Shown here: positions 1-64,000 of the stretch, in pieces | How the letters are laid out: each line of letters starts with the position of its first letter | How positions within the stretch are numbered: position 1 is the first letter of the stretch | Origin: Naegleria gruberi | Lineage: Eukaryota | NCBI GenBank assembly: GCA_000004985.1 | Contig: GG738856.1 | Strand: one strand, 5' to 3' | Length of the DNA: 64,000 bases | Position numbers and translations under genes: made by a program | Notes under the pieces: model-generated | What the model was told of the DNA's origin: nothing | Databases searched by the model: none | The model's input: only the letters and a program-made list of their open reading frames with translations

Positions 1-1
1 A

Positions 2-517
2 GATTTAAAATTATTATCTAATAATAGATTACAAGATAATAATGTAATTTTACAATGTGTTGAAAATATTCAAGATTTAGAATTATCAATTTCAATTATT
101 TTATCAATCATTTCAAAAATTTCAATTCAAGGAAGAAAATCTTTTATGGAAATTTATAATTCTTCACAATTTTTATTAATTTCATTAGAAAATTTATTAA
201 TTAATTCACAAGATTATATTCAATTTAATAATACTAATAATAATAATACTAATAATACTGATACTAATAATGCTAATAATAATAATAATGAAAATATTAA
301 TGAAAGTATATGTGAATTTATTAATGATCAATTAGATTCAAATTCTAATAATAATAATAATAATAATAATATTGAAAGAGTGAGTGAATTTATATTAAGA
401 TGTACAGCTCAAAGACCATATTTAATATCAGAACCTACTCAACAATTAATGTATGCTCTCATATCAAGAGATGAAATTAGAGTTTCAACTGCTTTAACTG
501 AAAAAGTACCTTGGTAA
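2..517 (+). CDS. 3' end of an unknown N-rich protein. The reading frame is open from window base 2, so this is a partial CDS, and the track's 146..517 ORF is its tail.
   Basis: Frame 2 is open from position 2 to the TAA at 515-517. It contains an N-codon homopolymer tract. The upstream part of the gene lies outside the window. Confidence 0.4.
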   Translation, partial: DLKLLSNNRLQDNNVILQCVENIQDLELSISIILSIISKISIQGRKSFMEIYNSSQFLLISLENLLINSQDYIQFNNTNNNNTNNTDTNNANNNNNENINESICEFINDQLDSNSNNNNNNNNIERVSEFILRCTAQRPYLISEPTQQLMYALISRDEIRVSTALTEKVPW

Positions 518-950
518 TCATCAACATGAACACACTCAATAATCATTATATTATACACATTAATAAAACATTATTCAAGGATATTATAATCATATCAATA
601 TCAATATCAATAACAATAATAATACTCATTAATTGCAAGTGTACACTGAAAACAGACTATTAGTTGTATTGAATGGCTTAGCCACCCATTACAACTGTTA
701 CTTCTCGAGTTCTAATAAGGACTCGCACTAGATGCGTTTATTTGAAAATTGAAGCTAAGGGTGCGTGTATTATAGACATGGTAAACATTCGATCGTTCCG
801 TAGTTGGTTCATTAGTGTTGGTTGTTCGTTCAACTTATCTGAGGGGAGGAAAAACATGATGATTTTTTCAGTTCGCAAGTGTTAAGGCTCTTTTCATCAT
901 CTTAAAAAAATACAACAACAACAAACTCTTAACTACCTTATACTCAAAAG

Positions 951-3900
951 ATGGCAGAAAAAGAGTTGGATCCAAGATTATTGGATATCATGAAGGAAAC
1001 AGGTACAAATGTGTCCGGTGATGATTTATCTGCTTTGAAGAGTGTGAGTGTTAGGGAATTAATTAAATTGTGGGAAATTTTAGGTCAAACACAAGAACAA
1101 ACTCCAGTTAAAGGTATAACAATGAAATCATCAACAACGGCAACAAAATCAAAGAAGGAAATCTTTGAAGAATGGACAAAGGGTGTAGTTGAAAACTTTA
1201 AAAAGGAGACTGAAAAGAAGGCTGAAAAATCGAGTTCGGGACTAAAGCCTAAAATCATGAATGATGTTGATTATTCAAAGGTTTTAAAAGATGCTAGAGC
1301 AAATCTTAGAAAGAGAATTAATCTTGATGAACAAACAGCAGTTGCTGTTGATTCAAATGATTCAAAGTCTGTTAAGGATTTAACTGCTAAAAGAAAAATT
1401 GAAAATAAGAGTGAAGTTAAACTCAGAACAACTCCTTACTATGAAACTGTACTTAAAAAGAAATCATCTCAAGTAGGAAAACTTGTTAAACCTGCAGTTA
1501 TACCACAAATTGTTAGTGTTTGTGATTCTAGAAGAAAGCCAACAGTCGTTGCTTCAAAACAATTAGGTGCCGATGGATCTGTTTATGTCTTTATTGAAGT
1601 TGCAACAGAACAAGAAATTAGAGATTTACTTTTTGAACAAGGATCCGATAGTACTATTTCTGCTCAAAATATTACAGAACAACCAAATATTCAAAGAATT
1701 ACTTCTGAAGATTTAGAAAGTGTAGTTTATAAGGTTGATCCAGAAAGTATTGGTGAAGGTGGTCAAATTTCATTGAAAGTTCATTATACTGAAGGTGAAA
1801 CTGGTGAAAGAAAGACTGATACTCTCGTTCCAATTCAATTAGGTTTTAATGATACAGTGGAAACTGAACAAAAAGAAACTGGTGAATTTGAAAGTACATG
1901 GTTTAAAACTGGTCAAAAGAATGAAACTAAGGAAACAGTTTCTTTTGAAGCTCCTCTTCAAGAAGCTGTAGATTCATTTATTGAATCAACTGGTCTTTCA
2001 CCAATTTCAGAAGTACAAAGAGATTGTGCTAGTTCTCCAGAGAAGGGAAAACATACCATGCAATTCTTTGCAAAGAAGAATGAGAAACCAATTCTTATCA
2101 AAGTTGTTTTTTCTGAAAAACCAAATGGAACCACAGATGCAATTATTTCTTCTAGATCTGAACTTGAAGCTGCTAAATCAAATACTGTTAAAGGGTTGAA
2201 GAAATATTGGGAATGTTTAAGACAAAACAAAACTGATATTATTAAGGGCCATGGAATTAAAATCAAGATTGAAAAGACTGAAAAGGAAGAACAAGAAAAG
2301 GCTGAAAACTTGAGAATTTCTCGTAAAAAAGAGCAAGAAGAACAAGAAAATCTCAGAAAAGAACAAGAAGAACAAGAACGTTTGAGAAAAGAGAAGGAAG
2401 AAGTGGAAAGAATTAGAAAGGAGCAACAAGAACTTGAAAAGCTCAGAAAGCAACAAGAGCTCGAACGTCAACGTCTTGAAGAAGAGGAAAGACTCAGACA
2501 AGAAGAAGAAGAACGTTTGAGAAAGGAACAAGAAGAACTTGAACGATTCATAAAAGAACAAGAAGAAGCTGAACGAAAGCTCATAGAGGAAGCTGAGGAA
2601 CTCGAAAGACAACGTCTCGAAGAAGAAGAACGTTTAAGAGCAGAAGAACAAGAAAGAATAAGACAAGAGCAAGAAGAGCAAGAACGATTGATCAAAGAAG
2701 CTGAAGAACAAGAAAGACTTCGCTTAGTAGAAGAAGAAAGAATCAGAAAGGAACAAGAAGAACGTGAACGTCAACGCTTAGCTGAAGAAGAACGTTTGAG
2801 AAAGGAACAAGAAGAGTTGGAAAGACAAGAGCAAGAAGAAGAAGAGAGAATTAAGAGAGAAGCTGAAGAGCTCGAACGTCAACATTTGGCTGAAGAGGAA
2901 AGAATCAGACAAGAGCAAGAAAGAATCAGAAAGGAAGAAGAAGAGTTCGAACGTCAACGCTTAGCTGAAGAAGAACGTTTGAGAAAAGAACAAGAAGAGT
3001 TGGAAAGACAAGAGCAAATAAGAATCAGAAAGGAACAAGAAGAGCAAGAACGATTGATCAAAGAGGCTGAAGAACAAGAACGACTTCGCTTAGCTGAAGA
3101 AGAAAGAATCAGAAAGGAACAAGAAGAGCTCGAACGTAAACGTCTTGAAGAAGAGGAAAGATTCAGACAAGAAGAAGAAGAACGTTTGAGAAAGGAACAA
3201 GAAGACCTCGAACGTCAACGTCAAGAAGAAGAAGATAGAATTAAGAGAGAAGCTGAAGAGCAAGAAAGACTCATTCATGCGGCTGAAGAGCAAGAAAAGC
3301 TCAGAATTGAGCAAGAAGAAAGAGATAAAGTCGAAGCTGAACGTCTCAAAATTGAACAAGAAAAGAGAGAAGAAGAAGAACGAATTCTTAAAGCTCAAAA
3401 GGTAATAGATGATAAGAGAAGTGAAAGAAGCCAAAAATTAGTTGACAAGATGGAAGAATTTTGGGCTAGATTTGGAAAACCATTGAAATCTAAAGAATTT
3501 ATGGACACTTTTCCATTCATGATCAAAGTTCATACTCTTAAAGCTCATCAAGCTATTGAAGTTATTGTTTCACCACCACCACCACAAGAAGGAAATACTT
3601 GTTACAAGAATATTAAGGTTTCCGTAAATCCACTTGTTCATACAGGTGTGGTATTGGAATCATTCCAAGTTATTATTGATGATTTATATCCATCAAATAG
3701 TCCATCATCTGCCGCTATTGCATTAAGAAGAAAGGATAATTTCCCAACTGGTGTTATTGGTGAATTGAAAATTGAATTTGATGAAGTTACTTTTGATCCA
3801 TCTAATGATGAAATTGTTGGAGAAGAACAATCAAATGAAGCATCATTTGGTGATATTGATTTCAAATTTGGTGAATTTATTATTAATGATATTGAACATT

Positions 3901-6900
3901 CTGATTTTGATGAATTCAAAGCTTTATGGGCAATTGATAGTTTTGGTGACAAGGTTTTAGGGAATGCTTATTGTAAAACTGAAGATTTCCCACAACCAAT
4001 TGATCTTGTAAAAGCCTATTGTGCATTTAATGACGTTTTACCACTTGTTCATGTTAAAGAAGGAGCTGATGAAGGAACAAGTTACTTTGGATCATCAATG
4101 GATTTTCCATCCGGAGATTCAGTTTACGTTTTATTGAAATGTAATGTTTATGAAGGTGGATTACTTCAACTTAAACTTCAAGCTAAATCTGTTGAAGAAG
4201 AATTTACTGAATCATTTATGAGATCAACATTTGAAGATTTTAAAAAGACAATTAATTGTGTTGAACCACCAGAACCACAAGATAAATCTATTGAATTCAA
4301 AGTTGGTAAACCAATTAAAATTACTCAAAAGAAGTTGATCATTTCTAAACCAATTGATTCTAAAGTACAAGTTGGTGTTACCAAGGCAATTTATCCTAAA
4401 GGTAAATCACTTTTAAAGTATCTTATTAAGAATATTGGTGATGAACCATTATTAGAAGTTAAAATGAAAGCAACAGGTGAAGGATTTGTTGAAACATTTT
4501 CATCTGAAGCCATTTCAATTAATCCAGGTGAAGAAGGTTTAATTTATAAGGTTTATAAATGTGGTGAAGGATCTATTTCATCTGAAATTGAAATTGATGG
4601 AGGTGAAGGTGAAGAATTATTTGATACTTTTATTGGTGAATCAGATACAATGGAAGATTGTTATCCAACTGTTGACTTTTTCCATTCTGAATGGAACAGC
4701 TTGGAAGCACATCATTTTGATGAACACGATCCAATTATTGTTCAAAGTATTGATATTAATGAGATTGTTCAATGTTGTAATGATGCATTCCTTTCTGAGA
4801 AGGCTTTAAATCAACAAGCAGTTGTTGAAAATAATTTGAATTCTCTTAATTATGCTTTCCATTTAAATTCAGGTGAAGAAGCTTTTGTTAAAGTTGGTTT
4901 GGAATTAGTTGGAGATGATCAAATTCAATGTAAAGTTTCATTGAGATCAGAAGATGCAAATGCTGAAAAGTATCATCAATCCCTTGCTAAATCACTTGCT
5001 GTTCAAGCTAAAAAGATTAGTGATTTGAAGAGAATGGCCGAGGAAGCTGCAATCCCTCCAGTCGAAGAGGAAGAAGAGCCAGCTATGCCACCTGTTGAGG
5101 AAGAACCTGCCATTCCTGATGTTGAGGAAGAAGAACCTGCCATTCCACCAGTTGAAGAGGAAGAGGAACCATCTATGCCACCAGAAGAAGAACCTCCAAT
5201 TGATGAAGGAGAACCTATTGAACCACCAGTTGTTGAGGAAGAAGAACCTGCCATTTCACTTGTTGAAGTTGAAGAGGAAGAACCTGCAATTCCACCTGTA
5301 GAAGAGGAAGAAGAACCTGCAATCCCTCCAGTGGAAGGAGAACCAGTTATTCCTCCAGAAGAAGAACCTCCAATTGAGGAAGAATCACCTATTGTTCCTG
5401 AAGAACCACCAGTTGTTGTTGTTGAAGAAAAGAAACCTGAACTTCCACCTCCAATAGTTATTGAAGAAAAGAAGCTAGAACCAGTTAAAGTTATTGAAGA
5501 AAAGAAGCCAGAACCACCTGTAGTTGTTGAAGAAAAGAAACCAGAACCACCTGTAGTTGATGCACCAAAGAAACCAGTTATTGTTGAAGAAGATGTTTTT
5601 GAAGAAGAAGAACGTGTTATTAAGGAAAATGCATTTGATGCAGCCAAATTATCAAATCCATCATGGCTTAAACCAAGATTTAATGTTTCTAATACTCAAG
5701 GATCATCAACAGATAAAAGAATTTGGGAAATTGACTTTTTTGCATCAATATTCCGTGTATTTGATAAGAAGGGTGGTAAATTGAAGAGTACTTATCATGC
5801 TAAAGATTTATATTCACTTGAAAGACATTTTACAGATTCAAGAAGATCAACGTTGAGATTCTTTGGTGATAAGAATCCACATGAATTAGTATTTGAATCA
5901 AATTATCATAGAGAAAGATTTTTTGAATGTTCATCATGTATGAGAAAGAATTTATTTGTTTGGTGTCCATCAGTTTGTGGAGAAGGTCAAACAAAATGTA
6001 TAACAGATATTAAGGGTACATTTATTGCTAAAGAAAATGGTAAACCAACAGAATATAAAGGACAATGTAAAGTTAATGCCTATGCTAAACCATTTGAAAG
6101 TATTAAAGTATTTACAATGACATGGAATATGGGTGGTAAAAAGGCTCCAAAAGATCCTAAAGAATTACAAGATTTATTAATACCTGGTAAATATGATTTA
6201 TATGCCATTGCTACACAAGAAACAGGTTTTCCTAAAGATGTTAACAAATTCAAAGCCTATGTTGAAAATTGTTTAGGTGATAAGTATATTGTATTAACAT
6301 GTATGACAATGTGGGAAATTCAATTAGTTGTATTATCAAAGAAATCACATTTTTTAAAAATATCAAATATTCAAGGTGTACAAAAAGCAACTGGTTTAGG
6401 TAAATTAGCAGCTAATAAGGGTGGTGTTGGTATTTCTCTATGTTTTAATAATACACCAATGTTATTCATTTCTGCTCATTTAGCAGCTAATCATGGTGAA
6501 AATCATGAAGATAATGATTCTTTAAATTTGAGAAATCAAAATGCAAGAGAAATTATTGATGCAATGGCAATTGGTAATCCAACTATGGATATTGGTGGTC
6601 AATTTGATTATATATTCTTTATGGGTGATACAAATTATAGAGTACAATTACCATATGATCAAGCTGTTGGATTAGCAAAGAATAAGCAATATGATGAATT
6701 ATTGAAATTTGATCAACTTCGTATGCAACAAAAACAAGGTGTTGCTTTTTATGGATTTAAAGAAAGTGCTATTAAATTTCCACCAACATATAAATATAAG
6801 GCAGGTACATTAGAATTTGATACTAAAAAGAAGAGAACACCATCTTATACTGATAGAATTTTATTTAAAACATTCCCTGCTTCACAAATTGTTGCTGAAA

Positions 6901-7481
6901 AATATACTGCTAAATATCCAGAATGTAAACATCCATCTGATCACTTACCTGTACAATGTATTTTCAAAATTCCAACTCATAGACCTTTTGTTTCTGTATT
7001 TACAAGTGATTCTCAATTCACATGTCAAATTATTTTTGATTCAATTATTTGTAAATTAGCTGTTAGAGAAGATTTAAAGAATCCATCTGTTACTTTCTAT
7101 GCTCCATGGTTAGATAGTAATGAAAAGGGTGAATATCCAATCACTTCACCAATTCCAAATACAAGAAAACCAGAATGGAGTGGTTCTTTAATACCAACTT
7201 TAACTCCTGCAACTTCTGATATGGTATTTTTAAGATTACAACATATTGCCTTGACTATTAGACAAGGAAAACCTGATATCAAGACTGGTATTGACAATCT
7301 TATTGGTACTGTTGTACTTCCATTACAAAATGCTGTACTTAAGAGTCCTGATGTACATCAATTTAAGGCACCAATTAATGCTCAAGGTGGTTTAGCTGCT
7401 GGTATTATGGAAGGAAGTTATCGTATTGTTTATAAGAAGGAAGATTTGAGTCAAAAGTTAATGAATGTTGAAATTGAATAA
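951..7481 (+). CDS. Giant inositol polyphosphate 5-phosphatase (2176 aa, single exon). It combines a long E/R/K/Q coiled coil, an acidic proline-rich repeat block, an MSP/ASH-like beta region, a PH-like region and a C-terminal catalytic domain.
   Basis: ATG at 951 and TAA at 7479-7481. Catalytic motifs are present: 'FTMTWNMGG', 'GVGISLCFNNTPMLFISAHLAANH', 'YIFFMGDTNYR', 'PSYTDRILFK' and 'PSDHLPVQCIF'. These match the conserved blocks of the 5-phosphatase (IPPc) family. Confidence 0.8.
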   Translation: MAEKELDPRLLDIMKETGTNVSGDDLSALKSVSVRELIKLWEILGQTQEQTPVKGITMKSSTTATKSKKEIFEEWTKGVVENFKKETEKKAEKSSSGLKPKIMNDVDYSKVLKDARANLRKRINLDEQTAVAVDSNDSKSVKDLTAKRKIENKSEVKLRTTPYYETVLKKKSSQVGKLVKPAVIPQIVSVCDSRRKPTVVASKQLGADGSVYVFIEVATEQEIRDLLFEQGSDSTISAQNITEQPNIQRITSEDLESVVYKVDPESIGEGGQISLKVHYTEGETGERKTDTLVPIQLGFNDTVETEQKETGEFESTWFKTGQKNETKETVSFEAPLQEAVDSFIESTGLSPISEVQRDCASSPEKGKHTMQFFAKKNEKPILIKVVFSEKPNGTTDAIISSRSELEAAKSNTVKGLKKYWECLRQNKTDIIKGHGIKIKIEKTEKEEQEKAENLRISRKKEQEEQENLRKEQEEQERLRKEKEEVERIRKEQQELEKLRKQQELERQRLEEEERLRQEEEERLRKEQEELERFIKEQEEAERKLIEEAEELERQRLEEEERLRAEEQERIRQEQEEQERLIKEAEEQERLRLVEEERIRKEQEERERQRLAEEERLRKEQEELERQEQEEEERIKREAEELERQHLAEEERIRQEQERIRKEEEEFERQRLAEEERLRKEQEELERQEQIRIRKEQEEQERLIKEAEEQERLRLAEEERIRKEQEELERKRLEEEERFRQEEEERLRKEQEDLERQRQEEEDRIKREAEEQERLIHAAEEQEKLRIEQEERDKVEAERLKIEQEKREEEERILKAQKVIDDKRSERSQKLVDKMEEFWARFGKPLKSKEFMDTFPFMIKVHTLKAHQAIEVIVSPPPPQEGNTCYKNIKVSVNPLVHTGVVLESFQVIIDDLYPSNSPSSAAIALRRKDNFPTGVIGELKIEFDEVTFDPSNDEIVGEEQSNEASFGDIDFKFGEFIINDIEHSDFDEFKALWAIDSFGDKVLGNAYCKTEDFPQPIDLVKAYCAFNDVLPLVHVKEGADEGTSYFGSSMDFPSGDSVYVLLKCNVYEGGLLQLKLQAKSVEEEFTESFMRSTFEDFKKTINCVEPPEPQDKSIEFKVGKPIKITQKKLIISKPIDSKVQVGVTKAIYPKGKSLLKYLIKNIGDEPLLEVKMKATGEGFVETFSSEAISINPGEEGLIYKVYKCGEGSISSEIEIDGGEGEELFDTFIGESDTMEDCYPTVDFFHSEWNSLEAHHFDEHDPIIVQSIDINEIVQCCNDAFLSEKALNQQAVVENNLNSLNYAFHLNSGEEAFVKVGLELVGDDQIQCKVSLRSEDANAEKYHQSLAKSLAVQAKKISDLKRMAEEAAIPPVEEEEEPAMPPVEEEPAIPDVEEEEPAIPPVEEEEEPSMPPEEEPPIDEGEPIEPPVVEEEEPAISLVEVEEEEPAIPPVEEEEEPAIPPVEGEPVIPPEEEPPIEEESPIVPEEPPVVVVEEKKPELPPPIVIEEKKLEPVKVIEEKKPEPPVVVEEKKPEPPVVDAPKKPVIVEEDVFEEEERVIKENAFDAAKLSNPSWLKPRFNVSNTQGSSTDKRIWEIDFFASIFRVFDKKGGKLKSTYHAKDLYSLERHFTDSRRSTLRFFGDKNPHELVFESNYHRERFFECSSCMRKNLFVWCPSVCGEGQTKCITDIKGTFIAKENGKPTEYKGQCKVNAYAKPFESIKVFTMTWNMGGKKAPKDPKELQDLLIPGKYDLYAIATQETGFPKDVNKFKAYVENCLGDKYIVLTCMTMWEIQLVVLSKKSHFLKISNIQGVQKATGLGKLAANKGGVGISLCFNNTPMLFISAHLAANHGENHEDNDSLNLRNQNAREIIDAMAIGNPTMDIGGQFDYIFFMGDTNYRVQLPYDQAVGLAKNKQYDELLKFDQLRMQQKQGVAFYGFKESAIKFPPTYKYKAGTLEFDTKKKRTPSYTDRILFKTFPASQIVAEKYTAKYPECKHPSDHLPVQCIFKIPTHRPFVSVFTSDSQFTCQIIFDSIICKLAVREDLKNPSVTFYAPWLDSNEKGEYPITSPIPNTRKPEWSGSLIPTLTPATSDMVFLRLQHIALTIRQGKPDIKTGIDNLIGTVVLPLQNAVLKSPDVHQFKAPINAQGGLAAGIMEGSYRIVYKKEDLSQKLMNVEIE
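2283..3411 (+). repeat. In-frame tandem coding repeats of roughly 24-27 nt units, variants of E-E-Q-E-R-L-R-K-E-Q, forming a predicted coiled coil of about 375 aa.
   Basis: The repeats are visible as 'gaacaagaagaacaagaacgtttgagaaaagaa' and variants. They translate to EEQERLRKEQEE heptad-like units. Confidence 0.7.
5041..5595 (+). repeat. In-frame tandem coding repeats encoding (E)n-P-A-I/M-P-P-V and then EEKKPEPPVVV units, an acidic proline-rich spacer.
   Basis: Repeated 'gaggaagaagaacctgc(a/c)attcc(a/t)cc(a/t)gt' units, followed by 'gaagaaaagaaaccagaaccacctgtagtt' units. Confidence 0.7.
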
Positions 7482-7483
7482 AT

Positions 7484-8566
7484 TTATTGAGATTTCCAAT
7501 TTGGATCATATTTAACATCACTAACACTATTATGTAAATTAATATATTTAGCATATTCTTGAGCTCCTTCAACATCATTTGGTTCTTCATCATAAGTTTT
7601 AACTTTACCATATTTCTTCAAGTCTGAAATTACCTTTTCATGTGAATGCCATCTTGGATATTGGAATACTTTGTGATGTTTGACTATTTTTTAAAAATTA
7701 TTAAAATTAGAATATAAGAAAATTATTTAAAAATTAGAATAAAAATTATTAGAACATTAGAATTATTAGAATATACATCAAATAAATTACTTACATGGAG
7801 GTAAAACCATATGTAAATGTAAATGTTTAACACTAACTGGAAAGTTATAACCAGCAACAACATTCTGTTCAACATTGAAATTTTCACCAAATCTAGATAA
7901 ATCTCTCTTTTTAAATTCTTGAACACCAGCATTAAATAAATCTTCTAAAAGTGAAATATGAGAAGCATTTAAACAAGTAACATCTTCATAAACAGCAGTT
8001 GGAATGACATCAATGTGATCATCATGAACTGATACACCAAATTTATCATTAAATAAACAAATATTATCATCTCTAAATAAAATTGGAGTACTAGTATTCT
8101 TTCCTGTTAAAATATCAAGAAAAACATTATCAGGTAATTGTTGAATATCTTGTGGAACAAGTGGAAATGAACATCCTGTACAAAAATCAACATGAACTGC
8201 ATTTGGTTTAATACAGGCTGCACATATTTTACCATATTGATGTTTTGTTGTATCTTGTTGAATAACTCCACGATCATTTCTTTCCTTTTCAATCACTTTT
8301 AAATCTTGTTCATTAAAATCTTTCCAATGATTTTTATTAAATCTAAATGATGTTGTTGTTGTTGTTGCTGACATTTGTGAATGATGATATTGTTGTTGTT
8401 GTTGTTGAAGTTGTGAATGATTAAAATTGCTCAAAGGCTTGTTGTTGATCAATAATCGACAAGAAGGCTTCCTCAGGTTGAGAAGAGATTTAATTTTTTT
8501 TAATGATGGAAGAAGCAGTGAACTTGTATATCTATTCATAGATTGTTGATTACTTGTTATCCTCAT
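7484..8566 (-). CDS. HIT (histidine triad) family protein with an upstream CxxC...CxxC zinc-binding segment. Two exons, 8566..7795 and 7683..7484. The N-terminus resembles a mitochondrial presequence.
   Basis: Histidine-triad motif 'VKHLHLHMV'. The track ORF ends at 'PPCK*', but the apparent stop is the perfect donor CAT|GTAAGT. Splicing to the AG acceptor at 7684-7686 continues the frame for 65 codons to the TAA at 7484-7486. The first ATG is at 8566 (MRITSNQQSMNRY...), and the track's start at 8593 is a TTG. Confidence 0.6.
7684..7794 (-). other. Spliceosomal intron (111 nt, AT-rich) of the HIT gene.
   Basis: GTAAGT donor and TAG acceptor on the minus strand, with the frame continuing across the junction. 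Confidence 0.55.
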
Positions 8567-8742
8567 AAATAATGAAATTGTAATCTTGTTCAAATGCCAT
8601 TGTTCAACATTAAAAATATCAAATAAATATCAATTTTAATAAAATCAAATAATAATAATATTAGTGTGGAAAGATTCTCATTCCAGAGAGGGATGATGAT
8701 GGAAAGAAAAGAAATAAAATTTCAAAATTTTTATGAATAAAA

Positions 8743-8967
8743 ATGTTAGAGAATTTAAAAAAAAATGACCAATCTTCCACCATCTTATGTAGTAGTAGTA
8801 TTCCAGATGATGGTGGTGATAATTCCATGAATATACATAATGATGATATTGAAAATATTGAATTATCTATTGGTGATGTTATTTGGTTAAAATTAGAAAC
8901 ATTTCCATGGTGGCCTGCAAAAGTATGTTTTTGTTTTTTATTATTTAATCATTTAATCATCATCATC

Positions 8968-8999
<32 letters not shown>

Positions 9000-10653
9000 T
9001 TATCATCATATAATAATAATAATATAAATATCATCATCATATAAATATTATCATCATATATTAAAATAATAGATTGTAGATTGTAATGATACAAAAATAC
9101 CTAATACAGTATTAAAAGAAAAACAATCACATTTAAAATTAGTTAAATTTTTTAATTCACCACCATCAGAAGAATATTATTGGATTGATTCAAATAAGGA
9201 TATGATTAAATTATTTAAAAATGATCCATATTTATTAGATAATAATGTTACTGTTATTAAAAATAATCCAAATTTAAAAAAAGCAATTCATCAAGCTAAA
9301 CAATTATGTGGATTTGAATTACCTAATAATAATAATAATAATAATTTATCATCTAATGATAATTCTAAAAAAAGAAAGAATGAAAATGAATTATCAAATG
9401 AAAATAAGAAAATGAAAGATTTAGTTATATTAACAGATGAAGAATTAAATTCTATTAAAGAAGAATTATCTAAATCTATTGAAACTAATAATAATAATGA
9501 TATTAAACATTATTTAAATTTTATTAATGATAAATGTAATCAAATTACAGTTGATCAATTAAAAACTTGTAAAATTGGTCAAGTTGTTGCTCAATTAAGA
9601 AAACATTCAGATGAACATATTTCTAAAATGGCAAAAGATTTAGTCAAGACTTGGACTTTATTAGTTTCTTCTTCTTCTTCTTCTTCTAATACTGCATCTA
9701 ATAGTACTAATACTACTACAACTAATAGTGGTACTACTTCAACAAATGCTGCTACTACTACTACTACAGCAACTACTACAACTAAGAATGAAAAGGCTCT
9801 TAATAATACTCCTAAAAAATCATCAACCACAGATGATAAACCTAAAATTAAAAAGGTTATTAATACAACTACTGGTAGTACTAGTACAACAAGTGCAACA
9901 AAATCATCCAACACCAATACCAATACCACCACCACTACTAGTAGTAATAGTAGTACAACTACAACAACTAAACAACCACTTGCTATTAAACCAATTAAAA
10001 CATCACAATTATCCAACCATAATAATCAAGCAGTATCATCATCATCATCATCACCATCATTAAAATCACCAACAACACCACTCTCTGCATCAAGTTCATC
10101 CAATTCACTATCTAGTAGTACATTATTTGATACAAGTAAAATACCACAATGTACTGAAAGTAATCGTAATAGATGGAGACAAAAAATAGGAGAAGGATTA
10201 TCAAAAGTACCAAATTCTACTGAAGATTTAATTATTGAACTATGTGTTGAAATTGAAACACAAGTTTATAATTATTTTAAAACATTAATAACAGCAACAT
10301 CTTCATCATATGATGATCATTGTAGAACATTGAGTAGAAATTTAAATGCATCTAATAATGATGATTTTAGATCAAATGTTTATCATTCAATTATTCCAAT
10401 TGAACAATTACCAATTATGAAAGTACAAGATATGGCTTCAAAAGAGAAACAAAAAGAAAATGCTCTATTACAAGAACGTAAATTACATAATAGTATGGTT
10501 GCTAAACCTGCTGCTGTTGAATCTTCAATGTTTAGATGTGGTAAATGTAAGAAAACTCAATGCACTTTTTATGAAATGCAAACTAGATCTGCTGATGAAC
10601 CTATGACTGCTTTTATTACTTGTCTAAGTTGTGGAAATAGATGGAAACAATAA
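8743..10653 (+). CDS. PWWP-domain / TFIIS (transcription elongation factor S-II) fusion protein. Two exons, 8743..8922 and 9073..10653.
   Basis: Exon 1 ends '...GDVIWLKLETFPWWPAK' followed by GTATGT. Exon 2 starts after a TAG acceptor in the same phase with '...KLVKFFNSPPSEEYYWIDSN', completing a PWWP-like fold. It then has a TFIIS N-domain-like 'IGQVVAQLRKHSDEHISKMAKDLVKTW', a central-domain-like region, and the C-terminal zinc ribbon 'CGKCKKTQCTFYEMQTRSADEPMTAFITCLSCGNRWK' with the RSADE acidic loop. Confidence 0.65.
8923..9072 (+). other. Spliceosomal intron (150 nt) of the PWWP-TFIIS gene.
   Basis: AAA|GTATGT donor and TAG|ATT acceptor. The length is a multiple of 3 and the frame is preserved. 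Confidence 0.6.
8941..9060 (+). repeat. (ATA/TAA)n microsatellite with interspersed 'atcatcat' inside the intron.
   Basis: Visible as 'ataataataataataataataataat...atcatcatat' at 8950-9059. Confidence 0.7.
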
Positions 10654-10899
10654 ATTTTTTTATACCATATATATTTGAAAGAGAAGAATTTTGATGAAGA
10701 TTAATAAGGAAATTAACAAACCTATTTTAAAAATTGGCGGTAAATAACTACAATTCATCATTGAATAGCCTTTAAAAAAACAATCAAAAACACATCTCTC
10801 TATCTTATTATTATTTTAATAAATAATAATAATATCTATTCAACAATACATCATTCTCAACAATTTCATACAAATCTTAGTAGTAATTTTAATAATAAT

Positions 10900-12636
10900 A
10901 TGAGGAAATTAGATATACAACAAATATTATCTTCACCTCTTACTCAACAACAACAACAAGTTTCACCTAAATATCATCATCCACATCATAATACAAATGT
11001 TAGCCCTCATCATGTCACTTTTTTATCACCACCTCAAACTTCAAATTCATCATCAACAACACCATCCCACCAACATCAACCTCCTTCATCAATAATACAT
11101 TCACAACAATATCTTCATCCACCAATAAATAATTCAACAACATCATTACAACCACCTAATAGTTCTGGAACAGTATCATATGGTGGATTAGGAGGATATA
11201 GTGGAATGCCACCTTATTCACCTATTTTAAATCAACACAATTTAAAACCCAAACGTATTAAATCAAGTATTGAAAGAAAATCACAGAAAATACCATGGGA
11301 ATTACCAACTATTAAAAGAGTTATTAGAATACAAAGTGCACCTAGGAAATATGTTAATAATTCATCATCTTCATCATCTTCATCTTCAAATATTAAATAT
11401 CAACGTAATATAAATACAAGTATATGTAGTGATGGTAAAATTGTATCAAGAAGAAAATATGAACAAGAACAAGAATTTACAAATGAATATGAAACACAAA
11501 GTTATCATGATGATGATCAAGATGAAGATGATGTAAATAATATAATAGATGATGATAATGAATATTTAGAAGAGGAAGAATATGAAGAAGAAGAACCAGA
11601 ATATATTTCAAATTATCATCCAAAACATTTTCATCGTAATATTGAACAAGATGAATTAGAACAACAACAACAATATGAATTGGAACAATCACAACAATAT
11701 GAATCAACAGAAGATGAACAATATGAAGAAGAACCAGAAGAAAGAGAAGATGAATATCAACAAGATGATAATATTTCATATAATTCAAATAATAATTCAA
11801 ATAATTTCAATAACAAACGAGTGATTAATAATGGAAAGAAATCATTTAAAAATCAATTAAATAATAATAGAAAAATTCAACAACAACAATATGAAGAAGA
11901 AAATAATGAAGAGGAACAACCTATTATTGAAGAAGAAGAAGAATCAAAACAATCTATAATAGAAGAAGAAGATGATTATACACCTCCACCACCTAAACCT
12001 AAAAAACCATTTTTAAAAAAAAAGAAACCTATTTCTGTAATACCTCCTAAAAATAATAATATGAAAAAATCAAAATCAAATTCAAATATAGAAGATGAAA
12101 ATAATTTAAATATTTTAAATAATTCTAATAATAGTAGTAATAATATAAATAATATAAATGAAGAATTAATTAATGAAATTTCATTTAATTATGAAGGAGA
12201 AGGAGGAGGAAGTGGAGATGAATTTTCATCAAGTTTAAATAGTAGTTTTAAAAGTACATATTCAAGTAGAAGTTTAAAATCTAGTAGAAGAAGAGTTTTA
12301 AATAGATATAATGATACTTCTATAAATAGTAATATTAATGTTAATAATTCAAATTCTAATAATAATTTAAATAATTTAAATAATAAATTAAATAAGAAAT
12401 ATATTTTAAAAGAAGGTGAAGATTCTATAATAGTTTCATTAGGTAATAAAAATCAACCACCACAATCTAAAAATAATTTAAAAAGAAATTTAATTACTCC
12501 TATAAATGGAAATAATAATTTATTTGTAAATGTTAATAATAATAATAATTTAAATTCAAGTATTGGTCAAAATAATGAAGATGAAATATTAGATAAATGT
12601 TTAAATGATCCTGAAAATGAAATATTGGTATGTTAA
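10900..12636 (+). CDS. Low-complexity N/Q-rich acidic protein, function unknown. It may continue through small 3' exons, for example a candidate exon at about 12716..12807 encoding 'NCIEFIQSEGWEDQLSGIMLIIRLAKFHSDVIDSK'.
   Basis: ATG at 10900. The track ORF ends '...EILVC*', but 'TTG|GTATGT' at 12626 is a good donor. A downstream AT-rich stretch ends in 'aaatag', followed by an open frame and a second GTATGT at 12808. The downstream exon structure is not resolved. Confidence 0.45.
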   Translation: MRKLDIQQILSSPLTQQQQQVSPKYHHPHHNTNVSPHHVTFLSPPQTSNSSSTTPSHQHQPPSSIIHSQQYLHPPINNSTTSLQPPNSSGTVSYGGLGGYSGMPPYSPILNQHNLKPKRIKSSIERKSQKIPWELPTIKRVIRIQSAPRKYVNNSSSSSSSSSNIKYQRNINTSICSDGKIVSRRKYEQEQEFTNEYETQSYHDDDQDEDDVNNIIDDDNEYLEEEEYEEEEPEYISNYHPKHFHRNIEQDELEQQQQYELEQSQQYESTEDEQYEEEPEEREDEYQQDDNISYNSNNNSNNFNNKRVINNGKKSFKNQLNNNRKIQQQQYEEENNEEEQPIIEEEEESKQSIIEEEDDYTPPPPKPKKPFLKKKKPISVIPPKNNNMKKSKSNSNIEDENNLNILNNSNNSSNNINNINEELINEISFNYEGEGGGSGDEFSSSLNSSFKSTYSSRSLKSSRRRVLNRYNDTSINSNINVNNSNSNNNLNNLNNKLNKKYILKEGEDSIIVSLGNKNQPPQSKNNLKRNLITPINGNNNLFVNVNNNNNLNSSIGQNNEDEILDKCLNDPENEILVC

Positions 12637-13879
12637 TTTAATATTTAATATTTATTTAATATTTAATTTAATGATCATGTATTTAAATAATTTAAATAGA
12701 ATTGTATTGAATTTATTCAATCAGAAGGATGGGAAGATCAATTATCAGGTATAATGTTAATTATAAGATTAGCTAAATTTCATTCAGATGTTATTGATTC
12801 TAAAATGTATGTTTTTATTTAATAATTTTAATAATTTTATAATAATTTTAAAATAATTTTATAATAATTTTAATAATAATATTATAATCATGTTAATGAT
12901 AAGATTTATTGGGATTTTGTTAAAATTATTGATAAAAATTAATTCTTTTTTAATTTTTTATTAATCCAAATATATTCTTGTTTCTGAGCTTATTATATTT
13001 CCTATATCACTAAGATGTACATCATAAAATAGACAAAAGAGAGGAATTGAAATATTTGTTACAAAAGTTATGTACTACTACCTATTACATTTCTAAGTTG
13101 GGTTGCAATATAAATTATAAACGTAAGTGCTATTGACTAATTATGTTCAATAAATTAACTAGACTATTGAATACAGTGTACTTGTGTATATTTCTAAAAC
13201 AACTAACTAATTCTAAACATAGAATATATAATAGAGTACAATATTGATAATAAACTCCATAACAGCAACAATAGTCATAAGACGACCGAAATCAATCGAG
13301 TAATATAATATCAGTAACCAGTAACTAAACGAATGTATTTAGTCATTCAAAATAATGGCGTTAACATAACACTGCACTTCAAAAACTTATTGTATATTCT
13401 GTGTTACCAATACACTTTACTTACACAAGCATCTTCAACCTATATTATTTGATGAAGACACCACAAGATTAGAATACGTAAGATATGTTAAGTACTGATA
13501 ACAGATATTACCTATGTGTATAACATCCACTATCTGCAGTCAATGCGTGTGTACAATTCACTACACTCTTACGAAATAAATTGTGTTACAACTTGATATT
13601 GCCCCGAGTTCGTAATGCGTACTCTAACGACTTGGTATGTTCACAAAAAAATTGAGATTTTCCATGCATAAACTAAGGAAATGGATGAACAGAGGGAAAA
13701 GGCAACAAATTTAAGCTTCCAACACAAAGATCAGCCCAATCATTAGTCTCTCTATTAACAAATAACTGTCTCATGCCACTTGATGCCACGTTGAATTCGT
13801 TTGATTCAACGACCATGTGAAATCTCATTGCTGATGTTATGAGATTGGACATTAAATGTCATTTATCAATTAAAAAAAA

Positions 13880-14579
13880 ATGACATTAAGAGAAATTATT
13901 AAACAAAATATTAATGATCTTTTAGATTGTACTCAACAATGTATTCTAGGAAATGTTAGTATTTTTATTAATTGTATTCTATATTTAAATTATAATTTTA
14001 AAATTAAAAAAGGGATTTAAAATTGAATTATTACCATCATCTAATAATAATAATAATAATATTCAACAAGGTAATAATAGTGGTGATAATGATAAAATAG
14101 AAATTAAATGTAAAATAGAAGGACCTATTAATAGTATATTAGAAGGTGGATCATATCCTATTTTAATAATAATAACATCAAATGAATATCCATTAAAACC
14201 ACCTAAATGTATTTGTAAATGTGGAATATGTCATCCAAATATATATCCAAGTGGTACTATGGATTTACCATTATTACAATCAAATAATTGGAATCAATTT
14301 ATTTTAACTAATAATTTAAATAATATAAATAATAATATAAATAATTTAAATATAATTAAAATATTATTATTAGAAATTCAAAAATTTTTAATTGAATATA
14401 ATATAAATGATCCATGTAATTGTGAAGGATATTTATTAATTAAAAATCAATTACAATTATTTAATTCATTAGCAAGAAAACAAGCAATTTTATATAAATA
14501 TGATAATAGAATAATTAATCAACATTTTAAATTGAATTTTAATTTATTATTTAATGATTGTTATTTTAATTTTAATTAA
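13880..14579 (+). CDS. Ubiquitin-conjugating-enzyme-like (UBC fold) protein lacking the catalytic cysteine, an E2 variant. Two exons, 13880..13954 and 14013..14579.
   Basis: Exon 1 encodes 'MTLREIIKQNINDLLDCTQQCILGN' followed by a GTTAGT donor. After the 58-nt intron the same frame gives 'GGSYPILIIITSNEYPLKPPKCICKCGICHPNIYPSGTMDLPLL...W'. This matches the E2 core 'GGxFxxxIxFPxxYPFKPPKVxFxTKIxHPNIxxxGxICLDIL' with Asp in place of the active-site Cys. Confidence 0.5.
13955..14012 (+). other. Spliceosomal intron (58 nt) of the UBC-like gene.
   Basis: AAT|GTTAGT donor and AAAAAG| acceptor. The frame matches the downstream track ORF at 14259. Confidence 0.45.
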
Positions 14580-14681
14580 ATATTATTATTATTATTATTA
14601 TTGTAATTAAAAATATAATAATAATAATATTAATGAATAAATTGTTGTTGTTTAAAATTCTTCAAGTTCAATTAAAAAAAA

Positions 14682-15482
14682 ATGACCAACGATAAAATAT
14701 CAACTACAACAACAACACCTTCATCATCTGATCAACAAGAAGAAGAACAACAACATCACTCCGATGCTTCTTCTTCTTCTTCATCATCATTATCTGATAG
14801 TAGTGATCATGAAGATGAAAATACAACAATAACATCATCATCTAATAATAATAATAATTCTAATTCTTCTAATAATAATAATAATAATAAATTATCAAAA
14901 TATTCACAAAGATTATTTAATTTACAATTAAGAATGAATCAAGCTAAACAAGATAATATAGAACAATTAAAAGAAGAAGAAGAAGAATTAGATTATAAAA
15001 AGAAAGTTTATTATAAACATAAAAATATAATTGAAAATGAAATGATGACACATATAAATGTAACATTGAATGAATCTCTAGAATTTGAGAAGAAGAGAAA
15101 ACGTTCACAAAAAGAACAACCACAAGGATGGGAATCTTTAAATTCAAATGCATTATATAAACAACATAAAAAGAGAATTAAACAAAATATTACAAATACT
15201 AATAATAATATTACAAATACAAATACAAATATTAATGAATCAACATTAGATAATAATTTATTATCATATGGATCAACTATTAATAATAATAATTTAATAA
15301 CAGAAGAGAATAAACAAGTAATGGTAAATGAATTGACACAAAAAAAGAAATCAAATAAAAAGAAGAAGAATGATGAAGATTCAGATGAAACTGTATTATA
15401 TATTAATAATACTAACAAACATTTTACAAAATCTCTAAGTAAAGCCTATGATAATATACTGATGATATTAGATCTAATTTAG
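14682..15482 (+). CDS. SYF2: Pre-mRNA splicing factor SYF2 homologue. Its 3' end abuts the assembly gap, so the C-terminus is unreliable.
   Basis: Colinear similarity to SYF2: 'RLFNLQLRMNQAKQDNIEQLKEEEE', 'EFEKKRKRSQKEQPQGWESLNSNALYKQHKKRIKQ' and 'DSDETVLYINNTNKHFTKSLSKAYDN' (compare human '...[23 protein letters not shown]...'). The last 8 codons before the N run do not match the conserved SYF2 end. Confidence 0.6.
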   Translation: MTNDKISTTTTTPSSSDQQEEEQQHHSDASSSSSSSLSDSSDHEDENTTITSSSNNNNNSNSSNNNNNNKLSKYSQRLFNLQLRMNQAKQDNIEQLKEEEEELDYKKKVYYKHKNIIENEMMTHINVTLNESLEFEKKRKRSQKEQPQGWESLNSNALYKQHKKRIKQNITNTNNNITNTNTNINESTLDNNLLSYGSTINNNNLITEENKQVMVNELTQKKKSNKKKKNDEDSDETVLYINNTNKHFTKSLSKAYDNILMILDLI

Positions 15483-15483
15483 A

Positions 15484-18400
15484 NNNNNNNNNNNNNNNNN
15501 NNNNNNNNNNNNNNNNNNNNNNNNNNNNNNNNNNNNNNNNNNNNNNNNNNNNNNNNNNNNNNNNNNNNNNNNNNNNNNNNNNNNNNNNNNNNNNNNNNNN
15601 NNNNNNNNNNNNNNNNNNNNNNNNNNNNNNNNNNNNNNNNNNNNNNNNNNNNNNNNNNNNNNNNNNNNNNNNNNNNNNNNNNNNNNNNNNNNNNNNNNNN
15701 NNNNNNNNNNNNNNNNNNNNNNNNNNNNNNNNNNNNNNNNNNNNNNNNNNNNNNNNNNNNNNNNNNNNNNNNNNNNNNNNNNNNNNNNNNNNNNNNNNNN
15801 NNNNNNNNNNNNNNNNNNNNNNNNNNNNNNNNNNNNNNNNNNNNNNNNNNNNNNNNNNNNNNNNNNNNNNNNNNNNNNNNNNNNNNNNNNNNNNNNNNNN
15901 NNNNNNNNNNNNNNNNNNNNNNNNNNNNNNNNNNNNNNNNNNNNNNNNNNNNNNNNNNNNNNNNNNNNNNNNNNNNNNNNNNNNNNNNNNNNNNNNNNNN
16001 NNNNNNNNNNNNNNNNNNNNNNNNNNNNNNNNNNNNNNNNNNNNNNNNNNNNNNNNNNNNNNNNNNNNNNNNNNNNNNNNNNNNNNNNNNNNNNNNNNNN
16101 NNNNNNNNNNNNNNNNNNNNNNNNNNNNNNNNNNNNNNNNNNNNNNNNNNNNNNNNNNNNNNNNNNNNNNNNNNNNNNNNNNNNNNNNNNNNNNNNNNNN
16201 NNNNNNNNNNNNNNNNNNNNNNNNNNNNNNNNNNNNNNNNNNNNNNNNNNNNNNNNNNNNNNNNNNNNNNNNNNNNNNNNNNNNNNNNNNNNNNNNNNNN
16301 NNNNNNNNNNNNNNNNNNNNNNNNNNNNNNNNNNNNNNNNNNNNNNNNNNNNNNNNNNNNNNNNNNNNNNNNNNNNNNNNNNNNNNNNNNNNNNNNNNNN
16401 NNNNNNNNNNNNNNNNNNNNNNNNNNNNNNNNNNNNNNNNNNNNNNNNNNNNNNNNNNNNNNNNNNNNNNNNNNNNNNNNNNNNNNNNNNNNNNNNNNNN
16501 NNNNNNNNNNNNNNNNNNNNNNNNNNNNNNNNNNNNNNNNNNNNNNNNNNNNNNNNNNNNNNNNNNNNNNNNNNNNNNNNNNNNNNNNNNNNNNNNNNNN
16601 NNNNNNNNNNNNNNNNNNNNNNNNNNNNNNNNNNNNNNNNNNNNNNNNNNNNNNNNNNNNNNNNNNNNNNNNNNNNNNNNNNNNNNNNNNNNNNNNNNNN
16701 NNNNNNNNNNNNNNNNNNNNNNNNNNNNNNNNNNNNNNNNNNNNNNNNNNNNNNNNNNNNNNNNNNNNNNNNNNNNNNNNNNNNNNNNNNNNNNNNNNNN
16801 NNNNNNNNNNNNNNNNNNNNNNNNNNNNNNNNNNNNNNNNNNNNNNNNNNNNNNNNNNNNNNNNNNNNNNNNNNNNNNNNNNNNNNNNNNNNNNNNNNNN
16901 NNNNNNNNNNNNNNNNNNNNNNNNNNNNNNNNNNNNNNNNNNNNNNNNNNNNNNNNNNNNNNNNNNNNNNNNNNNNNNNNNNNNNNNNNNNNNNNNNNNN
17001 NNNNNNNNNNNNNNNNNNNNNNNNNNNNNNNNNNNNNNNNNNNNNNNNNNNNNNNNNNNNNNNNNNNNNNNNNNNNNNNNNNNNNNNNNNNNNNNNNNNN
17101 NNNNNNNNNNNNNNNNNNNNNNNNNNNNNNNNNNNNNNNNNNNNNNNNNNNNNNNNNNNNNNNNNNNNNNNNNNNNNNNNNNNNNNNNNNNNNNNNNNNN
17201 NNNNNNNNNNNNNNNNNNNNNNNNNNNNNNNNNNNNNNNNNNNNNNNNNNNNNNNNNNNNNNNNNNNNNNNNNNNNNNNNNNNNNNNNNNNNNNNNNNNN
17301 NNNNNNNNNNNNNNNNNNNNNNNNNNNNNNNNNNNNNNNNNNNNNNNNNNNNNNNNNNNNNNNNNNNNNNNNNNNNNNNNNNNNNNNNNNNNNNNNNNNN
17401 NNNNNNNNNNNNNNNNNNNNNNNNNNNNNNNNNNNNNNNNNNNNNNNNNNNNNNNNNNNNNNNNNNNNNNNNNNNNNNNNNNNNNNNNNNNNNNNNNNNN
17501 NNNNNNNNNNNNNNNNNNNNNNNNNNNNNNNNNNNNNNNNNNNNNNNNNNNNNNNNNNNNNNNNNNNNNNNNNNNNNNNNNNNNNNNNNNNNNNNNNNNN
17601 NNNNNNNNNNNNNNNNNNNNNNNNNNNNNNNNNNNNNNNNNNNNNNNNNNNNNNNNNNNNNNNNNNNNNNNNNNNNNNNNNNNNNNNNNNNNNNNNNNNN
17701 NNNNNNNNNNNNNNNNNNNNNNNNNNNNNNNNNNNNNNNNNNNNNNNNNNNNNNNNNNNNNNNNNNNNNNNNNNNNNNNNNNNNNNNNNNNNNNNNNNNN
17801 NNNNNNNNNNNNNNNNNNNNNNNNNNNNNNNNNNNNNNNNNNNNNNNNNNNNNNNNNNNNNNNNNNNNNNNNNNNNNNNNNNNNNNNNNNNNNNNNNNNN
17901 NNNNNNNNNNNNNNNNNNNNNNNNNNNNNNNNNNNNNNNNNNNNNNNNNNNNNNNNNNNNNNNNNNNNNNNNNNNNNNNNNNNNNNNNNNNNNNNNNNNN
18001 NNNNNNNNNNNNNNNNNNNNNNNNNNNNNNNNNNNNNNNNNNNNNNNNNNNNNNNNNNNNNNNNNNNNNNNNNNNNNNNNNNNNNNNNNNNNNNNNNNNN
18101 NNNNNNNNNNNNNNNNNNNNNNNNNNNNNNNNNNNNNNNNNNNNNNNNNNNNNNNNNNNNNNNNNNNNNNNNNNNNNNNNNNNNNNNNNNNNNNNNNNNN
18201 NNNNNNNNNNNNNNNNNNNNNNNNNNNNNNNNNNNNNNNNNNNNNNNNNNNNNNNNNNNNNNNNNNNNNNNNNNNNNNNNNNNNNNNNNNNNNNNNNNNN
18301 NNNNNNNNNNNNNNNNNNNNNNNNNNNNNNNNNNNNNNNNNNNNNNNNNNNNNNNNNNNNNNNNNNNNNNNNNNNNNNNNNNNNNNNNNNNNNNNNNNNN

Positions 18401-19244
18401 NNNNNNNNNNNNNNNNNNNNNNNNNNNNNNNNNNNNNNNNNNNNNNNNNNNNNNNNNNNNNNNNNNNNNNNNNNNNNNNNNNNNNNNNNNNNNNNNNNNN
18501 NNNNNNNNNNNNNNNNNNNNNNNNNNNNNNNNNNNNNNNNNNNNNNNNNNNNNNNNNNNNNNNNNNNNNNNNNNNNNNNNNNNNNNNNNNNNNNNNNNNN
18601 NNNNNNNNNNNNNNNNNNNNNNNNNNNNNNNNNNNNNNNNNNNNNNNNNNNNNNNNNNNNNNNNNNNNNNNNNNNNNNNNNNNNNNNNNNNNNNNNNNNN
18701 NNNNNNNNNNNNNNNNNNNNNNNNNNNNNNNNNNNNNNNNNNNNNNNNNNNNNNNNNNNNNNNNNNNNNNNNNNNNNNNNNNNNNNNNNNNNNNNNNNNN
18801 NNNNNNNNNNNNNNNNNNNNNNNNNNNNNNNNNNNNNNNNNNNNNNNNNNNNNNNNNNNNNNNNNNNNNNNNNNNNNNNNNNNNNNNNNNNNNNNNNNNN
18901 NNNNNNNNNNNNNNNNNNNNNNNNNNNNNNNNNNNNNNNNNNNNNNNNNNNNNNNNNNNNNNNNNNNNNNNNNNNNNNNNNNNNNNNNNNNNNNNNNNNN
19001 NNNNNNNNNNNNNNNNNNNNNNNNNNNNNNNNNNNNNNNNNNNNNNNNNNNNNNNNNNNNNNNNNNNNNNNNNNNNNNNNNNNNNNNNNNNNNNNNNNNN
19101 NNNNNNNNNNNNNNNNNNNNNNNNNNNNNNNNNNNNNNNNNNNNNNNNNNNNNNNNNNNNNNNNNNNNNNNNNNNNNNNNNNNNNNNNNNNNNNNNNNNN
19201 NNNNNNNNNNNNNNNNNNNNNNNNNNNNNNNNNNNNNNNNNNNN
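15484..19244. other. Assembly gap (run of N, 3761 nt).
   Basis: Literal N characters. Track ORFs crossing this run (15424..19269, 15479..19249) are artefacts. Confidence 1.
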
Positions 19245-20445
19245 TGCACTTACATTGGATCAAATTCATAGAGCAGTATTTGTTAGTATTAATACACCTA
19301 TTGAAACATTATCAGTACAAGAATTATCAAATTTCTTTTCATTTTGTGGTAGTGTTGAAAAGATTATAATGGTAGATGATTTAAATGGAGCAGTTGTATG
19401 TTTAGAAAATAATGAATCATTCTCTACTTCATTATTATTAAATGAAATGAAATTAAATGAAAAGACACAATTATATATTTTTAATTTGTGTGATTTACTT
19501 GGAATTCCAAGAAAAAAATCATCACCTAATCAAGTACCATTAAATAATTCACAACAACATCAACAACAATATGAAACATTTGAAACACCTTCATCACAAT
19601 TAGCTATTCAAGGATTATTTCAAGAAGGTTTTATTCAATCTAAATTAATATTTGAACAATTAAAAAGTAAAGCTATTAAATTAGATCAAGAGAATGATAT
19701 TTCTAAAAAAGTACAATATTCATTAAATTATAGTAAAGATCAATGGATTAAATTTGCTAAACAAATGAATGAAAATGTTGAAAATGTAAAATTAACATTT
19801 ATACCAATTAGAGAATCATTTAATTTACAAACAGTTTCACAAAGAGCTGAACAATTAAATACACAAACACAACAATATTTCTCATATATTAAATCAAGAG
19901 CAAAAGAATTAGGTAAAGATTTAAATGAAAAGATTAAACAACAAGATCAAAAAACTCAATTCACTGCTAAAATTAAAGATATGAAAATTGAAGAAAATTT
20001 ATCAAAGGCAGGTGAAGCTGTTGCAAAGAATTGGTCTGCAATGACTTCTTTTTTTAAACAAAAGGTTTCATCTAATAATTCTAATAGCTCTACATTTAAT
20101 CATTCTAATAATTCAATTAATTCTACATCATATAATAATCAATATAATCAATATAATTCAAGTGAAGATTCCTATTATAATAATACACAAACAAACAAAT
20201 CATTACCACCACTTCCAAATAAGAATAAGCAACAACCAATTACTTCACTTGAACAAGATGATTCAATGTGGTCTAATGATAATAATAATTCATCAAATAA
20301 TCAACCACAATATTCATTAGATACAAATGAAGATGATGATTTCCCTGTTGAATATCAAAATACTACTACAACTAGTACTATTACTACCACTGCTAATAAT
20401 AATAATACAAATAATCAACAAAGTGCTGATAGTTTCTTTGATTAA
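19245..20445 (+). CDS. Partial CDS whose 5' end lies in the gap. It has an RRM-like N-terminal region followed by an N/Q/S-rich low-complexity tail.
   Basis: The frame is open from the first base after the gap. The track's 'M' at 19255 is a TTG. 'VFVSINTPIETLSVQELSNFFSFCGSVEKIIMVDDLNGAVVCLEN' resembles an RNP-2/RNP-1 arrangement. Confidence 0.4.
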
Positions 20446-20795
20446 ATAAAAATACTTTTATTCATTGTTAAAACAATTAAATGATATTTTCAAATAATCA
20501 ATTCATTTTCATTTTATTCGTAGCTATAATTTATAAAAATTTACAATCTTTAAAAAAAATTATTTAATTATTTAATTAAATTTATTAAATATAATTTGAA
20601 AAAAGATTACTAAATTGGATTTTCAATGGGTGGACGTATTTCTATACATTTTAGTAAATTATATTCAAAATTAGTTGATAATTTAAAAAATAAGGAAAAT
20701 GTACAAGTTATGAATACTAAAGATATGACAGTTTGGGAATTTTTTAAGATTGATTCTTCTTTTAATTAAAATAACTTAATTCTCACAAAAATTGT

Positions 20796-21064
20796 TTAAT
20801 TGATATTTCTCAAATCAACAAGTGTTTGAATAGTTTGATCAGTTGTTGTTGAGCTACTAGTTGGTTGTTGATTAGTTTCTTGTTGTTGTTGATTATTGAG
20901 TTGACCATTTTGTTGGTGCTTTGATCTTCTATTCATTCCTCTTTGCATGTTACCTTGTTGTCTTGATTTTTTCATTCCACCTGCTTTTTGCATTCTATTG
21001 TTTTGTTGAGATGATTCAGTGTTGGATTGATTACCTAAATGTTGTCTATTATTCATTTGCATTC
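20796..21064 (-). CDS. C-terminal fragment of a Q/N-rich protein whose 5' part lies in the second gap.
   Basis: Minus-strand ORF running into the N run at 21065. Function unknown. Confidence 0.3.
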
Positions 21065-21947
21065 NNNNNNNNNNNNNNNNNNNNNNNNNNNNNNNNNNNN
21101 NNNNNNNNNNNNNNNNNNNNNNNNNNNNNNNNNNNNNNNNNNNNNNNNNNNNNNNNNNNNNNNNNNNNNNNNNNNNNNNNNNNNNNNNNNNNNNNNNNNN
21201 NNNNNNNNNNNNNNNNNNNNNNNNNNNNNNNNNNNNNNNNNNNNNNNNNNNNNNNNNNNNNNNNNNNNNNNNNNNNNNNNNNNNNNNNNNNNNNNNNNNN
21301 NNNNNNNNNNNNNNNNNNNNNNNNNNNNNNNNNNNNNNNNNNNNNNNNNNNNNNNNNNNNNNNNNNNNNNNNNNNNNNNNNNNNNNNNNNNNNNNNNNNN
21401 NNNNNNNNNNNNNNNNNNNNNNNNNNNNNNNNNNNNNNNNNNNNNNNNNNNNNNNNNNNNNNNNNNNNNNNNNNNNNNNNNNNNNNNNNNNNNNNNNNNN
21501 NNNNNNNNNNNNNNNNNNNNNNNNNNNNNNNNNNNNNNNNNNNNNNNNNNNNNNNNNNNNNNNNNNNNNNNNNNNNNNNNNNNNNNNNNNNNNNNNNNNN
21601 NNNNNNNNNNNNNNNNNNNNNNNNNNNNNNNNNNNNNNNNNNNNNNNNNNNNNNNNNNNNNNNNNNNNNNNNNNNNNNNNNNNNNNNNNNNNNNNNNNNN
21701 NNNNNNNNNNNNNNNNNNNNNNNNNNNNNNNNNNNNNNNNNNNNNNNNNNNNNNNNNNNNNNNNNNNNNNNNNNNNNNNNNNNNNNNNNNNNNNNNNNNN
21801 NNNNNNNNNNNNNNNNNNNNNNNNNNNNNNNNNNNNNNNNNNNNNNNNNNNNNNNNNNNNNNNNNNNNNNNNNNNNNNNNNNNNNNNNNNNNNNNNNNNN
21901 NNNNNNNNNNNNNNNNNNNNNNNNNNNNNNNNNNNNNNNNNNNNNNN
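21065..21947. other. Assembly gap (run of N, 883 nt).
   Basis: Literal N characters. Confidence 1.
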
Positions 21948-22114
21948 GATGTATTTATGATACGAGTGGAACTATTGATTCGAACTAGTTTTTATATTAT
22001 TGTTCTAACACCATAACATCTCAATTACTATAAATGTCAATTAATGGACTAGTAGGACGGAGTTATCATTTCCAATTCCAATTCAAAGTAATTATAGCAA
22101 GTATTAAAATAAAT

Positions 22115-24029
22115 TTATTGACCTAATAAATTACCAAGTAAACCCTTCTCTGCCAAATAACCCAAAGTATTTCCAGGACCACATATTTGACTAAATACAT
22201 TAACATCTTCAATACATAACTTGAATAAGAATTGACAAATCATTGTTTTGAAATTATAATTATAATCTGACATTCTTCCAACAAATAAACATTTCACTGG
22301 TTTAAATGATAAATCAATTGCATCTAATGCATCAATTTTAGTTTGATTATTTGCTTGTTCATTATCTTCATTATCTTCTATATCTTCTTCATCATGTTCT
22401 TGTTCTTCTTCATGTTCATGTTGTTGATTTCTACTTGTTCTTTGTTCAATATATTCTTGTACATAATCAGGTATATGAGGAGGTGTATTTAATATCCAAT
22501 TTGTATTTTCAAATATCCAATCACAAAATATTATTCTAAATTCACTTCCCAATGTAGGTGTTTCTTCATCTGAGAAATTAATACAATTTATAAATATTCC
22601 AACAAGTGGTGTTAAATAATCTGTATATAAATCTGAATCTACATTATAATTAATATATTCACCTAATAAAGCATATAATATTGCCTTATTTGGTATTAAA
22701 TTAGAATTAGAATCTACAAGACATAAAATTTCCTTCTTTTGTAAAGTAGTAAATTCTGTCAAATTCTGAATAGTATGTTTCATTAGAGTTTTTAATTGAG
22801 ATTTGAAATTTATCATGTGATAGAGTAAATCTTCATCATCTTCTTTATCATCATCACTAGTTGTTGATTTTTTATAAATTTCACTTGATCTAATATTTAT
22901 ATGAACAGAGAGTGATGTAAAGAGATGAATTGTTTTTTGAACAAGTGGTTTAAAACTAAATTAATAATTTAAGTATATAATTAAATAGTTAAATACATTT
23001 AAATAGTTAGTTAAATATATTTAAATAATAAAAATAATTAAAAAACATACCAATTTAAAATTTCTTGTAATTCTTCCTTTTCTAAATGAACAGATAAACA
23101 ATAACTAGTTTTAAATAAATCTTCAATAAAACTTAAAAAGAATGGTTTAAATGTAAATGATGAAATTGACATGTTCAAATTCTTTTCAACTTGTATAAAA
23201 TTATCTTGATTTAGAAATTCACGTTGATCCTCATTATAGATATTACCATATTTGTTTAAATGATTTTCAATCCAATTTGAAAAATAATGAAAAGCCTTTT
23301 CAATAACCAATAATAATATTGTAATATTTTCCTTGATAAATAATTTAGCATTTTCCTTTTCAAATGTCATGTAAAATAATAATCTTGTAAATAAAAAGTG
23401 TTCTTCAAAGTTTTCCTTTTTTAAATTTCTAATCAAATTATTCTTTTAAATAAGAAACTTACATTTTCAAATATCTTTTCAATTAGTAAAGTTAATTGTG
23501 ATTTAAATTCCTCACTATTACATAACCATATTCTCAACTCTGATGAATGATGAATTAAATTTAATAAACATTTAAAAGTACAATTCATAGTTTCGAATAG
23601 TTTGGTTGTTCTTGTTGTTGATGTACTTTCCAAAGTGTATTTGATCAATAATTTACTAATAAATTCAATGACTTGAATATTTAATATTGAATCTAATCCA
23701 TCATATTCTCTCAATAATAAACGAAGTACATTTAAACCTGATTCTATATTATTATTGTTATTATTAGTATTATTAGTATTCATACTATTCGATTCTGTTT
23801 GTTGTAAATATTTAAATAATAAATTTAAAAATTGTGATTTGATGCTTGATGAAGGGAATGGATGTGGAATGAATCTTGTTTGAATATTAAAATCATCATT
23901 AAATTGATCAATCACATCAATATTTAATGTTATTTCGGATAATGAAGATGATGATGATTCTAATTGTTTGATCAAATCAAATAATGGACCATCATTATTA
24001 ATAGGTCCTCTTTCACTCATAAAAAACAT
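22115..24029 (-). CDS. Unknown protein. Three track ORFs (24065..23433, 23436..23038, 22816..22115) belong to one multi-exon gene.
   Basis: The first ATG is at 24029, and the track's start at 24065 is a TTG. The second and third ORFs join in frame through AATTG|GTATGT (donor at 23045-23050) and a TTAATTTAG| acceptor at 22956-22958, giving '...LNW|CFKPLVQKTIHLF...HMINFKSQLKT'. The first and second ORFs join either by a 20-nt GTAAGT..AG element (23443..23462) or by a 107-nt intron (23356..23462). Both options are in frame. Confidence 0.45.
22956..23050 (-). other. Spliceosomal intron (95 nt).
   Basis: GTATGT donor and TAG acceptor on the minus strand. The junction restores the frame between track ORFs 23038..23436 and 22115..22816. 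Confidence 0.55.
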
Positions 24030-24197
24030 CCTTTTTTCAATATTATTATTATTATTGCTGTTCAAACTTTTTAGCCTTTGACAGGAGGAAATACAAAATT
24101 ACAGAGAGTAATGTGAGAGAGTTCAAAGGCTTTTTTTTGTATTGTACTTTTTCAAAGCCTTATTGAACGTTGATGGCTAGATGATTAAAGAACACAA

Positions 24198-24680
24198 ATG
24201 AAAGGCTTGAAAGGTGGAAAATCAAAAAAAATGTCATCACCAAACAGCAGTCAACCATCAATAACAAATAACACTTCTCAATCATCGGCATCCTCGGAGC
24301 AAACAAGCCTTTCTTCAATGTTCATATTTGATAGTATTAGGAGGAATGATTTTGAACAAGTAAAACTCTTCATTCAACAAAATCCATCACTACTACTTGT
24401 TTGTGATGAGAATAATAATCTACCTGTTCATATTGCTTGTAAATGTAGTCATGAGAAGATAGCCTTGTTTCTTCTAGATAGAATATCAACACAATCTTCA
24501 ACACAACAATTAATTGAAATTATACAGAAGGAGAATAATGAGAAACAATCACCAATTACATTGGCCAATCCAAAATTAAGAGGAATGATCAAGGCTTCAA
24601 TTGAAATTTCCAAAATGAAGAAATTACTGATGGAAAAGTATGAAAACAAAAAGCAACTTGTACCAACAACAATAAACTGA
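24198..24680 (+). CDS. Small ankyrin-repeat protein (160 aa).
   Basis: ATG at 24198. 'NDFEQVKLFIQQNPSLLLVCDENNNLPVHIACKCSHEKIALFLLD' is ankyrin-like. Confidence 0.45.
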   Translation: MKGLKGGKSKKMSSPNSSQPSITNNTSQSSASSEQTSLSSMFIFDSIRRNDFEQVKLFIQQNPSLLLVCDENNNLPVHIACKCSHEKIALFLLDRISTQSSTQQLIEIIQKENNEKQSPITLANPKLRGMIKASIEISKMKKLLMEKYENKKQLVPTTIN

Positions 24681-24747
24681 TAATAATGCTGAGTAATGTA
24701 AAGATATAATATATCACTATAATGAATCTAATATAAATTGATTGAAT

Positions 24748-27700
24748 TTATTGTAAATTAAATGTAGTTGAAAGAGCTAATGTTTGTAAAAGATCAATTT
24801 GATTGGTAAGGTAAATATTTTGTGTAACACTTGCAATGTTAAATAAACATTGTTCCTTTTGATTGGATCTATCTTCTTGTATCATACCAATATAATCTGT
24901 ATCAGCTTCATAAACCGTCAATAAGGATTTAACCTTAACCATCATGTTAGTAATCTTTACAGTTGTATCTGAAACAGCTACACGATGTTCAAGTGTGTAA
25001 AGAGTTAAATGTTTAACTAGATCTAATAATTCTGTAATTTGAATATCCAATCTACATAATGCATCATAGGTTGATTTAATATTGGATGACTCGGTGAAAA
25101 TTGTTGAATTTCCTTCAACATGTGCTTCAAGATCTTCAAATTGTTTTCTCACACAAATATATCTATATAAAATATCACCTCCCTTACTCCAATTTGGAAT
25201 CAAATCTTGATGATTATAAAGCTTTTGAACATATTTAGAAAGTTCTTCATACTTGTTACAAAGTAAAAGATCAGATAGAATATATTCTAGGAAAACATTG
25301 TGAGCTTCAATATAATTATGATAAAGACACAAATTTTCAAATAATAAATGATAGGAACATGTATATCTAGCATAAAGAGCTGCAGCTTCATATATCCAAT
25401 TAGGAGAAATTTGTAATTGAGAGATGAATTTCATTCCTGATTCATTAGACATGAGAATAGGATAATTTCTAAAGAGAATTTCTCTGAGTGCTCTATTTCT
25501 AACATCAATGAGTCTTTCTCTCTTGAATTTAGAAACAAGACTATTTGATTTGTCTTGGTAATTCAATTCTCTATTAATATCATCTGAAATATTTGGCATT
25601 AAATCACAATGACACAATATAAACAAGGCATATTGTGGATACCCAGATTGTTCTAATTGAAGAGCATAATTACAAGTGATAATATGTGACATTGATCCAG
25701 TAGTATCACAACTTGTAACACGTCTCAATACATTATACAAATGCCATGTAAGTTGACAATCTAAAATATCATCAATATAAGTGGATGGTTCTAAAGATGA
25801 ACTTATTGGTATTTCTTTTTTACAATACATTCCTAAAATATGATACCTCAAATCATAATGTGTCTCTGATGAATGTCTAGATGATGATAAAAATGGTTTA
25901 GTGGCTCTAAAAGTTTCAAAATAATTTGTATAACTAGAGAAAACTTCACTAATTGTTGTATCTGGAGAACTCTTATACCACAAATGCAAACCCAAACATT
26001 GAAGCCATGTTAGAGAAGTATCACAAACATTACCTGCTAAGAGTTCATAAATTTTGATCAAATCCTTTTCAATATTAGCTTTTGCTTGTTTCCATAAATT
26101 AATTTGTTTTTGAATATCCTTTTGCATGAAAGGATTTGAGAAGGATTGAGAAATGATTGAAGAAAGTCTCACATCCTTATTATCGAGAGCAACTCTAGCA
26201 GCTTCTGCAATTCTTCCAGAAGATAACAACAAGTAAATTTTTTCCAATGGTTTTGGATTAGCTCTATTGATAATTTCATCAATTGGAATTTGTTCACGAA
26301 TCCAAGCACTCAAATTTCTCTTTCTAGCAATATCAGTTGCATAATTATTACCATCAAGCATATCAACATCACCAAAAAGTAAATTAGCAAGCTTCCATAC
26401 ACTCAACTCAAACTTTTCACGATTAACAATCAATTGTTTAGTAGCATCAGAGAAGTGATAATGATCAACTGAATTAATTATCTTTTCACATTTTTGAACG
26501 TGACCTTCCATTAATGCTGTATATGAATTATTCTTGAGAGAAATATGAACATCAGTAGGATCTCTTTCAACGTGTTCAATTTCCAAGTGAACCTTAGATT
26601 CATATTTGAGTTTAAGATATTCTTCATCTTGATTTTGTGGTACTTGCTTATCTTCTTTTACAAAGAACTCTGACACTGAAATATTGGAAACTTTTGATTT
26701 TGGATTAAATACAATAGTAGGTACAATAAATTGGCCATTAGGTAAAAATCCCACTCTAAATGATCGACTCAATGAAAACAATGAATCTCTCTTGTCAGAC
26801 TCTGCCTCTGCATCTCCAACAATATTTGATGGAGTACTGTCGATATACTTTCTTGGTTTGATTGTTGGTTGTTGGATTGGAGCATCCTTTTTAATAAATG
26901 CTAAAGTTGGTTCTGATTCAGAAATTTCCTTAAATCTTGGTTTCTTAGTTTGTCTAATAGCTTCAAAATCGATATTATTATCATCAGCAGCTTCATCATC
27001 AGTCATTAAATTTGCTTGCATAATGTACATTCTTCTTGGATCTAAATTAAGTTGTCTTGGAAGAAATGTTCTGTGACTTTCAATTTGCATAACATCTTCT
27101 CCTTCTTCCTCATCATTATCCATAACTTCTTCCTCATCAACAATTTCATCTGAATTGGTGCAGAATAGAGTTAATTATGTTAAAAAAGAAAGTTTAATTT
27201 GTTTCATTATTACAAATTAATATCTTACCTTCTGAAGTATCCGAAATTTCATCAAGATTGATTTTTTTCACAACTTGAAATGGTTCTTGTTTTTCCTCCT
27301 CATCTTCAATAATTTCTTCCTCTTCCTCGTCGTCAAAAATACCATACTTGGTAAAGTGTTCAACTTTGAATGTCCATTGTCCGGTTTCATAGTCAATAAA
27401 TCTACTACCAGACTTTTCATTGGCTTTTCTCAACTTTCTTTCAAATTGCTTGTAATCATTGTTCTTTGGATGGACATTGAACAATTTAATGATGGTTGGC
27501 TTATTGAGTTCAGTTCCAACTGGAGGTTTGGTCCTTTCTGTGTATACATTGCTACTATATACCTCCACATGATGAGTTTCAATCTCGTAAATAATTTTAT
27601 CCAAATCCAAATTCTTAGTCAAGTCAGTAACTCCAAGGAACTCAACTTCACCATATCCTTTTCTTCCTACAGTGAATCCATTACAATTTTGCAAGTCGTG

Positions 27701-30142
27701 TTGAGACATTTGCTTCATTTGTTCAAAGGATGGCTTGGTGTAATATCCTTCCTTTGTTAACTTTGGTAAATAGCTTGGTTTAACAGTTGTTTCCTTTGGT
27801 GCTTGTTCAATATCAAGAGAAATACCTTTACCCTTTTGAGGTTTTGGTCTAATAGCATTACTACTAATTGTTTTTTGAGAATCATCTCTTTCTATAGTTG
27901 TACCAGTAGATCTTGGTTGATTCAATTGTTGACTTGATCTCTTATCAAAAACAGCAGAAGAAATTGTCAATTCCTTAACATTTTCCTTAGAAGTAAATGA
28001 ATTACTATCAAGCAAGTCCAATGTTACAGGTTCTGTATCAGAAGCAATTAAAGACATTCTGTCAACCAATGTACTATTAGAGCTCTTTTTGAAAGTTCTT
28101 GGTCTAACTTGAGTTGATGTCTTTTGAATAGACTTTGAAATAACACTAGATTCTTCTTCTTGGGCATAGCTTTGCTCGAGTGCTTCCTTTTGAAGTTGGA
28201 AAAGAGGATTAGTACCAAATGGATCTGCCAAGAGATTATTAAGATCTTGGAGAGCCATTGGAGCAACACCATATCCGGTATTGGTTGGTTGAGCACCAAA
28301 ACCTGTTGTCATGCCAAGTCCAACACCAGTAGGTCCACCAAAATTGAAACCACTTGTTCCTCCAAGAGGTTGAGTAGTAGTGCCACCAAAATTGAAACCA
28401 GATGAACCAGTTGTGTTACCTCCAGTTGTACCAAAATTAAATCCACTACCAGTTGTAGTACCAGGTCCAGTTGCGCCCAATCCACCACCACCAAAGTTAA
28501 AACCAGTAGATGGTGCTGTAGTTGTTGTACCAGTTGTTGCACCAAATCCACTTGTACCAGTACCAAAATTAAATCCACTTGATGTTTGAGCTGGTTGTGT
28601 TGAGCCACCAAAATTGAAACCAGAACCAGTATTAGTTGCACCAGTTGTTGGTTGTGTTGAACCACCAAAATTGAAGCCAGAGCCTGTGGTTCCTGTATTA
28701 GTTGTTCCTCCTATAGGTGCAAGAGTTGTAGAACCACCTCCAAAGTTGAATCCTGAAGAAGGTTGAGAAGCACCAAATCCAGTGGTAGTGTTAGCTGTTC
28801 CTGTATTACTAGATCCAAATGCAAAACCAGTGTTTGCAGTTCCTGTTGTTGGTTGTGATCCAAAGCCTAATCCTCCAGTGGTTCCTGTTGTTGGTTGTGA
28901 TCCAAAACTAAAGCCAGTACTAGTTGTGGCAGGCTTATTACCGAATGCAGATGTTGTAGAACCGAATCCACCTGTAGTTGTATTACCAAATCCAGTGTTA
29001 GTAGTAGTACCAAATCCTGTTTGTGTGGTAGGTTGAGTTCCAAAACCAAAGCCAGTATTAGAAGCACCTCCCATAGTTCCTGTCGTTCCAAAACCAGTAT
29101 TTGTTGTTGTTGTTGTTGTTCCAGTATTTCCAAAAGAGAAACCTGTAGATGGTTGAGTTGTTTGTCCAAATCCTCCAGTTGTGGTACCAGTTGTTGGAGT
29201 AGAAAATGGATTTTGAGTTAATTTTCCTTGAGATGCAAGTGTGAAATACCATCTCCATTCTTCAAATGATTTATCCTTGTAAGGATCCATTTTAGTAATC
29301 GAATAGTATATCATCTTTGAATTTGTAGTAGTATTGTTTTCTTCAGTTGGCTTAAATGATGGGAAAGATTGTGGAGTAATTGGTCCACCAGTATTTCCCA
29401 TACCCATACCTGTGGTGTTAGTTGCTCCGAATCCCATTCCAGTATTTTGTGTTGGTTGAGCTCCAAATAAACCTCCACCAGTAGTGTTTTGTGTTGGTTG
29501 AGATCCAAATGAAAAGCCTGTACCTGTTGTTGGTTGAGTAGAACCAAATGTACCTGTTGTTGTTCCAGTAGTCCCACCAAATGGATTGGATGCACCAAAT
29601 GCACCTGTTGTTCCTGTACTTGGTTGAGAACCAAAACTAAATCCTGTGCCACCTGTTGTTGTGGTTGTTCCTGTTGATCCAAATGTATTTGTGGATGGTG
29701 CTCCAAATCCAGTGTTAGTTGCAGTGGTTCCACCAAAAGGATTACCAGATGCACCAAATGTATTACCTTGTTGTTGTGGTTGTTGTGGTTGTGTTTGTGT
29801 ATTACCAAAGCCAAAACCTGTATTTGTAGCTCCAGTTGTACCAAAAGGCTTATTTTGACCAAAAGCACCAGTTGTATTATTATTCATTCCACCAAAGCCA
29901 CCAGTATTTGTCGATGGTTGAGAACCAAAGCTAAATCCTGTATTTTGGGTTGTTCCTGTTGATCCAAAACCTCCACCACCAGTGTTTGGTTGTGCTCCAA
30001 ATCCACCACCTGTATTTCCACCAGTACCAAAAGAAAAACCAGTACCTCCTGTTGTTCCTGTTGATCCGAATCCACCACCACCAGTGTTTGGTTGTGCTCC
30101 AAATCCACCACCAGTATTAGTACCTCCACCAAAATTAAACAT
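24748..30142 (-). CDS. NUP98: Nup98-Nup96 nucleoporin precursor. Two exons, 30142..27229 and 27149..24748. It has N-terminal FG/GLFG repeats with a GLEBS motif, then the autoproteolytic domain, then the Nup96 alpha-solenoid.
   Basis: Start is 'MFNFGGGTNTGGGFGAQ' with dozens of FG/GFGxxxx units. GLEBS is 'SITKMDPYKDKSFEEWRWY'. The autoproteolytic domain ends 'FKVEHF|TKYG' (compare human 'KVSHF|SKYG'). The donor GAAG|GTAAGA at 27223-27228 and the CAG| acceptor at 27150-27152 join in frame to 'MDNDEEE...' (Nup96 region). Confidence 0.85.
27150..27228 (-). other. Spliceosomal intron (79 nt) of Nup98-96. It lies about 30 codons downstream of the HF|TKY self-cleavage site.
   Basis: GTAAGA donor and CAG acceptor, joining the track ORFs in frame. 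Confidence 0.6.
28222..30142 (-). repeat. FG/GLFG-repeat coding region (degenerate tandem units of about 30-36 nt).
   Basis: Repetitive 'ggtggatttggagcacaaccaaacactggt...' units. They produce many spurious antisense and off-frame ORFs in the track. Confidence 0.7.
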
Positions 30143-30707
30143 TTTTAATCGACGTTTCTGTTATTATATAATGATATTATTATTTGTATATATATTCAAT
30201 AAAGTATTGTTTGCGTTATTCCGTTTTACCTTGCCGTGTTGATGACAAATCTACAATGATGACAATCTTACGCGAAAAAGCACAACTTTTTACTTTGAAT
30301 ATTTTTTTAGAAGGCAATTTAAAACAAATAAAATTTATCAAAGGCTTTGTTGATGATTGTTATTTTCTTCTTATTCTTCTAACAATTGTAGTTTAGTACG
30401 AGAATGATGTAAACTCTTAGTAATAATATAAAAGAGAGTTTTTGTTTGGAATTGAATGTTTGGAATGTAGTTATTTTGAGAAACTTGCCAAAACATGTTG
30501 TAGAGATATTCTTGTGGTAGGAAATACTTGAGCAAGGAATTCCAAAAAATGGAATTTATCAGCATCAAGATGAAAATACTAATAATATGAATAGAATCGG
30601 ATCACTATTATCATTAATATTTTAATATTAATATTAATCTAATTTAATTATTCCAATTATTTAATAATATATAATATATAATATAATAATAATATATTTA
30701 AAAAAAA

Positions 30708-32354
30708 ATGAAAAGATGGTGTTGTGTAATGGATTGTAATTGTACAGAATTATTAAAAAGAGGAATGGCTGATCATGATATAATGAATCATCAAAATATA
30801 TCATTTTCATCATCACTTCCAACTTTTTCATCATTCTTTTCTGAATTTCAAAGTAACATGTCTAAATTATCGGGTGATACACATTCAATGCAATCATTAC
30901 TTCCAGATACATCACATACTAGTTTATTATATACAACATTTATTAGATCATTTTCATCATGTACTCATCAAGTAATGGTAATGGAAAGTGAAAATACTTG
31001 TATTACTTTTTTACCAATTCTTGATCCTGAAGATGTTATTACATCTTCTACTTCTTCTACTGTTAATCATCATCATCATGGAACTACAAATAGTTTAAAA
31101 TTTCCAATGTATCATAATCCTCCTTCCATGTCAATGTTATTAATTGTTGCTGATGTTTTAAATAGTGAAGAAAAAAGTGAAGAACAAACAGTTAAAAAGT
31201 CAAATGTCATATTTCAACATTTTTGTAATGAAACATTTTTAAAAATATTAGAATCAATAATTTATTTATTTATTAGTAAGAGTACATTATCATCAATTAC
31301 AACAAAACAATCATCAGATAAAGTTGCAAAGAAAATACCTCAAGTTAAAATAACTTTAAATTCAATGACTGATATAATTACTTATTTATTACAATCATCT
31401 ACACCTTATTCTATTAAAAAATCATTTGATTTTGAAAATGATTTAAAAGAAACACCATCTCTAAATTCATATTTACATCAACCATTTGAACAGTTATGTT
31501 TAAGACCTGGTAGAAAAATATTTAAATTTCCAGAAGTTAAGGATAATGAAATTAGTTTTCAAAAATTAATGAGCTCTCTTCATTCCACTTTTAAAAATGG
31601 AATATTTTGTTCAGCTATTTATGTTAATTCTGGATATTATTATACAGGTTTGGAATGGCATAAGATTCTCAATCAACAACAAATGACTGCAATATCTGTT
31701 TATATGAATGCACTTGCTCATTCACAAAATGATTTTACCACTAGAGATATACCAATCATTGTACGTGAAAATATTGCAACTAGGTTTATCTCAATCAAAT
31801 TGATTGATAATATTCAATATTGTGCAATTGTTTATGGTGATACCAAGGCATCTGATATTTCAAATGTAATTCAATTTAAGGGAGATGAATGGGCAAAAGC
31901 TGTTATACGATTGAGTAATATAATGACAAAATCTATATTATCTTTAATTTATGATATTTCTGAAAAGAATGAGGTTTTGAGTGAAGTTACTCATTTAACA
32001 AAGGTGAAGGCAATGTTACTTCTCAATAATTCTGGATCCTTCCCATATTATCTCTATGAAAACTTTGTAAATAGTGATACTGATATGGTTCTATATGAAA
32101 AAATTGAACATTCCCTAAGAGAATTTTACATCAACTCAATGATGACAGTGTTTGACATCTTTCAACCACAAGGAGATGAATTCAATGTAGATATTAATGA
32201 AACCTATGTAATAACGAAAGAACTTGCCATCAGTGCATTCAAAAAGAATCAAAGTGTTCTATTCTGTGTATTTGATAGTACTTGCCCAAGATATGAATTT
32301 TCAATCATTACACAAGAAATACTCAATATGTTAACAAGAAAGAATCTTCTTTAA
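30708..32354 (+). CDS. Hypothetical protein (548 aa). No domain confidently recognised. A longin-like Mon1/HPS1/Fuzzy-type fold is only a weak guess.
   Basis: ATG at 30708. Long clean ORF with ordinary composition. Confidence 0.45.
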   Translation: MKRWCCVMDCNCTELLKRGMADHDIMNHQNISFSSSLPTFSSFFSEFQSNMSKLSGDTHSMQSLLPDTSHTSLLYTTFIRSFSSCTHQVMVMESENTCITFLPILDPEDVITSSTSSTVNHHHHGTTNSLKFPMYHNPPSMSMLLIVADVLNSEEKSEEQTVKKSNVIFQHFCNETFLKILESIIYLFISKSTLSSITTKQSSDKVAKKIPQVKITLNSMTDIITYLLQSSTPYSIKKSFDFENDLKETPSLNSYLHQPFEQLCLRPGRKIFKFPEVKDNEISFQKLMSSLHSTFKNGIFCSAIYVNSGYYYTGLEWHKILNQQQMTAISVYMNALAHSQNDFTTRDIPIIVRENIATRFISIKLIDNIQYCAIVYGDTKASDISNVIQFKGDEWAKAVIRLSNIMTKSILSLIYDISEKNEVLSEVTHLTKVKAMLLLNNSGSFPYYLYENFVNSDTDMVLYEKIEHSLREFYINSMMTVFDIFQPQGDEFNVDINETYVITKELAISAFKKNQSVLFCVFDSTCPRYEFSIITQEILNMLTRKNLL

Positions 32355-32387
32355 AAACCAAATAGTTATTTATTATTTTTAATACAT

Positions 32388-34556
32388 TTACTTTCTATTT
32401 TTCTTTCCCTTAATTGGTTCTTCAATTTCAGGTTCTTCCTCTTCTTCCATTAAATTTTCTTCAAAATCAATGTCCTTCAAATCGTCAGCACTATATGATG
32501 TATAACCGTAATCTTCCACAATTTCTTCTTCTTCTTGGACTTCTTCCTTGACACCTTCACCCCAAGTTAAATCAGCACCGACTGTAATCTTACCAGCCTT
32601 CTTGTGTCGTACCCAAGCTTCAAGAGCAACTTCAGCCTTAGCATCTTCATCCTTGAATCTCAATTCAGCTTGTTCCTTAGATTCAACTGGTTCAATAGTT
32701 GGTACATCAGTAATGAGAGTATCAAAGCTTTCAGCAGCTCTCACCATTTCAACCAACAAGTTTTGTAAATAGTTAATATTTTCCTTTCTTGTATCATAAA
32801 TACCACTGATCAATGTCACTGATTGTTTGTTATCACTGAATCTCTTCTTGTATTTAGCCTTCATGTCTCCCTTAACAATCTTGATAAAGTTTTGTCTAGC
32901 AATTTCAGAAGTGAAATCAATATCAGAAAGTCTAACTGTCAGTTTAACAATCTTATCTCTTGGATATTTAATACCATCATGACCGAAACCATATGAGAAT
33001 TTAGTAGAAATATGGTGAATTGGAAGTCTTGTTTCAGCAACATATTTAGATTGATAGAATGGCAACAATTCTCTGAGTTCTGGTCCTGATCGGGAAGCTC
33101 TAGCATGACTAACAATTGAAGTAAGGTTTTCAAGGTTAAAGATAGCTTTGAATGGTGATTTACCATCTCTCAATTGCTCCTTAATCTTTTGTTGGAGATA
33201 ATTAGAGAAGAGTGAATCCTCACTTTCAGCTTCTTCGAATACTCTAATATCAAAGTTAGCATCAGTACTGAATGCTTCCAATTGTGTTTGTAAAAATCCA
33301 TAAGTATCATTATCCAACTTTTCAATATTATCCAAAATGTTAGTCTTGAACTTATTGTATTCTTCAACGCTAAAGATTGGAGTAATTTGACTCTTATATT
33401 GTTTAAATGCAGAACCAACCATTTCCATAAAGTCTGGAGTTCCTTGTTCTTGTTGATAACGAGTTTGAATATCACTAACAATATTACTTTGGAGACTGAA
33501 GAGATGAGCTTGTGGATTAGCAGTCAAAAATTCACTACGAATCTTCAAGAAGGCAGAAAGCTTTTCAACCAAAGGAGAAAGTTGTGGATATTTAGTCTTG
33601 GTCTTATTCAACATTGTTGTTTGAACTTCAGTAGAAAGAGCAACAATCTTTTGTAAAGTTTGTTCAACTTGGCTCAATCTAGTAGTAAAACATTGTTCGG
33701 CAGTGTAATGCAAAGACATTCTCAAAACTTTAACTTCTTCTAATTTGTTAAAAGTTTCAGAGAGAAGTTTAGCTTCATCCTTTGATGAAGTTGTTTGTGT
33801 GAAATGTCCATTAACATATTCGTTATGGAAGGATTGTAATTGTTGTTTAAAGTTAACAATAACATTCCATTGTTCGTTGAGCCAGTTAAGGAGAGGAGTA
33901 TGATTTTGGTGGATAGAGCTTTGGAGTTCTAATTCAATAGGAATATTATGGAGGAAATCATATGAAGGTCTAACAATATTGTTTTGAGTGATAAATTGGT
34001 CTAATTTTTCCTTATAAACACGGAATTCCTCACTATCAAAAATTCTTTCAACCAATTCATCAGCAGTTAATGTAGCTGTAGGAGACTTTTTGTGAGATTT
34101 AAACATACTAATAAGTGTTTCTGATGGAATTGTTGATTGAATGAGTTGATAATTTTCCATATTAAAGCCAGTGAATGGTGCAGCCTTGTTAATGTTGAAG
34201 AAGTTTTCAAGGTCGGCAACTTCATGTTCAATTGTTTTTGTGAGTTTTGTTCCGGTGTGTTTACCTGTTGTGTATGTTGTTTCTGTGGATGAGGTAATTG
34301 GCAAGTCTACTTTGATATTAAAATCTGGTTTTAATAAAACACGTTCGCTTGTACTTTTTCTAGAAGCAACATTTGGATTAGATTCTTGAGTTTCCTCTAC
34401 ATGAGAAGCATTGTCGAGCTTCTTTTGAAGAATTTCTTGGAATTTTGGATGAGTATTGATTGGATAAGTAATTGAAGGAGGTAAATCACTCAAGTATCTA
34501 TACTTGGCTGTAGTTTTCAAGGAATTAAAAACTTTCAGGGCAAATCTGGTAGACAT
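32388..34556 (-). CDS. Mitochondrial ribosomal protein mS35 (MRPS35-like) with a long N-terminal extension and a predicted mitochondrial presequence.
   Basis: First ATG at 34556, 'MSTRFALKVFNSLKTTAKYRYLS'. The track's start at 34595 is a TTG. The C-terminal block 'KLTVRLSDIDFTSEIARQNFIKIVKGDMKAKYKKRFSDNKQSVTLISGIYDTRKENINYLQNLLVEMVRAAES' fits the mS35 family pattern. Confidence 0.5.
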   Translation of the reverse strand: MSTRFALKVFNSLKTTAKYRYLSDLPPSITYPINTHPKFQEILQKKLDNASHVEETQESNPNVASRKSTSERVLLKPDFNIKVDLPITSSTETTYTTGKHTGTKLTKTIEHEVADLENFFNINKAAPFTGFNMENYQLIQSTIPSETLISMFKSHKKSPTATLTADELVERIFDSEEFRVYKEKLDQFITQNNIVRPSYDFLHNIPIELELQSSIHQNHTPLLNWLNEQWNVIVNFKQQLQSFHNEYVNGHFTQTTSSKDEAKLLSETFNKLEEVKVLRMSLHYTAEQCFTTRLSQVEQTLQKIVALSTEVQTTMLNKTKTKYPQLSPLVEKLSAFLKIRSEFLTANPQAHLFSLQSNIVSDIQTRYQQEQGTPDFMEMVGSAFKQYKSQITPIFSVEEYNKFKTNILDNIEKLDNDTYGFLQTQLEAFSTDANFDIRVFEEAESEDSLFSNYLQQKIKEQLRDGKSPFKAIFNLENLTSIVSHARASRSGPELRELLPFYQSKYVAETRLPIHHISTKFSYGFGHDGIKYPRDKIVKLTVRLSDIDFTSEIARQNFIKIVKGDMKAKYKKRFSDNKQSVTLISGIYDTRKENINYLQNLLVEMVRAAESFDTLITDVPTIEPVESKEQAELRFKDEDAKAEVALEAWVRHKKAGKITVGADLTWGEGVKEEVQEEEEIVEDYGYTSYSADDLKDIDFEENLMEEEEEPEIEEPIKGKKNRK

Positions 34557-34933
34557 CTTCGCGCACGGGTTTTCAAAATATTTTTTTTTGTACAATTAAA
34601 AATTTATTTATTTTTTAAAAAGTAATATTGAAAGTTTTCAGAGTAGCCTATTCTGAATGATGGCCTTGAAGGAAGAAGGTTTGTTGTTATCAATTATCAT
34701 CATTACTTTAAAAACTGCTCAAAATCATTTAATTTCAAGAGTATTTGCAATGTATTATTATCGATAATCAAATAGAGAGTGATGATAAAATTGAAATTCA
34801 TTTGATGATGATTTAAAACTATTAAAAGAATTCATTTTGATCATCAAAATAATTCTAAAATTTGTTCATGATTTTAAACGTACGATCTTCTTTATTGACA
34901 ATACGTTAACGTGTCAAATAGACAACAACGGAT

Positions 34934-35308
34934 TTACTTTTGCTCCTTTTGTTTCTTTCTCTCTTCTTGTTCCTCTTCTTGTTTTTGAATAATAGCATCA
35001 AAACCAGCAGTCTTCTTCAAATAAATTTGGATCTTAGCCTTTTGGAAGGATTGTTCGTTTTTACTAGACACTGGAACAGTAGAAGTTTGGATCTTTGAGA
35101 TAGTAGCGAGCTTTTGGTTCTTCAAGATTTCAGCACATGAAACAACAGTATTGATGGCACTACCTAAACCACTAAGTTCAATCTCTTCGTTATTCTTCAA
35201 GAATTTCTTGGACAAATAAACGTAGAAGGAGAGAGATTGTTTGGTAGCAGAAACTTGAATCTTGTTGTCATCTTGCTTGCCTTGTGGTACGTTGCTAGAA
35301 GTGCTCAT
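34934..35308 (-). CDS. Alba-like (Rpp25/Pop7-type) nucleic-acid-binding protein.
   Basis: 'KIQVSATKQSLSFYVYLSKKFLKNNEEIELSGLGSAINTVVSCAEILKNQKLATISKIQTST' matches the Alba fold pattern (GxGxAIxxAVxxAEILK). Confidence 0.55.
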   Translation of the reverse strand: MSTSSNVPQGKQDDNKIQVSATKQSLSFYVYLSKKFLKNNEEIELSGLGSAINTVVSCAEILKNQKLATISKIQTSTVPVSSKNEQSFQKAKIQIYLKKTAGFDAIIQKQEEEQEERKKQKEQK

Positions 35309-35739
35309 TTCCTTTAATTATGATATGCTCGGTACTAGAAATAATGATGATGATGTTGATAGAGTATTATCAGACGTTGTTGATTGCCTGCACTGTTAAT
35401 GTCTACTTAGATGAACGATCGTTTTTTTTTGTGTGTAAAGACAGCAAGCCTAGCTTCTTGTTAGCAGCTTACAAAATCAATCTCGTTAGAAGGAAGCCTC
35501 ATTTTTGCCCAAGCTGAGTCTCAGGTGTATTATGAAGAGGTTGTTTTTAGACTTACTTTAGCACACGTCTCGCTTGCAATTCCGAAGTTGTCAAATCTAA
35601 AAAAAGACTTGAAGTAATGAGAAGATTAATGTGAATTCCCAATATTTGTGTTAATATTCTGGTTAAATATATTAATTTTCTGTCAAGTTAATAAGTTAAT
35701 GGTTCATCCATTATGATAGTGAATGAAAATTAAAGAAAA

Positions 35740-37355
35740 TCATGGTTTACTAATGAAAGGAATATTTGCAAATCCTAATTGAGTACTCATTCTTTCAATA
35801 ACTTTACAAATATGTTCATAATCTTCTTCATTGGATTCTATAGTATTTGAAATTTTATATTCCACAAGTTCAGTAATATACGGTATCAATAATAATCCAA
35901 TTCCAAAATAAATAATATCACACGATCTATTTTCCACTTTTTCAACTATTATAAATGATTGAATTGATAAATATATCGAGTATACTTACTTGAAATTCTT
36001 GTTTCGGTAAAGAATATATAACTTGGTTGAGATAGAATGAATAGATTAATATATCTTCTGAAACATTTATCAATAGCTCTGATAAATAGTTTCTCCTTAT
36101 GAAATTTCACACTTTTATATCTATTCCACATCTTTTTCATCAAGTTAAAGTACATTTCAGAATATTGTATGTATGGATCTTCCAATAGAGTAGCTGTTTT
36201 TGTTACATTCTCATTGAAGAGATGTTCCATTTCTTCTCTTGTTGGATAGATTGATAAATCTACATGACATGAAGTATGCTTGTTTTTCAATTTCTTGTAA
36301 ATGAAATCGATTGATTTTTGAACTCGTTTTTGAAAATATAATCTTATGGAATATGGTGTATTGAGAATGTTTCTTCCTTGATACCATGGATTATTTTCTT
36401 GATTATATAAATAGAATACTCTTGTGAGGAATGGACGAACAATACTTGTTCTAAATAAATGACTCACAAACAGTTTTTCAAATTCATTCAATAATTTAGG
36501 GTAATCTTTTGGAAGATACAGATCAGTTCCATAATTGGTGGTCAAATAAGGATATGCAGCATTATAATTATAAACATAACATCCTACTTGTTTAGTATTT
36601 TCATTAATTTTCACAAATGGATCAAAATTGATTTGTTCAGTTCTATATCGTTCATTGACCAATTCTACATTATAGGAATAAGAGGAAAATTTGTAATTTT
36701 CATCTTCCGTTGGTTTTTTACAAGTATCGAATCCAATATCCAAAAAGGAAGTAAGAGGATTATTACTATTAAACAATATCGAATAAATATACGAGTTTCT
36801 AATATTAGTAGTATCTACATCTTCTGGTTTGTCTTTAATATATCTCAATAGACGATGTACATGTGTAGATTTAATCAATCTATAAAAGAATTGAAAGAAA
36901 ATATAAAAATCCGAAACATTTTTCACTCCAAAACACTTTCCATAATTAATATCATAAAAAGCATGATTAAAATAGACACTAATCATCAATGCACAAATAT
37001 CATTTCTTGATGTTAAAAGTGCTCTTCTCACACATTTATCAACCTCCTCAAATTGATCATCAACTTGATTTAATTTCTCTCTCATTAATTTCTCTGTTGT
37101 TTGTTGAAATAATTCTTCATTTTCCCTACTCCAATATTCACCTCTTCTCCAATTTTCAATCTTTTCCAAGGCTCCGAATGGTAATTCTTGTTGAATCTTT
37201 CTCCTCCAAAAGTGATCGGATTGAAATATTAATTTTCTTATTTTTCTATTTAATTTGGACCAACAATTGATCACCTCCCGAAGAGTACAATATTCAGCAA
37301 TGAAGAAACAAAAAAAATTATCATCCTGCAGACATAAATTAATAAATGGTTGCAT
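35740..37355 (-). CDS. F-box-like domain protein of about 530 aa, otherwise uncharacterised. Two exons, 37355..35990 and 35945..35740.
   Basis: The N-terminus 'FINLCLQDDNFFCFFIAEYCTLREVINCWSKLNRKIRKLIFQSDHFW' is F-box-like. The donor TCAA|GTAAGT at 35984-35989 and the TAATAG| acceptor at 35946-35948 join the 468-aa and 65-aa track ORFs in frame (...TETRIS|IEKVENRSCDII...). Confidence 0.5.
35946..35989 (-). other. Spliceosomal intron (44 nt).
   Basis: GTAAGT donor and TAG acceptor, with in-frame continuation into the downstream ORF. Confidence 0.45.
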
Positions 37356-37458
37356 TTTTTTTGTAAAGAATTCAAATTATTATTTATTATTGTTGAATAC
37401 TTGTTCTATAATGATTAGTATTAATACTTGTTCTATATAATGATATAATATGAGTTTT

Positions 37459-39851
37459 TTATTCTTTCAATAACTTTTTAATCTTTTTGTAAAGATATTT
37501 AGCAGGTAAATCATTTGGATTATGTTCCATAAAATCTTTCATAATATTCTTGGCAACTTCTAATTGAGTTTCTTGTAAATAATATGAAAATGCCTTATTG
37601 TAATCAACCCATCGATTCTTTCTTTCCTTATCTTTCAATTCATACATCCATTCATCTGTTAAAGTATCTTGTAATTCACCAATTTCGAATAGATTAATTT
37701 TCTGACCTTTTTGCTTTGAAATGAGTGAACAACTAGTTTCTAATAAAAATTGTTTTCTTCCAACAAATCGAGAGGAGAATTGTTCAGATTGTGAATGAAT
37801 AATTTCTGAAATTATGAATGAAATGTTAAATTTCATTGCATGTTTCATCATTCGTTGTAAATTTTGTGATAAACTTGACATGATTGTGAAAACTTTTGAT
37901 TCTCTAGTTCCGTAATTACCACATTTGGAAGTTTGGCTATGAACTGCAATTCTAAATGAGAAATTTTGAATTAAATCTGAATTTTGTTCAAATATTCTAT
38001 CATTCTTCCATTTCTTTGATAATTGTTGTAATCTATCATATAATTTAAAAGAGAATAATAATGATTTCTGACAATGTTGTTTGACTTCTGACACACTATT
38101 CAATGATATTACAATGGATTGATTTTCAAAACTACCCAAATATGCTCCAGACTTTGAACTTGTTTGTTGTAAAATTTCAAATAATTCACTCATCAATCTA
38201 ATAACTTCATTGTTATCTAAAATTGAAAACCAATCTTCAATTCCATCCAAATAAATTAAACAAGCACTAATATCCTTACTTTCCATTCCAATTTTAAACA
38301 TTGATGATTTGGAATCTGAGACTGATTTTCTTAATGAGTTTTTCAAATCAACACTTGAAAACATTCCATATTTGGATTTGGCTGCAGAATTTGTTGATTT
38401 TCTATAAGTGGATTCTGAAACAGCTTCTTGTTCTACTGCTGTATTATCACCTGTGTGTTCTAGTTGACTCAATAAATGGGATGGAATAAAAGCTCTATAT
38501 TGTCTAATTTTGGTAACCATTTGTGAAAAACCTTGTTGTAATTGAGAAATTTCTGTAAATCTACTTGGAACAATTACCAAATCCAATTCCATTCTTGAAA
38601 GACTATCAAATAATTCAATTAAATTCCAAAATGGTTTTGAAATTCTATAAGAGGAATAAATTCCCAAAAATGTTCCACCCAAAATTATCATTATACCACA
38701 AACAATGCCAACAATGATGGCAATGACCATATTTCCTATAAATGTCCATCTTGGAATGGTTACTGCAAATATCCAATCCAGCCCTGTTTGTGTGCAATAT
38801 CTGTAAACACTAATTTTGTAGAACGTATTCGAAACATCACCGAATGAATTGCAAGGTAACTGAAAATTTGGATAACTTTGATTAACCCAATGATATAAAT
38901 TTCTACTGTTATCATCCATTTGATCAACTGTAGTACTAATATTGAATGAATCAGGATAGCTCGCTAAATTATTGTAAAAACTTTACAAAAACAAATTACA
39001 ATCAACTTACTTGCAACTACAATTTGTGAACTAGTTTCAATAATCAATCCAAATGAACCACTATTCTCTCCCTGAGTAACATTCTTCAAGAAGAAAGTCA
39101 AATCAGAAACTGAAATTGCCATTTTCAAATACCAATCATAACCTTTAGCTCTTTGTGAATTTTCCTTCGAGTTGACTAAACCAACAAATCTCATTGGTAA
39201 ACCATTTAATTCATATAAATGAGTAAAGAATGGTTGACCAGGTTTCTTATAAATCATATTAGCAATAGCTGAATCAGAAGTTGGTGGTAAAGTTGCTAAA
39301 TAAATTGGACATGCTGGGAATATGACACATAATTTAACTGTAATTCCACTAATTGGTGAGATGAAAACTTTGATGAGTGGTTCATTAATGACATATCCAA
39401 TGGCATTGCTTTCATAATTGTAAACTGTCAATTCTTTCATTATGGATTTGTGAAAAGTAGTTTCGGATAAAGTAAACGAAGCTATTGAGGAATCTGCAGT
39501 GTTGATATCTGAAACATTGGTGAATGAATTCATGATTTGATATTTGGCAGTTTGAGAGGCAATCACGAATTGATTAAAAGTTTGATCAACGTATGAAATT
39601 AATTTATCCTGTTTTAAGGAAACTATTGAATCTGACATTTCTTGTAATGAAATACTAAACGAAAGTATCCAAATAATACTTTGAATAAATACACTGCATG
39701 TTACTGCTATTATAATAATGGAGAGAATGCAAAATTTAATGGACACTAATTTTCTATTCGAATCTAATTCATTCATTGAACTTTCAGACGAATCTTCATC
39801 TATTGTTTTATCTCCTTTTGATAGAGTGGTAATGGGTTGAATTCTTGCCAT
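37459..39851 (-). CDS. Receptor-type membrane protein with an N-terminal signal anchor, an extracellular domain, a transmembrane segment, and a degenerate (probably inactive) class-III cyclase-homology domain. Two exons, 39851..39011 and 38927..37459.
   Basis: TM stretches 'ILSIIIIAVTCSVFIQSIIWILSF' and 'IAIIVGIVCGIMIILGGTFLGIY'. Cytoplasmic 'ISACLIYLDGIEDWFSIL...' and 'FRIAVHSQTSKCGNYGTRESKVFTIMSSLSQNLQRMMKHAMKFNISFIISE' follow the cyclase-domain pattern (RIGxHxGxVxxGxxG...ASRMES) with key residues changed. The donor GCAA|GTAAGT at 39005-39010 and the CAG| acceptor at 38928-38930 join the 295-aa and 486-aa track ORFs in frame. Confidence 0.55.
38928..39010 (-). other. Spliceosomal intron (83 nt).
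   Basis: GTAAGT donor and CAG acceptor. Of the two candidate acceptors, only this one is in frame. Confidence 0.5.
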
Positions 39852-40915
39852 TTTTCTTTATGATTTTCTCTGAAATCTGTTTCAAATTCAATAAGAAGTA
39901 GTTCAACTATTATTGTAGTTTTATGTAATGTTGACTGATTGAAGTGTAGTTTATGTGTGTAGTACAAACTAAATATATATGTTTGTGCTTGGATTTCCTT
40001 TCTCTCTCTCTAGGGTTGAGAATATAATTTACGTTTTGGATGTTCCTGAAACATCAATAGACATCATCAACATTAATATTTTTGTCAATAGAATTAAAAA
40101 GCACTGTACTGAGTAGTAAACACGAATGAGGCACATAAAATTGAATATAAAACTTGAAGCCCCACAAGTGTGTTAACCTCTGATGAACTTGCATGGTTGG
40201 GTATATTTTATTTTCCGATCAAAACTGTTTGCAAACAATGAAAAACAATAAATTTTGTCGTCATGCACTAAATTAAAAAAATATTTATTTTCCAACCTAA
40301 TGATGAATTGATTCTTCATCTTGATAGAGAGAAGATTGTGTCAACCTCTCACAATGATCCTTAATTTATATTTGTATTCTTTAATTTCAAATTACTTGAT
40401 CAAATTTGACTTGGCCGATATTAAACTCACCCCGAATGTGCAACTTCATTTCTCAACTTCATTCTACAAGAGATTGTTTTGATTCAAAATTTGTGCATTT
40501 TCAAAGATTTAGACTTCTTAATCAATTATTTAATTTTGGAACGATTCAAAGTTGTATGAATCGAATAGTATCTTCTCAAATTATCCATCAATTTTCAAAG
40601 ATAGTGTTCATGGCTCAGAATATATTGGAGGTCTGAATCTCTATGAACCCATCAGTGTTTGTAGATAAATCACTACCTATCAAAACTTTCCAATTGAGGT
40701 ATAAATAATCACAATAGGACAACTCTATAGATTGCAAAATTTAATATTTGTGTTTTAAAAAGCTCGATTAGCACAGAATTAAACAATATCTCTTGAAATC
40801 AATCCAAAAATGTACAAAAAATTAGTTCACCGAATAATAAAAACACAAATTTTCATACACCTTTACCTTCTTTCGAATAATAATTTGTAGTTGAAAACTA
40901 GTTTCTTTCAAAAAA

Positions 40916-41435
40916 ATGTATAAAGTTAAAACCACCACTGATCCAATAACCATTACAAATAATAGTTTGATAATAGCAGAGTCAACTGAAATAAAAGAGG
41001 GAAGTGTAACAGGTGTTGATAATTCATCTCAAATACTTTCGTCTGCTTCAAGTTCTTCATTATCAGCTCTGACTGGAAAGAGTTTAGTTTCGTCTTTACT
41101 TTCTAATATTTATTCTATCATTATTACATTTCGTCCAAAAGAAAGTTTGAATAATTCAACTTCTAAAATTGTTTGGGCGATAATTTTTCATATTTATTTA
41201 ATTTATAATTCAATTGTTGTTTCGTCATTTCCAATACCTTATTCGAGACAAGACGAATCTAAATTATGGGGTTATATTCCAGCATGGATTTGGAGAGTTT
41301 TATTCTTTCCAATGAATTTTGGATGTGAATTTTATCCATATGAAGCAATTGTAACATTATCAATACTATTTCTAGTTTTGGAAATTGCAACTATTTTTGG
41401 ATTTTATTGGTGTAGATGGGCTTCTAAAAAAGGAG
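40916..41435 (+). CDS. Candidate 5' exon of the downstream cyclase gene. It is a multi-TM segment of about 173 aa. It could instead be a separate small membrane protein.
   Basis: ATG at 40916. It is hydrophobic, in the same frame as the 41606 ORF, and ends at a GAG|GTAAAT donor at 41436. The interval to the 'ctcctaatatttcag' acceptor at 41603 is 168 nt (3n), so splicing would be in frame. Confidence 0.35.
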
Positions 41436-41605
41436 GTAAATTATATGAAAAAGGTTTGTTTAATGGGTATTAAAATTTAAATAATTTTTAAAATAATTTT
41501 TCAATAGTTAAACAAATCATTCAAGCAATTGTTATCTTTTATAGAATTTTTACCATTTTTATAATTTACATTCATAGTTTATTACTTTCTCCTAATATTT
41601 CAGAT

Positions 41606-44600
41606 ATGACTTCCTATTTTTATCCATCTGTTTCATTTACTAATACTCCACATATTGTATTTGCTTGTGTTGGTGTGATTGGTATTATACTAACTTTAGT
41701 AATTACCATTTTTGGAATTTATTTAACAATTGAAACAATTCCACCAACTTCATACAAAACATTCTTTTCACTTGCTTTAATTTATCCATTCTGTTCATTA
41801 ATTGTCACTAATCAAATAAGTGTCATTGCAAATATTATTTGTAGTGAAAAATTCTCCTTCATTTCCTCAATTATTAAGATTATTCTAAATATGGTAGTAT
41901 TCTGTTTAATGTTTAGAACATTTCCATTTTTTAGAAAATGGGAAAATTGTTTCTTCTTGGGAATTGTTGGTTCTAAAATTTTGGCGCCAATTGTTCCCTT
42001 AGTTTTACATTTTGTTAAGGGAAATGACATTATTGGCGGATCATTGACAGGTGTCACATTTATTGCAGCCTTAATTGGTTTCGTATTAGCAAGTCTATTT
42101 TCCTATATTTATTCCAGTTTACATTTGAGACATGTTAGAAAATTATTGGATTACAAATCAGAAACAAGTAATACTTTACAATATTTGGAACATTCAAAAG
42201 ATGTACAAAATTCAATTTCACTCTTTCTTCGATTTTCATTAACTCAAACAAGAAATTTGACAAATTTAGAAGGAAGTGATTTTGATTTTGCAAAATATTT
42301 TGTTTTACAAAATGGAAAAAACATGTCATCTGCTGAAATGTTAATTACCTGTTCAATGTTTATTGCATTTGGTCAATTGGAGGGATATGATAAAAGTCAA
42401 GCATGTGCACTTGGTTTAGCATGTTTACAAAAAGCAGCAAAGAATTCACCCAATCAAATTCAAATATTTCACATCATGCTAAGAATGGAAGAATTGGAAC
42501 ATTTAGCCTTTCATGGAAATAATTTGGAAGTTTTAAGAAGATTGGAAACTTTAGAAAAAAAGGTAAAAATTTTAGGAAGAGCTCACAAAACATTTTTTAA
42601 AGAATTATTGAATGAAAAGCCAAAAATTACAAAATTGGAAAATATCAATCGTACATGTTGTGTACTTTACAATGAATGTGATAAGATTTATGAGAATTTA
42701 TTGAATATGAGTAGAAATAATAAGGCACTTTTGAAATCTTATGCTTCCTATTTGGAAAAATATAAATGGGAATTCCAATTAGCTCAGGAATTTTATGAGG
42801 AAGCTCAAGAGGCTGAAGAAGATAAGAAAACTGCACAAATTATATTGAAATCTAGACGAAAGTCAATGAAAGGTGAAATTCCACAACCAATTCCAGAATC
42901 AGCAAGTAGAAGATTCAGTATCACCAATACTTCATATATGAATGATGAAAATTGGGATTCGGTTAGTTGTGCAGCAGCTGAAGAGAATGAAGATAGAAAG
43001 GATAATATCATTAGAAGTGCTATTAATACTCCTATGAATACTTTGATTTATTCATTATCTTTCTTATTGATTAGTTTAGTTTCAATTATTGCTTTGGCTA
43101 TCATTGCACCAATGGCATTGAGTTATTCTGCAACCATTGATATTAGAATGTCAATGCAAGAGAAAGTATGCTTAATGTCAGGTGTTCCTTACAAGATGCT
43201 TTCACAAATCAAAGCCCTCCAATCAGAACATGCCTTGAGAGGTTTCATTTCTCCTCAAATGAAAAATTCAACCTATACTCAAACTAATCTCATGTTAGAT
43301 TTAACAGAAGAAGTAATAAGTGCAGGAAGTAATGGTAAACTAATTCCAGAAGTAGTCCAAGCCTATTTAAATAGTGAATATATTGTAAGCATTCCAATTA
43401 AGAATTATTCACTTGAAAATACTTCAATTATTCCTGAATATTCACAAACTAATACTTCACTATCTTTCTATATGGGTACTATTCTAGCTCAGGGTAGAAA
43501 TGTTCTGTTACAATTTTCAGATTTGGAAACTTTGACAACTCATTTGGATAACAATTATCCATTTTTATTTTTCTATTACAATAGAATGGTCATGACAAAT
43601 GCATTTAACAAATTTTGTACAACATTTGTGAATGCTAGTGTTGATTCATTGGATCAGAATTTCAATTCTTTATTAATTGCTTCTTGTTCAGTTATGGTAG
43701 TTTATCTATTTTTGGCAATTTCTTACTTGTTAGTAATGCGTATGCATACTAAGAGAATTACTATGGAAATTAAGGGCGTATTCAAAAAGATTCCAAAAGA
43801 TGAAATTGGAAAAATTTATCATAATTTTGATAAGAAATTGGACGATACCATGAATTCATTGAATTCATCCATATTGAAACCTAATCGTTTAATTATTTTA
43901 TCAGGTTGTGTTACCATTCTAATAGTTTGTATGGGTATTATTTTGATTCTCATTGAGTATAAACTAAATTCAGATAGAGCTTCACTTTCAATGAATAATC
44001 TCAGTATAATTAATAGTGTATTATATAGAGTTTCAAGTGTTAATTTCAGAGTTAATGAAATGATTCAAAGATCAAAATATAGTCAATTGACTACTTTTAA
44101 TCAATTGAGAGATTCAAGTGTAACGGATATTCAAGCTATTCAAAAATATTGGTATTCCATAATTTTGGGAAATGATAAATCTGGTTATCAATCAGCAGTG
44201 GTTGGAAAATATTCAGATATTGATGCTCAATTGAGTAATACATGTAATGATACTATTGAAATGAATTTTGCAAACACTACTAATGATAACTTATGTTTTG
44301 GATTGAATGATTTCATTACTGAATTCATTTCTAGAGCTACTGAATTGAATGAAGAAGCTTTTAAACTATCTGATTCGACAAGTGACTTGACAAGAAGATA
44401 TATTGATAGACTTTTCTATCTTTCTCAAGTATTGACTCAACAATTATTAGGATTTGTATCTAAATTTGTTGCTCATGAAAAAACTGCTCAAACTTACATT
44501 ACAGCAACTTCAATTTCTGTTACAATTATTGTAATCATTGTAATGGGAGTATTGTGTTTCAATTCTTTACTTAGTTTTTGGAAGGAACGATTCTGCTTGA

Positions 44601-45862
44601 GAATGCTATTGAATTATCTTAATATGGAAGTGATTGAAAACACTTTCCTATTGAAGGAATATGTCATGTCCAATTCTGTTTCATTTTCAAATACTACAAC
44701 AAAAATTATGGGAAAGCTCAATAAGATTCATTCAGAGGATAGCTCAACATGTGGTGATGAATCCATTCTAATGGTCAAAACAGTACTCAATGGAGGTGTC
44801 GATGCAAGTATTCTTTGTAATAGAGAAGGAAGTATTACAATATTTAATAATGCCGCTGAGGAAATGTTTGGTTATGCAAGAGCTGATGTTTTAGGTGATG
44901 CAATTCAAACTCTATTCACAGAAGAATATTCATCTCGATTGACCAAATTAATGAGTTCAGAATCAACATGTAAAGGTGATACCTTCGAAGCTATTGGATT
45001 ACGCAAGAACAAGTCAACCTTCAACTCAAAAGTCAGTGTTTCAGTCACAACCTACGATAAGAAACCCATGTTAATTGCCTTTATTAGAGATGTAACTCCT
45101 GAAAAGAAACTAAATTTGTTAATTTGTGAAGAAAAAAAGAAGAGTGAAGATTTATTATTGAACATTCTGCCACAAGCAATGGCTTCACGATTGAAGAATG
45201 GTGAGACGAATCTGTACGAAAAATTCAATGATATTAGTGTATTTTTTAGTGATATGGTTGGTTTTACATCGATGAGTTCTGGAATGCAACCAAGTGAGCT
45301 AGTTCAAATGCTCAACTCAATTGTGCAGGGTTATGACAAGTTGACAGAAGTTCATGGAATTGACAAGATTAAAACCATTGGTGATGCTTATTTTTGTGTT
45401 GGTGGACTTCAGGCAAGCAAAACTTCTGATCATCCAGAAAAGATGTTGGCATTTTCAATTGACATTATGTCATTTTTAAGAAGAACTAATGCTTCCACTA
45501 ACAAACCAGTTAATATTAGAGCAGGAATTCACACAGGTGAAGCAGTAGCTGGCGTAATTGGATTTAAAAAGTTTGCCTATGATTTGTGGGGAGATACTAT
45601 TAACACAGCTTCAAGAATGGAGTCAACCGGAGTTCCAGGAAGAATTCAAATTTCCAGAACAACCTATGAAAGAGTTTACGATTTGGGTTTTGAATTTGAA
45701 GAGAGAGAACAGGAAGTGAAAGGAAAAGGAAAAATGAAATGTTACTTGTTATCGAGTAAACATCATGAAAATCCAATGAATTTTCAAGATGATGATGTGA
45801 ATATTAGAACATTTCAGAGTACAGAGTTTTTGAGTTTGAAAGAACATCACGATTGTAAATAA
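41606..45862 (+). CDS. Multi-pass transmembrane nucleotide cyclase (adenylate/guanylate, class III) with a PAS domain immediately upstream of the catalytic domain.
   Basis: Several predicted TM helices lie in the first 1000 aa. The PAS-like block is 'ILCNREGSITIFNNAAEEMFGYARADVLGDAIQTLFTEEY'. Cyclase catalytic motifs are 'FSDMVGFTSMSS', 'KIKTIGDAYFCVGGL', 'AGIHTGEAVAGVIG' and 'YDLWGDTINTASRMESTGVPGRIQIS'. Confidence 0.8.
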   Translation: MTSYFYPSVSFTNTPHIVFACVGVIGIILTLVITIFGIYLTIETIPPTSYKTFFSLALIYPFCSLIVTNQISVIANIICSEKFSFISSIIKIILNMVVFCLMFRTFPFFRKWENCFFLGIVGSKILAPIVPLVLHFVKGNDIIGGSLTGVTFIAALIGFVLASLFSYIYSSLHLRHVRKLLDYKSETSNTLQYLEHSKDVQNSISLFLRFSLTQTRNLTNLEGSDFDFAKYFVLQNGKNMSSAEMLITCSMFIAFGQLEGYDKSQACALGLACLQKAAKNSPNQIQIFHIMLRMEELEHLAFHGNNLEVLRRLETLEKKVKILGRAHKTFFKELLNEKPKITKLENINRTCCVLYNECDKIYENLLNMSRNNKALLKSYASYLEKYKWEFQLAQEFYEEAQEAEEDKKTAQIILKSRRKSMKGEIPQPIPESASRRFSITNTSYMNDENWDSVSCAAAEENEDRKDNIIRSAINTPMNTLIYSLSFLLISLVSIIALAIIAPMALSYSATIDIRMSMQEKVCLMSGVPYKMLSQIKALQSEHALRGFISPQMKNSTYTQTNLMLDLTEEVISAGSNGKLIPEVVQAYLNSEYIVSIPIKNYSLENTSIIPEYSQTNTSLSFYMGTILAQGRNVLLQFSDLETLTTHLDNNYPFLFFYYNRMVMTNAFNKFCTTFVNASVDSLDQNFNSLLIASCSVMVVYLFLAISYLLVMRMHTKRITMEIKGVFKKIPKDEIGKIYHNFDKKLDDTMNSLNSSILKPNRLIILSGCVTILIVCMGIILILIEYKLNSDRASLSMNNLSIINSVLYRVSSVNFRVNEMIQRSKYSQLTTFNQLRDSSVTDIQAIQKYWYSIILGNDKSGYQSAVVGKYSDIDAQLSNTCNDTIEMNFANTTNDNLCFGLNDFITEFISRATELNEEAFKLSDSTSDLTRRYIDRLFYLSQVLTQQLLGFVSKFVAHEKTAQTYITATSISVTIIVIIVMGVLCFNSLLSFWKERFCLRMLLNYLNMEVIENTFLLKEYVMSNSVSFSNTTTKIMGKLNKIHSEDSSTCGDESILMVKTVLNGGVDASILCNREGSITIFNNAAEEMFGYARADVLGDAIQTLFTEEYSSRLTKLMSSESTCKGDTFEAIGLRKNKSTFNSKVSVSVTTYDKKPMLIAFIRDVTPEKKLNLLICEEKKKSEDLLLNILPQAMASRLKNGETNLYEKFNDISVFFSDMVGFTSMSSGMQPSELVQMLNSIVQGYDKLTEVHGIDKIKTIGDAYFCVGGLQASKTSDHPEKMLAFSIDIMSFLRRTNASTNKPVNIRAGIHTGEAVAGVIGFKKFAYDLWGDTINTASRMESTGVPGRIQISRTTYERVYDLGFEFEEREQEVKGKGKMKCYLLSSKHHENPMNFQDDDVNIRTFQSTEFLSLKEHHDCK

Positions 45863-45893
45863 ACAAGTATCTTGTTGGTATTCGAAAGTTTTA

Positions 45894-46286
45894 TTAGAAA
45901 CATTCAAAATTTAAAGAATACAAATTCCAAGCAGATCTAGCACCATTGACAATAACATAAATTTGATCTTTCATTTGGTCTAATCCATTGTAAACATAAG
46001 TAATTCCATTTTCAACACTTGTAGCTCTGTAATCAAATTCGGAAAAACTTGGAATTGAATTCTTTTTCACAGCGACATTGACAGCACTTCCAGAACTAAC
46101 ATTCAAAATGAATTTAACTTGAGAACATTTCAAATCAGAGATGGAAGCTTGATAATATTTTGGATTATTTTGAACATAATCTGAAATCCAATTTCCTTTC
46201 CAGTGGTTGACTTGTTGAGAGTTGACCATGAGAGTAAAGCTCATTAGAATAAAAAGGAGCAATAATACGAAACTGAATCTTGACAT
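45894..46286 (-). CDS. Small secreted protein (130 aa) with an N-terminal signal peptide. Function unknown.
   Basis: 'MSRFSFVLLLLFILMSFTLMVNSQ' is signal-peptide-like. Confidence 0.4.
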   Translation of the reverse strand: MSRFSFVLLLLFILMSFTLMVNSQQVNHWKGNWISDYVQNNPKYYQASISDLKCSQVKFILNVSSGSAVNVAVKKNSIPSFSEFDYRATSVENGITYVYNGLDQMKDQIYVIVNGARSAWNLYSLNFECF

Positions 46287-46512
46287 TTTTTAATACGAAC
46301 AATTATTGTGAGGGCTTGAAATCTGTTCATTTTTAATACTGTTAAACTCCTATAGTTCCATGAATTGTTTCCAGTTTCAATTTATTTTATCTAAATACGA
46401 TTTCCAAGTAGATTTTTAAAAGGAATTTACACATCTCTATTAGAAACTTATTCCATTTCACAAAATTGTAATTCGAACTTGTGGAAAGCTCATTTTACTA
46501 CAGTTTTACAAT

Positions 46513-47445
46513 TTAATAATAGTAATCATCATCAGAACCATAATAAGGTGATTCAATCCTATCATGAGCAAATGTAGTCATGTAATAGAATTCATCACTG
46601 TCATAATAAGTGTTCATTGATGGTTTCCTAATGAGATAAGAACACACCAAACGGAAAGCATCATCACAAATATTAGAAAGTGGATGATCTTTAAGAATAG
46701 CATTGGAGCATTCTGATTTTCTACCATTTACTCGAATCAAGTAAGCAGGTTTGACGCACTCCCATGCCAATTTTTCTCTTCTCATTCTTGAATATTTCAA
46801 TAATTCATCTTTAACTTTCTCATTATCTTTCACTCTATTTGAAAGTCGAATATAATCAGCTGCGCTTAAACAAGTACACTTGCTGTGAAGTGCTTTGATT
46901 ATTTCAAGATTTGGATTTGTAGTGCATTGATTGAATAGATCATTGTAATCTATATCCTGAAATTTGATAGTTATCAAAATATTGAAAGCTTGAACATTGC
47001 CATAAATAACAGAATAGTAAAGTGCTCTTTTCCTATCATCTTCTCTCTCCACCCGTTCAAGTAACCATTGCATGATCTCACAATTTCCACTCTTTACAGA
47101 TTTTGTGAGCGGATCTTCCTTGCCACTATCAACAATGAACAATAAATCCTTATTCTTACACTTGCTGTAGAGAAACTTGACAGCATCAAAGTTTCCACTC
47201 TCACATGCAGCAAGGAATGGTGAAGTATTTCTATTATCTTTGGTTAATAATTGTGAACCTGCTGAGAATAAGCATTGAATAATGTAAAGACTCGTGTTTT
47301 TGAAACGACATGCATGAATGAGAGGTGTTGCTCCATTTGAAGTTTTCATACTCATTAACTTTCTATTGGTTGATAGAGAAAGCACTTCAGAATACTGATT
47401 CTTTTCAATACTATTAATTAAACTAGTGAATTGATCTGCTGACAT
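46513..47445 (-). CDS. Ankyrin-repeat protein (310 aa).
   Basis: Repeated 'G.TPL..A......V..LL..G' style units (GATPLIHACRF, TSPFLAACESGNFDAVKFLY). Confidence 0.5.
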   Translation of the reverse strand: MSADQFTSLINSIEKNQYSEVLSLSTNRKLMSMKTSNGATPLIHACRFKNTSLYIIQCLFSAGSQLLTKDNRNTSPFLAACESGNFDAVKFLYSKCKNKDLLFIVDSGKEDPLTKSVKSGNCEIMQWLLERVEREDDRKRALYYSVIYGNVQAFNILITIKFQDIDYNDLFNQCTTNPNLEIIKALHSKCTCLSAADYIRLSNRVKDNEKVKDELLKYSRMRREKLAWECVKPAYLIRVNGRKSECSNAILKDHPLSNICDDAFRLVCSYLIRKPSMNTYYDSDEFYYMTTFAHDRIESPYYGSDDDYYY

Positions 47446-47586
47446 TTTTTACAGTTCAATTTGTGAAAACTTTTCAGACTTCCTTTTTCCTTATTTATTC
47501 AATTTTGAGACTTCCCATCTCTACAAAAAAGAAACTTGCTAAATATACGGGTGATGAGTGTTTACGGTCAGCAAATACAGCTGATA

Positions 47587-50001
47587 TTATTGTAAATCCT
47601 TCTCTTGTTCAGAGTGGAGGGCACGAATGAAATCTTCTTTCAATATTTGTGAAACATCACTAATTAGAAAATTTTCTTTCGTCCTTAGTGATACTCGTGG
47701 AGCAATTATTGAGACTCGAGTGAGAAGAAATAAATTCAAACGTTCAATAACTTGCTCGACAGTGTCATTCTGTGATATGTCAATTAAAACAGAAACACGA
47801 GAACCTTCCAATTTGATTTTGATTGTATGAATTTGAATTTTCTCTGTGGAAACCTTGACTGGTGTTTGATGCTGCATAGGTGGTGAATCGTTATAATATA
47901 TCAAAGTCATCTCTAGAGGAGAAAAGTTGTCAGGATAGAGAGGTCTTAACTCAATAGGAAATTCAGGAGTTTTCATTTGGTTATTAAAAACTTGTCTAAT
48001 TCTGAAATATTCTTCATTGGCTTCACTTGCATATTTGTTCTGATTACATTTTAGAAAGTAAGAAATTCGCAGTTCGTGCGCAGGTTCAAAATTTGGTTCA
48101 CTTTGCAATACTCTATCAATGTAACCAAGTACCTTTTCAGTGTGTTTCAACTTTGCATGAATGGAAGCTATGAATATTAAAATTGTAGAATTATTGGAAT
48201 AGTTTTTCAATAATTGCTCAGCATACGAAAGACCATTCTCATATTCATTGAAAATAACTGATAATTGAGAGGCAATCATACTCAAAACATCTGATTCCTC
48301 AAAATGGTCCAGCATTTGCTTGAAAATTTTCTTGGCTTTTTCAATCTCTCCAATTTCAGCATAGTACTGAACTAAATAAACATAGATTACCAAGCAATTG
48401 GGTTCCAATTCTCTTGCTTTTAGAAAATCTGGGAATGCTTTAAGCTTTTCTTCTTTTGTTTTACCAACTTGATAAATAATTATTCCTCTTTTCAAGTAAT
48501 AATGAGCTAAATCATCTAAACTGTTCCCATATTTTTCCAATATTTTAGTGTATTCAGCAATAAGGATGAATGTTGAGCCCATTTGCTCCAAAATACCCAA
48601 TTTGGCATTAATGACAGGAATGGAGAAATGTGATTTCAAGGAATTATCCAAACATTGTAGAGCTTGCTTAGTGTTACCCTTGTAGAGATGTAAGAATCCC
48701 TTCAATTGCTCCAACACATGACCACTGTTCGGATCTTGGTGTGTATTGAATTTTCTTGAGAGAAATTCCAAAGACTCAAGCAGTGTTAATGCCTTGGAGA
48801 TGTTTGGTAACTTTCCTCCATAAACTCTCTCCCAAACATGTATATCATCTCTTGATAAAAACATGGCCAAAAGCAAGCCAACACAGTATTTGATTCTAAT
48901 TTCAACAGCATCATCAATAGATAATTTCATATAATATTTGTCAAGTATTTCTATTGAATCTTCAATACTATTGGCATTCAAATGAGAAAGTATTCTATTC
49001 ATTTCTAAAACTCCTGTAAATTCTCTATCACCTATTATTTGGAGATTGTTGCATATGATTAATCTAAGATTATTAATGGTTAATATTTCCATTGCATTCA
49101 ACGATGATAATCTCTCCTTCTTATCATATGTTAGAAAGGATAATAATAGTAGCTCAAAGAATTGGTCAACCTCCCTCGTAGAGATTTCATTGATGAATTT
49201 TGCTTGAAACACTTCACTCCATGTATTCTCAATGGTTGCTTGTGTATTTTCGAGTTTTAAATTTAGAAATCGAAAATCACATTCATCTACAATATCCTTA
49301 AAACTAATTGTTGACTCGGGGAAGAGTATTTTGAAAAGTACAACACCCATACTCCAGCAATCGACTTTGTAATCATAGAGTCTATGTTTAATTGATTCAG
49401 GTGGTAAATATTCAAATGTTCCCCTATGTGTTTTCTTGGTGTTTTCAGTTTGTAAGGTTTCTCCAAAATCAGCCAATGCAATCTCAATAAATGTTTCATT
49501 TTCTTCATCAAATGATTTGACAAGAATGTTTGAAAGTTTGATATCACAATGAACAAGATTATGTTTGTGTGAAATATTGACAGCAATACATAATTGTGTC
49601 ATGATTTGACCAATTAGAAAATCAGTCAATCTCTTTCCTCTTGATGTGAAATATCTTTCAATAAATGTTTCCAAATCTCCATACTTGTAAAATGGCATTA
49701 CAATCCCAATATTGGAATGATGATTAATGTATTCCAAACTCTCTACCAAATATTCACATACAATACTCTTTCTCAAATTAAATATCTTCAATTCCTTTTC
49801 AATAATGAATTCTCTTTCCTCTTCTTCTAATAAATTAATAATTTTCAATGCAATTTCATGGTTTGAACAACGATCAAAGCATCGATATACAACTCCGTAA
49901 CCTCCTTCTCCAATAAACAGCGGATTCAAAAACCTGTCACAAAAAGAAGAAGGGAATGCATAAGGTTGACGTGACATTTTTTTGTAATGTGACACTGTCA
50001 T
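47587..50001 (-). CDS. Protein kinase with a C-terminal TPR-like repeat region and a small beta-grasp-like tail. Paralogue A. The true start is probably the second ATG at 49977.
   Basis: 'IGEGGYGVVYRC', 'HCDIKLSNILV' and 'DFGET' kinase subdomains. The downstream helical repeats are TPR-like. Alignment with the plus-strand paralogue favours 'MSRQPYAFPSSFC' as the N-terminus. Confidence 0.7.
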   Translation of the reverse strand: MTVSHYKKMSRQPYAFPSSFCDRFLNPLFIGEGGYGVVYRCFDRCSNHEIALKIINLLEEEEREFIIEKELKIFNLRKSIVCEYLVESLEYINHHSNIGIVMPFYKYGDLETFIERYFTSRGKRLTDFLIGQIMTQLCIAVNISHKHNLVHCDIKLSNILVKSFDEENETFIEIALADFGETLQTENTKKTHRGTFEYLPPESIKHRLYDYKVDCWSMGVVLFKILFPESTISFKDIVDECDFRFLNLKLENTQATIENTWSEVFQAKFINEISTREVDQFFELLLLSFLTYDKKERLSSLNAMEILTINNLRLIICNNLQIIGDREFTGVLEMNRILSHLNANSIEDSIEILDKYYMKLSIDDAVEIRIKYCVGLLLAMFLSRDDIHVWERVYGGKLPNISKALTLLESLEFLSRKFNTHQDPNSGHVLEQLKGFLHLYKGNTKQALQCLDNSLKSHFSIPVINAKLGILEQMGSTFILIAEYTKILEKYGNSLDDLAHYYLKRGIIIYQVGKTKEEKLKAFPDFLKARELEPNCLVIYVYLVQYYAEIGEIEKAKKIFKQMLDHFEESDVLSMIASQLSVIFNEYENGLSYAEQLLKNYSNNSTILIFIASIHAKLKHTEKVLGYIDRVLQSEPNFEPAHELRISYFLKCNQNKYASEANEEYFRIRQVFNNQMKTPEFPIELRPLYPDNFSPLEMTLIYYNDSPPMQHQTPVKVSTEKIQIHTIKIKLEGSRVSVLIDISQNDTVEQVIERLNLFLLTRVSIIAPRVSLRTKENFLISDVSQILKEDFIRALHSEQEKDLQ
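49445..49709 (-). repeat. Arm 1 of a ~265-bp inverted repeat inside the kinase domain of paralogue A. It is about 98% identical to arm 2.
   Basis: The reverse complement of 49456..49709 matches 50321..50575 with about 5 mismatches in 255 nt. The matching segment encodes GIVMPFYK(Y/F)GDLETFIERYFTSRGKRLTDFLIGQIMTQLCIAVN(I/L)SHKHNLVHCDIKLSNILVKSFDEENETFIEIALADFGET. Confidence 0.8.
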
Positions 50002-50032
50002 TCTGAAAAAGAATCCAAAAAAATCTGGTCAA
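49978..50032. promoter_or_regulatory. Inferred shared bidirectional promoter or overlapping 5' region. The start codons of the two head-to-head kinase paralogues are only 31-55 bp apart.
   Basis: Geometry only. No motif is claimed. Confidence 0.25.
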
Positions 50033-52519
50033 ATGATCAGTCAAACTCAACTTCCCTCATGTTTTGGCAGTCGTTTTTCCAATCCTACACCAGTTGGAAA
50101 AGGAGCATATGGCACCACCTACTCATGTATTGATACACAAAATGATGATCAACAAATAATTGCTTTAAAAGTGATGCAACCAAGTGAAGGGACTGGTGAT
50201 ATTGCACTTGTAGAGAGAGAAGAAGAAATTTTCACAGCCATGAAGAATGTTCAGTGTGAATATATTGCCAAGAGTATGGAATTTCTAAATTATTTCGAAA
50301 GTGATGGTAGTGGTGGTTACATTGGAATTGTAATGCCATTTTACAAGTTTGGAGATTTGGAAACATTTATTGAAAGATATTTCACATCAAGAGGAAAGAG
50401 ATTGACTGATTTTCTAATTGGTCAAATCATGACACAATTATGTATTGCTGTCAATTTATCACACAAACATAATCTTGTTCATTGTGATATCAAACTTTCA
50501 AACATTCTTGTCAAATCATTTGATGAAGAAAATGAAACATTTATTGAGATTGCATTGGCTGACTTTGGAGAAACCTTTCGAACTGATCACACAACCAATA
50601 CAGATAAAAAGGGAACAGATGACTACTTACCACCAGAGGCCTTTGATGGCAAGTACGGATTCAAGATTGATTGCTGTAGTATGGGTGTTGTCCTTTTCAA
50701 ATTGCTTTGTCCACCAACTGATGTATCTATTAGAAACTATTTGGGAGAATGTCAAACTAAATACAAACACAAACAGCGTAACATTTTCTTTAGCCATTAT
50801 TGGTCAAAGAAGTTGGCGAAATACATGTCTGGTATTGAATATCTCAAAGATCAACCATTACTACTTTCAATGGTGAATGGATTTCTAACTTACGACAAGG
50901 AAAGTAGACTCACCATATTGAATGCTCTCGATCTATGTTGCATGATTATTATGATGCACATACATGGACAGAATAATAGTGTAAACTTAGACAATTTGGA
51001 GAATCCTTCACCTGTTTTGATACTATATGATCAATTATCATTGATTTCAGATTTCAATAATGGTTCAATGGAATTGTTATCCAAATATTACAATGAAACG
51101 AAGCAAGGAAATAGTTTAGGTATTGCATACATGGTAGGATTAATCTTTTGTAGCAGTCTATTGAAAAGAGATTTCAGAATTTGGGAATTTCAATTTAATT
51201 TACAAACACCCATTACCGATACAGCAACATTGGACAAAATGATACAAGATCTTGATCAACTATCACTGAAAATTAAGACCAATGAGCCATACTTGGGCTT
51301 TATATTTGAACAATTACATGCCATTTCACTAATGAACAAGAAAATGCCTGAAAAATCTTTACAAAGATTGGAAAACTCTACAAATTCATTCTTCACATTG
51401 GCATGCCAAAAAAAAAAGTTACTACTTGTAGAATTATTGAATGGAATGACTTATTCGTTGGTAGATGAATATTCCAAGCTAATCAAACTTTATGGTGACA
51501 AGAGTATGCTCTCTGGATACTTTTATTACAAAAGGGGTGTAATGTTATTCACCCTTTCTAATGATCATCAAAATGGTATAGCTGACTTGATACATGCAAG
51601 GAATTTATCACCAAATAGTTTGGGATTATATGCAATTATGGTAAACTGCTTTTTAACTATTGGCAGTATTGAAAATGCAAAACAAGTGTTTGAGCAAATG
51701 TTGTTATTGTCTGAGCACTTTGAGATTAATAGGTTAAACTTTATTGCAATGTTTTTATCCAATTGTTTAGGTTATTTGGATAAAGCATTGGAATATGGTG
51801 AAAAACTTACTAGTCAAGAACTGTATAGCAAGGACCCTGTATTACTTCTCTTTTTATCCAGAATCTGTAGTAATAGAGGCGATAGCTCAATGGAATTGGG
51901 TTATATAGAAACGGCATTGGATATAGATCCACATTGTTATCAAGCTCACCAAATGAAAATCCTATTTTATAGAGCAGCTTTGGATTTCACAGCAGAAAAA
52001 GAAGCTTTGCTCAAGTATACAGCTCTGAAAAGGCAAAACCTTTTGCATACCTCTGAATTTCCCATTGAACTTTTACCACTATTACCAGATGGCTCACCTC
52101 TTCCAATATTATTACTAAATGAACCTGAAAAGGATGTTACAAGAATTAAGGAAATTACTTTTAAGGAAGCTGAGAAGACTGTTCAACAATTTGAAACCAT
52201 TCAACCATCACTAATGCAAGAACCTACCACAAATGATTCAATTCTTTCACCAGAAATCATCATGCAAATCAAAGTGAAATTCAAAGGGAAAAACAATGCT
52301 GTTTTCATTGATATTTTGAAAACAGATACAGACATTCGTCAAGTATTAGATCGCTTGAATAAGATTGGAAACGAAAAGAGTACAGCATATGTTAATAGAG
52401 TGGCATTTTCAATAGTGAAAGACGATGATTGTATTTTAATTACATCAATTCATCAATTATCTAAATATGATGAAGTAGTGGCTCTCACAAGTGATGAAGA
52501 AAAAGAGTTTTGGGCGTAA
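50033..52519 (+). CDS. Protein kinase with a C-terminal TPR-like repeat region. Paralogue B, transcribed divergently from A.
   Basis: ATG at 50033. Same architecture as paralogue A. Outside the conversion tract the two are clearly diverged. Confidence 0.7.
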   Translation: MISQTQLPSCFGSRFSNPTPVGKGAYGTTYSCIDTQNDDQQIIALKVMQPSEGTGDIALVEREEEIFTAMKNVQCEYIAKSMEFLNYFESDGSGGYIGIVMPFYKFGDLETFIERYFTSRGKRLTDFLIGQIMTQLCIAVNLSHKHNLVHCDIKLSNILVKSFDEENETFIEIALADFGETFRTDHTTNTDKKGTDDYLPPEAFDGKYGFKIDCCSMGVVLFKLLCPPTDVSIRNYLGECQTKYKHKQRNIFFSHYWSKKLAKYMSGIEYLKDQPLLLSMVNGFLTYDKESRLTILNALDLCCMIIMMHIHGQNNSVNLDNLENPSPVLILYDQLSLISDFNNGSMELLSKYYNETKQGNSLGIAYMVGLIFCSSLLKRDFRIWEFQFNLQTPITDTATLDKMIQDLDQLSLKIKTNEPYLGFIFEQLHAISLMNKKMPEKSLQRLENSTNSFFTLACQKKKLLLVELLNGMTYSLVDEYSKLIKLYGDKSMLSGYFYYKRGVMLFTLSNDHQNGIADLIHARNLSPNSLGLYAIMVNCFLTIGSIENAKQVFEQMLLLSEHFEINRLNFIAMFLSNCLGYLDKALEYGEKLTSQELYSKDPVLLLFLSRICSNRGDSSMELGYIETALDIDPHCYQAHQMKILFYRAALDFTAEKEALLKYTALKRQNLLHTSEFPIELLPLLPDGSPLPILLLNEPEKDVTRIKEITFKEAEKTVQQFETIQPSLMQEPTTNDSILSPEIIMQIKVKFKGKNNAVFIDILKTDTDIRQVLDRLNKIGNEKSTAYVNRVAFSIVKDDDCILITSIHQLSKYDEVVALTSDEEKEFWA
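50319..50587 (+). repeat. Arm 2 of the inverted repeat (see 49445..49709).
   Basis: Both copies carry the same off-frame track ORF, 'MLSI(F/Y)HTNIILFIVISNFQTFLSNHLMKKMKHLLRLHW', confirming near identity at nucleotide level. Confidence 0.8.
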
Positions 52520-52585
52520 AGTTCTAGAAATGTTGGCAAATCTGAATTGTTGTTGTTCAGGAATTTTATTAATAAAGGGATATAA

Positions 52586-54937
52586 ATGGATAGAATTATC
52601 AAAACATCAAACACACAACATTATGTAATTATTGAAATTATTAAAAAAATGAAAAGAACTTTGGATGAGAATTCTGATAGCGAAACTGACGGCGAAAATA
52701 ATCCAAGAAAAAAATCTTCATCTTGCAATACTTCTTCCTACTTGGCAACAGATGCCAAGTTGTGTTATCCGTTCGGAGTGTTTGTTTCTCCCACTAACGA
52801 AATTTACATAGCCGATCAATATAATCATAGAGTGAGAAAGATATTAGAAAGTGGACGAATTGTTACAATAGCAGGAAATGGAAAAGGAGGGTTTAGTGGA
52901 GATGATGGATTGGCTACTAATGCACAGCTAAATTGCCCATCAAGTGTTTTTGTTTCTAATAAGAATGAAGTATTCATTGCTGACCAATACAATCATCGAA
53001 TTAGGAAGATATTAGAAAGTGGACGAATTGTGACAATAGCTGGAAACGGAGAGGAGGGATTTAGTGGAGATAATGGACCAGCTACAAGTGCCAGATTGAA
53101 TTGTCCTATGAGTATATTTGTTTCCAATATGAATGAAGTTTATTTTGTAGATTCGAACAATAATAGAGTCAGAAAAATATTGGAAAATGGAATTATTGTA
53201 ACAATAGCTGGAAATGAAGAGCTAGGATTTTCTGGTGACAGTATTCTTGCAACAAATGCAAAACTAAATGGACCTGTGAGTCTTCATGTTTCAGATAAGA
53301 ATGAAGTTTATTTTGCCGAGCTCAAAAACAACAAAATTAGAAAAATATTAAGAAATGGATTTCTTGAAACAGTAATGGGTGATGGATTCAGTACTACTTC
53401 TGTAAAAGTACAAAGTCCAACAAGTGTTTTTGTTTCTCCACAGAATGAAATTTATTTCTCTGATAATACCAGTAATAGAATTAGAAAAATATTGGAAAAT
53501 GGAAATGTTGTAACTGTTGCAGGAACTGGACAACAAGGATTCAGTGGTGATGGTGGACCTGCAACGAGAGCTCAACTTGCATGCCCTACAGGTCTATTTG
53601 TAACTTTGAATAATGAAATTTATTTTGCAGATTCTGCCAATAATAGAATTAGAAAGGTTTTGGAAAATGGAAATATTGTAACAATAGCAGGAAATGGAAA
53701 ACATGGATATAGTGGTGATGCACCATTTGATTTTTCATTGCATCCTCATATTGGAAGTACTAATTTGGAAAAACAAGAAACTGTGTTATTACAACGAGAC
53801 ATTTATTTCCCAAAGATTAAATTGAAAAAGTATAACAGAGATAGATTGTTTGGATTGGATATTTATGGATTTATGCCACTATTGGAAAATTTTTCACCTG
53901 AATTTAGCAAAACAGTGTTGAGAAATGAAAAACTCCTTTGTGAAATGGATTCTTCTCAACGAGAAATTGTACAAAAACTTATTGACTCTATGATTTATAA
54001 TGATGATAAGATGAATTTCAATGAAGAGTATACAGTCAATGTTTTGTATATTTTGGGATTCTTTAAAAATGCTGAATTTCTTGATTTGAAACAAGACATG
54101 GTTACCAAGTTTATCAATTCTCTTTCCTTGACATCTCTATCTTCTGTATGGGAGAAAGTTGAAGAATTATTGAAAATATGTGAAAATCTTGGACTTTCAA
54201 ACTTTATCCTTGAGAAGTTGAACAAATATTGCACAGAATATACTGCTGTTCAATTGAAATCTCCAGAAGGAAGCAAAATACTTTCAAATATTTCTATAAT
54301 ATTAAGGAACAGCGTCAGGATTTTCCCTTTAATGGCAATTTCAGAACCAAGTCCTATTATCATTGATGAAATTGTTGAAAAATTTCAGCAAGGAGTTAAT
54401 AGTTTATATAATGATAAGGGAACATATGATTTTCGTGTCAAATTGAGTGAAGATGAGTTTTTATATTGCCACAAAACTATATTAAGCTCTTCTAGCTCAA
54501 TATTCGAGACATTTTTTCAGAATCAAGAAATTGACAATATTAAAGATGGTTTCATGGTTCCAGATCCATCAGAAAATGTCGATTTGGTGAAGATTATAAT
54601 CCAAGCATGCTATAGATGTGGAAATATTGAGTTTAATTCCAATCAAAACATGTCCCTCCTCTCAACAGCAATGAAACATGAAATGAAATACCTTATCGAT
54701 TGTTGGTTGAAGAATTTTAAGATCAGTGTCGATAATTATTTCGAGGTAGTGTCTGTCTGTAAAAATTACTTACATTTACCATGTTGTGAAGAATTTTATC
54801 AACTATTACTAATGTTTGGATCAGTTTATCGTGCTAAGCTTTTCACTGATTGTGATAGAGTAGCATTGCTTCCTGATCAACTATTGAGAGCGTTACTAGT
54901 TCAGATTTCTAGTGATGGATTTATCTTTAATAGATGA
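52586..54937 (+). CDS. NHL-repeat beta-propeller protein with a C-terminal BTB/POZ-like domain.
   Basis: At least 7 repeats of 'P.GVFVS..NEIYIAD..NHRIRKIL..G.IVTIAGNG..GFSGDGGPAT.A.L'. C-terminal 'FRVKLSEDEFLYCHKTILSSSSSIFETFFQ' is BTB-like. Confidence 0.65.
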   Translation: MDRIIKTSNTQHYVIIEIIKKMKRTLDENSDSETDGENNPRKKSSSCNTSSYLATDAKLCYPFGVFVSPTNEIYIADQYNHRVRKILESGRIVTIAGNGKGGFSGDDGLATNAQLNCPSSVFVSNKNEVFIADQYNHRIRKILESGRIVTIAGNGEEGFSGDNGPATSARLNCPMSIFVSNMNEVYFVDSNNNRVRKILENGIIVTIAGNEELGFSGDSILATNAKLNGPVSLHVSDKNEVYFAELKNNKIRKILRNGFLETVMGDGFSTTSVKVQSPTSVFVSPQNEIYFSDNTSNRIRKILENGNVVTVAGTGQQGFSGDGGPATRAQLACPTGLFVTLNNEIYFADSANNRIRKVLENGNIVTIAGNGKHGYSGDAPFDFSLHPHIGSTNLEKQETVLLQRDIYFPKIKLKKYNRDRLFGLDIYGFMPLLENFSPEFSKTVLRNEKLLCEMDSSQREIVQKLIDSMIYNDDKMNFNEEYTVNVLYILGFFKNAEFLDLKQDMVTKFINSLSLTSLSSVWEKVEELLKICENLGLSNFILEKLNKYCTEYTAVQLKSPEGSKILSNISIILRNSVRIFPLMAISEPSPIIIDEIVEKFQQGVNSLYNDKGTYDFRVKLSEDEFLYCHKTILSSSSSIFETFFQNQEIDNIKDGFMVPDPSENVDLVKIIIQACYRCGNIEFNSNQNMSLLSTAMKHEMKYLIDCWLKNFKISVDNYFEVVSVCKNYLHLPCCEEFYQLLLMFGSVYRAKLFTDCDRVALLPDQLLRALLVQISSDGFIFNR

Positions 54938-55068
54938 AGCTAATAAACGATCTATTTTAAATATTGGCACTTGCTATTGAGTCCTCTTAATTGTTAATAA
55001 TGATCCATTTTAAAGTTTTTAATATTTTCGTTAAGTGTAAACAAATAACAGTTTTGTGAATAAAAAAA

Positions 55069-58000
55069 ATGGTGAAAAAGGCAAAAAAACCAAGCCATCA
55101 TGATGAAGAGGAAATAACTGACGAGGATTTTATGGATATTATGGATTGCCTAAATCCCAGACAATTCGAACAAATGTCCAGATCGTTGGGATATACTGTA
55201 AGAGATTATGATCATGATTCCGATGATTCATATTTTAGTGATGAGTGTATTGTAGCACCAACACCAGAGTTGGAAACTTTGTTAATTAAAAGAGATTGTC
55301 TTGCTGAGAAATTACTTCCACCAGATAAAAACATCAAGAAGAGAATATTGGATTTGTTGGAGCAGAGTTGTGTATTGAATGGAGATTATATTACTGGAGG
55401 AAAATTGGATTCGAATTACTTGATGCCTGCTATTGAAATTCTTCTTGAGGATAATGGAAAATACAAGCCATTACCACTGCCAATTGTTTATGCGGAACAG
55501 GTCACTGAATTGATAAGGAATTGTTCTTTTGGAAGGACTGAAAATGTAAACATTACCAAATCATGGCACTTGGATCCACATAAATTCAGAATTACCAACC
55601 CTAAATGGGATTCGTCAATTGAAGAATTAGTTAGAAAGGTCAAAGCAAAGCTTGGTATTTTGAATGAAAAGAAGATTGACTTCTCACTTTCCAAAATGAT
55701 ATTGCATGAGGAGGGAGGTTTATTTGATTTTTGCACGGATATTGATAAAGAGGATGGAATAGTTGCTAACTTGTTAGTTCAATTACCTAGCTCATTCACT
55801 GGTGGTAATTTTACATTGTCTCACAGCGGAAAGGAAATGAAATTCCAATACAAAGATGAATCCACCTATTCTCCATACTATGTCAGCTTTTACTCTAATT
55901 GTGAACACAAAGGAGAACCACTAACCTCTGGATACAGATTATCGTTGGTTTATAATTTGAAATATTCTGGATCTGATAGAATTGCACCATATGACAGTGC
56001 TACACAATTGAGAGATATGCAGAATATTATAGAAACTTGGATCAAGGTTCCAATGTATACCAAGCTCTGTTACATTTTAGAAAACAAATATACAAAGGCC
56101 ACCCTTGGTCCATCTGTGTTGCAAGGAAAGGACAAAATTGCTTATCAGTTATTTTCACAACTTGAACACGTTGAGGTTCATTTAGCAACTTTAGAAAAAC
56201 ATGAAGAAACCATATGCCTCTCTGATATGAAGTATGATACTGAACTCAGGTATAAGGCTCATACAACAAATAATGTACGAATTGATTTTATCGTTGAAGA
56301 CGAAGTGCTCCCTGATGTGGCTAGAAGGAGAATGGAGCTAACTCATAAGGAAGTAAGTATTATTGAGATTCGCGCTTCAGTTTAATTATTACAGGTTGAA
56401 GATGAGGAAGATTTTACTGAATATATGAAGATAAATCGTTGCTACAAGAGTACATGTATCCTCATATATCCAAAGCAACTCAAATCACTCTGTAATCAAC
56501 TAGACCCTTTAGAAAAATTTTGGAAAGATTATAAGGAACAAAAAACAGATAAGAAGAAAAACATTTTGATGGCATACACTTCGTCTCTCCTCTGCTGTTC
56601 TGAAGACAATCTTAGTACAAGGAGTTTTGTAGACATGTCAAAGTTTTCAGATATTTGCCTTACCTTGAATTATCTTCCATTAAGCTTGAAATATGTGGAA
56701 AAGGTATTAATTGTAGATGAATTCAAGACTGAGGAAGCAACAATTTTATTAACCAAGGTAATCAAGAATCATGGCACTGAACATTTCAAGGAATTAGTCA
56801 GTAATAGTTTAGAAAAGTGTTGTAAGTTGATATTTTTGGTAATAGTACTAAATATTTTTATTCTTTTCATAATTACAGTCAAGACTAAAAACTATTATTC
56901 AAATGAAATTACAGCAATTGGAAAAATGATTTTGGAGCTGAACGAGCAATCTTGGATTACTCATTTTGTTGATAAGGTAGTATCACTAAAGTCATTAAAT
57001 ATGGAGTGGGCACATCCAGATGCTATTATGATCATTTTCAAATTGAAAGACCAATATCCAAGTTACTCAGAAAAGCTAAACCAATTTATTGATGCGTATG
57101 TCAAATCAGAGCTGTCTATTGATAAATCAAGAGTTGGTTGCTCTCTAATCAATTCAGAAGTTGTCATCAAATTGAACATGATTAACTTGGCTCTACCTTT
57201 ATTAAATAGAATGTCATGTAAAATGGACGATAAGGAATTGAATGAGGTTGTAGCAGTGATGAAACATTTTGGCATTGAAAAGACTGAACCTTTATTAGTT
57301 CTGGCTCTGAAAGATCTGCATCGATACCCCTTCACCCCAAGGAGGCTTGCTATTCTACAATTATCCATGCAGAGCAGTGCAGAAGCTAAACACTTATCTG
57401 ACAAAATATTTGAAAGTATCATCCAAAATTTTGATTTCAAATTGGAAAATGCATCAGAATACGTTGATTTATTAACCTTTTTCAGAAATAATGATAGGAG
57501 TGCAGATGAAATAAGATTTTCCAATGCACTGATTCAAAAAATATCAATTCCAAAGTATTCCTATTCCTTGGTTAAAGAAATAATCAAAACTAATGGAATT
57601 GAATGTTTTGGAACTGGAACTGGATTGCGGATGATTTTGGAACATTCCTACAAAGTATTATTTAATTCGGCTACTACACCCAATGCTTCCCATAGCTTGG
57701 ACTTGGACTTGGAAGGAACCTCTACGTGGGTTTTTAATCACATTACCCTTTCATGTTCATGTGAGCATTGTGAAAAGGTAAAAAAGTTTCTCATTTCAAA
57801 TGAAAAGGTATTTTCTCTAAAAGAGAAACTAAATGCCCGAAAACATGTAGAAACAATTCTTAAAGAACAAGTAGACCTTATCAAGGAAACAATTAAAGCA
57901 GGCTCTCCACAAACTCTCAAACTCACCAAGACGAGAATGAGCCCAGATGCAAAAAAGGCAATTACTGGCTCAATTGAAAATATCCTTAAACAATACATAG

Positions 58001-58095
58001 AGTATGCAACCAAATCAGACCAGAAAGCTCTTGCAAGACCTTCCGAATCAAATGTTGCTGATGAACCTCCAACTAAGAAAGTCAAACAAGAATAG
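55069..58095 (+). CDS. Large protein of about 995 aa with a 2OG-Fe(II)-oxygenase-like region. Two exons, 55069..56352 and 56395..58095.
   Basis: The donor AAGGAA|GTAAGT at 56353 and the TTATTACAG| acceptor at 56394 form a 42-nt intron. They join the 438-aa and 556-aa track ORFs in frame (...ELTHKE|VEDEEDFTEYMKINR...). 'LHEEGGLFDFCTDIDKEDG...FTGGNFTLSH...CEHKGEPLTSGYRLSLVYNL' loosely fits an HxD/E...H...RxS oxygenase pattern. The functional call is weak. Confidence 0.5.
56353..56394 (+). other. Spliceosomal intron (42 nt, contains an in-frame TAA).
   Basis: GTAAGT donor and CAG acceptor. Both flanking ORFs are in the same frame. Confidence 0.55.
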
Positions 58096-58174
58096 TGATC
58101 AAGTGAAGGACTTGCCTTAAATTTTGAAAAAGTTAATTCTTCTTTTATTCAAGTTTAACAAGAGTTCTAGTTTA

Positions 58175-59453
58175 TTAATCCTCTTCATCTCTACAACAAA
58201 GACAACAGAAACAATAGGCAATAGGTAACAAAATATAACTGAAACAATTTAAACAATTTGTTCCCTGTTTTGCTTGGCTATTTTCTTGAATGAGTTTAAC
58301 ATTTAAATATTTTCTGAATGATTTCTCATTTTCTAAATTACAATTCTCAAATATAATTTCTTTCAGAGATGGATTGTTCTTAATAAATTGATGTTCATCT
58401 CCCAAAACACAACTGATGAAATGAATCCTTTCTAAATTTGGATAATTATTAGAAATTGAGAAATCAATATTTTGAGTTGTAAACTTCTTATTTCGAAGTG
58501 TCAATTCAAAGAGTGATTCCATTTTCAATGAAAATAATGAATTTAAATCCACTTCACCTTTATCCAAATCCAACTTTACAATTTTCAATTCCTTAATATA
58601 ATTAAGAATCTCCAAACTGTCATCCGTCAAAGTTAATTCCCTCAAATTCTTGTTAAATATACCAGAATAATTTAATTTTGAAAAATCCAAATTATATACT
58701 CTTCGAATTCCGAGTTTAGTCAACTTGGAAAAAGCTAAAGGAAACAACTGAGGTGCTTTTTCAATAATTTCCTTTTGATTTCTGAAATGTAGAGCCAAGT
58801 CAAGTTCTTTCAAATTTAACTTCACTACTCATAATATTGTGAAAATCTGTTTCATGGTCAACTTCAATTTTCAAGGTTTTCAAACTTTTCATTGGTGAAA
58901 TATTTGGCGTCTTGGGAAATCCAGTTAATTTGTATTCTTCCAGATTGAATGGAATTTTGTAAAATTCATCTAGAATATATTGTGGAATTGAACTATCAGA
59001 AAGGTTAATTTCCAATGCTTTCAGTTGACTATAATGAGTTTGAAACCAATTGATCAATTCATTCTTGAATGATTTCATAAATAGTTTGAGATTAGTTACA
59101 TTTCCAATATATCTTGGTAAATAAACTGCTGATCCAAGATTTGATGATTCAATAAAATTGCATTCTCCATAAAGAGAAAGAGTATCAACCCTTGAAAAAC
59201 CATTCATTTCGAATAATTCACAGGGTATGTTTCTAACATTTATCAATTTCAATTTTGTAATATTGGTCTGTTTATCTTTTAACTGATTAATAGTTTTAGT
59301 GAGTTTGGTTGCATGATCTATTTTCAATTCGAATCCGAGGTTTTGCTTTGCTTGATAGAAATTGTGATTTACGACTCGAAAACGAAATGTTTCTCTTCCT
59401 TCTAAAAAACAAAGAATCAACTGCACAACATCTACAGTCAGAAAGTGCTGCAT
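58175..59453 (-). CDS. F-box-like / leucine-rich-repeat protein split into two overlapping frames (59453..58800 and 58825..58175). This is either a sequencing frameshift or a pseudogene.
   Basis: The N-terminus 'VVQLILCFLEGRETFRFRVVNHNFYQ' is F-box-like, and LRR units run through both ORFs. The frames overlap over about 26 nt at 58800..58825 within a run containing 'aaatttgaaag'. No GT..AG pair there gives a plausible intron. Confidence 0.4.
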
Positions 59454-59638
59454 TTTTTTAATAGATCTATGTGAACATTTACCAGTTTGTGAAATGGAAG
59501 AATGGTTTAGGCAACTTTCAATTCTCTCATTTTGGAAGAGGAAAATGCAATCTTGCTGGATTTCTTACTTAACAAAAGAATTGAATAATAAGATTTTTAA
59601 ATTTTAGTATTTTATATTACATTGTTCCTAGAGAGAAA

Positions 59639-60412
59639 TTAGTAGTCATCATCTTCGTCATCTTCATCATAATCGAATGCGGATCTTCTGGCAGCAGTTG
59701 ACGTAGAACCAACAGTACTAGAAAAATCACCAGTAAATTTGAAACCAGAATTTCCAGCAACACGTGATGATGGTGGTTGTTTCATTTCCGATTTAACAAC
59801 ACCAATGGTTGACAAAATCCATTCCAAATCATTGGCTGTCATTTCTCTTCCACCAATTTTACCCAATCCAACAAATTGAGCAACATTATTACCTCCTCTA
59901 TAAATTAACAATGTTGGGCAATTCTTTTCAGGGAAGTTTGGAATTGCTGCACTTCCTCTAATACGAACAAATTTAACTTCTAGGAATTTGTTTGAAAGTT
60001 TTGTCAAACGATCATCTAAAATCTTACAATCTTCAATTGCAGGAGCATACAAGTGAACAACCACAAAAGTAGTCTTATCTGGAGTTTGACAAACTTCTTT
60101 CACATATTCAGTGGCGGAAATTTCTTGCACTCCTCCAAACTTGGTGGCCATTTGCTTTTGCTTTAATTCTAATAAACGTCTTGCTTTAATTTGTTGAAGG
60201 AAATCATCTTCTTCTTCATTATATTTACTATCTTGTTCTAATTCATTAATTTGTTCAAGTGTGGCTCCGGCATATTGATTTTGAAATTCTTCCTTTGCTG
60301 ATTTAAAATAAGCTACTTTATCAACTTCTTCTTCTTCTGGGAGTTCTGGCAAATTACCATGTTGTCTTTGCAAAACAGTCCATTCTGTTTCAATACCATT
60401 AATTTTAGACAT
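59639..60412 (-). CDS. Phosducin-like protein (PhLP2/PDCL3-type thioredoxin-fold protein).
   Basis: 'TFVVVHLYAPAIEDCKILDDRLTKLSNKFLEVKFVRIRGSAAIPNFPEKNCPTLLIYRGGNNVAQFVGL' matches the phosducin-like Trx-fold block. The tail is acidic, 'DYDEDDEDDDY'. Confidence 0.6.
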   Translation of the reverse strand: MSKINGIETEWTVLQRQHGNLPELPEEEEVDKVAYFKSAKEEFQNQYAGATLEQINELEQDSKYNEEEDDFLQQIKARRLLELKQKQMATKFGGVQEISATEYVKEVCQTPDKTTFVVVHLYAPAIEDCKILDDRLTKLSNKFLEVKFVRIRGSAAIPNFPEKNCPTLLIYRGGNNVAQFVGLGKIGGREMTANDLEWILSTIGVVKSEMKQPPSSRVAGNSGFKFTGDFSSTVGSTSTAARRSAFDYDEDDEDDDY

Positions 60413-60940
60413 TTTGATGATATGCTGATGGTTGTCTTCTTTGAGAAAAAAAGGCTTTGTTTTTTGTTATTACTAGTCGGAAGTAGATAACCCTTGAGAA
60501 AGCAGTGTGATGGCTTTTTTTTTTGAAATTTTTCGGAAGATGAGAGGAAAGGCATCAATCATGCCAATGAAAGTTTTCAATAATTTTATTGTTGTGTGAT
60601 GACATTTAATGGTGATGACTTGAAGTCAAGTTGACATTTTGGGTAAGCAAACAATTAAGAGAGTCAAGTTCCATTAAAATTTATTTTAAGGATGAAAAGT
60701 GTTAGTAATTTCCAACTTCCGATGATGGTTTTAAGAAGTAGTTTTGCTTAGTACGTTGAGCCATTGGGTTTTCAATCCCATGTATCATTAAAGTGGATAA
60801 TTTACGTAGTGATTATTGAGGAATTTTGAAAACATCATGTTTCCAATCCACCTTCTGAGTGATGTGTACATTATATTTTAATAAAATGTACAAGCAAACA
60901 TAAATGTTTATTAAGCGACCAACAGATATTGATTTCCAAA

Positions 60941-63475
60941 TTAAAAAACTATATCTAAATCCTTTAACTTGCCAAATAACTCTTTTCCAACTTTCTTTTC
61001 CAGGTCTTCTAAATCTTTGAACCCCTCTTTATCAGATGTTCTTTTCGTTATGATATCATTCGCAGCTTGTTTGCCAATACCAAAGTTTTCATATCCTTTT
61101 GCTTCACACTCATTAATATGAAGATAATTGGTGGAATATAAATATTTCATATGCTCAGATAGTGTTCCGAAATGTTTGGAAAAGTTATCTTTGTAGATCA
61201 TTATCAAATTATCGGGAAGTTTTTCTGATTCGGGCATATCTGTAATTGATTTTCCTGTTACAATAACTGTGATGTTTGTTACTGGAATTATCTTATTTTG
61301 TGTTGGTAAATCAAAACTATTGTTTTTGATTATTTCTACCTCTTCTATTGTAGAGAAATCCAGTTTTGCTGTTTTTGAATCAGCCCATTTACATTGTAAA
61401 TGAAACACACAATCACTACCATTAAGCTCATTTTTCATACCCAACACAAGAACATCACCAGCCGAGGCATCAGGGACATTTTTGATGATATAAACTCCCT
61501 TAGTGTTATTTGATGGATTATAAGTAAATGAAGTAGAACCAGATTTTAGATTAAAATATTTTCTCGTTGACATATCACTCTCCAATCTTTTGTCATGTGT
61601 ACATTTGTAACATGAGTGGATTTTCTCTATCTTTAAATTTGCTGTTGCTGGATTCATTTTAGCAAATGGAAACAATTCTTTCAATGTCAACGATTTCTGA
61701 TCCTTCAATAATGTTAAAATCAAATAATAATATTCAAGAATCACATCCTCCCAAGATGATACAGAAGAATCTGAATTAAATAAATTGTTATAAATTTCCC
61801 TTGGCTCAAGTGTCATTAATGATGGAAGAATTACTGGAGGATAAGTGATCAAAAATTCTTCCTGGCCCTTAGCCTTTTCTAACATTACCAATCCTTGATT
61901 TTCTAAATCAGACCAAGTCAAATCATCTTCTACTTTATCATTTTTTGCTACCACTCTTCTTGTAACCACAAGTTGTAATATCTTATTTTTAACTTTAGAA
62001 GAGATAAATGAAACATCATATTTTTCTAATATTTTTGTCTTTGCTTCCCACCAAGCTGCTTGAGGAAGCAAATCTCTGAACAATAATTGCACCAAATAAA
62101 ATTCTATTCCTCTTGCATAACCCCCAAATGTCCTTAAATAATGTTTAAATGAAACATTTTTTCTCCATCCTTGCAATTTGTTGTATGTTTGGACCAAATC
62201 GTCCATAATCTGATACAATTCTGTTGTTGGTAACATAGGCTTTGTTGGAATGTATTTTGGAGAATAAGCACTTCCCAAAAAACTCTTTTTTATGCCTGTA
62301 TAGTAAGTTCCCACAAATAGAGGATAAATAATGCCACAGACTGGATGCTGCATATACTGTCCAATAGACGAAATAATTACATCAAGTGGAGATGGTCTAT
62401 TAATGTGTGAATTAATTATTTGTACCTCATCCATACCAATAAAGAAGTTGGTATGTTCGTTTGGAGAAATTACAGCATTACAGGCTATTAATATAGTTTC
62501 AATATCGAGAACCTTTCTTTTCCCAAAAAATTCATTCCATTTTCGTAACAACCCAGTAAAAACAGAGGTTTCCCCTTTCGAACCTGTAAAAGCACAAAGT
62601 ATTGAATAAACAATTCTTACACACAAACCATTCATGGGGTTTGGTTCATTCATAACGTCCATCTTTGTTCCATTCCCAAATGATATAAATAACGGAAAAT
62701 ATTGTTTGTTGTTGTACATATCAAGACCAATCTCCTGCAATATCCTTGATTTTCCAATTCCAGGAGCTGCAGCTATGAATGGGAGCTCAATATTATCTCT
62801 TAGGGCCTTTTTTTCATTTTCTATCAAGGCAGTATAAGGTCTGTAGCTTTCCATAAACATATTTACAACCTCTTCTCTTCCAATAAATTTGAAATTAGAT
62901 CCAAAACCAAAAACAACAACCGAAGAAGACTCCACTATATTTTTAGGTTCAAATATACCAACAACTTTGTCAGTTCTATCAGTCATAGCACCATTTGTGC
63001 TAATTACAAGCTTGATGAACGCTGAAATATCTTCAGCGTCTATTGATTTGTTGGATTCTTCAATTTCTACTTGTTTTCTTTCAACAAACTCACTAATCAA
63101 CCAAACAGCAATGGGCTCTGCAACACTTTTCACCATTATTTTTCCTTCGTCCATCAAGGAGTCGACCATGGACTGTTTGGCTGTTTCTGGTGTTCCATTG
63201 CTTTTGATATTTGTTTCATAGGCATTAATAGCAATTAATAAATGGTTTCCGTTGAGAGCACTCAAAGGATATCTTCCATTTTGGTTTCGTTCTTTTTTTA
63301 CACAATCAATGGCTTCATCTTCAAAGTATAAATCATCCCGAAGAATTTCTAATACTTTATCATGATTCAATTTCATCATACCATTTAGTAATAAATTTGG
63401 TTTTGGTTTTTTAAACAATACCGAAGAAAACCCAATTGTTGGAGATTGACTTCTTTTCTTAATATCCTTGAACAT
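60941..63475 (-). CDS. Large P-loop NTPase (844 aa) with Walker A and Walker B motifs, a STAND/AAA-like core and a possible nuclease-like C-terminal module.
   Basis: Walker A is 'AAAPGIGKS' and Walker B is 'NFFIGMDEVQ'. The C-terminal 'GDVLVLGMKNELNGSDCVFHLQCKW' has D...(Q)xK spacing reminiscent of PD-(D/E)xK nucleases, which is speculative. Confidence 0.5.
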   Translation of the reverse strand: MFKDIKKRSQSPTIGFSSVLFKKPKPNLLLNGMMKLNHDKVLEILRDDLYFEDEAIDCVKKERNQNGRYPLSALNGNHLLIAINAYETNIKSNGTPETAKQSMVDSLMDEGKIMVKSVAEPIAVWLISEFVERKQVEIEESNKSIDAEDISAFIKLVISTNGAMTDRTDKVVGIFEPKNIVESSSVVVFGFGSNFKFIGREEVVNMFMESYRPYTALIENEKKALRDNIELPFIAAAPGIGKSRILQEIGLDMYNNKQYFPLFISFGNGTKMDVMNEPNPMNGLCVRIVYSILCAFTGSKGETSVFTGLLRKWNEFFGKRKVLDIETILIACNAVISPNEHTNFFIGMDEVQIINSHINRPSPLDVIISSIGQYMQHPVCGIIYPLFVGTYYTGIKKSFLGSAYSPKYIPTKPMLPTTELYQIMDDLVQTYNKLQGWRKNVSFKHYLRTFGGYARGIEFYLVQLLFRDLLPQAAWWEAKTKILEKYDVSFISSKVKNKILQLVVTRRVVAKNDKVEDDLTWSDLENQGLVMLEKAKGQEEFLITYPPVILPSLMTLEPREIYNNLFNSDSSVSSWEDVILEYYYLILTLLKDQKSLTLKELFPFAKMNPATANLKIEKIHSCYKCTHDKRLESDMSTRKYFNLKSGSTSFTYNPSNNTKGVYIIKNVPDASAGDVLVLGMKNELNGSDCVFHLQCKWADSKTAKLDFSTIEEVEIIKNNSFDLPTQNKIIPVTNITVIVTGKSITDMPESEKLPDNLIMIYKDNFSKHFGTLSEHMKYLYSTNYLHINECEAKGYENFGIGKQAANDIITKRTSDKEGFKDLEDLEKKVGKELFGKLKDLDIVF

Positions 63476-63694
63476 TTTTTAATAACCGACAAATATCAGA
63501 TACAGTGAACAAACATAATCAACCCATTTTTTTTCTTAATTTAATAAATATTAAAATAATATTAAATTTTCATATTCACGTCTCTTGTATATCTATTCCC
63601 AAAGACGAAATTTTATTTGTAAATATTTTGATAACGGTAAATTTCTTGATTAAGGTGCAATTGTGGAGCATTTGATTTAGAAATATTTAAAAAA

Positions 63695-64000
63695 ATGCAA
63701 CAAGCTGTTCTTGGAGGCCAATTTCAAACACCTTCAAAGTTATTTCCCTTACTGATGAATTCGGGAGAGGAATTTTCAAATTATGATGATGAGGATTTCT
63801 ATCGGGATGATGCTAAGGAAACAACATCAAGCTCGCGACCGGATATGACTTTACTGAATTCTCTGAAGGAGTGGATTAATGTATTGGTAGGATTGGATTT
63901 GGTGGAAATTAAAACGCAAAATCCATTACAGAGTTTTTTGAATTGTTTTAAGGACGGAGTATTGCTGTGTAGAATTGTTGAAAAGATTAAATTAAAACAC
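63695..64000 (+). CDS. 5' part of a calponin-homology (CH) domain protein. The frame is open to the window end.
   Basis: ATG at 63695 and no stop through 64000. 'LKEWINVLVGLDLVEIKTQNPLQSFLNCFKDGVLLCRIVEKIKLK' is CH-domain-like. The track did not report it because no stop lies inside the window. Confidence 0.45.
   Translation, partial: MQQAVLGGQFQTPSKLFPLLMNSGEEFSNYDDEDFYRDDAKETTSSSRPDMTLLNSLKEWINVLVGLDLVEIKTQNPLQSFLNCFKDGVLLCRIVEKIKLKH

What the first reader, a model, noticed from the sequence alone, without database searches (positions are those of the whole stretch)
8743..10653. TFIIS elongation factor fused to an N-terminal PWWP chromatin-reader domain
Exon 1 ends in the PWWP signature (GDVIWLKLETFPWWPAK) at a GTATGT donor. 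After a 150-nt intron (3n) the frame continues with the rest of a PWWP-like fold (KLVKFFNSPPSEEYYWIDSN). It then runs through a TFIIS N-domain-like helix bundle, the central domain and the catalytic zinc ribbon with the RSADE loop. Canonical TFIIS carries no PWWP. A methyl-lysine/DNA reader wired directly to the transcript-cleavage factor would be a lineage-specific way of targeting TFIIS to chromatin.
Basis: partly seen in the sequence, partly recalled or inferred. Interest (0 to 1): 0.55.

Follow-up and report, generated by a model that had tools for sequence, protein, structure and literature searches.

The report
PWWP–TFIIS elongation factor gene
This is a real two-exon gene of a Naegleria-like amoeba that joins a PWWP chromatin-binding domain to a complete TFIIS factor, but the same fusion was described in trypanosomes in 2008 and occurs in several protist lineages, so it is a new member of a known kind.

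Summary
Exon 1 (8743..8922) ends in ...FPWWPAK at a GTATGT donor. A 150-nt intron (8923..9072) has 10.7% GC and many in-frame stops. Exon 2 (9073..10653) continues the frame. The 586-aa product passes Pfam gathering scores for PWWP (aa 44-137, spanning the junction), the TFIIS N-terminal domain, TFIIS_M and the TFIIS zinc ribbon with RSADE.

Against a PWWP profile built only from relatives, this splice model is the best of 28 possible ones. The Naegleria lovaniensis orthologue lies in a syntenic locus, carries the same four domains and has an intron at exactly the same phase-0 site. So do two environmental relatives. A Percolomonas transcriptome contig encodes the uninterrupted fusion.

The fusion is not a new or lineage-specific invention. 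Trypanosoma brucei TFIIS2-1 has the same PWWP-I-II-III architecture, as does a red-algal TFIIS (Uzureau 2008). I also found it in a diplonemid, a glaucophyte and several unnamed eukaryotes.

The likely function is a transcript-cleavage factor tethered to nucleosomes. All three aromatic-cage positions are aromatic (F54, W57, F86). However, trypanosome data show that such PWWP domains need not read methyl-lysine.

Verdict: new member of a known kind, low to moderate interest.

The parts
8743..8922 (+). Exon 1 (60 codons): N-terminal tail plus strand 1 and the PWWP motif (GDVIWLKLETFPWWPAK)
   Evidence: It is conserved with the N. lovaniensis exon 1 (tblastx 8866-8931 to L001 10079-10144). Alone it scores 24.7 bits against the relatives-only PWWP profile.
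8923..9072 (+). Intron, 150 nt, GTATGT...AATAG, phase 0, 10.7% GC, (AAT)n and (ATC)n tracts, many in-frame stops
   Evidence: An intron lies at the homologous phase-0 site in N. lovaniensis (168 nt), in L004 and in L006. This is the best of 28 splice models.
9073..10653 (+). Exon 2: the rest of the PWWP barrel, TFIIS domain I, linker, domains II and III, and the stop codon TAA
8872..9303 (+). PWWP domain coding region (aa 44-137, interrupted by the intron). Aromatic-cage positions are F54, W57 and F86.
   Evidence: Pfam PF00855, 48.2-52.9 bits against a cutoff of 25.6. Residue-level alignment to NSD2/NSD3/DNMT3B/MSH6 PWWP domains runs across the exon junction. The orthologue model shows five strands plus a helix and matches PWWP structures.
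9367..9378 (+). KKRK (aa 159-162) in the short basic linker; a candidate nuclear localisation signal
   Evidence: Read from the sequence. KKRK-type motifs sit in the same linker in the relatives. The NLS role is inferred only.
9439..9684 (+). TFIIS N-terminal domain (domain I / TND helical bundle), aa about 183-264, with invariant W254
   Evidence: Pfam PF08711, 49 bits. PDB matches to TCEA1/TCEA3/Elongin-A TNDs. The orthologue model has a helix bundle at 213-295 with pLDDT 85-91.
9685..10137 (+). Thr/Ser/Asn-rich low-complexity linker (aa 265-415), predicted disordered
   Evidence: Composition is T 45, S 36 and N 17 of 151 residues. The equivalent region of the orthologue has pLDDT below 50.
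10153..10491 (+). TFIIS central domain (domain II, the Pol II-binding domain), aa 421-533
   Evidence: Pfam PF07500, 60.3 bits against a cutoff of 29.2. Aligned to human TCEA1 and yeast Dst1 chains taken from Pol II complexes.
10531..10647 (+). TFIIS zinc ribbon (domain III), aa 547-585, with CGKC...CLSC ligands
   Evidence: Pfam PF01096, 62.8 bits against a cutoff of 21.
10585..10599 (+). RSADE acidic hairpin (aa 565-569), the catalytic D568-E569 pair of TFIIS
   Evidence: QTRSADEPMT is invariant in all complete relatives aligned.

Best explanation
One two-exon, protein-coding gene of a Naegleria-like heterolobosean encodes a 586-aa PWWP-TFIIS.

The C-terminal two thirds are a complete, catalytically competent TFIIS:
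- Domain I (TND) docks disordered motifs of other elongation or initiation factors.
- Domain II binds RNA polymerase II.
- The zinc ribbon inserts its D568-E569 hairpin into the polymerase pore and stimulates cleavage of backtracked RNA.

The N-terminal PWWP barrel sits on a flexible basic linker. It most likely holds the factor on nucleosomes of transcribed chromatin, using a methyl-lysine pocket formed by F54, W57 and F86 together with DNA contacts. Rescue of arrested polymerase would then be concentrated where nucleosomes block elongation. In effect this combines in one chain what LEDGF/HRP2 (PWWP + TND) and TFIIS do separately in animals.

Shown here: the gene structure, the four domains, the conserved catalytic and cage residues, and conservation of the architecture and the intron in relatives.

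Inferred: chromatin tethering, the mark that is read, and cleavage stimulation.

My estimates are about 0.93 that the gene and fusion are real, about 0.85 that it acts as a cleavage-stimulating TFIIS, and about 0.5 that the PWWP works as a methyl-lysine or nucleosome tether.
For: Domains and catalytic residues:
- All four Pfam domains pass gathering scores, and the PWWP match spans the exon junction.
- PDB sequence matches to TCEA1/Dst1 include QTRSADEPMT and the four Cys.
- PWWP alignments to NSD2/NSD3/DNMT3B/MSH6 place F54, W57 and F86 at the positions of NSD2 Y233, W236 and F266.

Gene structure:
- The splice model is the best of 28 against a relatives-only profile, and the two exon scores add up.
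- N. lovaniensis C9374_000563 has the same four domains, lies in a collinear locus and has an intron at the same phase-0 site.
- The same intron site is used in L004 and L006.
- The Percolomonas sp. WS transcriptome contig P0124 encodes the uninterrupted PWWP-TFIIS.

Structure and conservation:
- The AF2 model of the orthologue shows a PWWP barrel with helix, a TND bundle, domain II and a zinc ribbon separated by disordered linkers. Foldseek matches both TFIIS and PWWP structures.
- The second and third cage positions are aromatic in all 10 PWWP-TFIIS sequences aligned; the first is Cys in N. lovaniensis and Ala in Lacrimia.

Literature:
- TbTFIIS2-2 PWWP binds H4K17me3 and H3K32me3, and the protein associates with Pol II and PAF1C.
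- LEDGF/HRP2 combine a PWWP with a TND to help Pol II through nucleosomes.
Against: - There are no transcript data for this genome, so the splice junction rests on comparative evidence only.
Fold evidence comes from the orthologue.
- In T. brucei, deleting the PWWP of TFIIS2-1 did not change nuclear or subnuclear localisation, and single knock-outs had no phenotype.
- The TbTFIIS2-1 PWWP bound neither DNA nor methylated histones.
- N. lovaniensis has Cys, and Lacrimia has Ala, at the first cage position. Methyl-lysine reading may therefore not be the conserved function.
- Whether this organism methylates H3K36 or an equivalent residue was not examined.
Confidence: 0.6

Rival explanations
1. 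The PWWP is real but does not read methyl-lysine. It would be a DNA- or protein-interaction module, or a largely redundant appendage as in T. brucei TFIIS2-1, and the protein would behave essentially as an ordinary TFIIS.
For: - TbTFIIS2-1 without its PWWP localises normally.
- The TbTFIIS2-1 PWWP bound neither DNA nor methyl-histones.
- The first cage residue is Cys in N. lovaniensis and Ala in Lacrimia.
Against: - All three cage positions are aromatic in the window protein and in 8 of the 10 aligned family members.
- The domain has been kept across Heterolobosea together with its intron, which argues for selection.
- The TbTFIIS2-2 PWWP does bind trimethyl-lysine peptides.
Confidence: 0.3
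2. The protein is a specialised TFIIS paralogue rather than the general elongation factor. It could, for example, work with PAF1C at termination regions as TbTFIIS2-2 does. A separate canonical TFIIS elsewhere in the genome would do the general job.
For: - Trypanosomes have three TFIIS genes with divided roles, and TFIIS2-2 is enriched at termination regions with PAF1C.
- Independent TFIIS expansions are known in several lineages.
Against: - No second Naegleria TFIIS appeared among the 120 hits listed. This is weak evidence, because only the best 120 of 319 hits were shown.
- The window holds only one zinc ribbon with RSADE in a TFIIS context.
- The catalytic and Pol II-binding domains are fully canonical.
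Confidence: 0.15
3. Gene-model artefact: exon 1 is a chance ORF or a separate gene or pseudo-exon. The real protein would start at M9202, or elsewhere in exon 2, and would lack a complete PWWP.
For: - There are no transcript data for this genome.
- Prokaryote-style gene callers on related contigs did call only the downstream ORF (P0003, P0006, P0126).
Against: - Exon 2 upstream of M9202 encodes strands 2-5 of a PWWP that are meaningless without exon 1. The joined product scores 94.7 bits, against 54.1 for exon 2 alone and 24.7 for exon 1 alone.
- The exon and the intron position are conserved in four genomes.
- The transcriptome-derived Percolomonas protein is continuous across the junction.
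Confidence: 0.04

Closest known systems
Trypanosoma brucei TFIIS2-1 and its kinetoplastid orthologues (Uzureau et al. 2008, PMC2610381)
   Same: The domain order is identical: N-terminal PWWP, then TFIIS domain I with its conserved Trp (the LW motif of Uzureau et al.), domain II and the domain III zinc ribbon. Both organisms belong to Discoba.
   Different: Sequence relatedness beyond the shared domains is not demonstrable. The family PWWP profile matches two PDB PWWP chains over their full length: 2m1h, deposited as 'Transcription elongation factor S-II', and 2nas, deposited as 'Uncharacterized protein'. That both are T. brucei TFIIS PWWP domains is from memory, since the tool gives no organism. 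They score lower than NSD2/3, DNMT3B and MSH6. The trypanosome genes have no introns (background knowledge). The Naegleria-type gene has a conserved intron inside the PWWP and a long Thr/Ser-rich linker.
Naegleria lovaniensis hypothetical protein C9374_000563 (P0001)
   Same: It is the orthologue. It has the same four Pfam domains, a collinear locus and an intron at the same phase-0 site. Identity is 44% overall and about 66% in the conserved domains.
   Different: It has Cys instead of Phe at the first cage position, and PYWP instead of PWWP. Its first linker contains KKRKDDASDE-like repeats. Two extra genes lie downstream of it.
LEDGF/p75 (PSIP1) and HRP2 (HDGFL2)
   Same: They carry an N-terminal PWWP plus a TFIIS-N-type helical bundle (TND/IBD) on one chain. 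They read H3K36me2/3 and help Pol II through nucleosomes. This is the likely functional analogue of the N-terminal half of the window protein.
   Different: They have no TFIIS domains II and III and no catalytic hairpin. Pfam assigns the window's bundle to Med26/TFIIS_N, not to the LEDGF IBD family.
Canonical TFIIS (yeast Dst1, human TCEA1-3)
   Same: Domains I, II and III, the QTRSADEP hairpin and the four zinc-binding Cys are all present. PDB matches reach E 3e-28.
   Different: Canonical TFIIS is about 300 aa and has no PWWP. The window protein has an extra 180 residues or so at the N terminus and a 150-residue low-complexity linker.
Bye1 / PHF3 / DIDO (reader domain plus TFIIS-like domain II)
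   Same: The principle is the same: a histone-mark reader (a PHD finger) joined to a Pol II-binding TFIIS_M domain. This comparison rests on background knowledge and was not tested here.
   Different: These proteins have no zinc ribbon or DE hairpin, so they do not stimulate cleavage.

Membership tests
TFIIS (transcription elongation factor S-II) | Central domain II (TFIIS_M) | tested here: met
   PF07500, 60.3 bits against a cutoff of 29.2, aa 421-533. Aligned to TCEA1/Dst1 chains.
TFIIS (transcription elongation factor S-II) | C-terminal four-Cys zinc ribbon (domain III) | tested here: met
   PF01096, 62.8 bits against a cutoff of 21, aa 547-585. Ligands are CGKC 549-552 and CLSC 577-580.
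TFIIS (transcription elongation factor S-II) | Acidic hairpin RSADE with the invariant D-E pair | tested here: met
   QTRSADEPMT with RSADE at aa 565-569. It is identical to human TCEA1 in the alignment.
TFIIS (transcription elongation factor S-II) | N-terminal domain I (TND helical bundle) | tested here: met
   PF08711, 49 bits against a cutoff of 20.6. W254 is invariant. The orthologue model has a bundle with pLDDT 85-91.
TFIIS (transcription elongation factor S-II) | Binds Pol II and stimulates cleavage of backtracked RNA | not testable with these tools
   This needs biochemistry.
PWWP domain | Full-length match to the PWWP profile above the curated cutoff | tested here: met
   PF00855, 48.2 bits (52.9 for the N-terminal part alone) against a cutoff of 25.6, profile positions 1-90 of 93.
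PWWP domain | Five-stranded barrel followed by a helix | tested here: met
   This was shown for the orthologue P0001 only. It has strands at 31-35, 41-46, 67-72, 81-85 and 92-94 and a helix at 112-124, with pLDDT 70-87. Foldseek hits include HRP3 (TM 0.76), DNMT3A/B, NSD2/3 and BRPF PWWP domains.
PWWP domain | Aromatic cage of three residues | tested here: met
   F54, W57 and F86 align with NSD2 Y233, W236 and F266. That these NSD2 residues form the cage is from my own knowledge of the NSD2 PWWP1 literature.
PWWP domain | Binding of methylated histone tails and/or DNA | not testable with these tools
   This needs binding assays.
PWWP-TFIIS fusion class (TbTFIIS2-1 type) | Collinear order PWWP, domain I, domain II, domain III in one polypeptide | tested here: met
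   The architecture is as described in PMC2610381.
PWWP-TFIIS fusion class (TbTFIIS2-1 type) | Common descent with the kinetoplastid, red-algal and glaucophyte fusions, as opposed to convergence | tested here: inconclusive
   In an NJ tree of domains II+III, a 12-member clade holds only PWWP-bearing proteins or truncated gene calls from the window, Naegleria, Percolomonas and unnamed environmental contigs. Its bootstrap support is 14%. Cyanophora, Lacrimia and P0066 fall elsewhere. No kinetoplastid full-length sequence was available. The PDB PWWP comparison is uninformative.
LEDGF/HRP2 family | PWWP plus an IBD-type TND, without TFIIS domains II and III | tested here: not met
   Domains II and III are present, and the bundle is assigned to Med26/TFIIS_N, not to the LEDGF IBD. 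The protein is an analogue, not a member.

The most novel reading that the evidence does not exclude
The PWWP-TFIIS fusion may be an old elongation factor rather than a set of independent late inventions, which was the view argued in 2008 for trypanosomes against a red alga. It would be ancestral at least to Discoba (Heterolobosea, kinetoplastids and diplonemids) and perhaps shared with Archaeplastida (glaucophyte, red alga). In Naegleria-type amoebae it could be the only TFIIS, so that all transcript-cleavage stimulation would be wired to a chromatin reader. The conserved phase-0 intron inside the PWWP motif would then mark an ancient gene structure.
Probability: 0.25. Interest if true: 0.45.

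Novelty: new member of a known kind. Interest (0 to 1): 0.25.

Why it matters
The finding adds heteroloboseans to the lineages in which TFIIS carries a PWWP, with comparative support for the gene structure. I found no paper describing this for Naegleria. With the diplonemid and glaucophyte cases found here, it suggests the architecture is more widespread and possibly older than the 2008 proposal of convergence implied.

In practice it is a correct gene model that prokaryote-style gene callers miss: they drop exon 1. Naegleria can be cultured, so it could be used to test whether a PWWP really directs TFIIS to methylated nucleosomes. The trypanosome work left that question open.

It does not reveal a new kind of system.

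Tried and rejected
1. The first homologue search used the full protein and was swamped by low-complexity words, giving only 2 hits. I repeated it with the linkers removed.
2. The third homologue search used a PWWP+TND alignment. It returned only a Gongronella PWWP+Med26 protein and missed even the known relatives, so it was uninformative.
3. Exact look-ups of the spliced protein and of 8 neighbouring ORFs found nothing in the collection. The source genome could not be named. I can only say it is collinear with N. lovaniensis.
I modelled the orthologue instead.
5. An NJ tree of domains II+III was meant to decide between one origin and several origins of the fusion. Bootstrap support was too low (14%) to conclude anything.
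6. I tested whether the family's PWWP is specifically close to two PDB PWWP chains that I recall as T. brucei TFIIS domains (2nas, 2m1h). They match over their full length, but less well than NSD2/3, DNMT3B and MSH6.
7. The alternative acceptor at 9079 and other donors were considered and score lower.
8. A second TFIIS or PWWP gene in the window: none. The only other RSADE, at 57496, is not in a zinc-ribbon context.
Full report
**Observation**

- An ATG at 8743 opens a 180-nt exon that ends ...GDVIWLKLETFPWWPAK at 8922.
- GTATGT follows at 8923. The next 150 nt (8923..9072) have 10.7% GC, against 26-29% in the flanking coding sequence. They consist largely of (AAT)n and (ATC)n tracts, contain many in-frame stops and end in ...AATAG.
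- From 9073 the same frame continues with IVDCNDTKIPNTVLKEKQSHLKLVKFFNSPPSEEYYWIDSN... and stays open to the TAA at 10651..10653.
- The spliced product is 586 aa.

**Domains**

Pfam calls four domains, all above their gathering scores:
- PWWP, aa 44-137, profile positions 1-90 of 93, E 1.5e-12 (5e-14 for the N-terminal part scanned alone).
- Med26/TFIIS_N, aa 217-256.
- TFIIS_M, aa 421-533.
- Zn_ribbon_TFIIS, aa 547-585.

The PWWP match runs across the exon junction at aa 60/61.

Searches against PDB sequences support both halves of the protein.
- The C-terminal part aligns with human TCEA1 and yeast Dst1 taken from Pol II complexes (E 3e-28). QTRSADEPMT and the CxxC...CxxC ligands are conserved.
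- The N-terminal part aligns with the PWWP domains of NSD2, NSD3, DNMT3B and MSH6. The alignment with the second PWWP of NSD2/NSD3 runs through the junction as far as the C-terminal helix (LKKAIHQA against FKKALEEA).
- In the NSD2 PWWP1 alignment, F54, W57 and F86 fall at Y233, W236 and F266. From my own knowledge of the NSD2 literature, those residues form the H3K36me2 cage.

**Is the splice real?**

There are no transcript data for this genome, so I tested the splice comparatively.

1. I built a PWWP profile from relatives only and scored all 28 in-frame, stop-free GT..AG models between 8800 and 9215.
   - Exon 2 alone scores 54.1 bits, exon 1 alone 24.7, and a start at M9202 only 11.6.
   - The two exons therefore encode complementary halves of one domain.
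2. The best homologue is Naegleria lovaniensis C9374_000563. It is 618 aa, carries the same four Pfam domains and is in NCBI/UniRef as a hypothetical protein.
   - Its locus is collinear with the window. Both have a gene of about 2000 aa with PH and Exo_endo_phos2 domains, then a DcpS_C/HIT gene on the minus strand, then the PWWP-TFIIS gene.
   - Its annotated 168-nt intron (GTATGT...TTTAG) lies at exactly the homologous phase-0 site...PYWPSK | ILNSNDKSIP against ...PWWPAK | IVDCNDTKIP.
3. Two environmental contigs carry TFIIS ORFs that had been called without a PWWP. Both have an upstream exon ending in PWWPAR or PWWPGE, followed by GTATGT or GTAAGT at the same site (L004; L006).
4. P0124 comes from the Percolomonas sp. 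WS transcriptome (MMETSP0759). It encodes the fusion without interruption, and L006 is its 41%-identical genomic relative.

I put the probability that the gene model is right at about 0.93.

**Structure**

The model has four ordered parts separated by linkers with pLDDT below 50:
- a five-strand barrel plus helix at 31-124 (pLDDT 70-87);
- a helical bundle at 213-295 (pLDDT 85-91);
- domain II at 455-566;
- a zinc ribbon at 574-617.

Foldseek against the PDB returns TFIIS chains first. After those come PWWP domains: NSD3 PWWP2, HRP3 (TM 0.76), DNMT3A/B, NSD2 and BRPF.

**Source organism**

None of nine protein sequences looked up exists verbatim in the 15-billion-protein collection. The best I can say is a heterolobosean close to Naegleria. 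The evidence is synteny with N. lovaniensis, about 66% identity in the conserved domains and a window GC content of 27.8%.

**How widespread is the fusion?**

- The literature settles the main point. Uzureau et al. 2008 described T. brucei TFIIS2-1 as a PWWP plus domains I, II and III. It was the first TFIIS reported with a PWWP. They also noted a PWWP-TFIIS in the red alga Cyanidioschyzon merolae, which they interpreted as convergence.
- T. brucei TFIIS2-2 also has a PWWP. It binds H4K17me3 and H3K32me3, and the protein associates with Pol II and PAF1C at termination regions.
- I ran an exhaustive profile search of 1.84 billion representative proteins with an alignment of the family. Among the top 150 hits were further full-length PWWP-TFIIS proteins, which I confirmed with Pfam and named by cluster look-up:
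  - Percolomonas sp. (Heterolobosea);
  - Lacrimia lanifica (a diplonemid; its PWWP scores 23.7 bits, just under the cutoff);
  - Cyanophora paradoxa (a glaucophyte);
  - several unnamed environmental eukaryotes (P0005, P0066, P0123).
- The architecture is therefore neither new nor restricted to this lineage.
- I tried to decide between one origin and several with a neighbour-joining tree of domains II+III. All members of a 12-sequence clade are PWWP-bearing proteins or truncated gene calls, from the window, Naegleria, Percolomonas and unnamed environmental contigs. Its bootstrap support is only 14%. Cyanophora, Lacrimia and P0066 fall elsewhere.
- The family's PWWP profile matches the PDB chains 2nas and 2m1h over their full length. 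2m1h is deposited as "Transcription elongation factor S-II" and 2nas as "Uncharacterized protein". That both are T. brucei TFIIS PWWP domains is from memory, since the tool gives no organism. They score lower than NSD2/3, DNMT3B and MSH6.
- The origin of the fusion remains open.

**Mechanism**

Established knowledge of TFIIS assigns roles to the C-terminal domains.
- Domain II binds the Rpb1 jaw and funnel.
- The zinc ribbon reaches the active site, where the D-E hairpin promotes cleavage of backtracked RNA.
- Domain I (TND) binds short disordered motifs of other elongation or initiation factors (PMC9987994).

All residues needed for these roles are present here.

The PWWP sits on a short basic linker that contains KKRK (aa 159-162), a possible nuclear localisation signal. 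All three of its cage positions are aromatic. By analogy with LEDGF/HRP2 (PWWP + TND, H3K36me2/3 readers that help Pol II through nucleosomes) and with TbTFIIS2-2, the most likely role is to tether the cleavage factor to nucleosomes of transcribed chromatin.

This step is inferred, and there is real counter-evidence.
- TbTFIIS2-1 without its PWWP localises normally.
- The TbTFIIS2-1 PWWP bound neither DNA nor methyl-histones.
- The first cage residue is Cys in N. lovaniensis and Ala in Lacrimia.

I give about 0.5 to methyl-lysine or nucleosome tethering. I give about 0.3 to a PWWP with some other or a weak role. I give about 0.15 to a specialised paralogue working beside an undetected canonical TFIIS.

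**Verdict**

This is a new member of a known kind, namely the heterolobosean representative of the PWWP-TFIIS class known from trypanosomes since 2008. Its N. lovaniensis orthologue is already in public databases. Interest is low to moderate (0.25).

The most novel reading still open is that the fusion is ancestral to Discoba, or older, and is the only TFIIS in these amoebae. I put that at about 0.25 probability.

Noticed in passing
window 24748..27123 (-) and 27194..30142 (-): Two adjacent minus-strand ORFs lie 70 nt apart. One encodes the Nup98 autopeptidase S59 domain and the other Nup96. They are probably one Nup98-96 precursor gene interrupted by a short intron.
   Followed up: no
window 8733..8768 (+): A short upstream ORF (ATGAATAAAAATGTTAGAGAATTT...TGA) overlaps the main ATG at 8743 in another frame. 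Its significance is unknown.
   Followed up: no
L001 12338..19198 compared with window 10654..12900 and L002 1449..3721: N. lovaniensis has two extra genes (a 917-aa Pkinase+PARP protein and a 1294-aa protein) between the TFIIS gene and the CLASP_N-like gene. In the window and in metagenome contig L002 the CLASP_N-like gene follows TFIIS directly.
   Followed up: partly
L007 1323..3261 (GCA_006365135.1): This is another PWWP-TFIIS gene that had been split into two called genes. It has no intron after PWWPAK. Its intron lies later in the barrel, after ...ARFYNEHI, near the second intron of L004. Intron positions therefore vary within the family.
   Followed up: partly
P0001 aa about 135-185 (L001 10001..12025): The N. 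lovaniensis orthologue has tandem KKRKDDASDE-like repeats in the linker between the PWWP and domain I. The window protein has an Asn run and a single KKRK there.
   Followed up: no
window 41606..45862 (+): A 1418-aa ORF carries TPR, PAS and adenylate/guanylate cyclase domains. From memory, Naegleria genomes carry many such cyclase genes.
   Followed up: no
P0122 (Gongronella butleri, 307 aa): This fungal protein has a PWWP and a Med26/TFIIS_N bundle but no TFIIS domains II and III. It is a LEDGF-like architecture outside animals.
   Followed up: no

What the first reader, a model, noticed from the sequence alone, without database searches (positions are those of the whole stretch)
37459..45862. 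Divergent pair of membrane proteins from the nucleotide-cyclase family: a pseudo-cyclase receptor and a PAS-containing active cyclase
The minus-strand gene 37459..39851 encodes a single-pass receptor whose cytoplasmic part follows the class-III cyclase fold but has lost the canonical metal- and substrate-binding residues. About 1 kb away on the other strand, the gene at 40916/41606..45862 encodes a multi-pass membrane protein with a PAS domain directly fused to an intact catalytic domain (FSDMVGFT / IGDAYF / ASRMES). An inactive cyclase-like receptor next to an active one suggests a duplicated sensor module. The pseudo-cyclase could act as a heterodimerisation partner or regulator, because class-III cyclases are obligate dimers.
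Basis: partly seen in the sequence, partly recalled or inferred. Interest (0 to 1): 0.5.

Follow-up and report, generated by a model that had tools for sequence, protein, structure and literature searches.

The report
Dead-cyclase receptor beside PAS adenylyl cyclase
Two neighbouring Naegleria gruberi genes both belong to the cyclic-nucleotide cyclase superfamily, one a sensor receptor with a disabled catalytic site and one an intact PAS-regulated adenylyl cyclase, but they are distant relatives that probably sit together by chance.

Summary
The window is Naegleria gruberi.

**Minus gene** (NAEGRDRAFT_65007; 39851..39011 + 38963..37459; 781 aa). It is a two-TM receptor: dCache-like ectodomain, HAMP-like/CTE-like linker, diverged class III cyclase homology domain (CHD) and a TPR-like tail.
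- Pfam misses the CHD. A family profile hits CyaB/Cya2 at E≈7e-11.
- Foldseek hits for a paralogue model are all class III cyclases (TM 0.76).
- Both metal aspartates (Y518, Q562) and the substrate lysine (S558) are replaced. One of the Asn/Arg pair is also lost.
- The degeneracy is family-wide, in at least 113 relatives from Naegleria, Willaertia and unnamed sources.

**Plus gene** (FM179; corrected to 40916..41453 + 41508..45862; 1630 aa). It is a 12-TM TmcB-like protein with a PAS domain and a class IIIa CHD. All six catalytic residues are intact, with K/D adenylyl specificity.

**The local-duplication reading fails.**
- The two CHDs are 14% identical and fall in different subclasses.
- Nothing else in the two proteins aligns, and there is no DNA repeat.
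- The closest paralogues are unlinked, and the N. lovaniensis homologues lie on different contigs.
- With about 100 cyclase genes per genome, one chance adjacency is expected.

Heterodimerisation is untested. If it occurred, both composite sites would be dead. Interest is modest.

The parts
39011..39851 (-). Exon 1 of the pseudo-cyclase receptor gene (NAEGRDRAFT_65007). It encodes aa 1-280 plus the first base of codon 281: the N-terminal cytoplasmic stretch, TM1 (aa 36-66; 39654-39746) and most of the ectodomain.
   Evidence: ORF and splice junction read directly. 100% identity to NCBI XP_002679850. Hydropathy scan.
38964..39010 (-). 47-nt intron (GTAAGT...TTTAG) of the pseudo-cyclase gene.
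   Evidence: The spliced product matches the first 778 aa of P0001.
37459..38963 (-). Exon 2 of the pseudo-cyclase gene (aa 281-781 plus stop). Homologues of 772-816 aa end at the same point, so the stop at 37459-37461 is the real end.
38749..39653 (-). Ectodomain, aa 67-352 (interrupted by the intron). It is dCache_1-like.
   Evidence: The family ectodomain profile A5 aligns to residues 176-338 of cyanobacterial P0178 (hhalign prob 97.5%, E 8.5e-12). Pfam places dCache_1 at 151-335 of that protein. Weak direct hits: MCP-like_PDC_1 at 2.6e-5 in 2 members, and PDB 7k5n sensor domain at E 0.08. The query alone has no Pfam hit.
38650..38748 (-). TM2, aa 353-385.
   Evidence: Hydropathy scan. Helix in the AF2 models.
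38458..38643 (-). HAMP-like helix-loop-helix (aa 388-435) plus a cyclase-transducer-like motif YRAFIPSHLLSQLE (aa 436-449). This is the best conserved segment of the family (50-59% identity).
   Evidence: Pfam HAMP at only E=0.1. AF2 shows a helix-loop-helix. The motif aligns with FMHYIPRDLV of an intact N. lovaniensis relative. Region-wise identities.
37741..38277 (-). Degenerate class III cyclase homology domain, aa 510-688. Y518 replaces metal Asp 1. S558 replaces the substrate Lys. Q562 replaces metal Asp 2. T640 is a retained class IIIb-type Thr. The Asn/Arg pair reads as N648/M652 or as Q647/R651, depending on a one-residue register.
   Evidence: for the alignments. for the fold. for the family-wide columns. 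for coordinates.
37462..37659 (-). C-terminal helical, TPR-like tail, aa 716-781 (DEWMYEL...).
   Evidence: Four helices with pLDDT 70-89 in the paralogue model. Weak TPR_1/TPR_2 hits in two members.
39852..40915 (.). 1,064-bp intergenic region between the two divergent start codons. No ORF of 80 aa or more and no repeats.
40916..41453 (+). Exon 1 of FM179 (NAEGRDRAFT_78958): aa 1-179 plus the first base of codon 180.
   Evidence: Collinear with the paralogue FM180 through ...WASKKGGKLYEK. Model built.
41454..41507 (+). 54-nt intron (GTTTGT...AATAG) of FM179.
   Evidence: Only this acceptor gives an open frame. The restored 33 aa (VKQIIQAIVIFYRIFTIFIIYIHSLLLSPNISD) match FM180.
41508..45862 (+). 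Exon 2 of FM179 (to the stop). Total product 1630 aa with 12 hydrophobic segments.
   Evidence: 49% identity over 1616 columns to FM180..
42536..42829 (+). TmcB-type TPR region, aa 523-620. Predicted cytoplasmic, between TM8 and TM9.
   Evidence: Pfam PF25474 at E 3.7e-11, 43.5 bits against a cut-off of 27.
44801..45097 (+). PAS domain, aa 1278-1376.
   Evidence: Pfam PAS_9 at E 3.7e-14 and PAS at 8.8e-7.
45152..45193 (+). Linker/cyclase-transducer motif LLLNILPQAMASRL, aa 1395-1408, between the PAS domain and the CHD.
   Evidence: Aligned with the helix preceding the catalytic domains of AC8/AC9.
45218..45754 (+). Intact class IIIa cyclase catalytic domain, aa 1417-1595. Residues: D1428, D1472 (metals); K1468, D1538 (adenine specificity); N1545, R1549 (transition state).
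   Evidence: Pfam Guanylate_cyc at E 1.2e-55. Alignments to AC8/AC9 C1 and C2. Coordinates.

Best explanation
These are two independent members of the very large class III cyclase superfamily of Naegleria gruberi. They lie head-to-head most likely by chance.

The plus-strand gene (FM179) encodes a 1630-aa protein. It has 12 TM segments and a TmcB-like region, followed by a cytoplasmic PAS domain, a transducer helix and a class IIIa catalytic domain with all six canonical residues. It should work as a homodimeric adenylyl cyclase whose output is set by the PAS and membrane modules (inferred).

The minus-strand gene encodes a 781-aa bacterial-type receptor: dCache-like ectodomain, TM, HAMP-like and transducer motif, CHD, TPR-like tail. 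The CHD keeps the class III fold but has lost both metal-binding aspartates, the substrate lysine and one of the Asn/Arg pair. It therefore cannot make cAMP or cGMP by the canonical two-metal mechanism (inferred).

This protein belongs to an old, diversified family in Heterolobosea in which the degeneracy is universal. Intact dCache-HAMP-class IIIb relatives also persist in Naegleria. The strongest conservation lies in the HAMP/transducer segment. The most likely mechanism is therefore that ligand binding to the dCache domain is transmitted across the membrane to a dimeric, non-catalytic CHD scaffold. That scaffold, together with the TPR-like tail, would signal through protein-protein contacts rather than through a cyclic nucleotide (inferred, not shown).
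For: - Organism and gene identity.
- Plus gene: domains, catalytic residues, corrected gene model.
- Minus gene, CHD homology: family profiles against PDB give CyaB at 7e-10/7e-11 and Cya2 at 7e-11. hhalign against the plus-type CHDs gives prob 97.8%, E 8e-13. hhalign against an intact N. lovaniensis dCache-type cyclase gives prob 98.4%, E 5.5e-15 over 311 collinear columns.
- Minus gene, fold: the Foldseek top 50 are all class III cyclases. For the better model, TM is 0.76-0.77 to CyaB and CHD pLDDT is 70-90.
- Family-wide degeneracy: among 113 CHDs, the metal-Asp1 column holds D in only 2 of the 70 listed rows (both distant members) and mostly K/R/Y/H/L. The Arg column is L/M/I in 101 of 113.
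- Family size and taxa: 128 representatives at E<1e-30. Named members come from N. gruberi, N. lovaniensis, N. fowleri and Willaertia magna.
- dCache ectodomain.
- Conservation profile: HAMP/CTE 50-59%, CHD 28-35%, ectodomain 21-30%.
- No relationship between the neighbours beyond the CHD superfamily.
- Adjacency absent in N. lovaniensis.
- Chance estimate: the Naegleria pangenome paper reports at least 81 cyclases (PMC9928731). From my own recollection, the N. gruberi genome paper reports about 108 cyclases among about 15,700 genes. N²/G then gives about 0.4-0.7 adjacent pairs per genome by chance.
Against: - No biochemical data exist for either protein.
- The AF2 model of the window's own protein is poor (mean pLDDT 53.8). 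The good CHD model is of a 34%-identical paralogue.
- The register around the Asn/Arg pair is ambiguous by one residue, and in the ungapped register the query keeps an Arg (R651).
- An acidic residue (D520) sits two positions after the lost metal Asp and is D/E in most close relatives. Non-canonical metal binding is therefore not excluded.
- Including this window, 2 of 7 inspected family loci have an intact CHD gene within 10 kb. That is slightly more than the ~0.5 expected, so weak linkage cannot be ruled out.
- No flanking synteny with N. lovaniensis was detected at all. The non-conservation test therefore has limited power.
Confidence: 0.75

Rival explanations
1. Functional pair. The pseudo-cyclase receptor heterodimerises with, or otherwise regulates, the adjacent FM179 cyclase, and the divergent arrangement gives co-expression from a shared 1-kb promoter region.
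For: - Class III cyclases are obligate dimers, and heterodimers with one degenerate site exist, such as mammalian C1/C2 and soluble guanylyl cyclase alpha/beta (established knowledge).
- The two genes are divergent and 1,064 bp apart.
- In N. lovaniensis another family member (P0006) lies ~1.6 kb from an intact cyclase gene.
Against: - The CHDs are 14% identical and of different subclasses. Known heterodimers are between close paralogues.
- The pseudo-CHD lacks both metal Asps and also the Lys plus one of Asn/Arg. Both composite sites of a heterodimer would be dead, so only inhibition is possible.
- The adjacency is absent for the N. lovaniensis homologues of both genes.
- 5 of 6 N. lovaniensis family loci have no cyclase within 10 kb.
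- The chance expectation is about 0.4-0.7 adjacent pairs per genome.
Confidence: 0.07
2. The minus-strand CHD is not dead. It cyclises a nucleotide, or performs a related nucleotidyl transfer, using non-canonical residues, for example D520 and E560/Q562 for metals and R651 for the transition state.
For: - An acidic residue is conserved two positions after the lost Asp1, and the FEN motif is nearly invariant in close relatives.
- The query has an Arg at the canonical position in the ungapped register.
- The class IIIb-type Thr and the GNxG hairpin are retained.
Against: - Asp1 is replaced by Tyr/His/Leu/Lys/Arg across the family, and the Lys is never conserved.
- R651 is not conserved in paralogues (S, C, A or Q at that column).
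- From my own knowledge of the field, no known class III cyclase works without both metal aspartates.
Confidence: 0.08
3. The two genes arose by local (inverted) duplication of one cyclase gene, followed by divergence.
For: Both carry a class III CHD and lie head-to-head. True head-to-head duplicates do exist elsewhere in the same window: the kinase pair at 47587-52519.
Against: - There is no similarity outside the CHD.
- The CHDs are 14% identical and in different subclasses.
- No DNA repeat is present.
- Each gene has much closer paralogues on other scaffolds (FM180 at 49%; P0003/P0004 at ~30% over the full length).
Confidence: 0.02
4. The minus-strand gene is a decaying pseudogene or an annotation artefact, not a functional receptor.
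For: It has no Pfam hit. The public model is a chimera of 1249 aa.
Against: - The reading frame is uninterrupted, with one clean intron.
- It is collinear over its full length with many paralogues and orthologues of the same length.
- Motifs are strongly conserved, and the HAMP/CTE segment is 50-59% identical.
Confidence: 0.03

Closest known systems
Bacterial-type dCache-HAMP-class IIIb adenylyl cyclases. Examples: M. tuberculosis Rv2435c, and the 'bacterial-type adenylate cyclase' with a Cache domain reported as the only Cache protein of Naegleria (Upadhyay et al. 2016, PMC4822843).
   Same: The order of modules is the same: TM, dCache ectodomain, TM, HAMP, transducer motif, CHD. The CHD is closest to class IIIb-type structures such as CyaB, Cya2 and CyaC. 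An intact Naegleria relative with this layout exists at L003:6949-8433.
   Different: The window protein and its whole family lack the metal aspartates and the substrate lysine, and they carry an extra TPR-like tail. Neither the dCache nor the CHD of the window protein passes Pfam thresholds. The family therefore appears to have gone uncounted as Cache proteins.
Degenerate halves of pseudo-heterodimeric class III cyclases: the non-catalytic (forskolin) site of mammalian AC C1/C2, and the soluble guanylyl cyclase alpha/beta pair.
   Same: A class III fold in which some catalytic residues are missing, while the domain is kept for dimerisation and regulation.
   Different: In those systems each half keeps a complementary subset of residues, so that one site is active. 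Here neither a C1-like set (two Asp) nor a C2-like set (Lys, Asp/Thr, Asn, Arg) is complete. The protein is also a separate receptor, not a second domain or a close paralogue of its neighbour.
PAS-regulated class IIIa adenylyl cyclases, and the Naegleria paralogue FM180 (NAEGRDRAFT_68774).
   Same: FM179 is 49% identical and collinear with FM180, and 29% identical with N. lovaniensis C9374_000279. It has the PAS-linker-CHD arrangement, and its catalytic domain is closest to mammalian AC8/AC9/AC5 and Rv1625c.
   Different: The long 12-TM N-terminal part, with a TmcB-type TPR region, is not found in the solved or characterised cyclases matched here. The PAS ligand is unknown.
Dictyostelium TmcB (tiny macrocysts protein B) family, Pfam PF25474.
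   Same: The TPR_TmcB region is matched at E 3.7e-11 within a multi-pass membrane protein.
   Different: From my own recollection, untested here, TmcB itself carries no PAS or cyclase domain. Only the TPR segment was matched.

Membership tests
Class III nucleotidyl cyclase (minus-strand gene) | The catalytic-domain fold (beta-alpha-alpha-beta-beta-alpha-beta core) is recognisable by sequence profile and by structure. | tested here: met
   Family profiles against PDB: CyaB at 7e-10/7e-11, Cya2 at 7e-11. hhalign to plus-type CHDs: prob 97.8%. Foldseek top 50 are all class III cyclases, with TM 0.76-0.77 for the paralogue model. Pfam on the query alone gives no hit.
Class III nucleotidyl cyclase (minus-strand gene) | Two metal-binding aspartates. 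| tested here: not met
   Asp1 is replaced by Y518 in all four independent alignments. Asp2 is replaced by Q562, or by N561 in one register. The Asp1 column across the family holds D in only 2 of the 70 listed rows, both distant members.
Class III nucleotidyl cyclase (minus-strand gene) | The substrate-defining pair: Lys plus Asp/Thr for ATP, or Glu plus Cys for GTP. | tested here: not met
   The Lys position is S558 (or G557). The second position is T640, the class IIIb-type Thr, and is retained.
Class III nucleotidyl cyclase (minus-strand gene) | The transition-state Asn and Arg, four residues apart. | tested here: inconclusive
   The reading is either N648/M652 (gapped register) or Q647/R651 (ungapped). 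One of the two is missing in either register. In the family the Arg column is L/M/I in 101 of 113.
Class III nucleotidyl cyclase (minus-strand gene) | Cyclase activity as a dimer. | not testable with these tools
   This needs an enzyme assay or complementation. No multimer prediction was available.
Class III adenylyl cyclase, subclass IIIa (plus-strand gene, FM179) | A catalytic domain above the curated threshold, with all six catalytic residues and the K/D adenine pair. | tested here: met
   Pfam Guanylate_cyc at 188 bits against a cut-off of 21.9. Residues D1428, D1472, K1468, D1538, N1545 and R1549 align to AC8/AC9 C1 and C2. Best PDB matches are AC8, AC9, AC5 and Rv1625c.
PAS domain (plus-strand gene) | A match above the Pfam gathering score, located N-terminal to the CHD. 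| tested here: met
   PAS_9 at 53.3 bits (cut-off 27) and PAS at 29.4 bits (cut-off 22.6), at aa 1278-1376, about 40 aa before the CHD.
dCache_1 extracellular sensor (minus-strand gene) | Homology of the periplasmic-type region between two TM helices to a double-Cache domain. | tested here: met
   The family profile A5 aligns to the dCache_1 region of P0178 with hhalign prob 97.5%, E 8.5e-12. The homology covers only the C-terminal ~160 aa. The query alone has no Pfam hit, and the AF2 ectodomain has low confidence.
HAMP domain (minus-strand gene) | A match to the HAMP profile directly after TM2. | tested here: inconclusive
   Pfam HAMP at E=0.1, 13.4 bits against a cut-off of 25. AF2 shows a helix-loop-helix at the right place. 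The segment aligns with the same region of the intact N. lovaniensis relative.
Locally duplicated gene pair | The neighbours are each other's closest relatives, or share residual DNA or protein similarity beyond a superfamily domain. | tested here: not met
   BLASTP finds nothing. The CHDs are 14% identical. There is no repeat in 37000-46000. Closer paralogues are on other scaffolds.
Conserved (syntenic) gene pair | The adjacency is kept in another Naegleria species. | tested here: not met
   The N. lovaniensis homologues are on contigs PYSW02000008 and PYSW02000009, each without the other within 10 kb. Caveat: no flanking synteny was detectable either.

The most novel reading that the evidence does not exclude
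Heterolobosean amoebae carry a large, so far undescribed class of dCache receptors whose cyclase domain has become a pseudoenzyme. On ligand binding these receptors would act as dominant-negative or allosteric partners of active class III cyclases. The head-to-head FM179 pair would be one such regulated unit, giving combinatorial control of cAMP.
Probability: 0.08. Interest if true: 0.6.

Novelty: new variant of a known kind. Interest (0 to 1): 0.3.

Why it matters
Naegleria has one of the largest cyclase repertoires known, and almost none of it has been characterised.

First, part of that repertoire is a family of bacterial-type dCache receptors with a uniformly dead catalytic site, so counts of 'cyclases' overstate cAMP-producing capacity. 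Second, Cache-type extracellular sensors look more numerous in this eukaryote than the single case reported (PMC4822843). Third, the result defines a pseudoenzyme family that could be tested for non-catalytic signalling.

It also corrects two public gene models. XP_002679850 is a chimera with the downstream gene. XP_002679716 (FM179) lacks about 450 N-terminal residues. The gene pair itself carries no special meaning on present evidence.

Tried and rejected
1. Pfam on the minus ORFs gave only HAMP at E=0.1, so family profiles were needed.
I used the exon-2 ORF alignment instead.
3. AF2 of the window's own 486-aa ORF with 6 sequences was poor (pLDDT 53.8). The third homologue search, run with a 47-sequence profile, returned only 11 proteins and so did not deepen the permitted alignment. 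The second AF2 job was therefore spent on the full-length N. lovaniensis paralogue. That gave a good CHD but a low-confidence ectodomain.
4. The ectodomain profile against PDB gave only E=0.08. The dCache assignment rests on hhalign to one bacterial protein.
5. The look-up of encoding contigs holds no N. gruberi gene records. The neighbourhoods of FM180 and of the N. gruberi paralogues could not be inspected, so N. lovaniensis loci were used.
6. Literature searches for the locus tags and for 'pseudocyclase' terms found nothing relevant. The N. gruberi genome paper is not held, so the meaning of the 'FM' names and the figure of ~108 cyclases rest on my recollection.
7. I first read the 843-aa divergent neighbour of the N. 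lovaniensis FM179 homologue as a possible syntenic pseudo-cyclase. It is an unrelated coiled-coil protein.
8. My first by-eye alignment kept D520 as the metal Asp. Four profile alignments instead anchor on the following Gly and place Y518 there.

Full report
**Source and gene models**

The window is AT-rich (GC about 0.27-0.33) and comes from Naegleria gruberi. The minus-strand product is 100% identical to XP_002679850 (NAEGRDRAFT_65007). The plus-strand product is 100% identical to XP_002679716 (NAEGRDRAFT_78958, 'FM179').

The minus gene is 39851..39011 plus 38963..37459, with a 47-nt GTAAGT...TAG intron, and encodes 781 aa. The public 1249-aa model joins it to the next ORF (35949..37355). 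All homologues are 772-816 aa and end where the stop at 37459 lies, so the fusion is probably an artefact.

For the plus gene, alignment with the paralogue FM180 runs through exon 1 up to ...GGKLYEK. It then needs 33 more residues before MTSYFYP. A 54-nt intron (41454..41507) restores exactly those residues. The result is a 1630-aa protein collinear with FM180 (49% identity) and with N. lovaniensis C9374_000279 (29%). The public FM179 model (1179 aa) is truncated at the N-terminus.

**Plus gene (FM179)**

Pfam finds three domains:

| Domain | E-value |
|---|---|
| TPR_TmcB | 3.7e-11 |
| PAS_9 | 3.7e-14 |
| Guanylate_cyc | 1.2e-55 |

A hydropathy scan finds 12 hydrophobic segments. This topology puts the TmcB TPR region, the PAS domain and the CHD in the cytoplasm.

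Against solved structures the CHD is closest to mammalian AC8, AC9 and AC5 and to Rv1625c (E 1e-67 to 1e-48), which makes it class IIIa. The alignments show both metal aspartates (D1428, D1472), the adenine-specifying K1468 and D1538, and the transition-state N1545 and R1549. The enzyme is predicted to be a homodimeric adenylyl cyclase controlled by its PAS and membrane modules (inference).

**Minus gene: cyclase fold**

Pfam sees nothing significant in the query and only sub-threshold Guanylate_cyc matches in some paralogues. Profile and structure methods give a clear answer:

| Test | Result |
|---|---|
| 6-sequence family profile vs PDB | CyaB at E 7.3e-10 |
| 47-sequence family profile vs PDB | CyaB and Cya2 at E 7e-11; every hit at E≤0.001 is a class III cyclase |
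| hhalign, family CHD vs plus-type CHDs | prob 97.8%, E 8e-13, 14% identity |
| AF2, window ORF | mean pLDDT 53.8; Foldseek top 50 all class III cyclases |
| AF2, 34%-identical N. lovaniensis paralogue | CHD pLDDT 70-90; matches CyaB at TM 0.76-0.77, E 6e-11 |

**Minus gene: catalytic residues**

Four independent alignments were compared: to CyaB twice, to the plus-type CHDs, and to an intact Naegleria relative.

| Canonical residue | Window protein |
|---|---|
| Metal Asp 1 | Y518 |
| Substrate Lys | S558 (G557 in one register) |
| Metal Asp 2 | Q562 (N561 in one register) |
| Substrate Asp/Thr | T640, retained (class IIIb-type Thr) |
| Asn/Arg pair | N648/M652 or Q647/R651, by a one-residue register |

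At least four of the six residues are missing in every register.

**The degeneracy is family-wide**

A profile search of 1.84 billion representatives found 128 proteins at E<1e-30, many matching over the whole length. Named members come from N. gruberi (at least 6), N. lovaniensis, N. fowleri and Willaertia magna. More distant metagenomic relatives carry N-terminal ankyrin repeats.

Across 113 aligned CHDs the Asp1 column is mostly K/R/Y/H/L, with Asp in only two distant members among the 70 listed rows. The Arg column is L/M/I in 101 of 113.

The family is nevertheless constrained. The HAMP-like/transducer segment (YRAFIPSHLL) is 50-59% identical between paralogues. The corresponding figures are 28-35% for the CHD, 21-30% for the ectodomain and 14-33% for the linker.

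**Sensor domain and origin**

The ~290-aa region between the two hydrophobic segments (aa 36-66 and 353-385) is dCache-like. The family ectodomain profile aligns to residues 176-338 of a cyanobacterial sensor protein (prob 97.5%, E 8.5e-12). Pfam places dCache_1 at 151-335 of that protein. Weaker direct hits point the same way. Three family members carry a NIT ectodomain instead.

In N. lovaniensis, an intact relative lies ~1.6 kb upstream of the paralogue P0006. It has the same dCache end, TM, HAMP-like segment and FMHYIPRDLV motif. Its class IIIb CHD carries D, K, D, T, N and R. It aligns collinearly with the family profile (prob 98.4%, E 5.5e-15).

The pseudo-cyclase family is therefore best read as a degenerate offshoot of bacterial-type dCache-HAMP-class IIIb cyclases. 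This is the type Upadhyay et al. reported as the single Cache protein of Naegleria (PMC4822843).

**Is the pair meaningful?**

Most of the evidence says no:
- BLASTP finds no similarity between the two proteins.
- The CHDs belong to different subclasses and are 14% identical.
- The sensor modules are unrelated.
- There is no direct or inverted DNA repeat in 37000-46000.
- Each gene has far closer paralogues on other scaffolds.
- In N. lovaniensis the best homologues of the two genes sit on different contigs, with no partner within 10 kb.

Some evidence points weakly the other way, or limits the tests:
- Of six N. lovaniensis family loci, only one has a Pfam-detectable cyclase within 10 kb. Counting this window, that makes 2 of 7 loci against about 0.5 expected by chance, which is a weak lead.
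- No flanking synteny between the window and the N. lovaniensis loci was detectable, so the conservation test has limited power.

Naegleria has at least 81 cyclases (PMC9928731). From my recollection the figure is about 108 of about 15,700 genes in N. gruberi. About 0.4-0.7 adjacent pairs per genome are then expected by chance.

The same window does contain a true head-to-head duplicate for contrast. The two kinase genes at 47587..50001 and 50033..52519 share a 286-nt, 95%-identical inverted tract.

**Mechanism**

- Shown: the fold homology, the loss of catalytic residues, the module order, the family distribution, and the integrity of FM179's active site.
- Inferred: FM179 makes cAMP as a homodimer. 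The pseudo-cyclase receptor transmits dCache ligand binding through its conserved HAMP/transducer segment to a non-catalytic dimeric CHD and TPR-like tail, which signal by protein contacts.
- If the pseudo-CHD paired with an intact CHD, both composite sites would lack essential residues. The only possible effect would be inhibition. Nothing here tests whether such pairing happens.

**Verdict**

The 'pseudo-cyclase next to an active cyclase' description is right. The duplication reading is not supported, and functional coupling is unlikely. The pseudo-cyclase dCache receptor family is a modestly new variant of a known kind. The gene pair itself is ordinary.

Noticed in passing
window 47587-52519 (inverted-repeat arms 49425-49710 and 50321-50606): Two head-to-head paralogous protein-kinase/TPR genes have start codons only 31 bp apart. 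They are 37% identical overall but share a 286-nt inverted repeat at 95% identity over the catalytic-loop region. This looks like recent gene conversion between divergent duplicates.
   Followed up: partly
window 35949-37470: The public model XP_002679850 (1249 aa) splices the pseudo-cyclase gene onto the downstream 468-aa ORF, which has its own ATG and no Pfam hit. Family members all end at the stop at 37459, so the fusion is probably an annotation artefact. The 3' end of the downstream gene also differs from the plain ORF, which suggests a further intron.
   Followed up: partly
L003:6949-8433 (N. lovaniensis PYSW02000001.1): A 494-aa gene encodes an intact class IIIb-type cyclase with the same dCache end, TM, HAMP-like segment and transducer motif as the pseudo-cyclase family. 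It lies ~1.6 kb upstream of the pseudo-cyclase paralogue P0006, on the same strand, with one small gene between them. It could be the ancestral type, or a tandem intact/dead pair.
   Followed up: partly
L007:8416-9033 (N. lovaniensis PYSW02000011.1): A 205-aa gene directly upstream of the family member P0026 matches the N-terminal ~200 aa of P0006 (30% identity, E 2e-11). It is probably a partial tandem copy of a family member.
   Followed up: no
proteins P0069, P0073, P0093 and similar (metagenome-derived, ~1160-1190 aa): Distant relatives of the family carry ~400 aa of N-terminal ankyrin repeats ahead of the dCache-like/TM/degenerate CHD part. Their source organisms are unknown.
   Followed up: no
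window 15484-19244 and 21065-21947: Runs of N (assembly gaps) totalling 4,644 bases. The long 'ORFs' listed across them are artefacts.
   Followed up: no
window 24748-30142 (minus strand): Two adjacent ORFs carry the Nup98 autopeptidase domain (27194..30142) and the Nup96 domain (24748..27123). This is presumably a single Nup98-96 gene split by a short intron or frame change.
   Followed up: no
window 40916-45862: UniProt gives this gene the name FM179 and its paralogue the name FM180. From my recollection, 'FM' marks the flagellar-motility-associated gene set of the N. gruberi genome paper, which would suggest a flagellum-related role. The paper is not held, so this could not be checked.
   Followed up: partly

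What the first reader, a model, noticed from the sequence alone, without database searches (positions are those of the whole stretch)
49445..50587. Head-to-head kinase/TPR paralogues share a ~265-bp near-identical inverted tract, indicating recent gene conversion
The two divergently transcribed kinase genes are otherwise well diverged at protein and DNA level. A roughly 255-bp stretch in the kinase core (codons for GIVMPFYK...ADFGET) is about 98% identical between 49456..49709 (reverse complement) and 50321..50575, synonymous sites included. The track even shows the same spurious off-frame ORF in both copies. This is the signature of intra-locus gene conversion between inverted paralogues. The arms form a large inverted repeat with a ~600-bp spacer centred on the shared promoter, which could also promote inversion or hairpin formation.
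Basis: seen in the sequence. Interest (0 to 1): 0.6.

Follow-up and report, generated by a model that had tools for sequence, protein, structure and literature searches.

The report
Gene-conversion patch between two neighbouring kinase genes
Two old, back-to-back duplicate kinase genes of the amoeba Naegleria gruberi share a 257-base stretch that is 98% identical because one copy overwrote the other by recombination; this is a clear but ordinary case of a well-known process.

Summary
Window 49454-49710 (reverse complement) and 50321-50577 are 252/257 identical (98.1%). They sit in frame at homologous codons of two divergently transcribed kinase/TPR genes, A at 47587-50001(-) and B at 50033-52519(+). 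Elsewhere the two genes are about 50% identical in DNA and 34% in protein. Synonymous divergence is 0.049 inside the tract and saturated (about 2) outside. The longest exact match outside the tract is 14 nt. The window is Naegleria gruberi nuclear DNA. The only other family members found, one gene each in N. lovaniensis and N. fowleri, are single-copy. Their version of the same segment shows no extra synonymous conservation, so a nucleotide-level functional element is unlikely. No Rfam family matches, and no third copy turned up in the window or among database proteins. The tract runs from the kinase hinge to the DFG motif. Its 5' edge abuts a 6-codon indel and its 3' edge abuts the divergent activation loop. 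Best explanation: interlocus gene conversion between adjacent inverted paralogues. Because today's flanks have no usable homology, this is probably the last surviving island of long-running concerted evolution. Inversion and hairpin formation are physically possible but untested. This is a new instance of a well-known phenomenon and of low interest.

The parts
47587..50001 (-). Gene A: 804-aa protein kinase (CAMK-like) with a TPR-like region and a conserved C-terminal domain
   Evidence: ORF. Pkinase PF00069 E = 4.7e-40 plus TPR_19/TPR_14. 100% identical to 'predicted protein [Naegleria gruberi]' P0001.
50033..52519 (+). Gene B: 828-aa paralogue of A, transcribed divergently. The public model P0002 (781 aa) starts at Met48.
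   Evidence: ORF. Pkinase E = 6.5e-30. P0002 sequence. 34% aa identity to A outside the tract.
49454..49710 (-). Conversion tract, arm in gene A (codons 98-183, IGIVMPFYKYGD...ADFGET)
   Evidence: 252/257 identical to the arm in B; dS 0.049; kinase beta5/hinge through catalytic loop HCD to DFG.
50321..50577 (+). Conversion tract, arm in gene B (codons 97-182)
   Evidence: Same as for the A arm.
49711..50320 (.). 610-nt spacer between the arms. It holds the divergent N-terminal coding parts of both genes (97 and 96 codons) and the 31-nt gap between the start codons (50002-50032).
   Evidence: N-terminal parts are 36% aa identical and pS is 0.82.
50303..50320 (+). B-specific 6-codon insertion (SDGSGG-type) directly at the 5' edge of the tract; a likely barrier to heteroduplex extension
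   Evidence: Pairwise and 4-way alignments. Identity drops abruptly here.
49424..49453 (-). 3' fringe of the tract in A (partner 50578-50607 in B): about 69% identity, decaying into the divergent activation loop, which has a 1-codon indel 11 codons further on
   Evidence: Mismatch list; shoulder analysis.

Best explanation
The tract results from interlocus (ectopic, non-allelic) gene conversion between two adjacent, head-to-head paralogous kinase genes of Naegleria gruberi. The genes arose by an old inverted duplication on the N. gruberi branch and have diverged to saturation at synonymous sites. One 257-nt segment, encoding the kinase core from the hinge to the DFG motif, has been copied non-reciprocally from one gene into the homologous position of the other by homologous recombination. 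The likely route is strand invasion or heteroduplex formation followed by synthesis or mismatch repair, within one chromatid or between sisters. Five substitutions have accumulated since the last event. The flanks today offer no homology for strand invasion, so the segment is most likely the shrinking remnant of continuous homogenisation since the duplication. It is bounded 5' by an indel and 3' by the fast-evolving activation loop, both of which would stop heteroduplex spread. Shown here: the identity pattern, its significance, its boundaries, the age contrast, single-copy orthologues elsewhere, and the lack of nucleotide-level constraint in those orthologues. Inferred: the recombination mechanism, the repeated nature of the conversion, and the role of the indels as barriers. 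The direction of transfer is unknown.
For: Identity is 252/257 in register and in frame. dS is 0.049 inside versus about 2.1 outside; 79/81 versus 104/228 identical codons at identical residues, P = 1.4e-19. The perfect run of 106 nt compares with a maximum of 31 in 5000 shuffles. It is the only long non-tandem repeat in the window. The N. lovaniensis and N. fowleri orthologues are single-copy at their loci and in the databases. In that pair the tract segment is 73% nt and 58% third-position identical, the same as its flanks (70% and 55%), so the segment is not intrinsically frozen. In the tract, A-B protein identity is 97% versus 42-58% to the orthologues, while outside it is 34% versus 28-30%. 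No Rfam family matches. The longest exact match outside the tract is 14 nt. Naegleria genomes encode RAD51, DMC1, MSH2/6, MLH1 and PMS1-2 (PMC9928731). Conversion between adjacent inverted paralogues is well documented, for example C. elegans hsp16 and hsp70 pairs (PMC3966223).
Against: There is no independent assembly, read set or sister-strain sequence to confirm the two arms or to show species-specific homogenisation. The metagenome and viral scans gave only distant kinases, and gene A is not in the contig index. Tract GC3 (0.21) is not raised over the rest of the genes (0.29), so there is no GC-biased conversion footprint, though the sample is small and the bias is not universal. The erosion model has only weak support: the 3' shoulder is explained by ordinary motif conservation, except perhaps for its first 17 or so codons. 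Donor and recipient cannot be told apart.
Confidence: 0.88

Rival explanations
1. A single recent, non-canonical copying event. For example, replication template switching between the inverted arms (quasi-palindrome correction) or microhomology-primed synthesis, rather than long-running homologous conversion.
For: The arms are inverted and only 610 nt apart, the geometry that favours intramolecular template switching, and they pair in a single-strand fold. The flanks have no homology today. The 5' boundary is very sharp.
Against: The replacement is exactly in register, with no junction scars, indels or filler at either end. Template switching over 257 nt between arms expected to be only about 65% identical has little precedent (that is the A to N. 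fowleri level in this segment). The outcome cannot be distinguished from conversion with these data.
Confidence: 0.2
2. Assembly or consensus artefact: reads from the two arms were mixed, or a chimeric clone produced the mosaic.
For: The window comes from a scaffolded draft with N runs at 15484-19244 and 21065-21947. No second assembly of this strain was available.
Against: The assembly is Sanger-based (PMC9928731 Table 1). A 257-nt arm is shorter than a read, so reads anchor in unique flanks on both sides (inference). The arms still differ at 5 sites, so they were not collapsed. Both junctions are in frame and both ORFs are intact. Mixing could only happen if the arms were already near-identical. 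The N runs lie more than 27 kb away.
Confidence: 0.03
3. Selection at the nucleotide level keeps the two segments identical, for example an embedded RNA element, a regulatory site or extreme codon constraint.
For: The segment is the most conserved part of the protein (58% aa identity to N. fowleri versus about 30% elsewhere).
Against: In N. lovaniensis versus N. fowleri, third-position identity in this segment (58%) equals that of the flanks (55%). Rfam gives no match at E <= 1. N. gruberi to N. fowleri third-position identity in the tract is only 52%.
Confidence: 0.02
4. Both genes were converted by a third, unseen paralogue elsewhere in the genome.
For: Only 64 kb of the genome could be read directly.
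Against: A search of 5.8 billion proteins with gene A returned only A and B carrying this segment; the next hit is 30% identical. The exhaustive profile search found only A, B and the N. lovaniensis gene. There is no third copy in the window.
Confidence: 0.03

Closest known systems
Interlocus gene conversion between adjacent inverted paralogues (e.g. C. elegans hsp16-1/hsp16-48 head-to-head modules and hsp70-7/hsp70-8; reviewed in PMC3966223)
   Same: Neighbouring duplicates in opposite orientation. A stretch of near-identity that includes silent sites lies between diverged flanks. It is detected by the GENECONV-type logic of unexpectedly long identical runs.
   Different: Here the flanks are saturated (dS about 2) and the tract covers only 257 nt, about 11% of each gene, rather than most of the coding region. 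The organism is a heterolobosean amoeba. No other case in Naegleria turned up in the literature searches, apart from the alpha-tubulin family, whose abstract discusses concerted evolution (PMC2115128).
Arm-to-arm gene conversion in genomic palindromes (e.g. human Y-chromosome ampliconic palindromes; from general knowledge, not tested here)
   Same: Inverted arms with a short spacer are kept near-identical by intrachromosomal conversion. Crossover between the arms would invert the spacer.
   Different: Those arms are kilobases to megabases long and include whole genes. Here the arm is a 257-nt internal coding segment, and the rest of the former palindrome has decayed.
Escape from concerted evolution / mosaic paralogues (the theoretical framework of duplicated genes diverging once conversion stops; from general knowledge)
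   Same: A pattern of old, diverged regions alongside a still-homogenised block bounded by indels.
   Different: The history is inferred from one genome only. No population or sister-species data show the progressive shrinkage.

Membership tests
Interlocus (ectopic) gene-conversion tract | A segment with identity significantly higher than the flanking paralogous sequence | tested here: met
   98.1% versus 50% nt identity. The 106-nt perfect run compares with a maximum of 31 in 5000 shuffles; binomial P = 6e-68.
Interlocus (ectopic) gene-conversion tract | The excess identity extends to synonymous sites, so protein-level selection cannot explain it | tested here: met
   dS 0.049 versus about 2.1; 79/81 versus 104/228 identical codons at identical residues.
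Interlocus (ectopic) gene-conversion tract | The exchange is at the homologous position, in register, without junction indels | tested here: met
   The ungapped alignment runs in frame from the Ile codon of IGIVMPFYK in both genes.
Interlocus (ectopic) gene-conversion tract | Incongruent history: paralogues group together in the tract but are old elsewhere, judged against orthologues | tested here: met
   In the tract, A-B identity is 97% aa versus 42-58% to the N. lovaniensis and N. fowleri genes. Outside, it is 34% versus 28-30%. The orthologue pair shows no special silent-site conservation in the segment.
Interlocus (ectopic) gene-conversion tract | Non-reciprocal transfer with an identifiable donor and recipient | not testable with these tools
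   Only one orthologue per outgroup species exists, and no sister strains carrying both genes were found.
Interlocus (ectopic) gene-conversion tract | Both copies verified in the physical genome (not an assembly artefact) | not testable with these tools
   No reads and no second assembly were available. The gene is not in the contig index.
Eukaryotic protein kinase (Pfam PF00069), CAMK-like | Pkinase profile above the gathering score, with catalytic motifs present (VAIK Lys, HxD catalytic loop, DFG) | tested here: met
   138 and 105 bits against a cut-off of 31.7. IALK, HCDIKLSN and DFG are present in both. The best solved relatives are CDPK, ULK3 and DCLK1 kinases. Activity itself was not tested.
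Programmed invertible DNA segment (flip-flop switch) | Inverted repeats flanking a promoter-bearing segment | tested here: met
   257-nt arms flank the 610-nt spacer that holds both gene starts.
Programmed invertible DNA segment (flip-flop switch) | A dedicated recombinase encoded nearby, and both orientations observed in a population | tested here: not met
   The recombinase half was tested and not met. The neighbouring genes are an ankyrin-repeat protein, a small protein with no Pfam match, and an NHL/BTB protein. The other half, both orientations, could not be tested because only one assembly was available.

The most novel reading that the evidence does not exclude
The in-frame inverted tract may act as a recombination hinge. 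A crossover within it would invert the 610-nt spacer and swap promoter plus kinase N-lobe (residues 1-97 and 1-96) between the two gene bodies without breaking either reading frame. The locus could then exist in two isomers encoding alternative chimeric kinases. Alternatively, a transcript reading through both arms would form a 257-bp hairpin and feed RNAi against both genes. In either case the identity of the tract could be maintained because of that function, not just by chance conversion.
Probability: 0.06. Interest if true: 0.6.

Novelty: new member of a known kind. Interest (0 to 1): 0.25.

Why it matters
It is a clean, statistically clear example of ectopic gene conversion in a heterolobosean amoeba. 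That adds indirect evidence that homologous recombination acts on the Naegleria nuclear genome. In practice it is mainly a warning. Trees or dS-based dating of these two kinases, or of Naegleria kinome expansions in general, will be misled if the tract is included. The public gene model for one of the pair is also truncated. It opens no new question and changes no current view of recombination.

Tried and rejected
- The viral-contig scan with gene A found no relatives, so a giant-virus origin was dropped.
- The metagenome scan gave only distant kinases (37% identity or less). No sister-species copies were available for dating or polarity.
- Exact look-up of gene A in the contig index found nothing on record, so no second assembly could be checked.
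- The Rfam scan of 47000-53000 at E <= 1 gave no match.
- GC3 in the tract is 0.21 versus 0.29 in the rest of the genes, so there is no GC-biased conversion footprint.
- I considered the idea of a wider, older conversion 'shoulder', suggested by the 384-nt blastn hit at 88%. I rejected it for most of its length because A-B identity there matches A-to-N. fowleri identity.
- I tried to infer donor polarity from outgroup agreement. Outside the tract the counts are balanced (56 versus 45), and inside only 2 sites are informative.
- Literature searches for gene conversion or concerted evolution in Naegleria found only the 1988 alpha-tubulin paper and a meiosis/repair gene inventory. Nothing covers this locus.

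Full report
**What is there**

Two long ORFs face away from each other. Gene A is 47587-50001(-), 804 aa, and gene B is 50033-52519(+), 828 aa. Their start codons are 31 nt apart.

Both proteins have an N-terminal protein-kinase domain (Pfam Pkinase, 138 and 105 bits). This is followed by a TPR-like helical region, which reaches Pfam significance only in A, and a conserved C-terminal segment.

Gene A is 100% identical to a 'predicted protein' of Naegleria gruberi on a 602-kb scaffold. Gene B matches the N. gruberi 'serine/threonine protein kinase' P0002. The rest of the window carries ordinary eukaryotic nuclear genes (TFIIS, Nup98-96, a PAS-adenylate cyclase, an inositol-phosphatase-type protein) at about 32% G+C. 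The window is therefore N. gruberi nuclear DNA.

**The observation**

The repeat finder reports one long inverted repeat, 49425-49710 with 50321-50606 (286 nt, 95%, 610 nt apart). A self-BLAST shows it is the only long non-tandem repeat in the 64 kb.

Base by base, the near-identical core is 49454-49710 (reverse complement) against 50321-50577. That is 257 nt with 5 mismatches (98.1%), and perfect runs of 106 and 104 nt. It is in frame and in register, from the Ile codon of IGIVMPFYK to three codons past DFG.

The rest of the two genes aligns at 50% nucleotide and 38% third-position identity, against 98% and 96% in the tract.

- Nei-Gojobori dS is 0.049 inside and about 2.1 (saturated) outside.
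- Where the amino acid is the same, the codon is the same in 79/81 cases inside and 104/228 outside (P = 1.4e-19).
- No shuffle of codon columns out of 5000 gave a perfect run longer than 31 nt.

The 'same spurious ORF in both copies' is also real and is a trivial consequence of the identity.

**Boundaries**

The 5' edge is abrupt and coincides with a 6-codon insertion in B (50303-50320). On the 3' side, identity decays over about 30 nt into the activation loop. That loop differs strongly between the genes and has a 1-codon indel 11 codons further on.

The blastn extension to 384 nt at 88% suggested a wider shoulder. However, in codons 184-228, A-B nucleotide identity (0.69) is about the same as A versus the N. 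fowleri orthologue (0.64). This is normal conservation of the APE and DxWSxG motifs, not conversion. Only the first 17 or so codons look slightly elevated at third positions.

Against solved kinases (CDPK, ULK3, DCLK1), the tract covers strand beta5 and the hinge, helices D and E, the catalytic loop (HCD instead of HRD) and the DFG motif.

**Relatives**

An exhaustive profile search used the non-kinase halves of A and B against 1.84 billion representative proteins. It found only A, B and one further true family member, an N. lovaniensis protein (P0121). All remaining hits were generic TPR matches. Searching with P0121 added one N. fowleri protein, P0269.

At their loci both are single genes with unrelated neighbours, and tblastn finds no second copy within 10 kb on either side.

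Outside the tract, A and B are 34% identical in protein, and 28-30% identical to the two orthologues. This fits an old duplication on the N. gruberi branch. A four-taxon set cannot root this firmly.

Inside the tract, A-B identity is 97%, while identity to the orthologues is only 42-58%.

The comparison that best discriminates is between N. lovaniensis and N. fowleri. In that pair the tract segment is 73% identical in DNA and 58% at third positions, the same as its kinase flanks (70% and 55%). So the segment carries no special nucleotide-level constraint in the genus. Rfam finds nothing in 47000-53000.

**How it most likely works**

The pattern meets the standard criteria for interlocus gene conversion:
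- a run of identity too long for the background divergence;
- identity that extends to silent sites;
- exchange at the homologous position without junction scars;
- incongruence with the history of the flanks.

Adjacent inverted paralogues are classic substrates, for example the C. elegans hsp16 and hsp70 pairs (PMC3966223). Naegleria genomes encode the recombination and mismatch-repair proteins needed (PMC9928731).

Outside the tract the longest exact match between the genes is 14 nt. Without conversion the tract itself would be expected to be only about 65% identical, the level seen between N. gruberi and N. fowleri. Homologous strand invasion between such sequences is very inefficient (established knowledge of homeologous recombination).

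The simplest reading is therefore that this segment has been homogenised repeatedly since the duplication and never diverged enough to stop recombining. The rest of the genes escaped, with the indel and the activation loop acting as barriers. This is inference. A one-off template-switch between the inverted arms is the main mechanistic rival. The direction of transfer cannot be determined: only two informative sites lie in the tract, and outgroup agreement outside it is balanced (56 versus 45). Tract GC3 is not elevated (0.21 versus 0.29), so there is no GC-biased conversion footprint.

**Other explanations**

An assembly artefact is unlikely. The NEG-M genome is a Sanger assembly (PMC9928731 Table 1), and the arms are shorter than a read. 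They retain five differences, join their divergent flanks in frame, and lie more than 27 kb from the nearest N run. I could not check reads, and the gene is not in the contig index.

A third-copy donor is unlikely, because no other protein in the databases carries the segment.

Inversion or hairpin formation is physically possible, since the arms pair over their whole length in a single-strand DNA fold. A crossover in the tract would swap promoter plus N-lobe between the genes without breaking either frame. Nothing here shows that this happens, and no recombinase gene is nearby.

**Verdict**

The phenomenon is well known, so this is a new, tidy instance in an amoeba for which little has been reported. 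Interest is low.

Its practical value is as a caution for phylogenies and dS dating of these kinases. It also flags that the public model of gene B omits the first 47 codons, including the glycine-rich loop and the catalytic lysine.

Noticed in passing
window 50033-50173: The public N. gruberi model for gene B (P0002, 781 aa) starts at Met48 of the 828-aa ORF. It therefore lacks the glycine-rich loop (GKGAYG) and the IALK lysine, both of which align with gene A and with the N. fowleri and N. lovaniensis orthologues. The longer ORF looks like the correct model.
   Followed up: partly
window 50002-50032: The start codons of the two divergent genes are only 31 nt apart. Promoter elements must therefore overlap the neighbouring coding sequence, or one of the true starts lies further in (gene A has a second Met at codon 9).
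   Followed up: no
window 15484-19244 and 21065-21947: There are two runs of N (3761 and 883 nt), either scaffold gaps or masked stretches. ORF callers report artefactual ORFs across them.
   Followed up: no
window 24748-30142 (-): A Nup98 autopeptidase ORF (27194-30142) and a Nup96 ORF (24748-27123) lie 70 nt apart on the same strand. They are probably one Nup98-96 precursor gene interrupted by a short intron.
   Followed up: no
window 52586-54937 (+): An NHL-repeat protein with a C-terminal BTB domain. Its NHL blades are encoded by 168-nt tandem units that are 63-74% identical (52742-53725).
   Followed up: no
L001 11303-11542 (N. lovaniensis PYSW02000017.1): The 240-nt intron annotated in the N. 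lovaniensis orthologue is read through in frame by tblastn with the N. gruberi and N. fowleri proteins. It may therefore be coding sequence wrongly removed from the model.
   Followed up: partly
window 49573-49575 / 50456-50458: One of the three amino-acid differences inside the tract (Ile versus Leu) is a double change within a single codon (ATT versus TTA), in an otherwise near-perfect stretch. It could be a multi-nucleotide mutation, a compensated indel pair, or a patch that escaped repair.
   Followed up: no
window 47587-47900 and 52200-52519; P0121 and P0269 C-termini: All four family members share a conserved C-terminal module of about 90 residues (IKIK..G....IDI...T..QV..RLN...RVS...I....QL......AL) and a FP(I/V)E(L/V)xPLxPDGSP motif. 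Neither has a Pfam match, so this is a Naegleria-specific domain of unknown fold.
   Followed up: no

Follow-up and report, generated by a model that had tools for sequence, protein, structure and literature searches.

The question raised by the gene at positions 60941 to 63475 of the window, the whole stretch of 64,000 nucleotides of Naegleria gruberi DNA analysed here, is where its database-silent product belongs and what that protein might do. Used as a single query, the 844-residue protein matched no Pfam family (E ≤ 10) and no PADLOC family (E ≤ 10, 0 families), and a PDB sequence scan with the protein alone gave no match. A look-up of the exact 844-residue sequence returned no record either. 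The answer developed below is that the gene probably belongs to the Crinkler-RHS ('CR') superfamily and carries its commonest C-terminal type, with a heterolobosean helical header replacing the ubiquitin-like (Ubl) one. The family identity is held with high confidence, and the biochemical mechanism is somewhat favoured.

The base composition of the gene is native, with a GC of 0.325 and a GC3 of 0.265 that are similar to those of neighbouring genes. Compared with metagenome contig L002, the sequence differs by a 2-bp indel at about 63303-63304. Both Walker motifs and the C-terminal motif named by the first-pass annotation could be read from the translation and the DNA of the intact ORF, and the structure prediction that it had proposed as a check gave a confident full-length AlphaFold model (pLDDT 90, pTM 0.83), which has five parts and contains both a P-loop ATPase and a restriction-endonuclease (REase) fold. 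The features, all on the minus strand, are the following.

60941..63475, minus strand: single-exon complete ORF of 844 aa plus stop codon, with an ATG start and without internal stop
63404..63475, minus strand: residues 1-24, disordered basic N-terminus (KKR...KKPKP), pLDDT <50
62981..63400, minus strand: residues 26-165, all-helical N-terminal header, helices 30-162, pLDDT about 90
62240..62941, minus strand: residues 179-412, pre-Walker helices and AAA+-type P-loop ATPase alpha/beta core
62747..62773, minus strand: Walker A AAAPGIGKS, residues 235-243, read from the sequence
62420..62446, minus strand: Walker B FFIGMDEVQ, residues 344-352, read from the sequence
61946..62239, minus strand: residues 413-510, helical lid with a GG-x-(P/A)-R motif, helices 417-505
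61778..61945, minus strand: residues 511-566, small winged-helix/HTH-like domain, from strands and helices of the model
61121..61762, minus strand: residues 572-785, PD-(D/E)xK restriction-endonuclease-fold domain, from fold matches and conserved residues
61748-61750, 61454-61456 and 61388-61396, minus strand: putative catalytic E576, D674 and Q694-x-K696, respectively
60944..61120, minus strand: residues 786-844, ComEA-type tandem helix-hairpin-helix (HhH; GIGKQAANDIITKR...FKDLEDL), from HhH profile matches

Several of these parts carry further recognizable elements. The pre-Walker helices include an F-x-F-x-GRE motif (residues 193-201), and the winged-helix domain, modeled as strands 514-516, 531-534 and 541-544 with helices 521-526 and 547-566, has a conserved T-x-x-x-LE-x-x-G motif. 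Within the nuclease domain N666 is likewise conserved, and a small beta-rich insert is found at 595-652. The string GDVLVLGMK...DCVFHLQCKW, on which a C-terminal PD-(D/E)xK-like module had been proposed, corresponds to residues 673-697, and the proposal is borne out by the REase fold of the model and by the conservation of E576, D674 and Q694-x-K696. A fold search with the C-terminal region returned REase-fold and ComEA matches, and MspJI and AspBHI were among the top matches. The HhH tail is predicted to be a sequence-nonspecific DNA-binding module.

The placement of the protein comes from its relatives, of which an exhaustive profile search yielded 86; a word-indexed homology search with a 51-sequence alignment returned at least three proteins. 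The close relatives are from Naegleria and Willaertia, and the distant relatives come from fungi and oomycetes and have a genuine Crinkler N-terminal header or a Crinkler name. The Pfam Crinkler N-domain scored above cutoff in P0095 (89.9 bits), P0028 (56.8), P0052 (50.3) and P0054 (37.9), and the source annotation calls P0030 a 'Crinkler family protein' and P0026 and P0095 'Crinkler effector protein N-terminal domain-containing'. By BLASTP, the query aligns with P0028 over residues 187-831 (E 7e-16) and with the Phytophthora sojae CRN P0095 over residues 131-617 (E 7e-10). When the heterolobosean set was compared with the Crinkler set by hhalign, the two aligned over 604 columns with a probability of 100% (E 6.8e-52), so that residues 179-828 are homologous to the module found behind true Crinkler headers, and the earlier guess of a Crinkler-type protein is upheld. 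The comparison with the first 399 residues of Rhizophagus RiCRN2, its NTPase4 part, gave a probability of 93.9% (E 1.5e-7), and that with RirT063220 a probability of 99% (E 7.6e-18).

According to PMC5289972, PMC11064341 and PMC6131194, which relay Zhang et al. 2016, RiCRN2 is classified as CR-Ubl1+CR-NTPase4+CR-REase6+ComEA-HHH, and NTPase+HTH+REase, with or without HhH, is the commonest Crinkler toxin module. The same sources describe this arrangement as the majority C-terminus of Phytophthora CRNs and as more than one quarter of all CR C-termini; toxicity is attributed to the REase and a regulatory function to the NTPase. Examples of the full Ubl+CR-NTPase+HTH+CR-REase+ComEA-HhH order are Rhizophagus irregularis RiCRN2, Haplosporangium KAF9197305.1 and P. 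sojae XP_009516073.1. The query shares with these effectors a collinear and homologous series running from F-x-F-x-GRE through Walker A/B, the GGxPR lid, the winged helix and E...D...QxK to HhH, and its 511-566 domain is the 'HTH' of the published architecture. It differs from them in having a helical header of ~140 residues, in place of the Ubl header, and no evident secretion signal, and its host is a free-living phagotrophic amoeba rather than a plant or animal pathogen. Since the architecture was already described in 2016, no new principle emerges.

This header is common to the heterolobosean paralogues P0018, P0067, P0042, P0006 and P0003/P0089, is 44% identical to that of N. gruberi P0067 (E 3e-22), and on the sequences compared appears specific to these paralogues among the 86 relatives. 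Used alone as the query in a word-indexed search it gave no match. The Crinkler Ubl header (PF20147) was not recovered in the query, for which hhalign against the Crinkler N-domain alignment gave a probability of 0.14%. The LxLFLAK/HVLVxxP motifs were absent from the close heterolobosean homologues P0001-P0007 by regular expression and were not visible in the query, and no cryptic Ubl/Crinkler header was recovered when one was sought in the query and in the PB1-named homologue from N. lovaniensis. The defining feature of a Crinkler in the strict sense, a Ubl header with LxLFLAK/HVLVxxP, is thus missing from the query, in a family whose headers are swapped between Ubl, SAM, IDO-like and helical types. 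By eye, the N-terminus has no long hydrophobic stretch of the kind seen in signal peptides. With neither a signal peptide nor an export signal in evidence, the term 'effector', in the sense of an exported protein, is unsupported. The basic KKR...KKPKP stretch is possibly NLS-like; the motif also occurs in P0067, in which the counterpart of the N-terminal segment sits internally.

These N-terminal properties bear on an alternative role for the same molecule, as an intracellular, cell-autonomous immune protein analogous to bacterial Avs/STAND-nuclease defence. Such a protein would be triggered by invading DNA or proteins, from giant viruses, intracellular bacteria or transposons, and would not be an exported toxin. 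The lack of a signal peptide, as judged by eye, and of a Ubl translocation header is consistent with this role, as is the apparent retention of the NLS-like motif in a paralogue. A review notes that CR proteins whose headers bind DNA may in some cases be directed against invasive DNA within the cell (PMC5289972, section 11). The likeness extends to the fold, with the ATPase core resembling NLR resistosomes and Avs3/Avs4, and the nuclease resembling the Avs3/Avs4, Cap4, HamA, SduA and LmuA defence nucleases. However, ORC/Cdc6-like AAA+ proteins rank above STAND proteins among the fold matches. Moreover, no LRR, WD40 or TPR repeat sensor of the STAND type was found in the model or by Pfam, the C-terminal half being taken up by the nuclease and HhH, and the protein therefore has no obvious recognition module. 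We regard the immune role as possible, at a probability well short of even. A more specific version, in which the heterolobosean clade exchanged an export-associated Ubl header for a helical domain and so gained an amoebal innate-immune nuclease of the Avs type, is more doubtful still. If it were true, activation would take place in the nucleus or cytoplasm in response to giant-virus or endosymbiont DNA, and the header would represent a new sensing or targeting domain.

The resemblance to STAND proteins, which had been proposed for the core, is seen in the model as a three-part arrangement of an NTPase, a helical domain with a GxP-type motif and a winged helix. The fold matches include NRC4, NRC2, ZAR1-like, Apaf-1-related and Avs proteins, and the structural alignments with ORC/Cdc6 and PAB2304 extend over 240-288 residues, reaching past the ATPase core. 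In combining a P-loop ATPase with a PD-(D/E)xK nuclease, the protein is like Avs3/Avs4, type ISP restriction enzymes such as LlaBIII, McrBC, Hachiman HamA and Lamassu LmuA, and both domains match structurally; the nuclease would presumably be licensed by nucleotide-dependent assembly. Unlike bacterial NTPase+REase defence proteins, with which it has no sequence homology (PADLOC 0), the query lacks sensor repeats, carries its nuclease C-terminally and has a eukaryotic host. The likeness to AF1548 (PDB 1y88; 7% identity) and ComEA is at the level of the fold only, and these prokaryotic proteins are small, stand alone and have no ATPase. The archaeal Walker-type ATPase PAB2304/SSO1545 (Pfam ATPase_2) and Cdc6/Orc1 have no nuclease or HhH fusion, and the query gave nothing past the curated threshold with Pfam ATPase_2/Cdc6-Orc1-type families. 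Another candidate identity is that of an ORC/Cdc6/RFC paralogue, an AAA+ protein of the replication type with a housekeeping function; the first-pass annotation had named an outcome of this kind as one that would count against it. This identity is effectively refuted and we consider it extremely improbable: the Pfam and PDB sequence scans gave no match to these families, the protein occurs patchily and in restricted lineages, with Crinkler proteins as its closest kin, and a fusion to a nuclease fold and HhH is foreign to ORC/Cdc6/RFC.

The conservation of individual residues was counted in an 88-sequence family alignment, in which denominators vary by column. Walker A is kept at G239 (69/72), G241 (72/74) and K242 (71/74), or 93-97%, and Walker B at D349 in 67 of 69 sequences and E350 in 62 of 68. 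In the lid, G452 is retained in 52/64 and R455 in 57/64; among G451, G452 and R455 the last would be a sensor-2-like arginine, and the variable position of GG-x-(P/A)-R at 451-455 is P in 37 of 64 family members and A in the query copy. The nuclease residues D674 (53/60), Q694 (50/61) and K696 (50/58) are similarly kept. The Walker and C-terminal motifs are more than chance matches, and all of the nucleotide-binding and nuclease residues are intact in the query copy.

The third nuclease position is occupied by Q694 rather than D or E. In Mrr/MspJI-type enzymes the D...QxK variant is active, and MspJI and AspBHI use such a site. A glutamine where (D/E)xK normally has an acidic residue could also indicate a DNA-binding regulator with a dead nuclease fold, in which HhH and the REase-like fold would serve only to bind DNA. 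In keeping with this, P. sojae P0095 appears in the alignment to lack the QxK strand, and the HhH-containing PsCRN108 binds heat-shock promoter elements via its HhH (PMC5289972, section 10). Nonetheless, about 82-88% of the relatives retain E576, D674, Q694 and K696, which argues for selection on an active site, and two enzymes with the D...QxK site stand among the top fold matches. Loss of catalysis is accordingly judged improbable.

We favor instead a nucleotide-gated DNA nuclease as the likely activity, acting in biological conflict, and infer ATP gating, oligomerization, DNA cleavage and this role from the architecture. The HhH tail would tether the protein to the DNA backbone whatever the sequence, and the AAA+/STAND-like ATPase, lid and winged helix would together form a nucleotide-dependent switch, probably driving oligomerization. 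By this assembly the nuclease domains would be juxtaposed or licensed; DNA cutting would fall to the E...D...QxK nuclease, and the header would set the destination or the binding partner of the protein. The conflict may be with other cells, with the protein as a toxin, or with invading DNA inside the amoeba. To our knowledge, nuclease activity has been demonstrated for no NTPase-REase CRN.

Conflict is also suggested by the behavior of the family. In N. fowleri, N. lovaniensis, N. gruberi and Willaertia it is multigene but small and includes fragments. Together with the header swaps and the lack of detectable synteny between this gene and its closest counterpart in N. lovaniensis, this fits a conflict gene. 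Multiple copies, fragments and a non-syntenic N. lovaniensis copy would also suit a component of a mobile element that is still transposing, a TnsC/MuB-like AAA+ target-selection ATPase fused to a TnsA-like REase, and transposon proteins of prokaryotes are said to be the source of CR NTPase-REase modules (PMC5289972, section 11). Against this, only chance AT-rich matches were found when terminal inverted or direct repeats flanking the gene were sought, and no transposase or integrase gene lies among the neighbors (in both cases with an upstream view of ~500 bases). The 64-kb window holds a single copy with no paralogue elsewhere, and the composition is native; we consider a mobile element highly improbable.

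Through its homology, an unannotated and database-silent protein of an amoeba joins the Crinkler-RHS ATPase-nuclease toxin family, as do the uncharacterized paralogues FDP41_004768, FDP41_013710 and FDP41_008285 of the human pathogen Naegleria fowleri. The overall interpretation of the first-pass annotation, an NTPase plus nuclease of Crinkler type, was essentially right. The placement lends support to the idea that such modules are conflict genes common among free-living protists and serve for more than virulence in plant pathogens. A helical header specific to heteroloboseans, with a possible targeting role, is also defined, and for Naegleria the protein is a concrete candidate for a toxin that damages DNA or for a nuclease used in defence.

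The neighboring genes are phosducin-like, F-box-like and CH-domain genes. An identical copy of the phosducin-like gene was met in one run only, ERR1078381. The CH-domain gene lies upstream and starts at 63695 on the plus strand, in the divergent orientation that had been described, although its CH-domain match is weak (E 2.3e-4, 21.8 bits) and falls under the Pfam cutoff of 26. The codons of this gene had also been called unusually GC-rich, a description that does not hold: its GC3 is 0.333, compared with 0.265 in the ATPase-nuclease gene and 0.318 in another neighbor.

The ATPase-nuclease gene encodes a protein of 844 residues, and the ORF and the Walker A, Walker B and C-terminal motifs quoted in the first-pass annotation are all present in its translation. 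The AlphaFold2 model of the protein, based on an 88-sequence alignment, has a mean pLDDT of 90 and a pTM of 0.83.

Features of the gene and its product, read from the sequence (motifs and ORF) or taken from the AlphaFold2 model (domains)
60941..63475 (-): uninterrupted ORF of 844 codons
Residues 1-24: disordered, basic (model)
Residues 26-165: all-helical domain (model)
Residues 179-412: conserved F-x-F-x-GRE motif on two short helices, followed by a P-loop alpha/beta core of five strands (model)
Residues 235-243: AAAPGIGKS, Walker A (sequence)
Residues 344-352: FFIGMDEVQ, Walker B (sequence)
Residues 413-510: helical lid containing the conserved motif GG-x-(P/A)-R (model)
Residues 511-566: small winged-helix-like unit (model)
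Residues 572-785: alpha/beta domain, REase (model)
Residues 673-697: GDVLVLGMK...DCVFHLQCKW (sequence)
Residues 786-844: paired helices, HhH tail (model)

As a single query, the protein has no match in Pfam, PADLOC or the PDB sequences, and a look-up of its exact sequence gave no record. A word-indexed search returned two proteins, a near-identical metagenome protein and a hypothetical protein of Naegleria lovaniensis with 56% identity. When these three sequences were used as a query profile, an exhaustive HMMER search gave 86 representatives at E<=1e-3, including 24 at E<=1e-10. The close full-length relatives, according to source look-ups, belong to N. lovaniensis, N. fowleri, Willaertia magna and one unannotated assembly, and shorter or fragmentary family copies are found in N. 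gruberi and N. fowleri. The distant relatives are found in Mucoromycota/Glomeromycota fungi (Haplosporangium, Mortierella, Dentiscutata, Jimgerdemannia and Rhizophagus) and in Phytophthora sojae.

A Pfam scan of each member of the 51-sequence family alignment detected the Crinkler effector N-terminal domain (PF20147) in 4 members and a C-terminal HHH_3 in 10, with weak AAA_22, AAA_16 and ATPase_2 matches in the Walker region. The Crinkler header scores above the Pfam cutoff in individual scans of the proteins from P. sojae (P0095, 89.9 bits), Haplosporangium (P0028, 56.8 bits) and Dentiscutata (P0052, 50.3 bits), and of P0054 (37.9 bits). Behind this header the Haplosporangium protein is laid out exactly like the window protein, and BLASTP aligns the two over residues 187-831 (E 7e-16); the P. 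sojae Crinkler aligns over residues 131-617 (E 7e-10). When a profile of seven heterolobosean sequences was compared with one of six sequences that are Crinkler-headed or Crinkler-named, the probability was 100% (E 6.8e-52) over 604 aligned columns, corresponding to query residues 179-828. Two Rhizophagus Crinklers (CRNs) also match the heterolobosean profile, RirT063220 with a probability of 99% (E 7.6e-18) and RiCRN2, represented by its first 399 residues only, with 93.9% (E 1.5e-7). RiCRN2 is listed as 'CR-Ubl1+CR-NTPase4+CR-REase6+ComEA-HHH' in the scheme of Zhang et al., as given in Table S1 of PMC6131194. Zhang et al. 2016, as summarised in the review PMC5289972, found Phytophthora CRN C-termini to be mostly of the NTPase + HTH + REase type, which makes up more than a quarter of all Crinkler-RHS (CR) C-termini; the REase is presumed to be the toxic component, regulated by the NTPase.

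What the analysis shows is homology, the folds and the conservation of residues. The first-pass interpretation of an ATPase plus nuclease of Crinkler type is supported, and the protein clearly belongs to the wider CR superfamily through its NTPase-HTH-REase-HhH module. Strictly, however, it is no 'Crinkler', since a test for the defining header showed it to be absent. STAND membership is only partial, as the three-part core is present but the repeat sensor is not, and fold matches of the core include both ORC/Cdc6-type AAA+ proteins and STAND proteins. A housekeeping ORC/Cdc6/RFC paralogue, the scenario that the first-pass annotation set against its own reading, is effectively excluded. The NTPase-HTH-REase architecture is already described in the literature (PMC5289972); what is new is that several Naegleria proteins so far uncharacterised, N. 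fowleri ones included, can be assigned to the CR family. One N. fowleri gene already carries the annotation 'crinkler (CRN) family protein' (PMC13380426) and may be one of the present paralogues.

The PD-(D/E)xK-like module that had been suggested for the C-terminus is borne out by the family alignment and by fold matches of the nuclease domain, which include MspJI and AspBHI. Conservation singles out candidates for the expected site positions: E576 (56/66) lies in the first helix, D674 (53/60) begins the second core strand, and Q694-x-K696 (50/61 and 50/58, respectively) lies in the third. N666 is also conserved (56/62). Replacement of the acidic residue by Q also occurs in active Mrr/MspJI-type enzymes. 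The window copy is intact at all five of these residues, as well as at Walker A K242 and Walker B D349/E350. This conservation of the active site makes it less likely that the protein is a DNA-binding regulator with a catalytically dead nuclease fold. At the sequence level, the family profile matches the HhH of EEPD1 (E 7.6e-9) and ComEA (E 3.8e-6) in the tail.

Pfam has no match for the helical domain (residues 26-165), and no relationship of this domain to the ubiquitin-like (Ubl) Crinkler header is seen (hhalign probability 0.14%). Among the relatives, only heterolobosean ones carry it (P0018, P0042, P0006, Willaertia P0003/P0089 and N. gruberi P0067), and such a header specific to heteroloboseans is also new. 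Family-wide, the same ATPase-nuclease module stands behind Ubl, SAM or IDO-like domains: P0084 carries an indoleamine-2,3-dioxygenase-like region (E 9.6e-12) and P0017 a SAM domain, as does P0090 by UniRef name only. The nearest N. lovaniensis homologue, P0002, has a different N-terminus, labelled PB1 in UniRef and not detected as such by Pfam. Swapped headers on a conserved toxin module are the published hallmark of CR proteins (PMC5289972).

P0067 (NAEGRDRAFT_52188) shares 44% identity with query residues 22-149 (E 3e-22) and is nearly unalignable beyond the header; either this paralogue is perhaps degenerating, or the module behind its header may have diverged very far. At residue 272 it retains G-x-G-K-S, which is Walker-A-like, and it still matches the nuclease-domain end motif faintly. 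The otherwise identical metagenome contig lacks a TG dinucleotide relative to window ~63303-63304 (codon ~58), and this 2-bp deletion in its assembly puts codons 1-58 out of frame. The window frame is supported for codons 22-58 because those residues are conserved in P0067, which suggests that this frame is the real one and that an assembly error or a strain difference accounts for the deletion. The basic motif KKR-x13-KKPKP, also conserved in P0067 and there internal, looks NLS-like rather than signal-peptide-like.

In the mechanism we propose, the HhH tail would anchor the protein on DNA, the AAA+/STAND-like ATPase, lid and winged helix would form a nucleotide-dependent switch or assembly device, and the REase domain, once licensed, would cleave DNA; the header may set the destination or partner. 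The same mechanism has already been proposed for CR NTPase-REase toxins, and it parallels that of bacterial ATPase-nuclease defence proteins. The protein could be an exported toxin directed against prey, competitors or hosts, or it could serve in intracellular defence against invading DNA. The latter, if somewhat doubtful, is a serious rival because the Ubl header is absent and no secretion signal is evident in the protein.

The gene has a GC content of 0.325 and a GC3 of 0.265, in line with neighbouring genes, so that a recent foreign origin is not indicated. A still-mobile transposon protein is unlikely: the base composition is native, the gene is single-copy in the 64-kb window, and neither terminal repeats around it nor a transposase among its neighbours was found, within surroundings that include only about 500 bases upstream. 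No synteny was seen within +/-10 kb between the window gene and the locus of its closest named homologue (N. lovaniensis PYSW02000008.1), where Arf, patatin, glutathione-peroxidase and kinase genes are the neighbours, none of them found near the window gene. The upstream neighbour described as a CH-domain gene with unusually GC-rich codons is indeed divergent, with a weak CH match, but its GC3 of 0.333 is just slightly higher than that of its neighbours.

63695-64000 (+): start of a divergent gene leaving the window, CH-domain match of 21.8 bits against a Pfam cutoff of 26

The intergenic stretch between the two genes is 219 bp long with 22% GC. Downstream of the ATPase-nuclease gene lie a phosducin-like gene, with a Pfam E of 3.6e-20 and an identical copy on record in run ERR1078381 alone, and an ORF with a weak F-box match. 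This ORF, at 58800-59453 (-), overlaps by 26 nt an ORF at 58175-58825 (-) that has no significant Pfam match, and both may belong to a single F-box gene interrupted by an intron or frameshift. For a 556-aa ORF at 56425-58095 (+), Pfam gives nothing significant either; the best hit, at E 0.056, falls well short of the curated cutoff. With ~30% GC the window as a whole is AT-rich, and it contains two assembly gaps, N runs at 15484-19244 and 21065-21947; GC in the 2-kb bins around them is 0.09-0.14, lowered partly by the Ns themselves, and a local GC maximum of 0.408 is reached at 28-30 kb.
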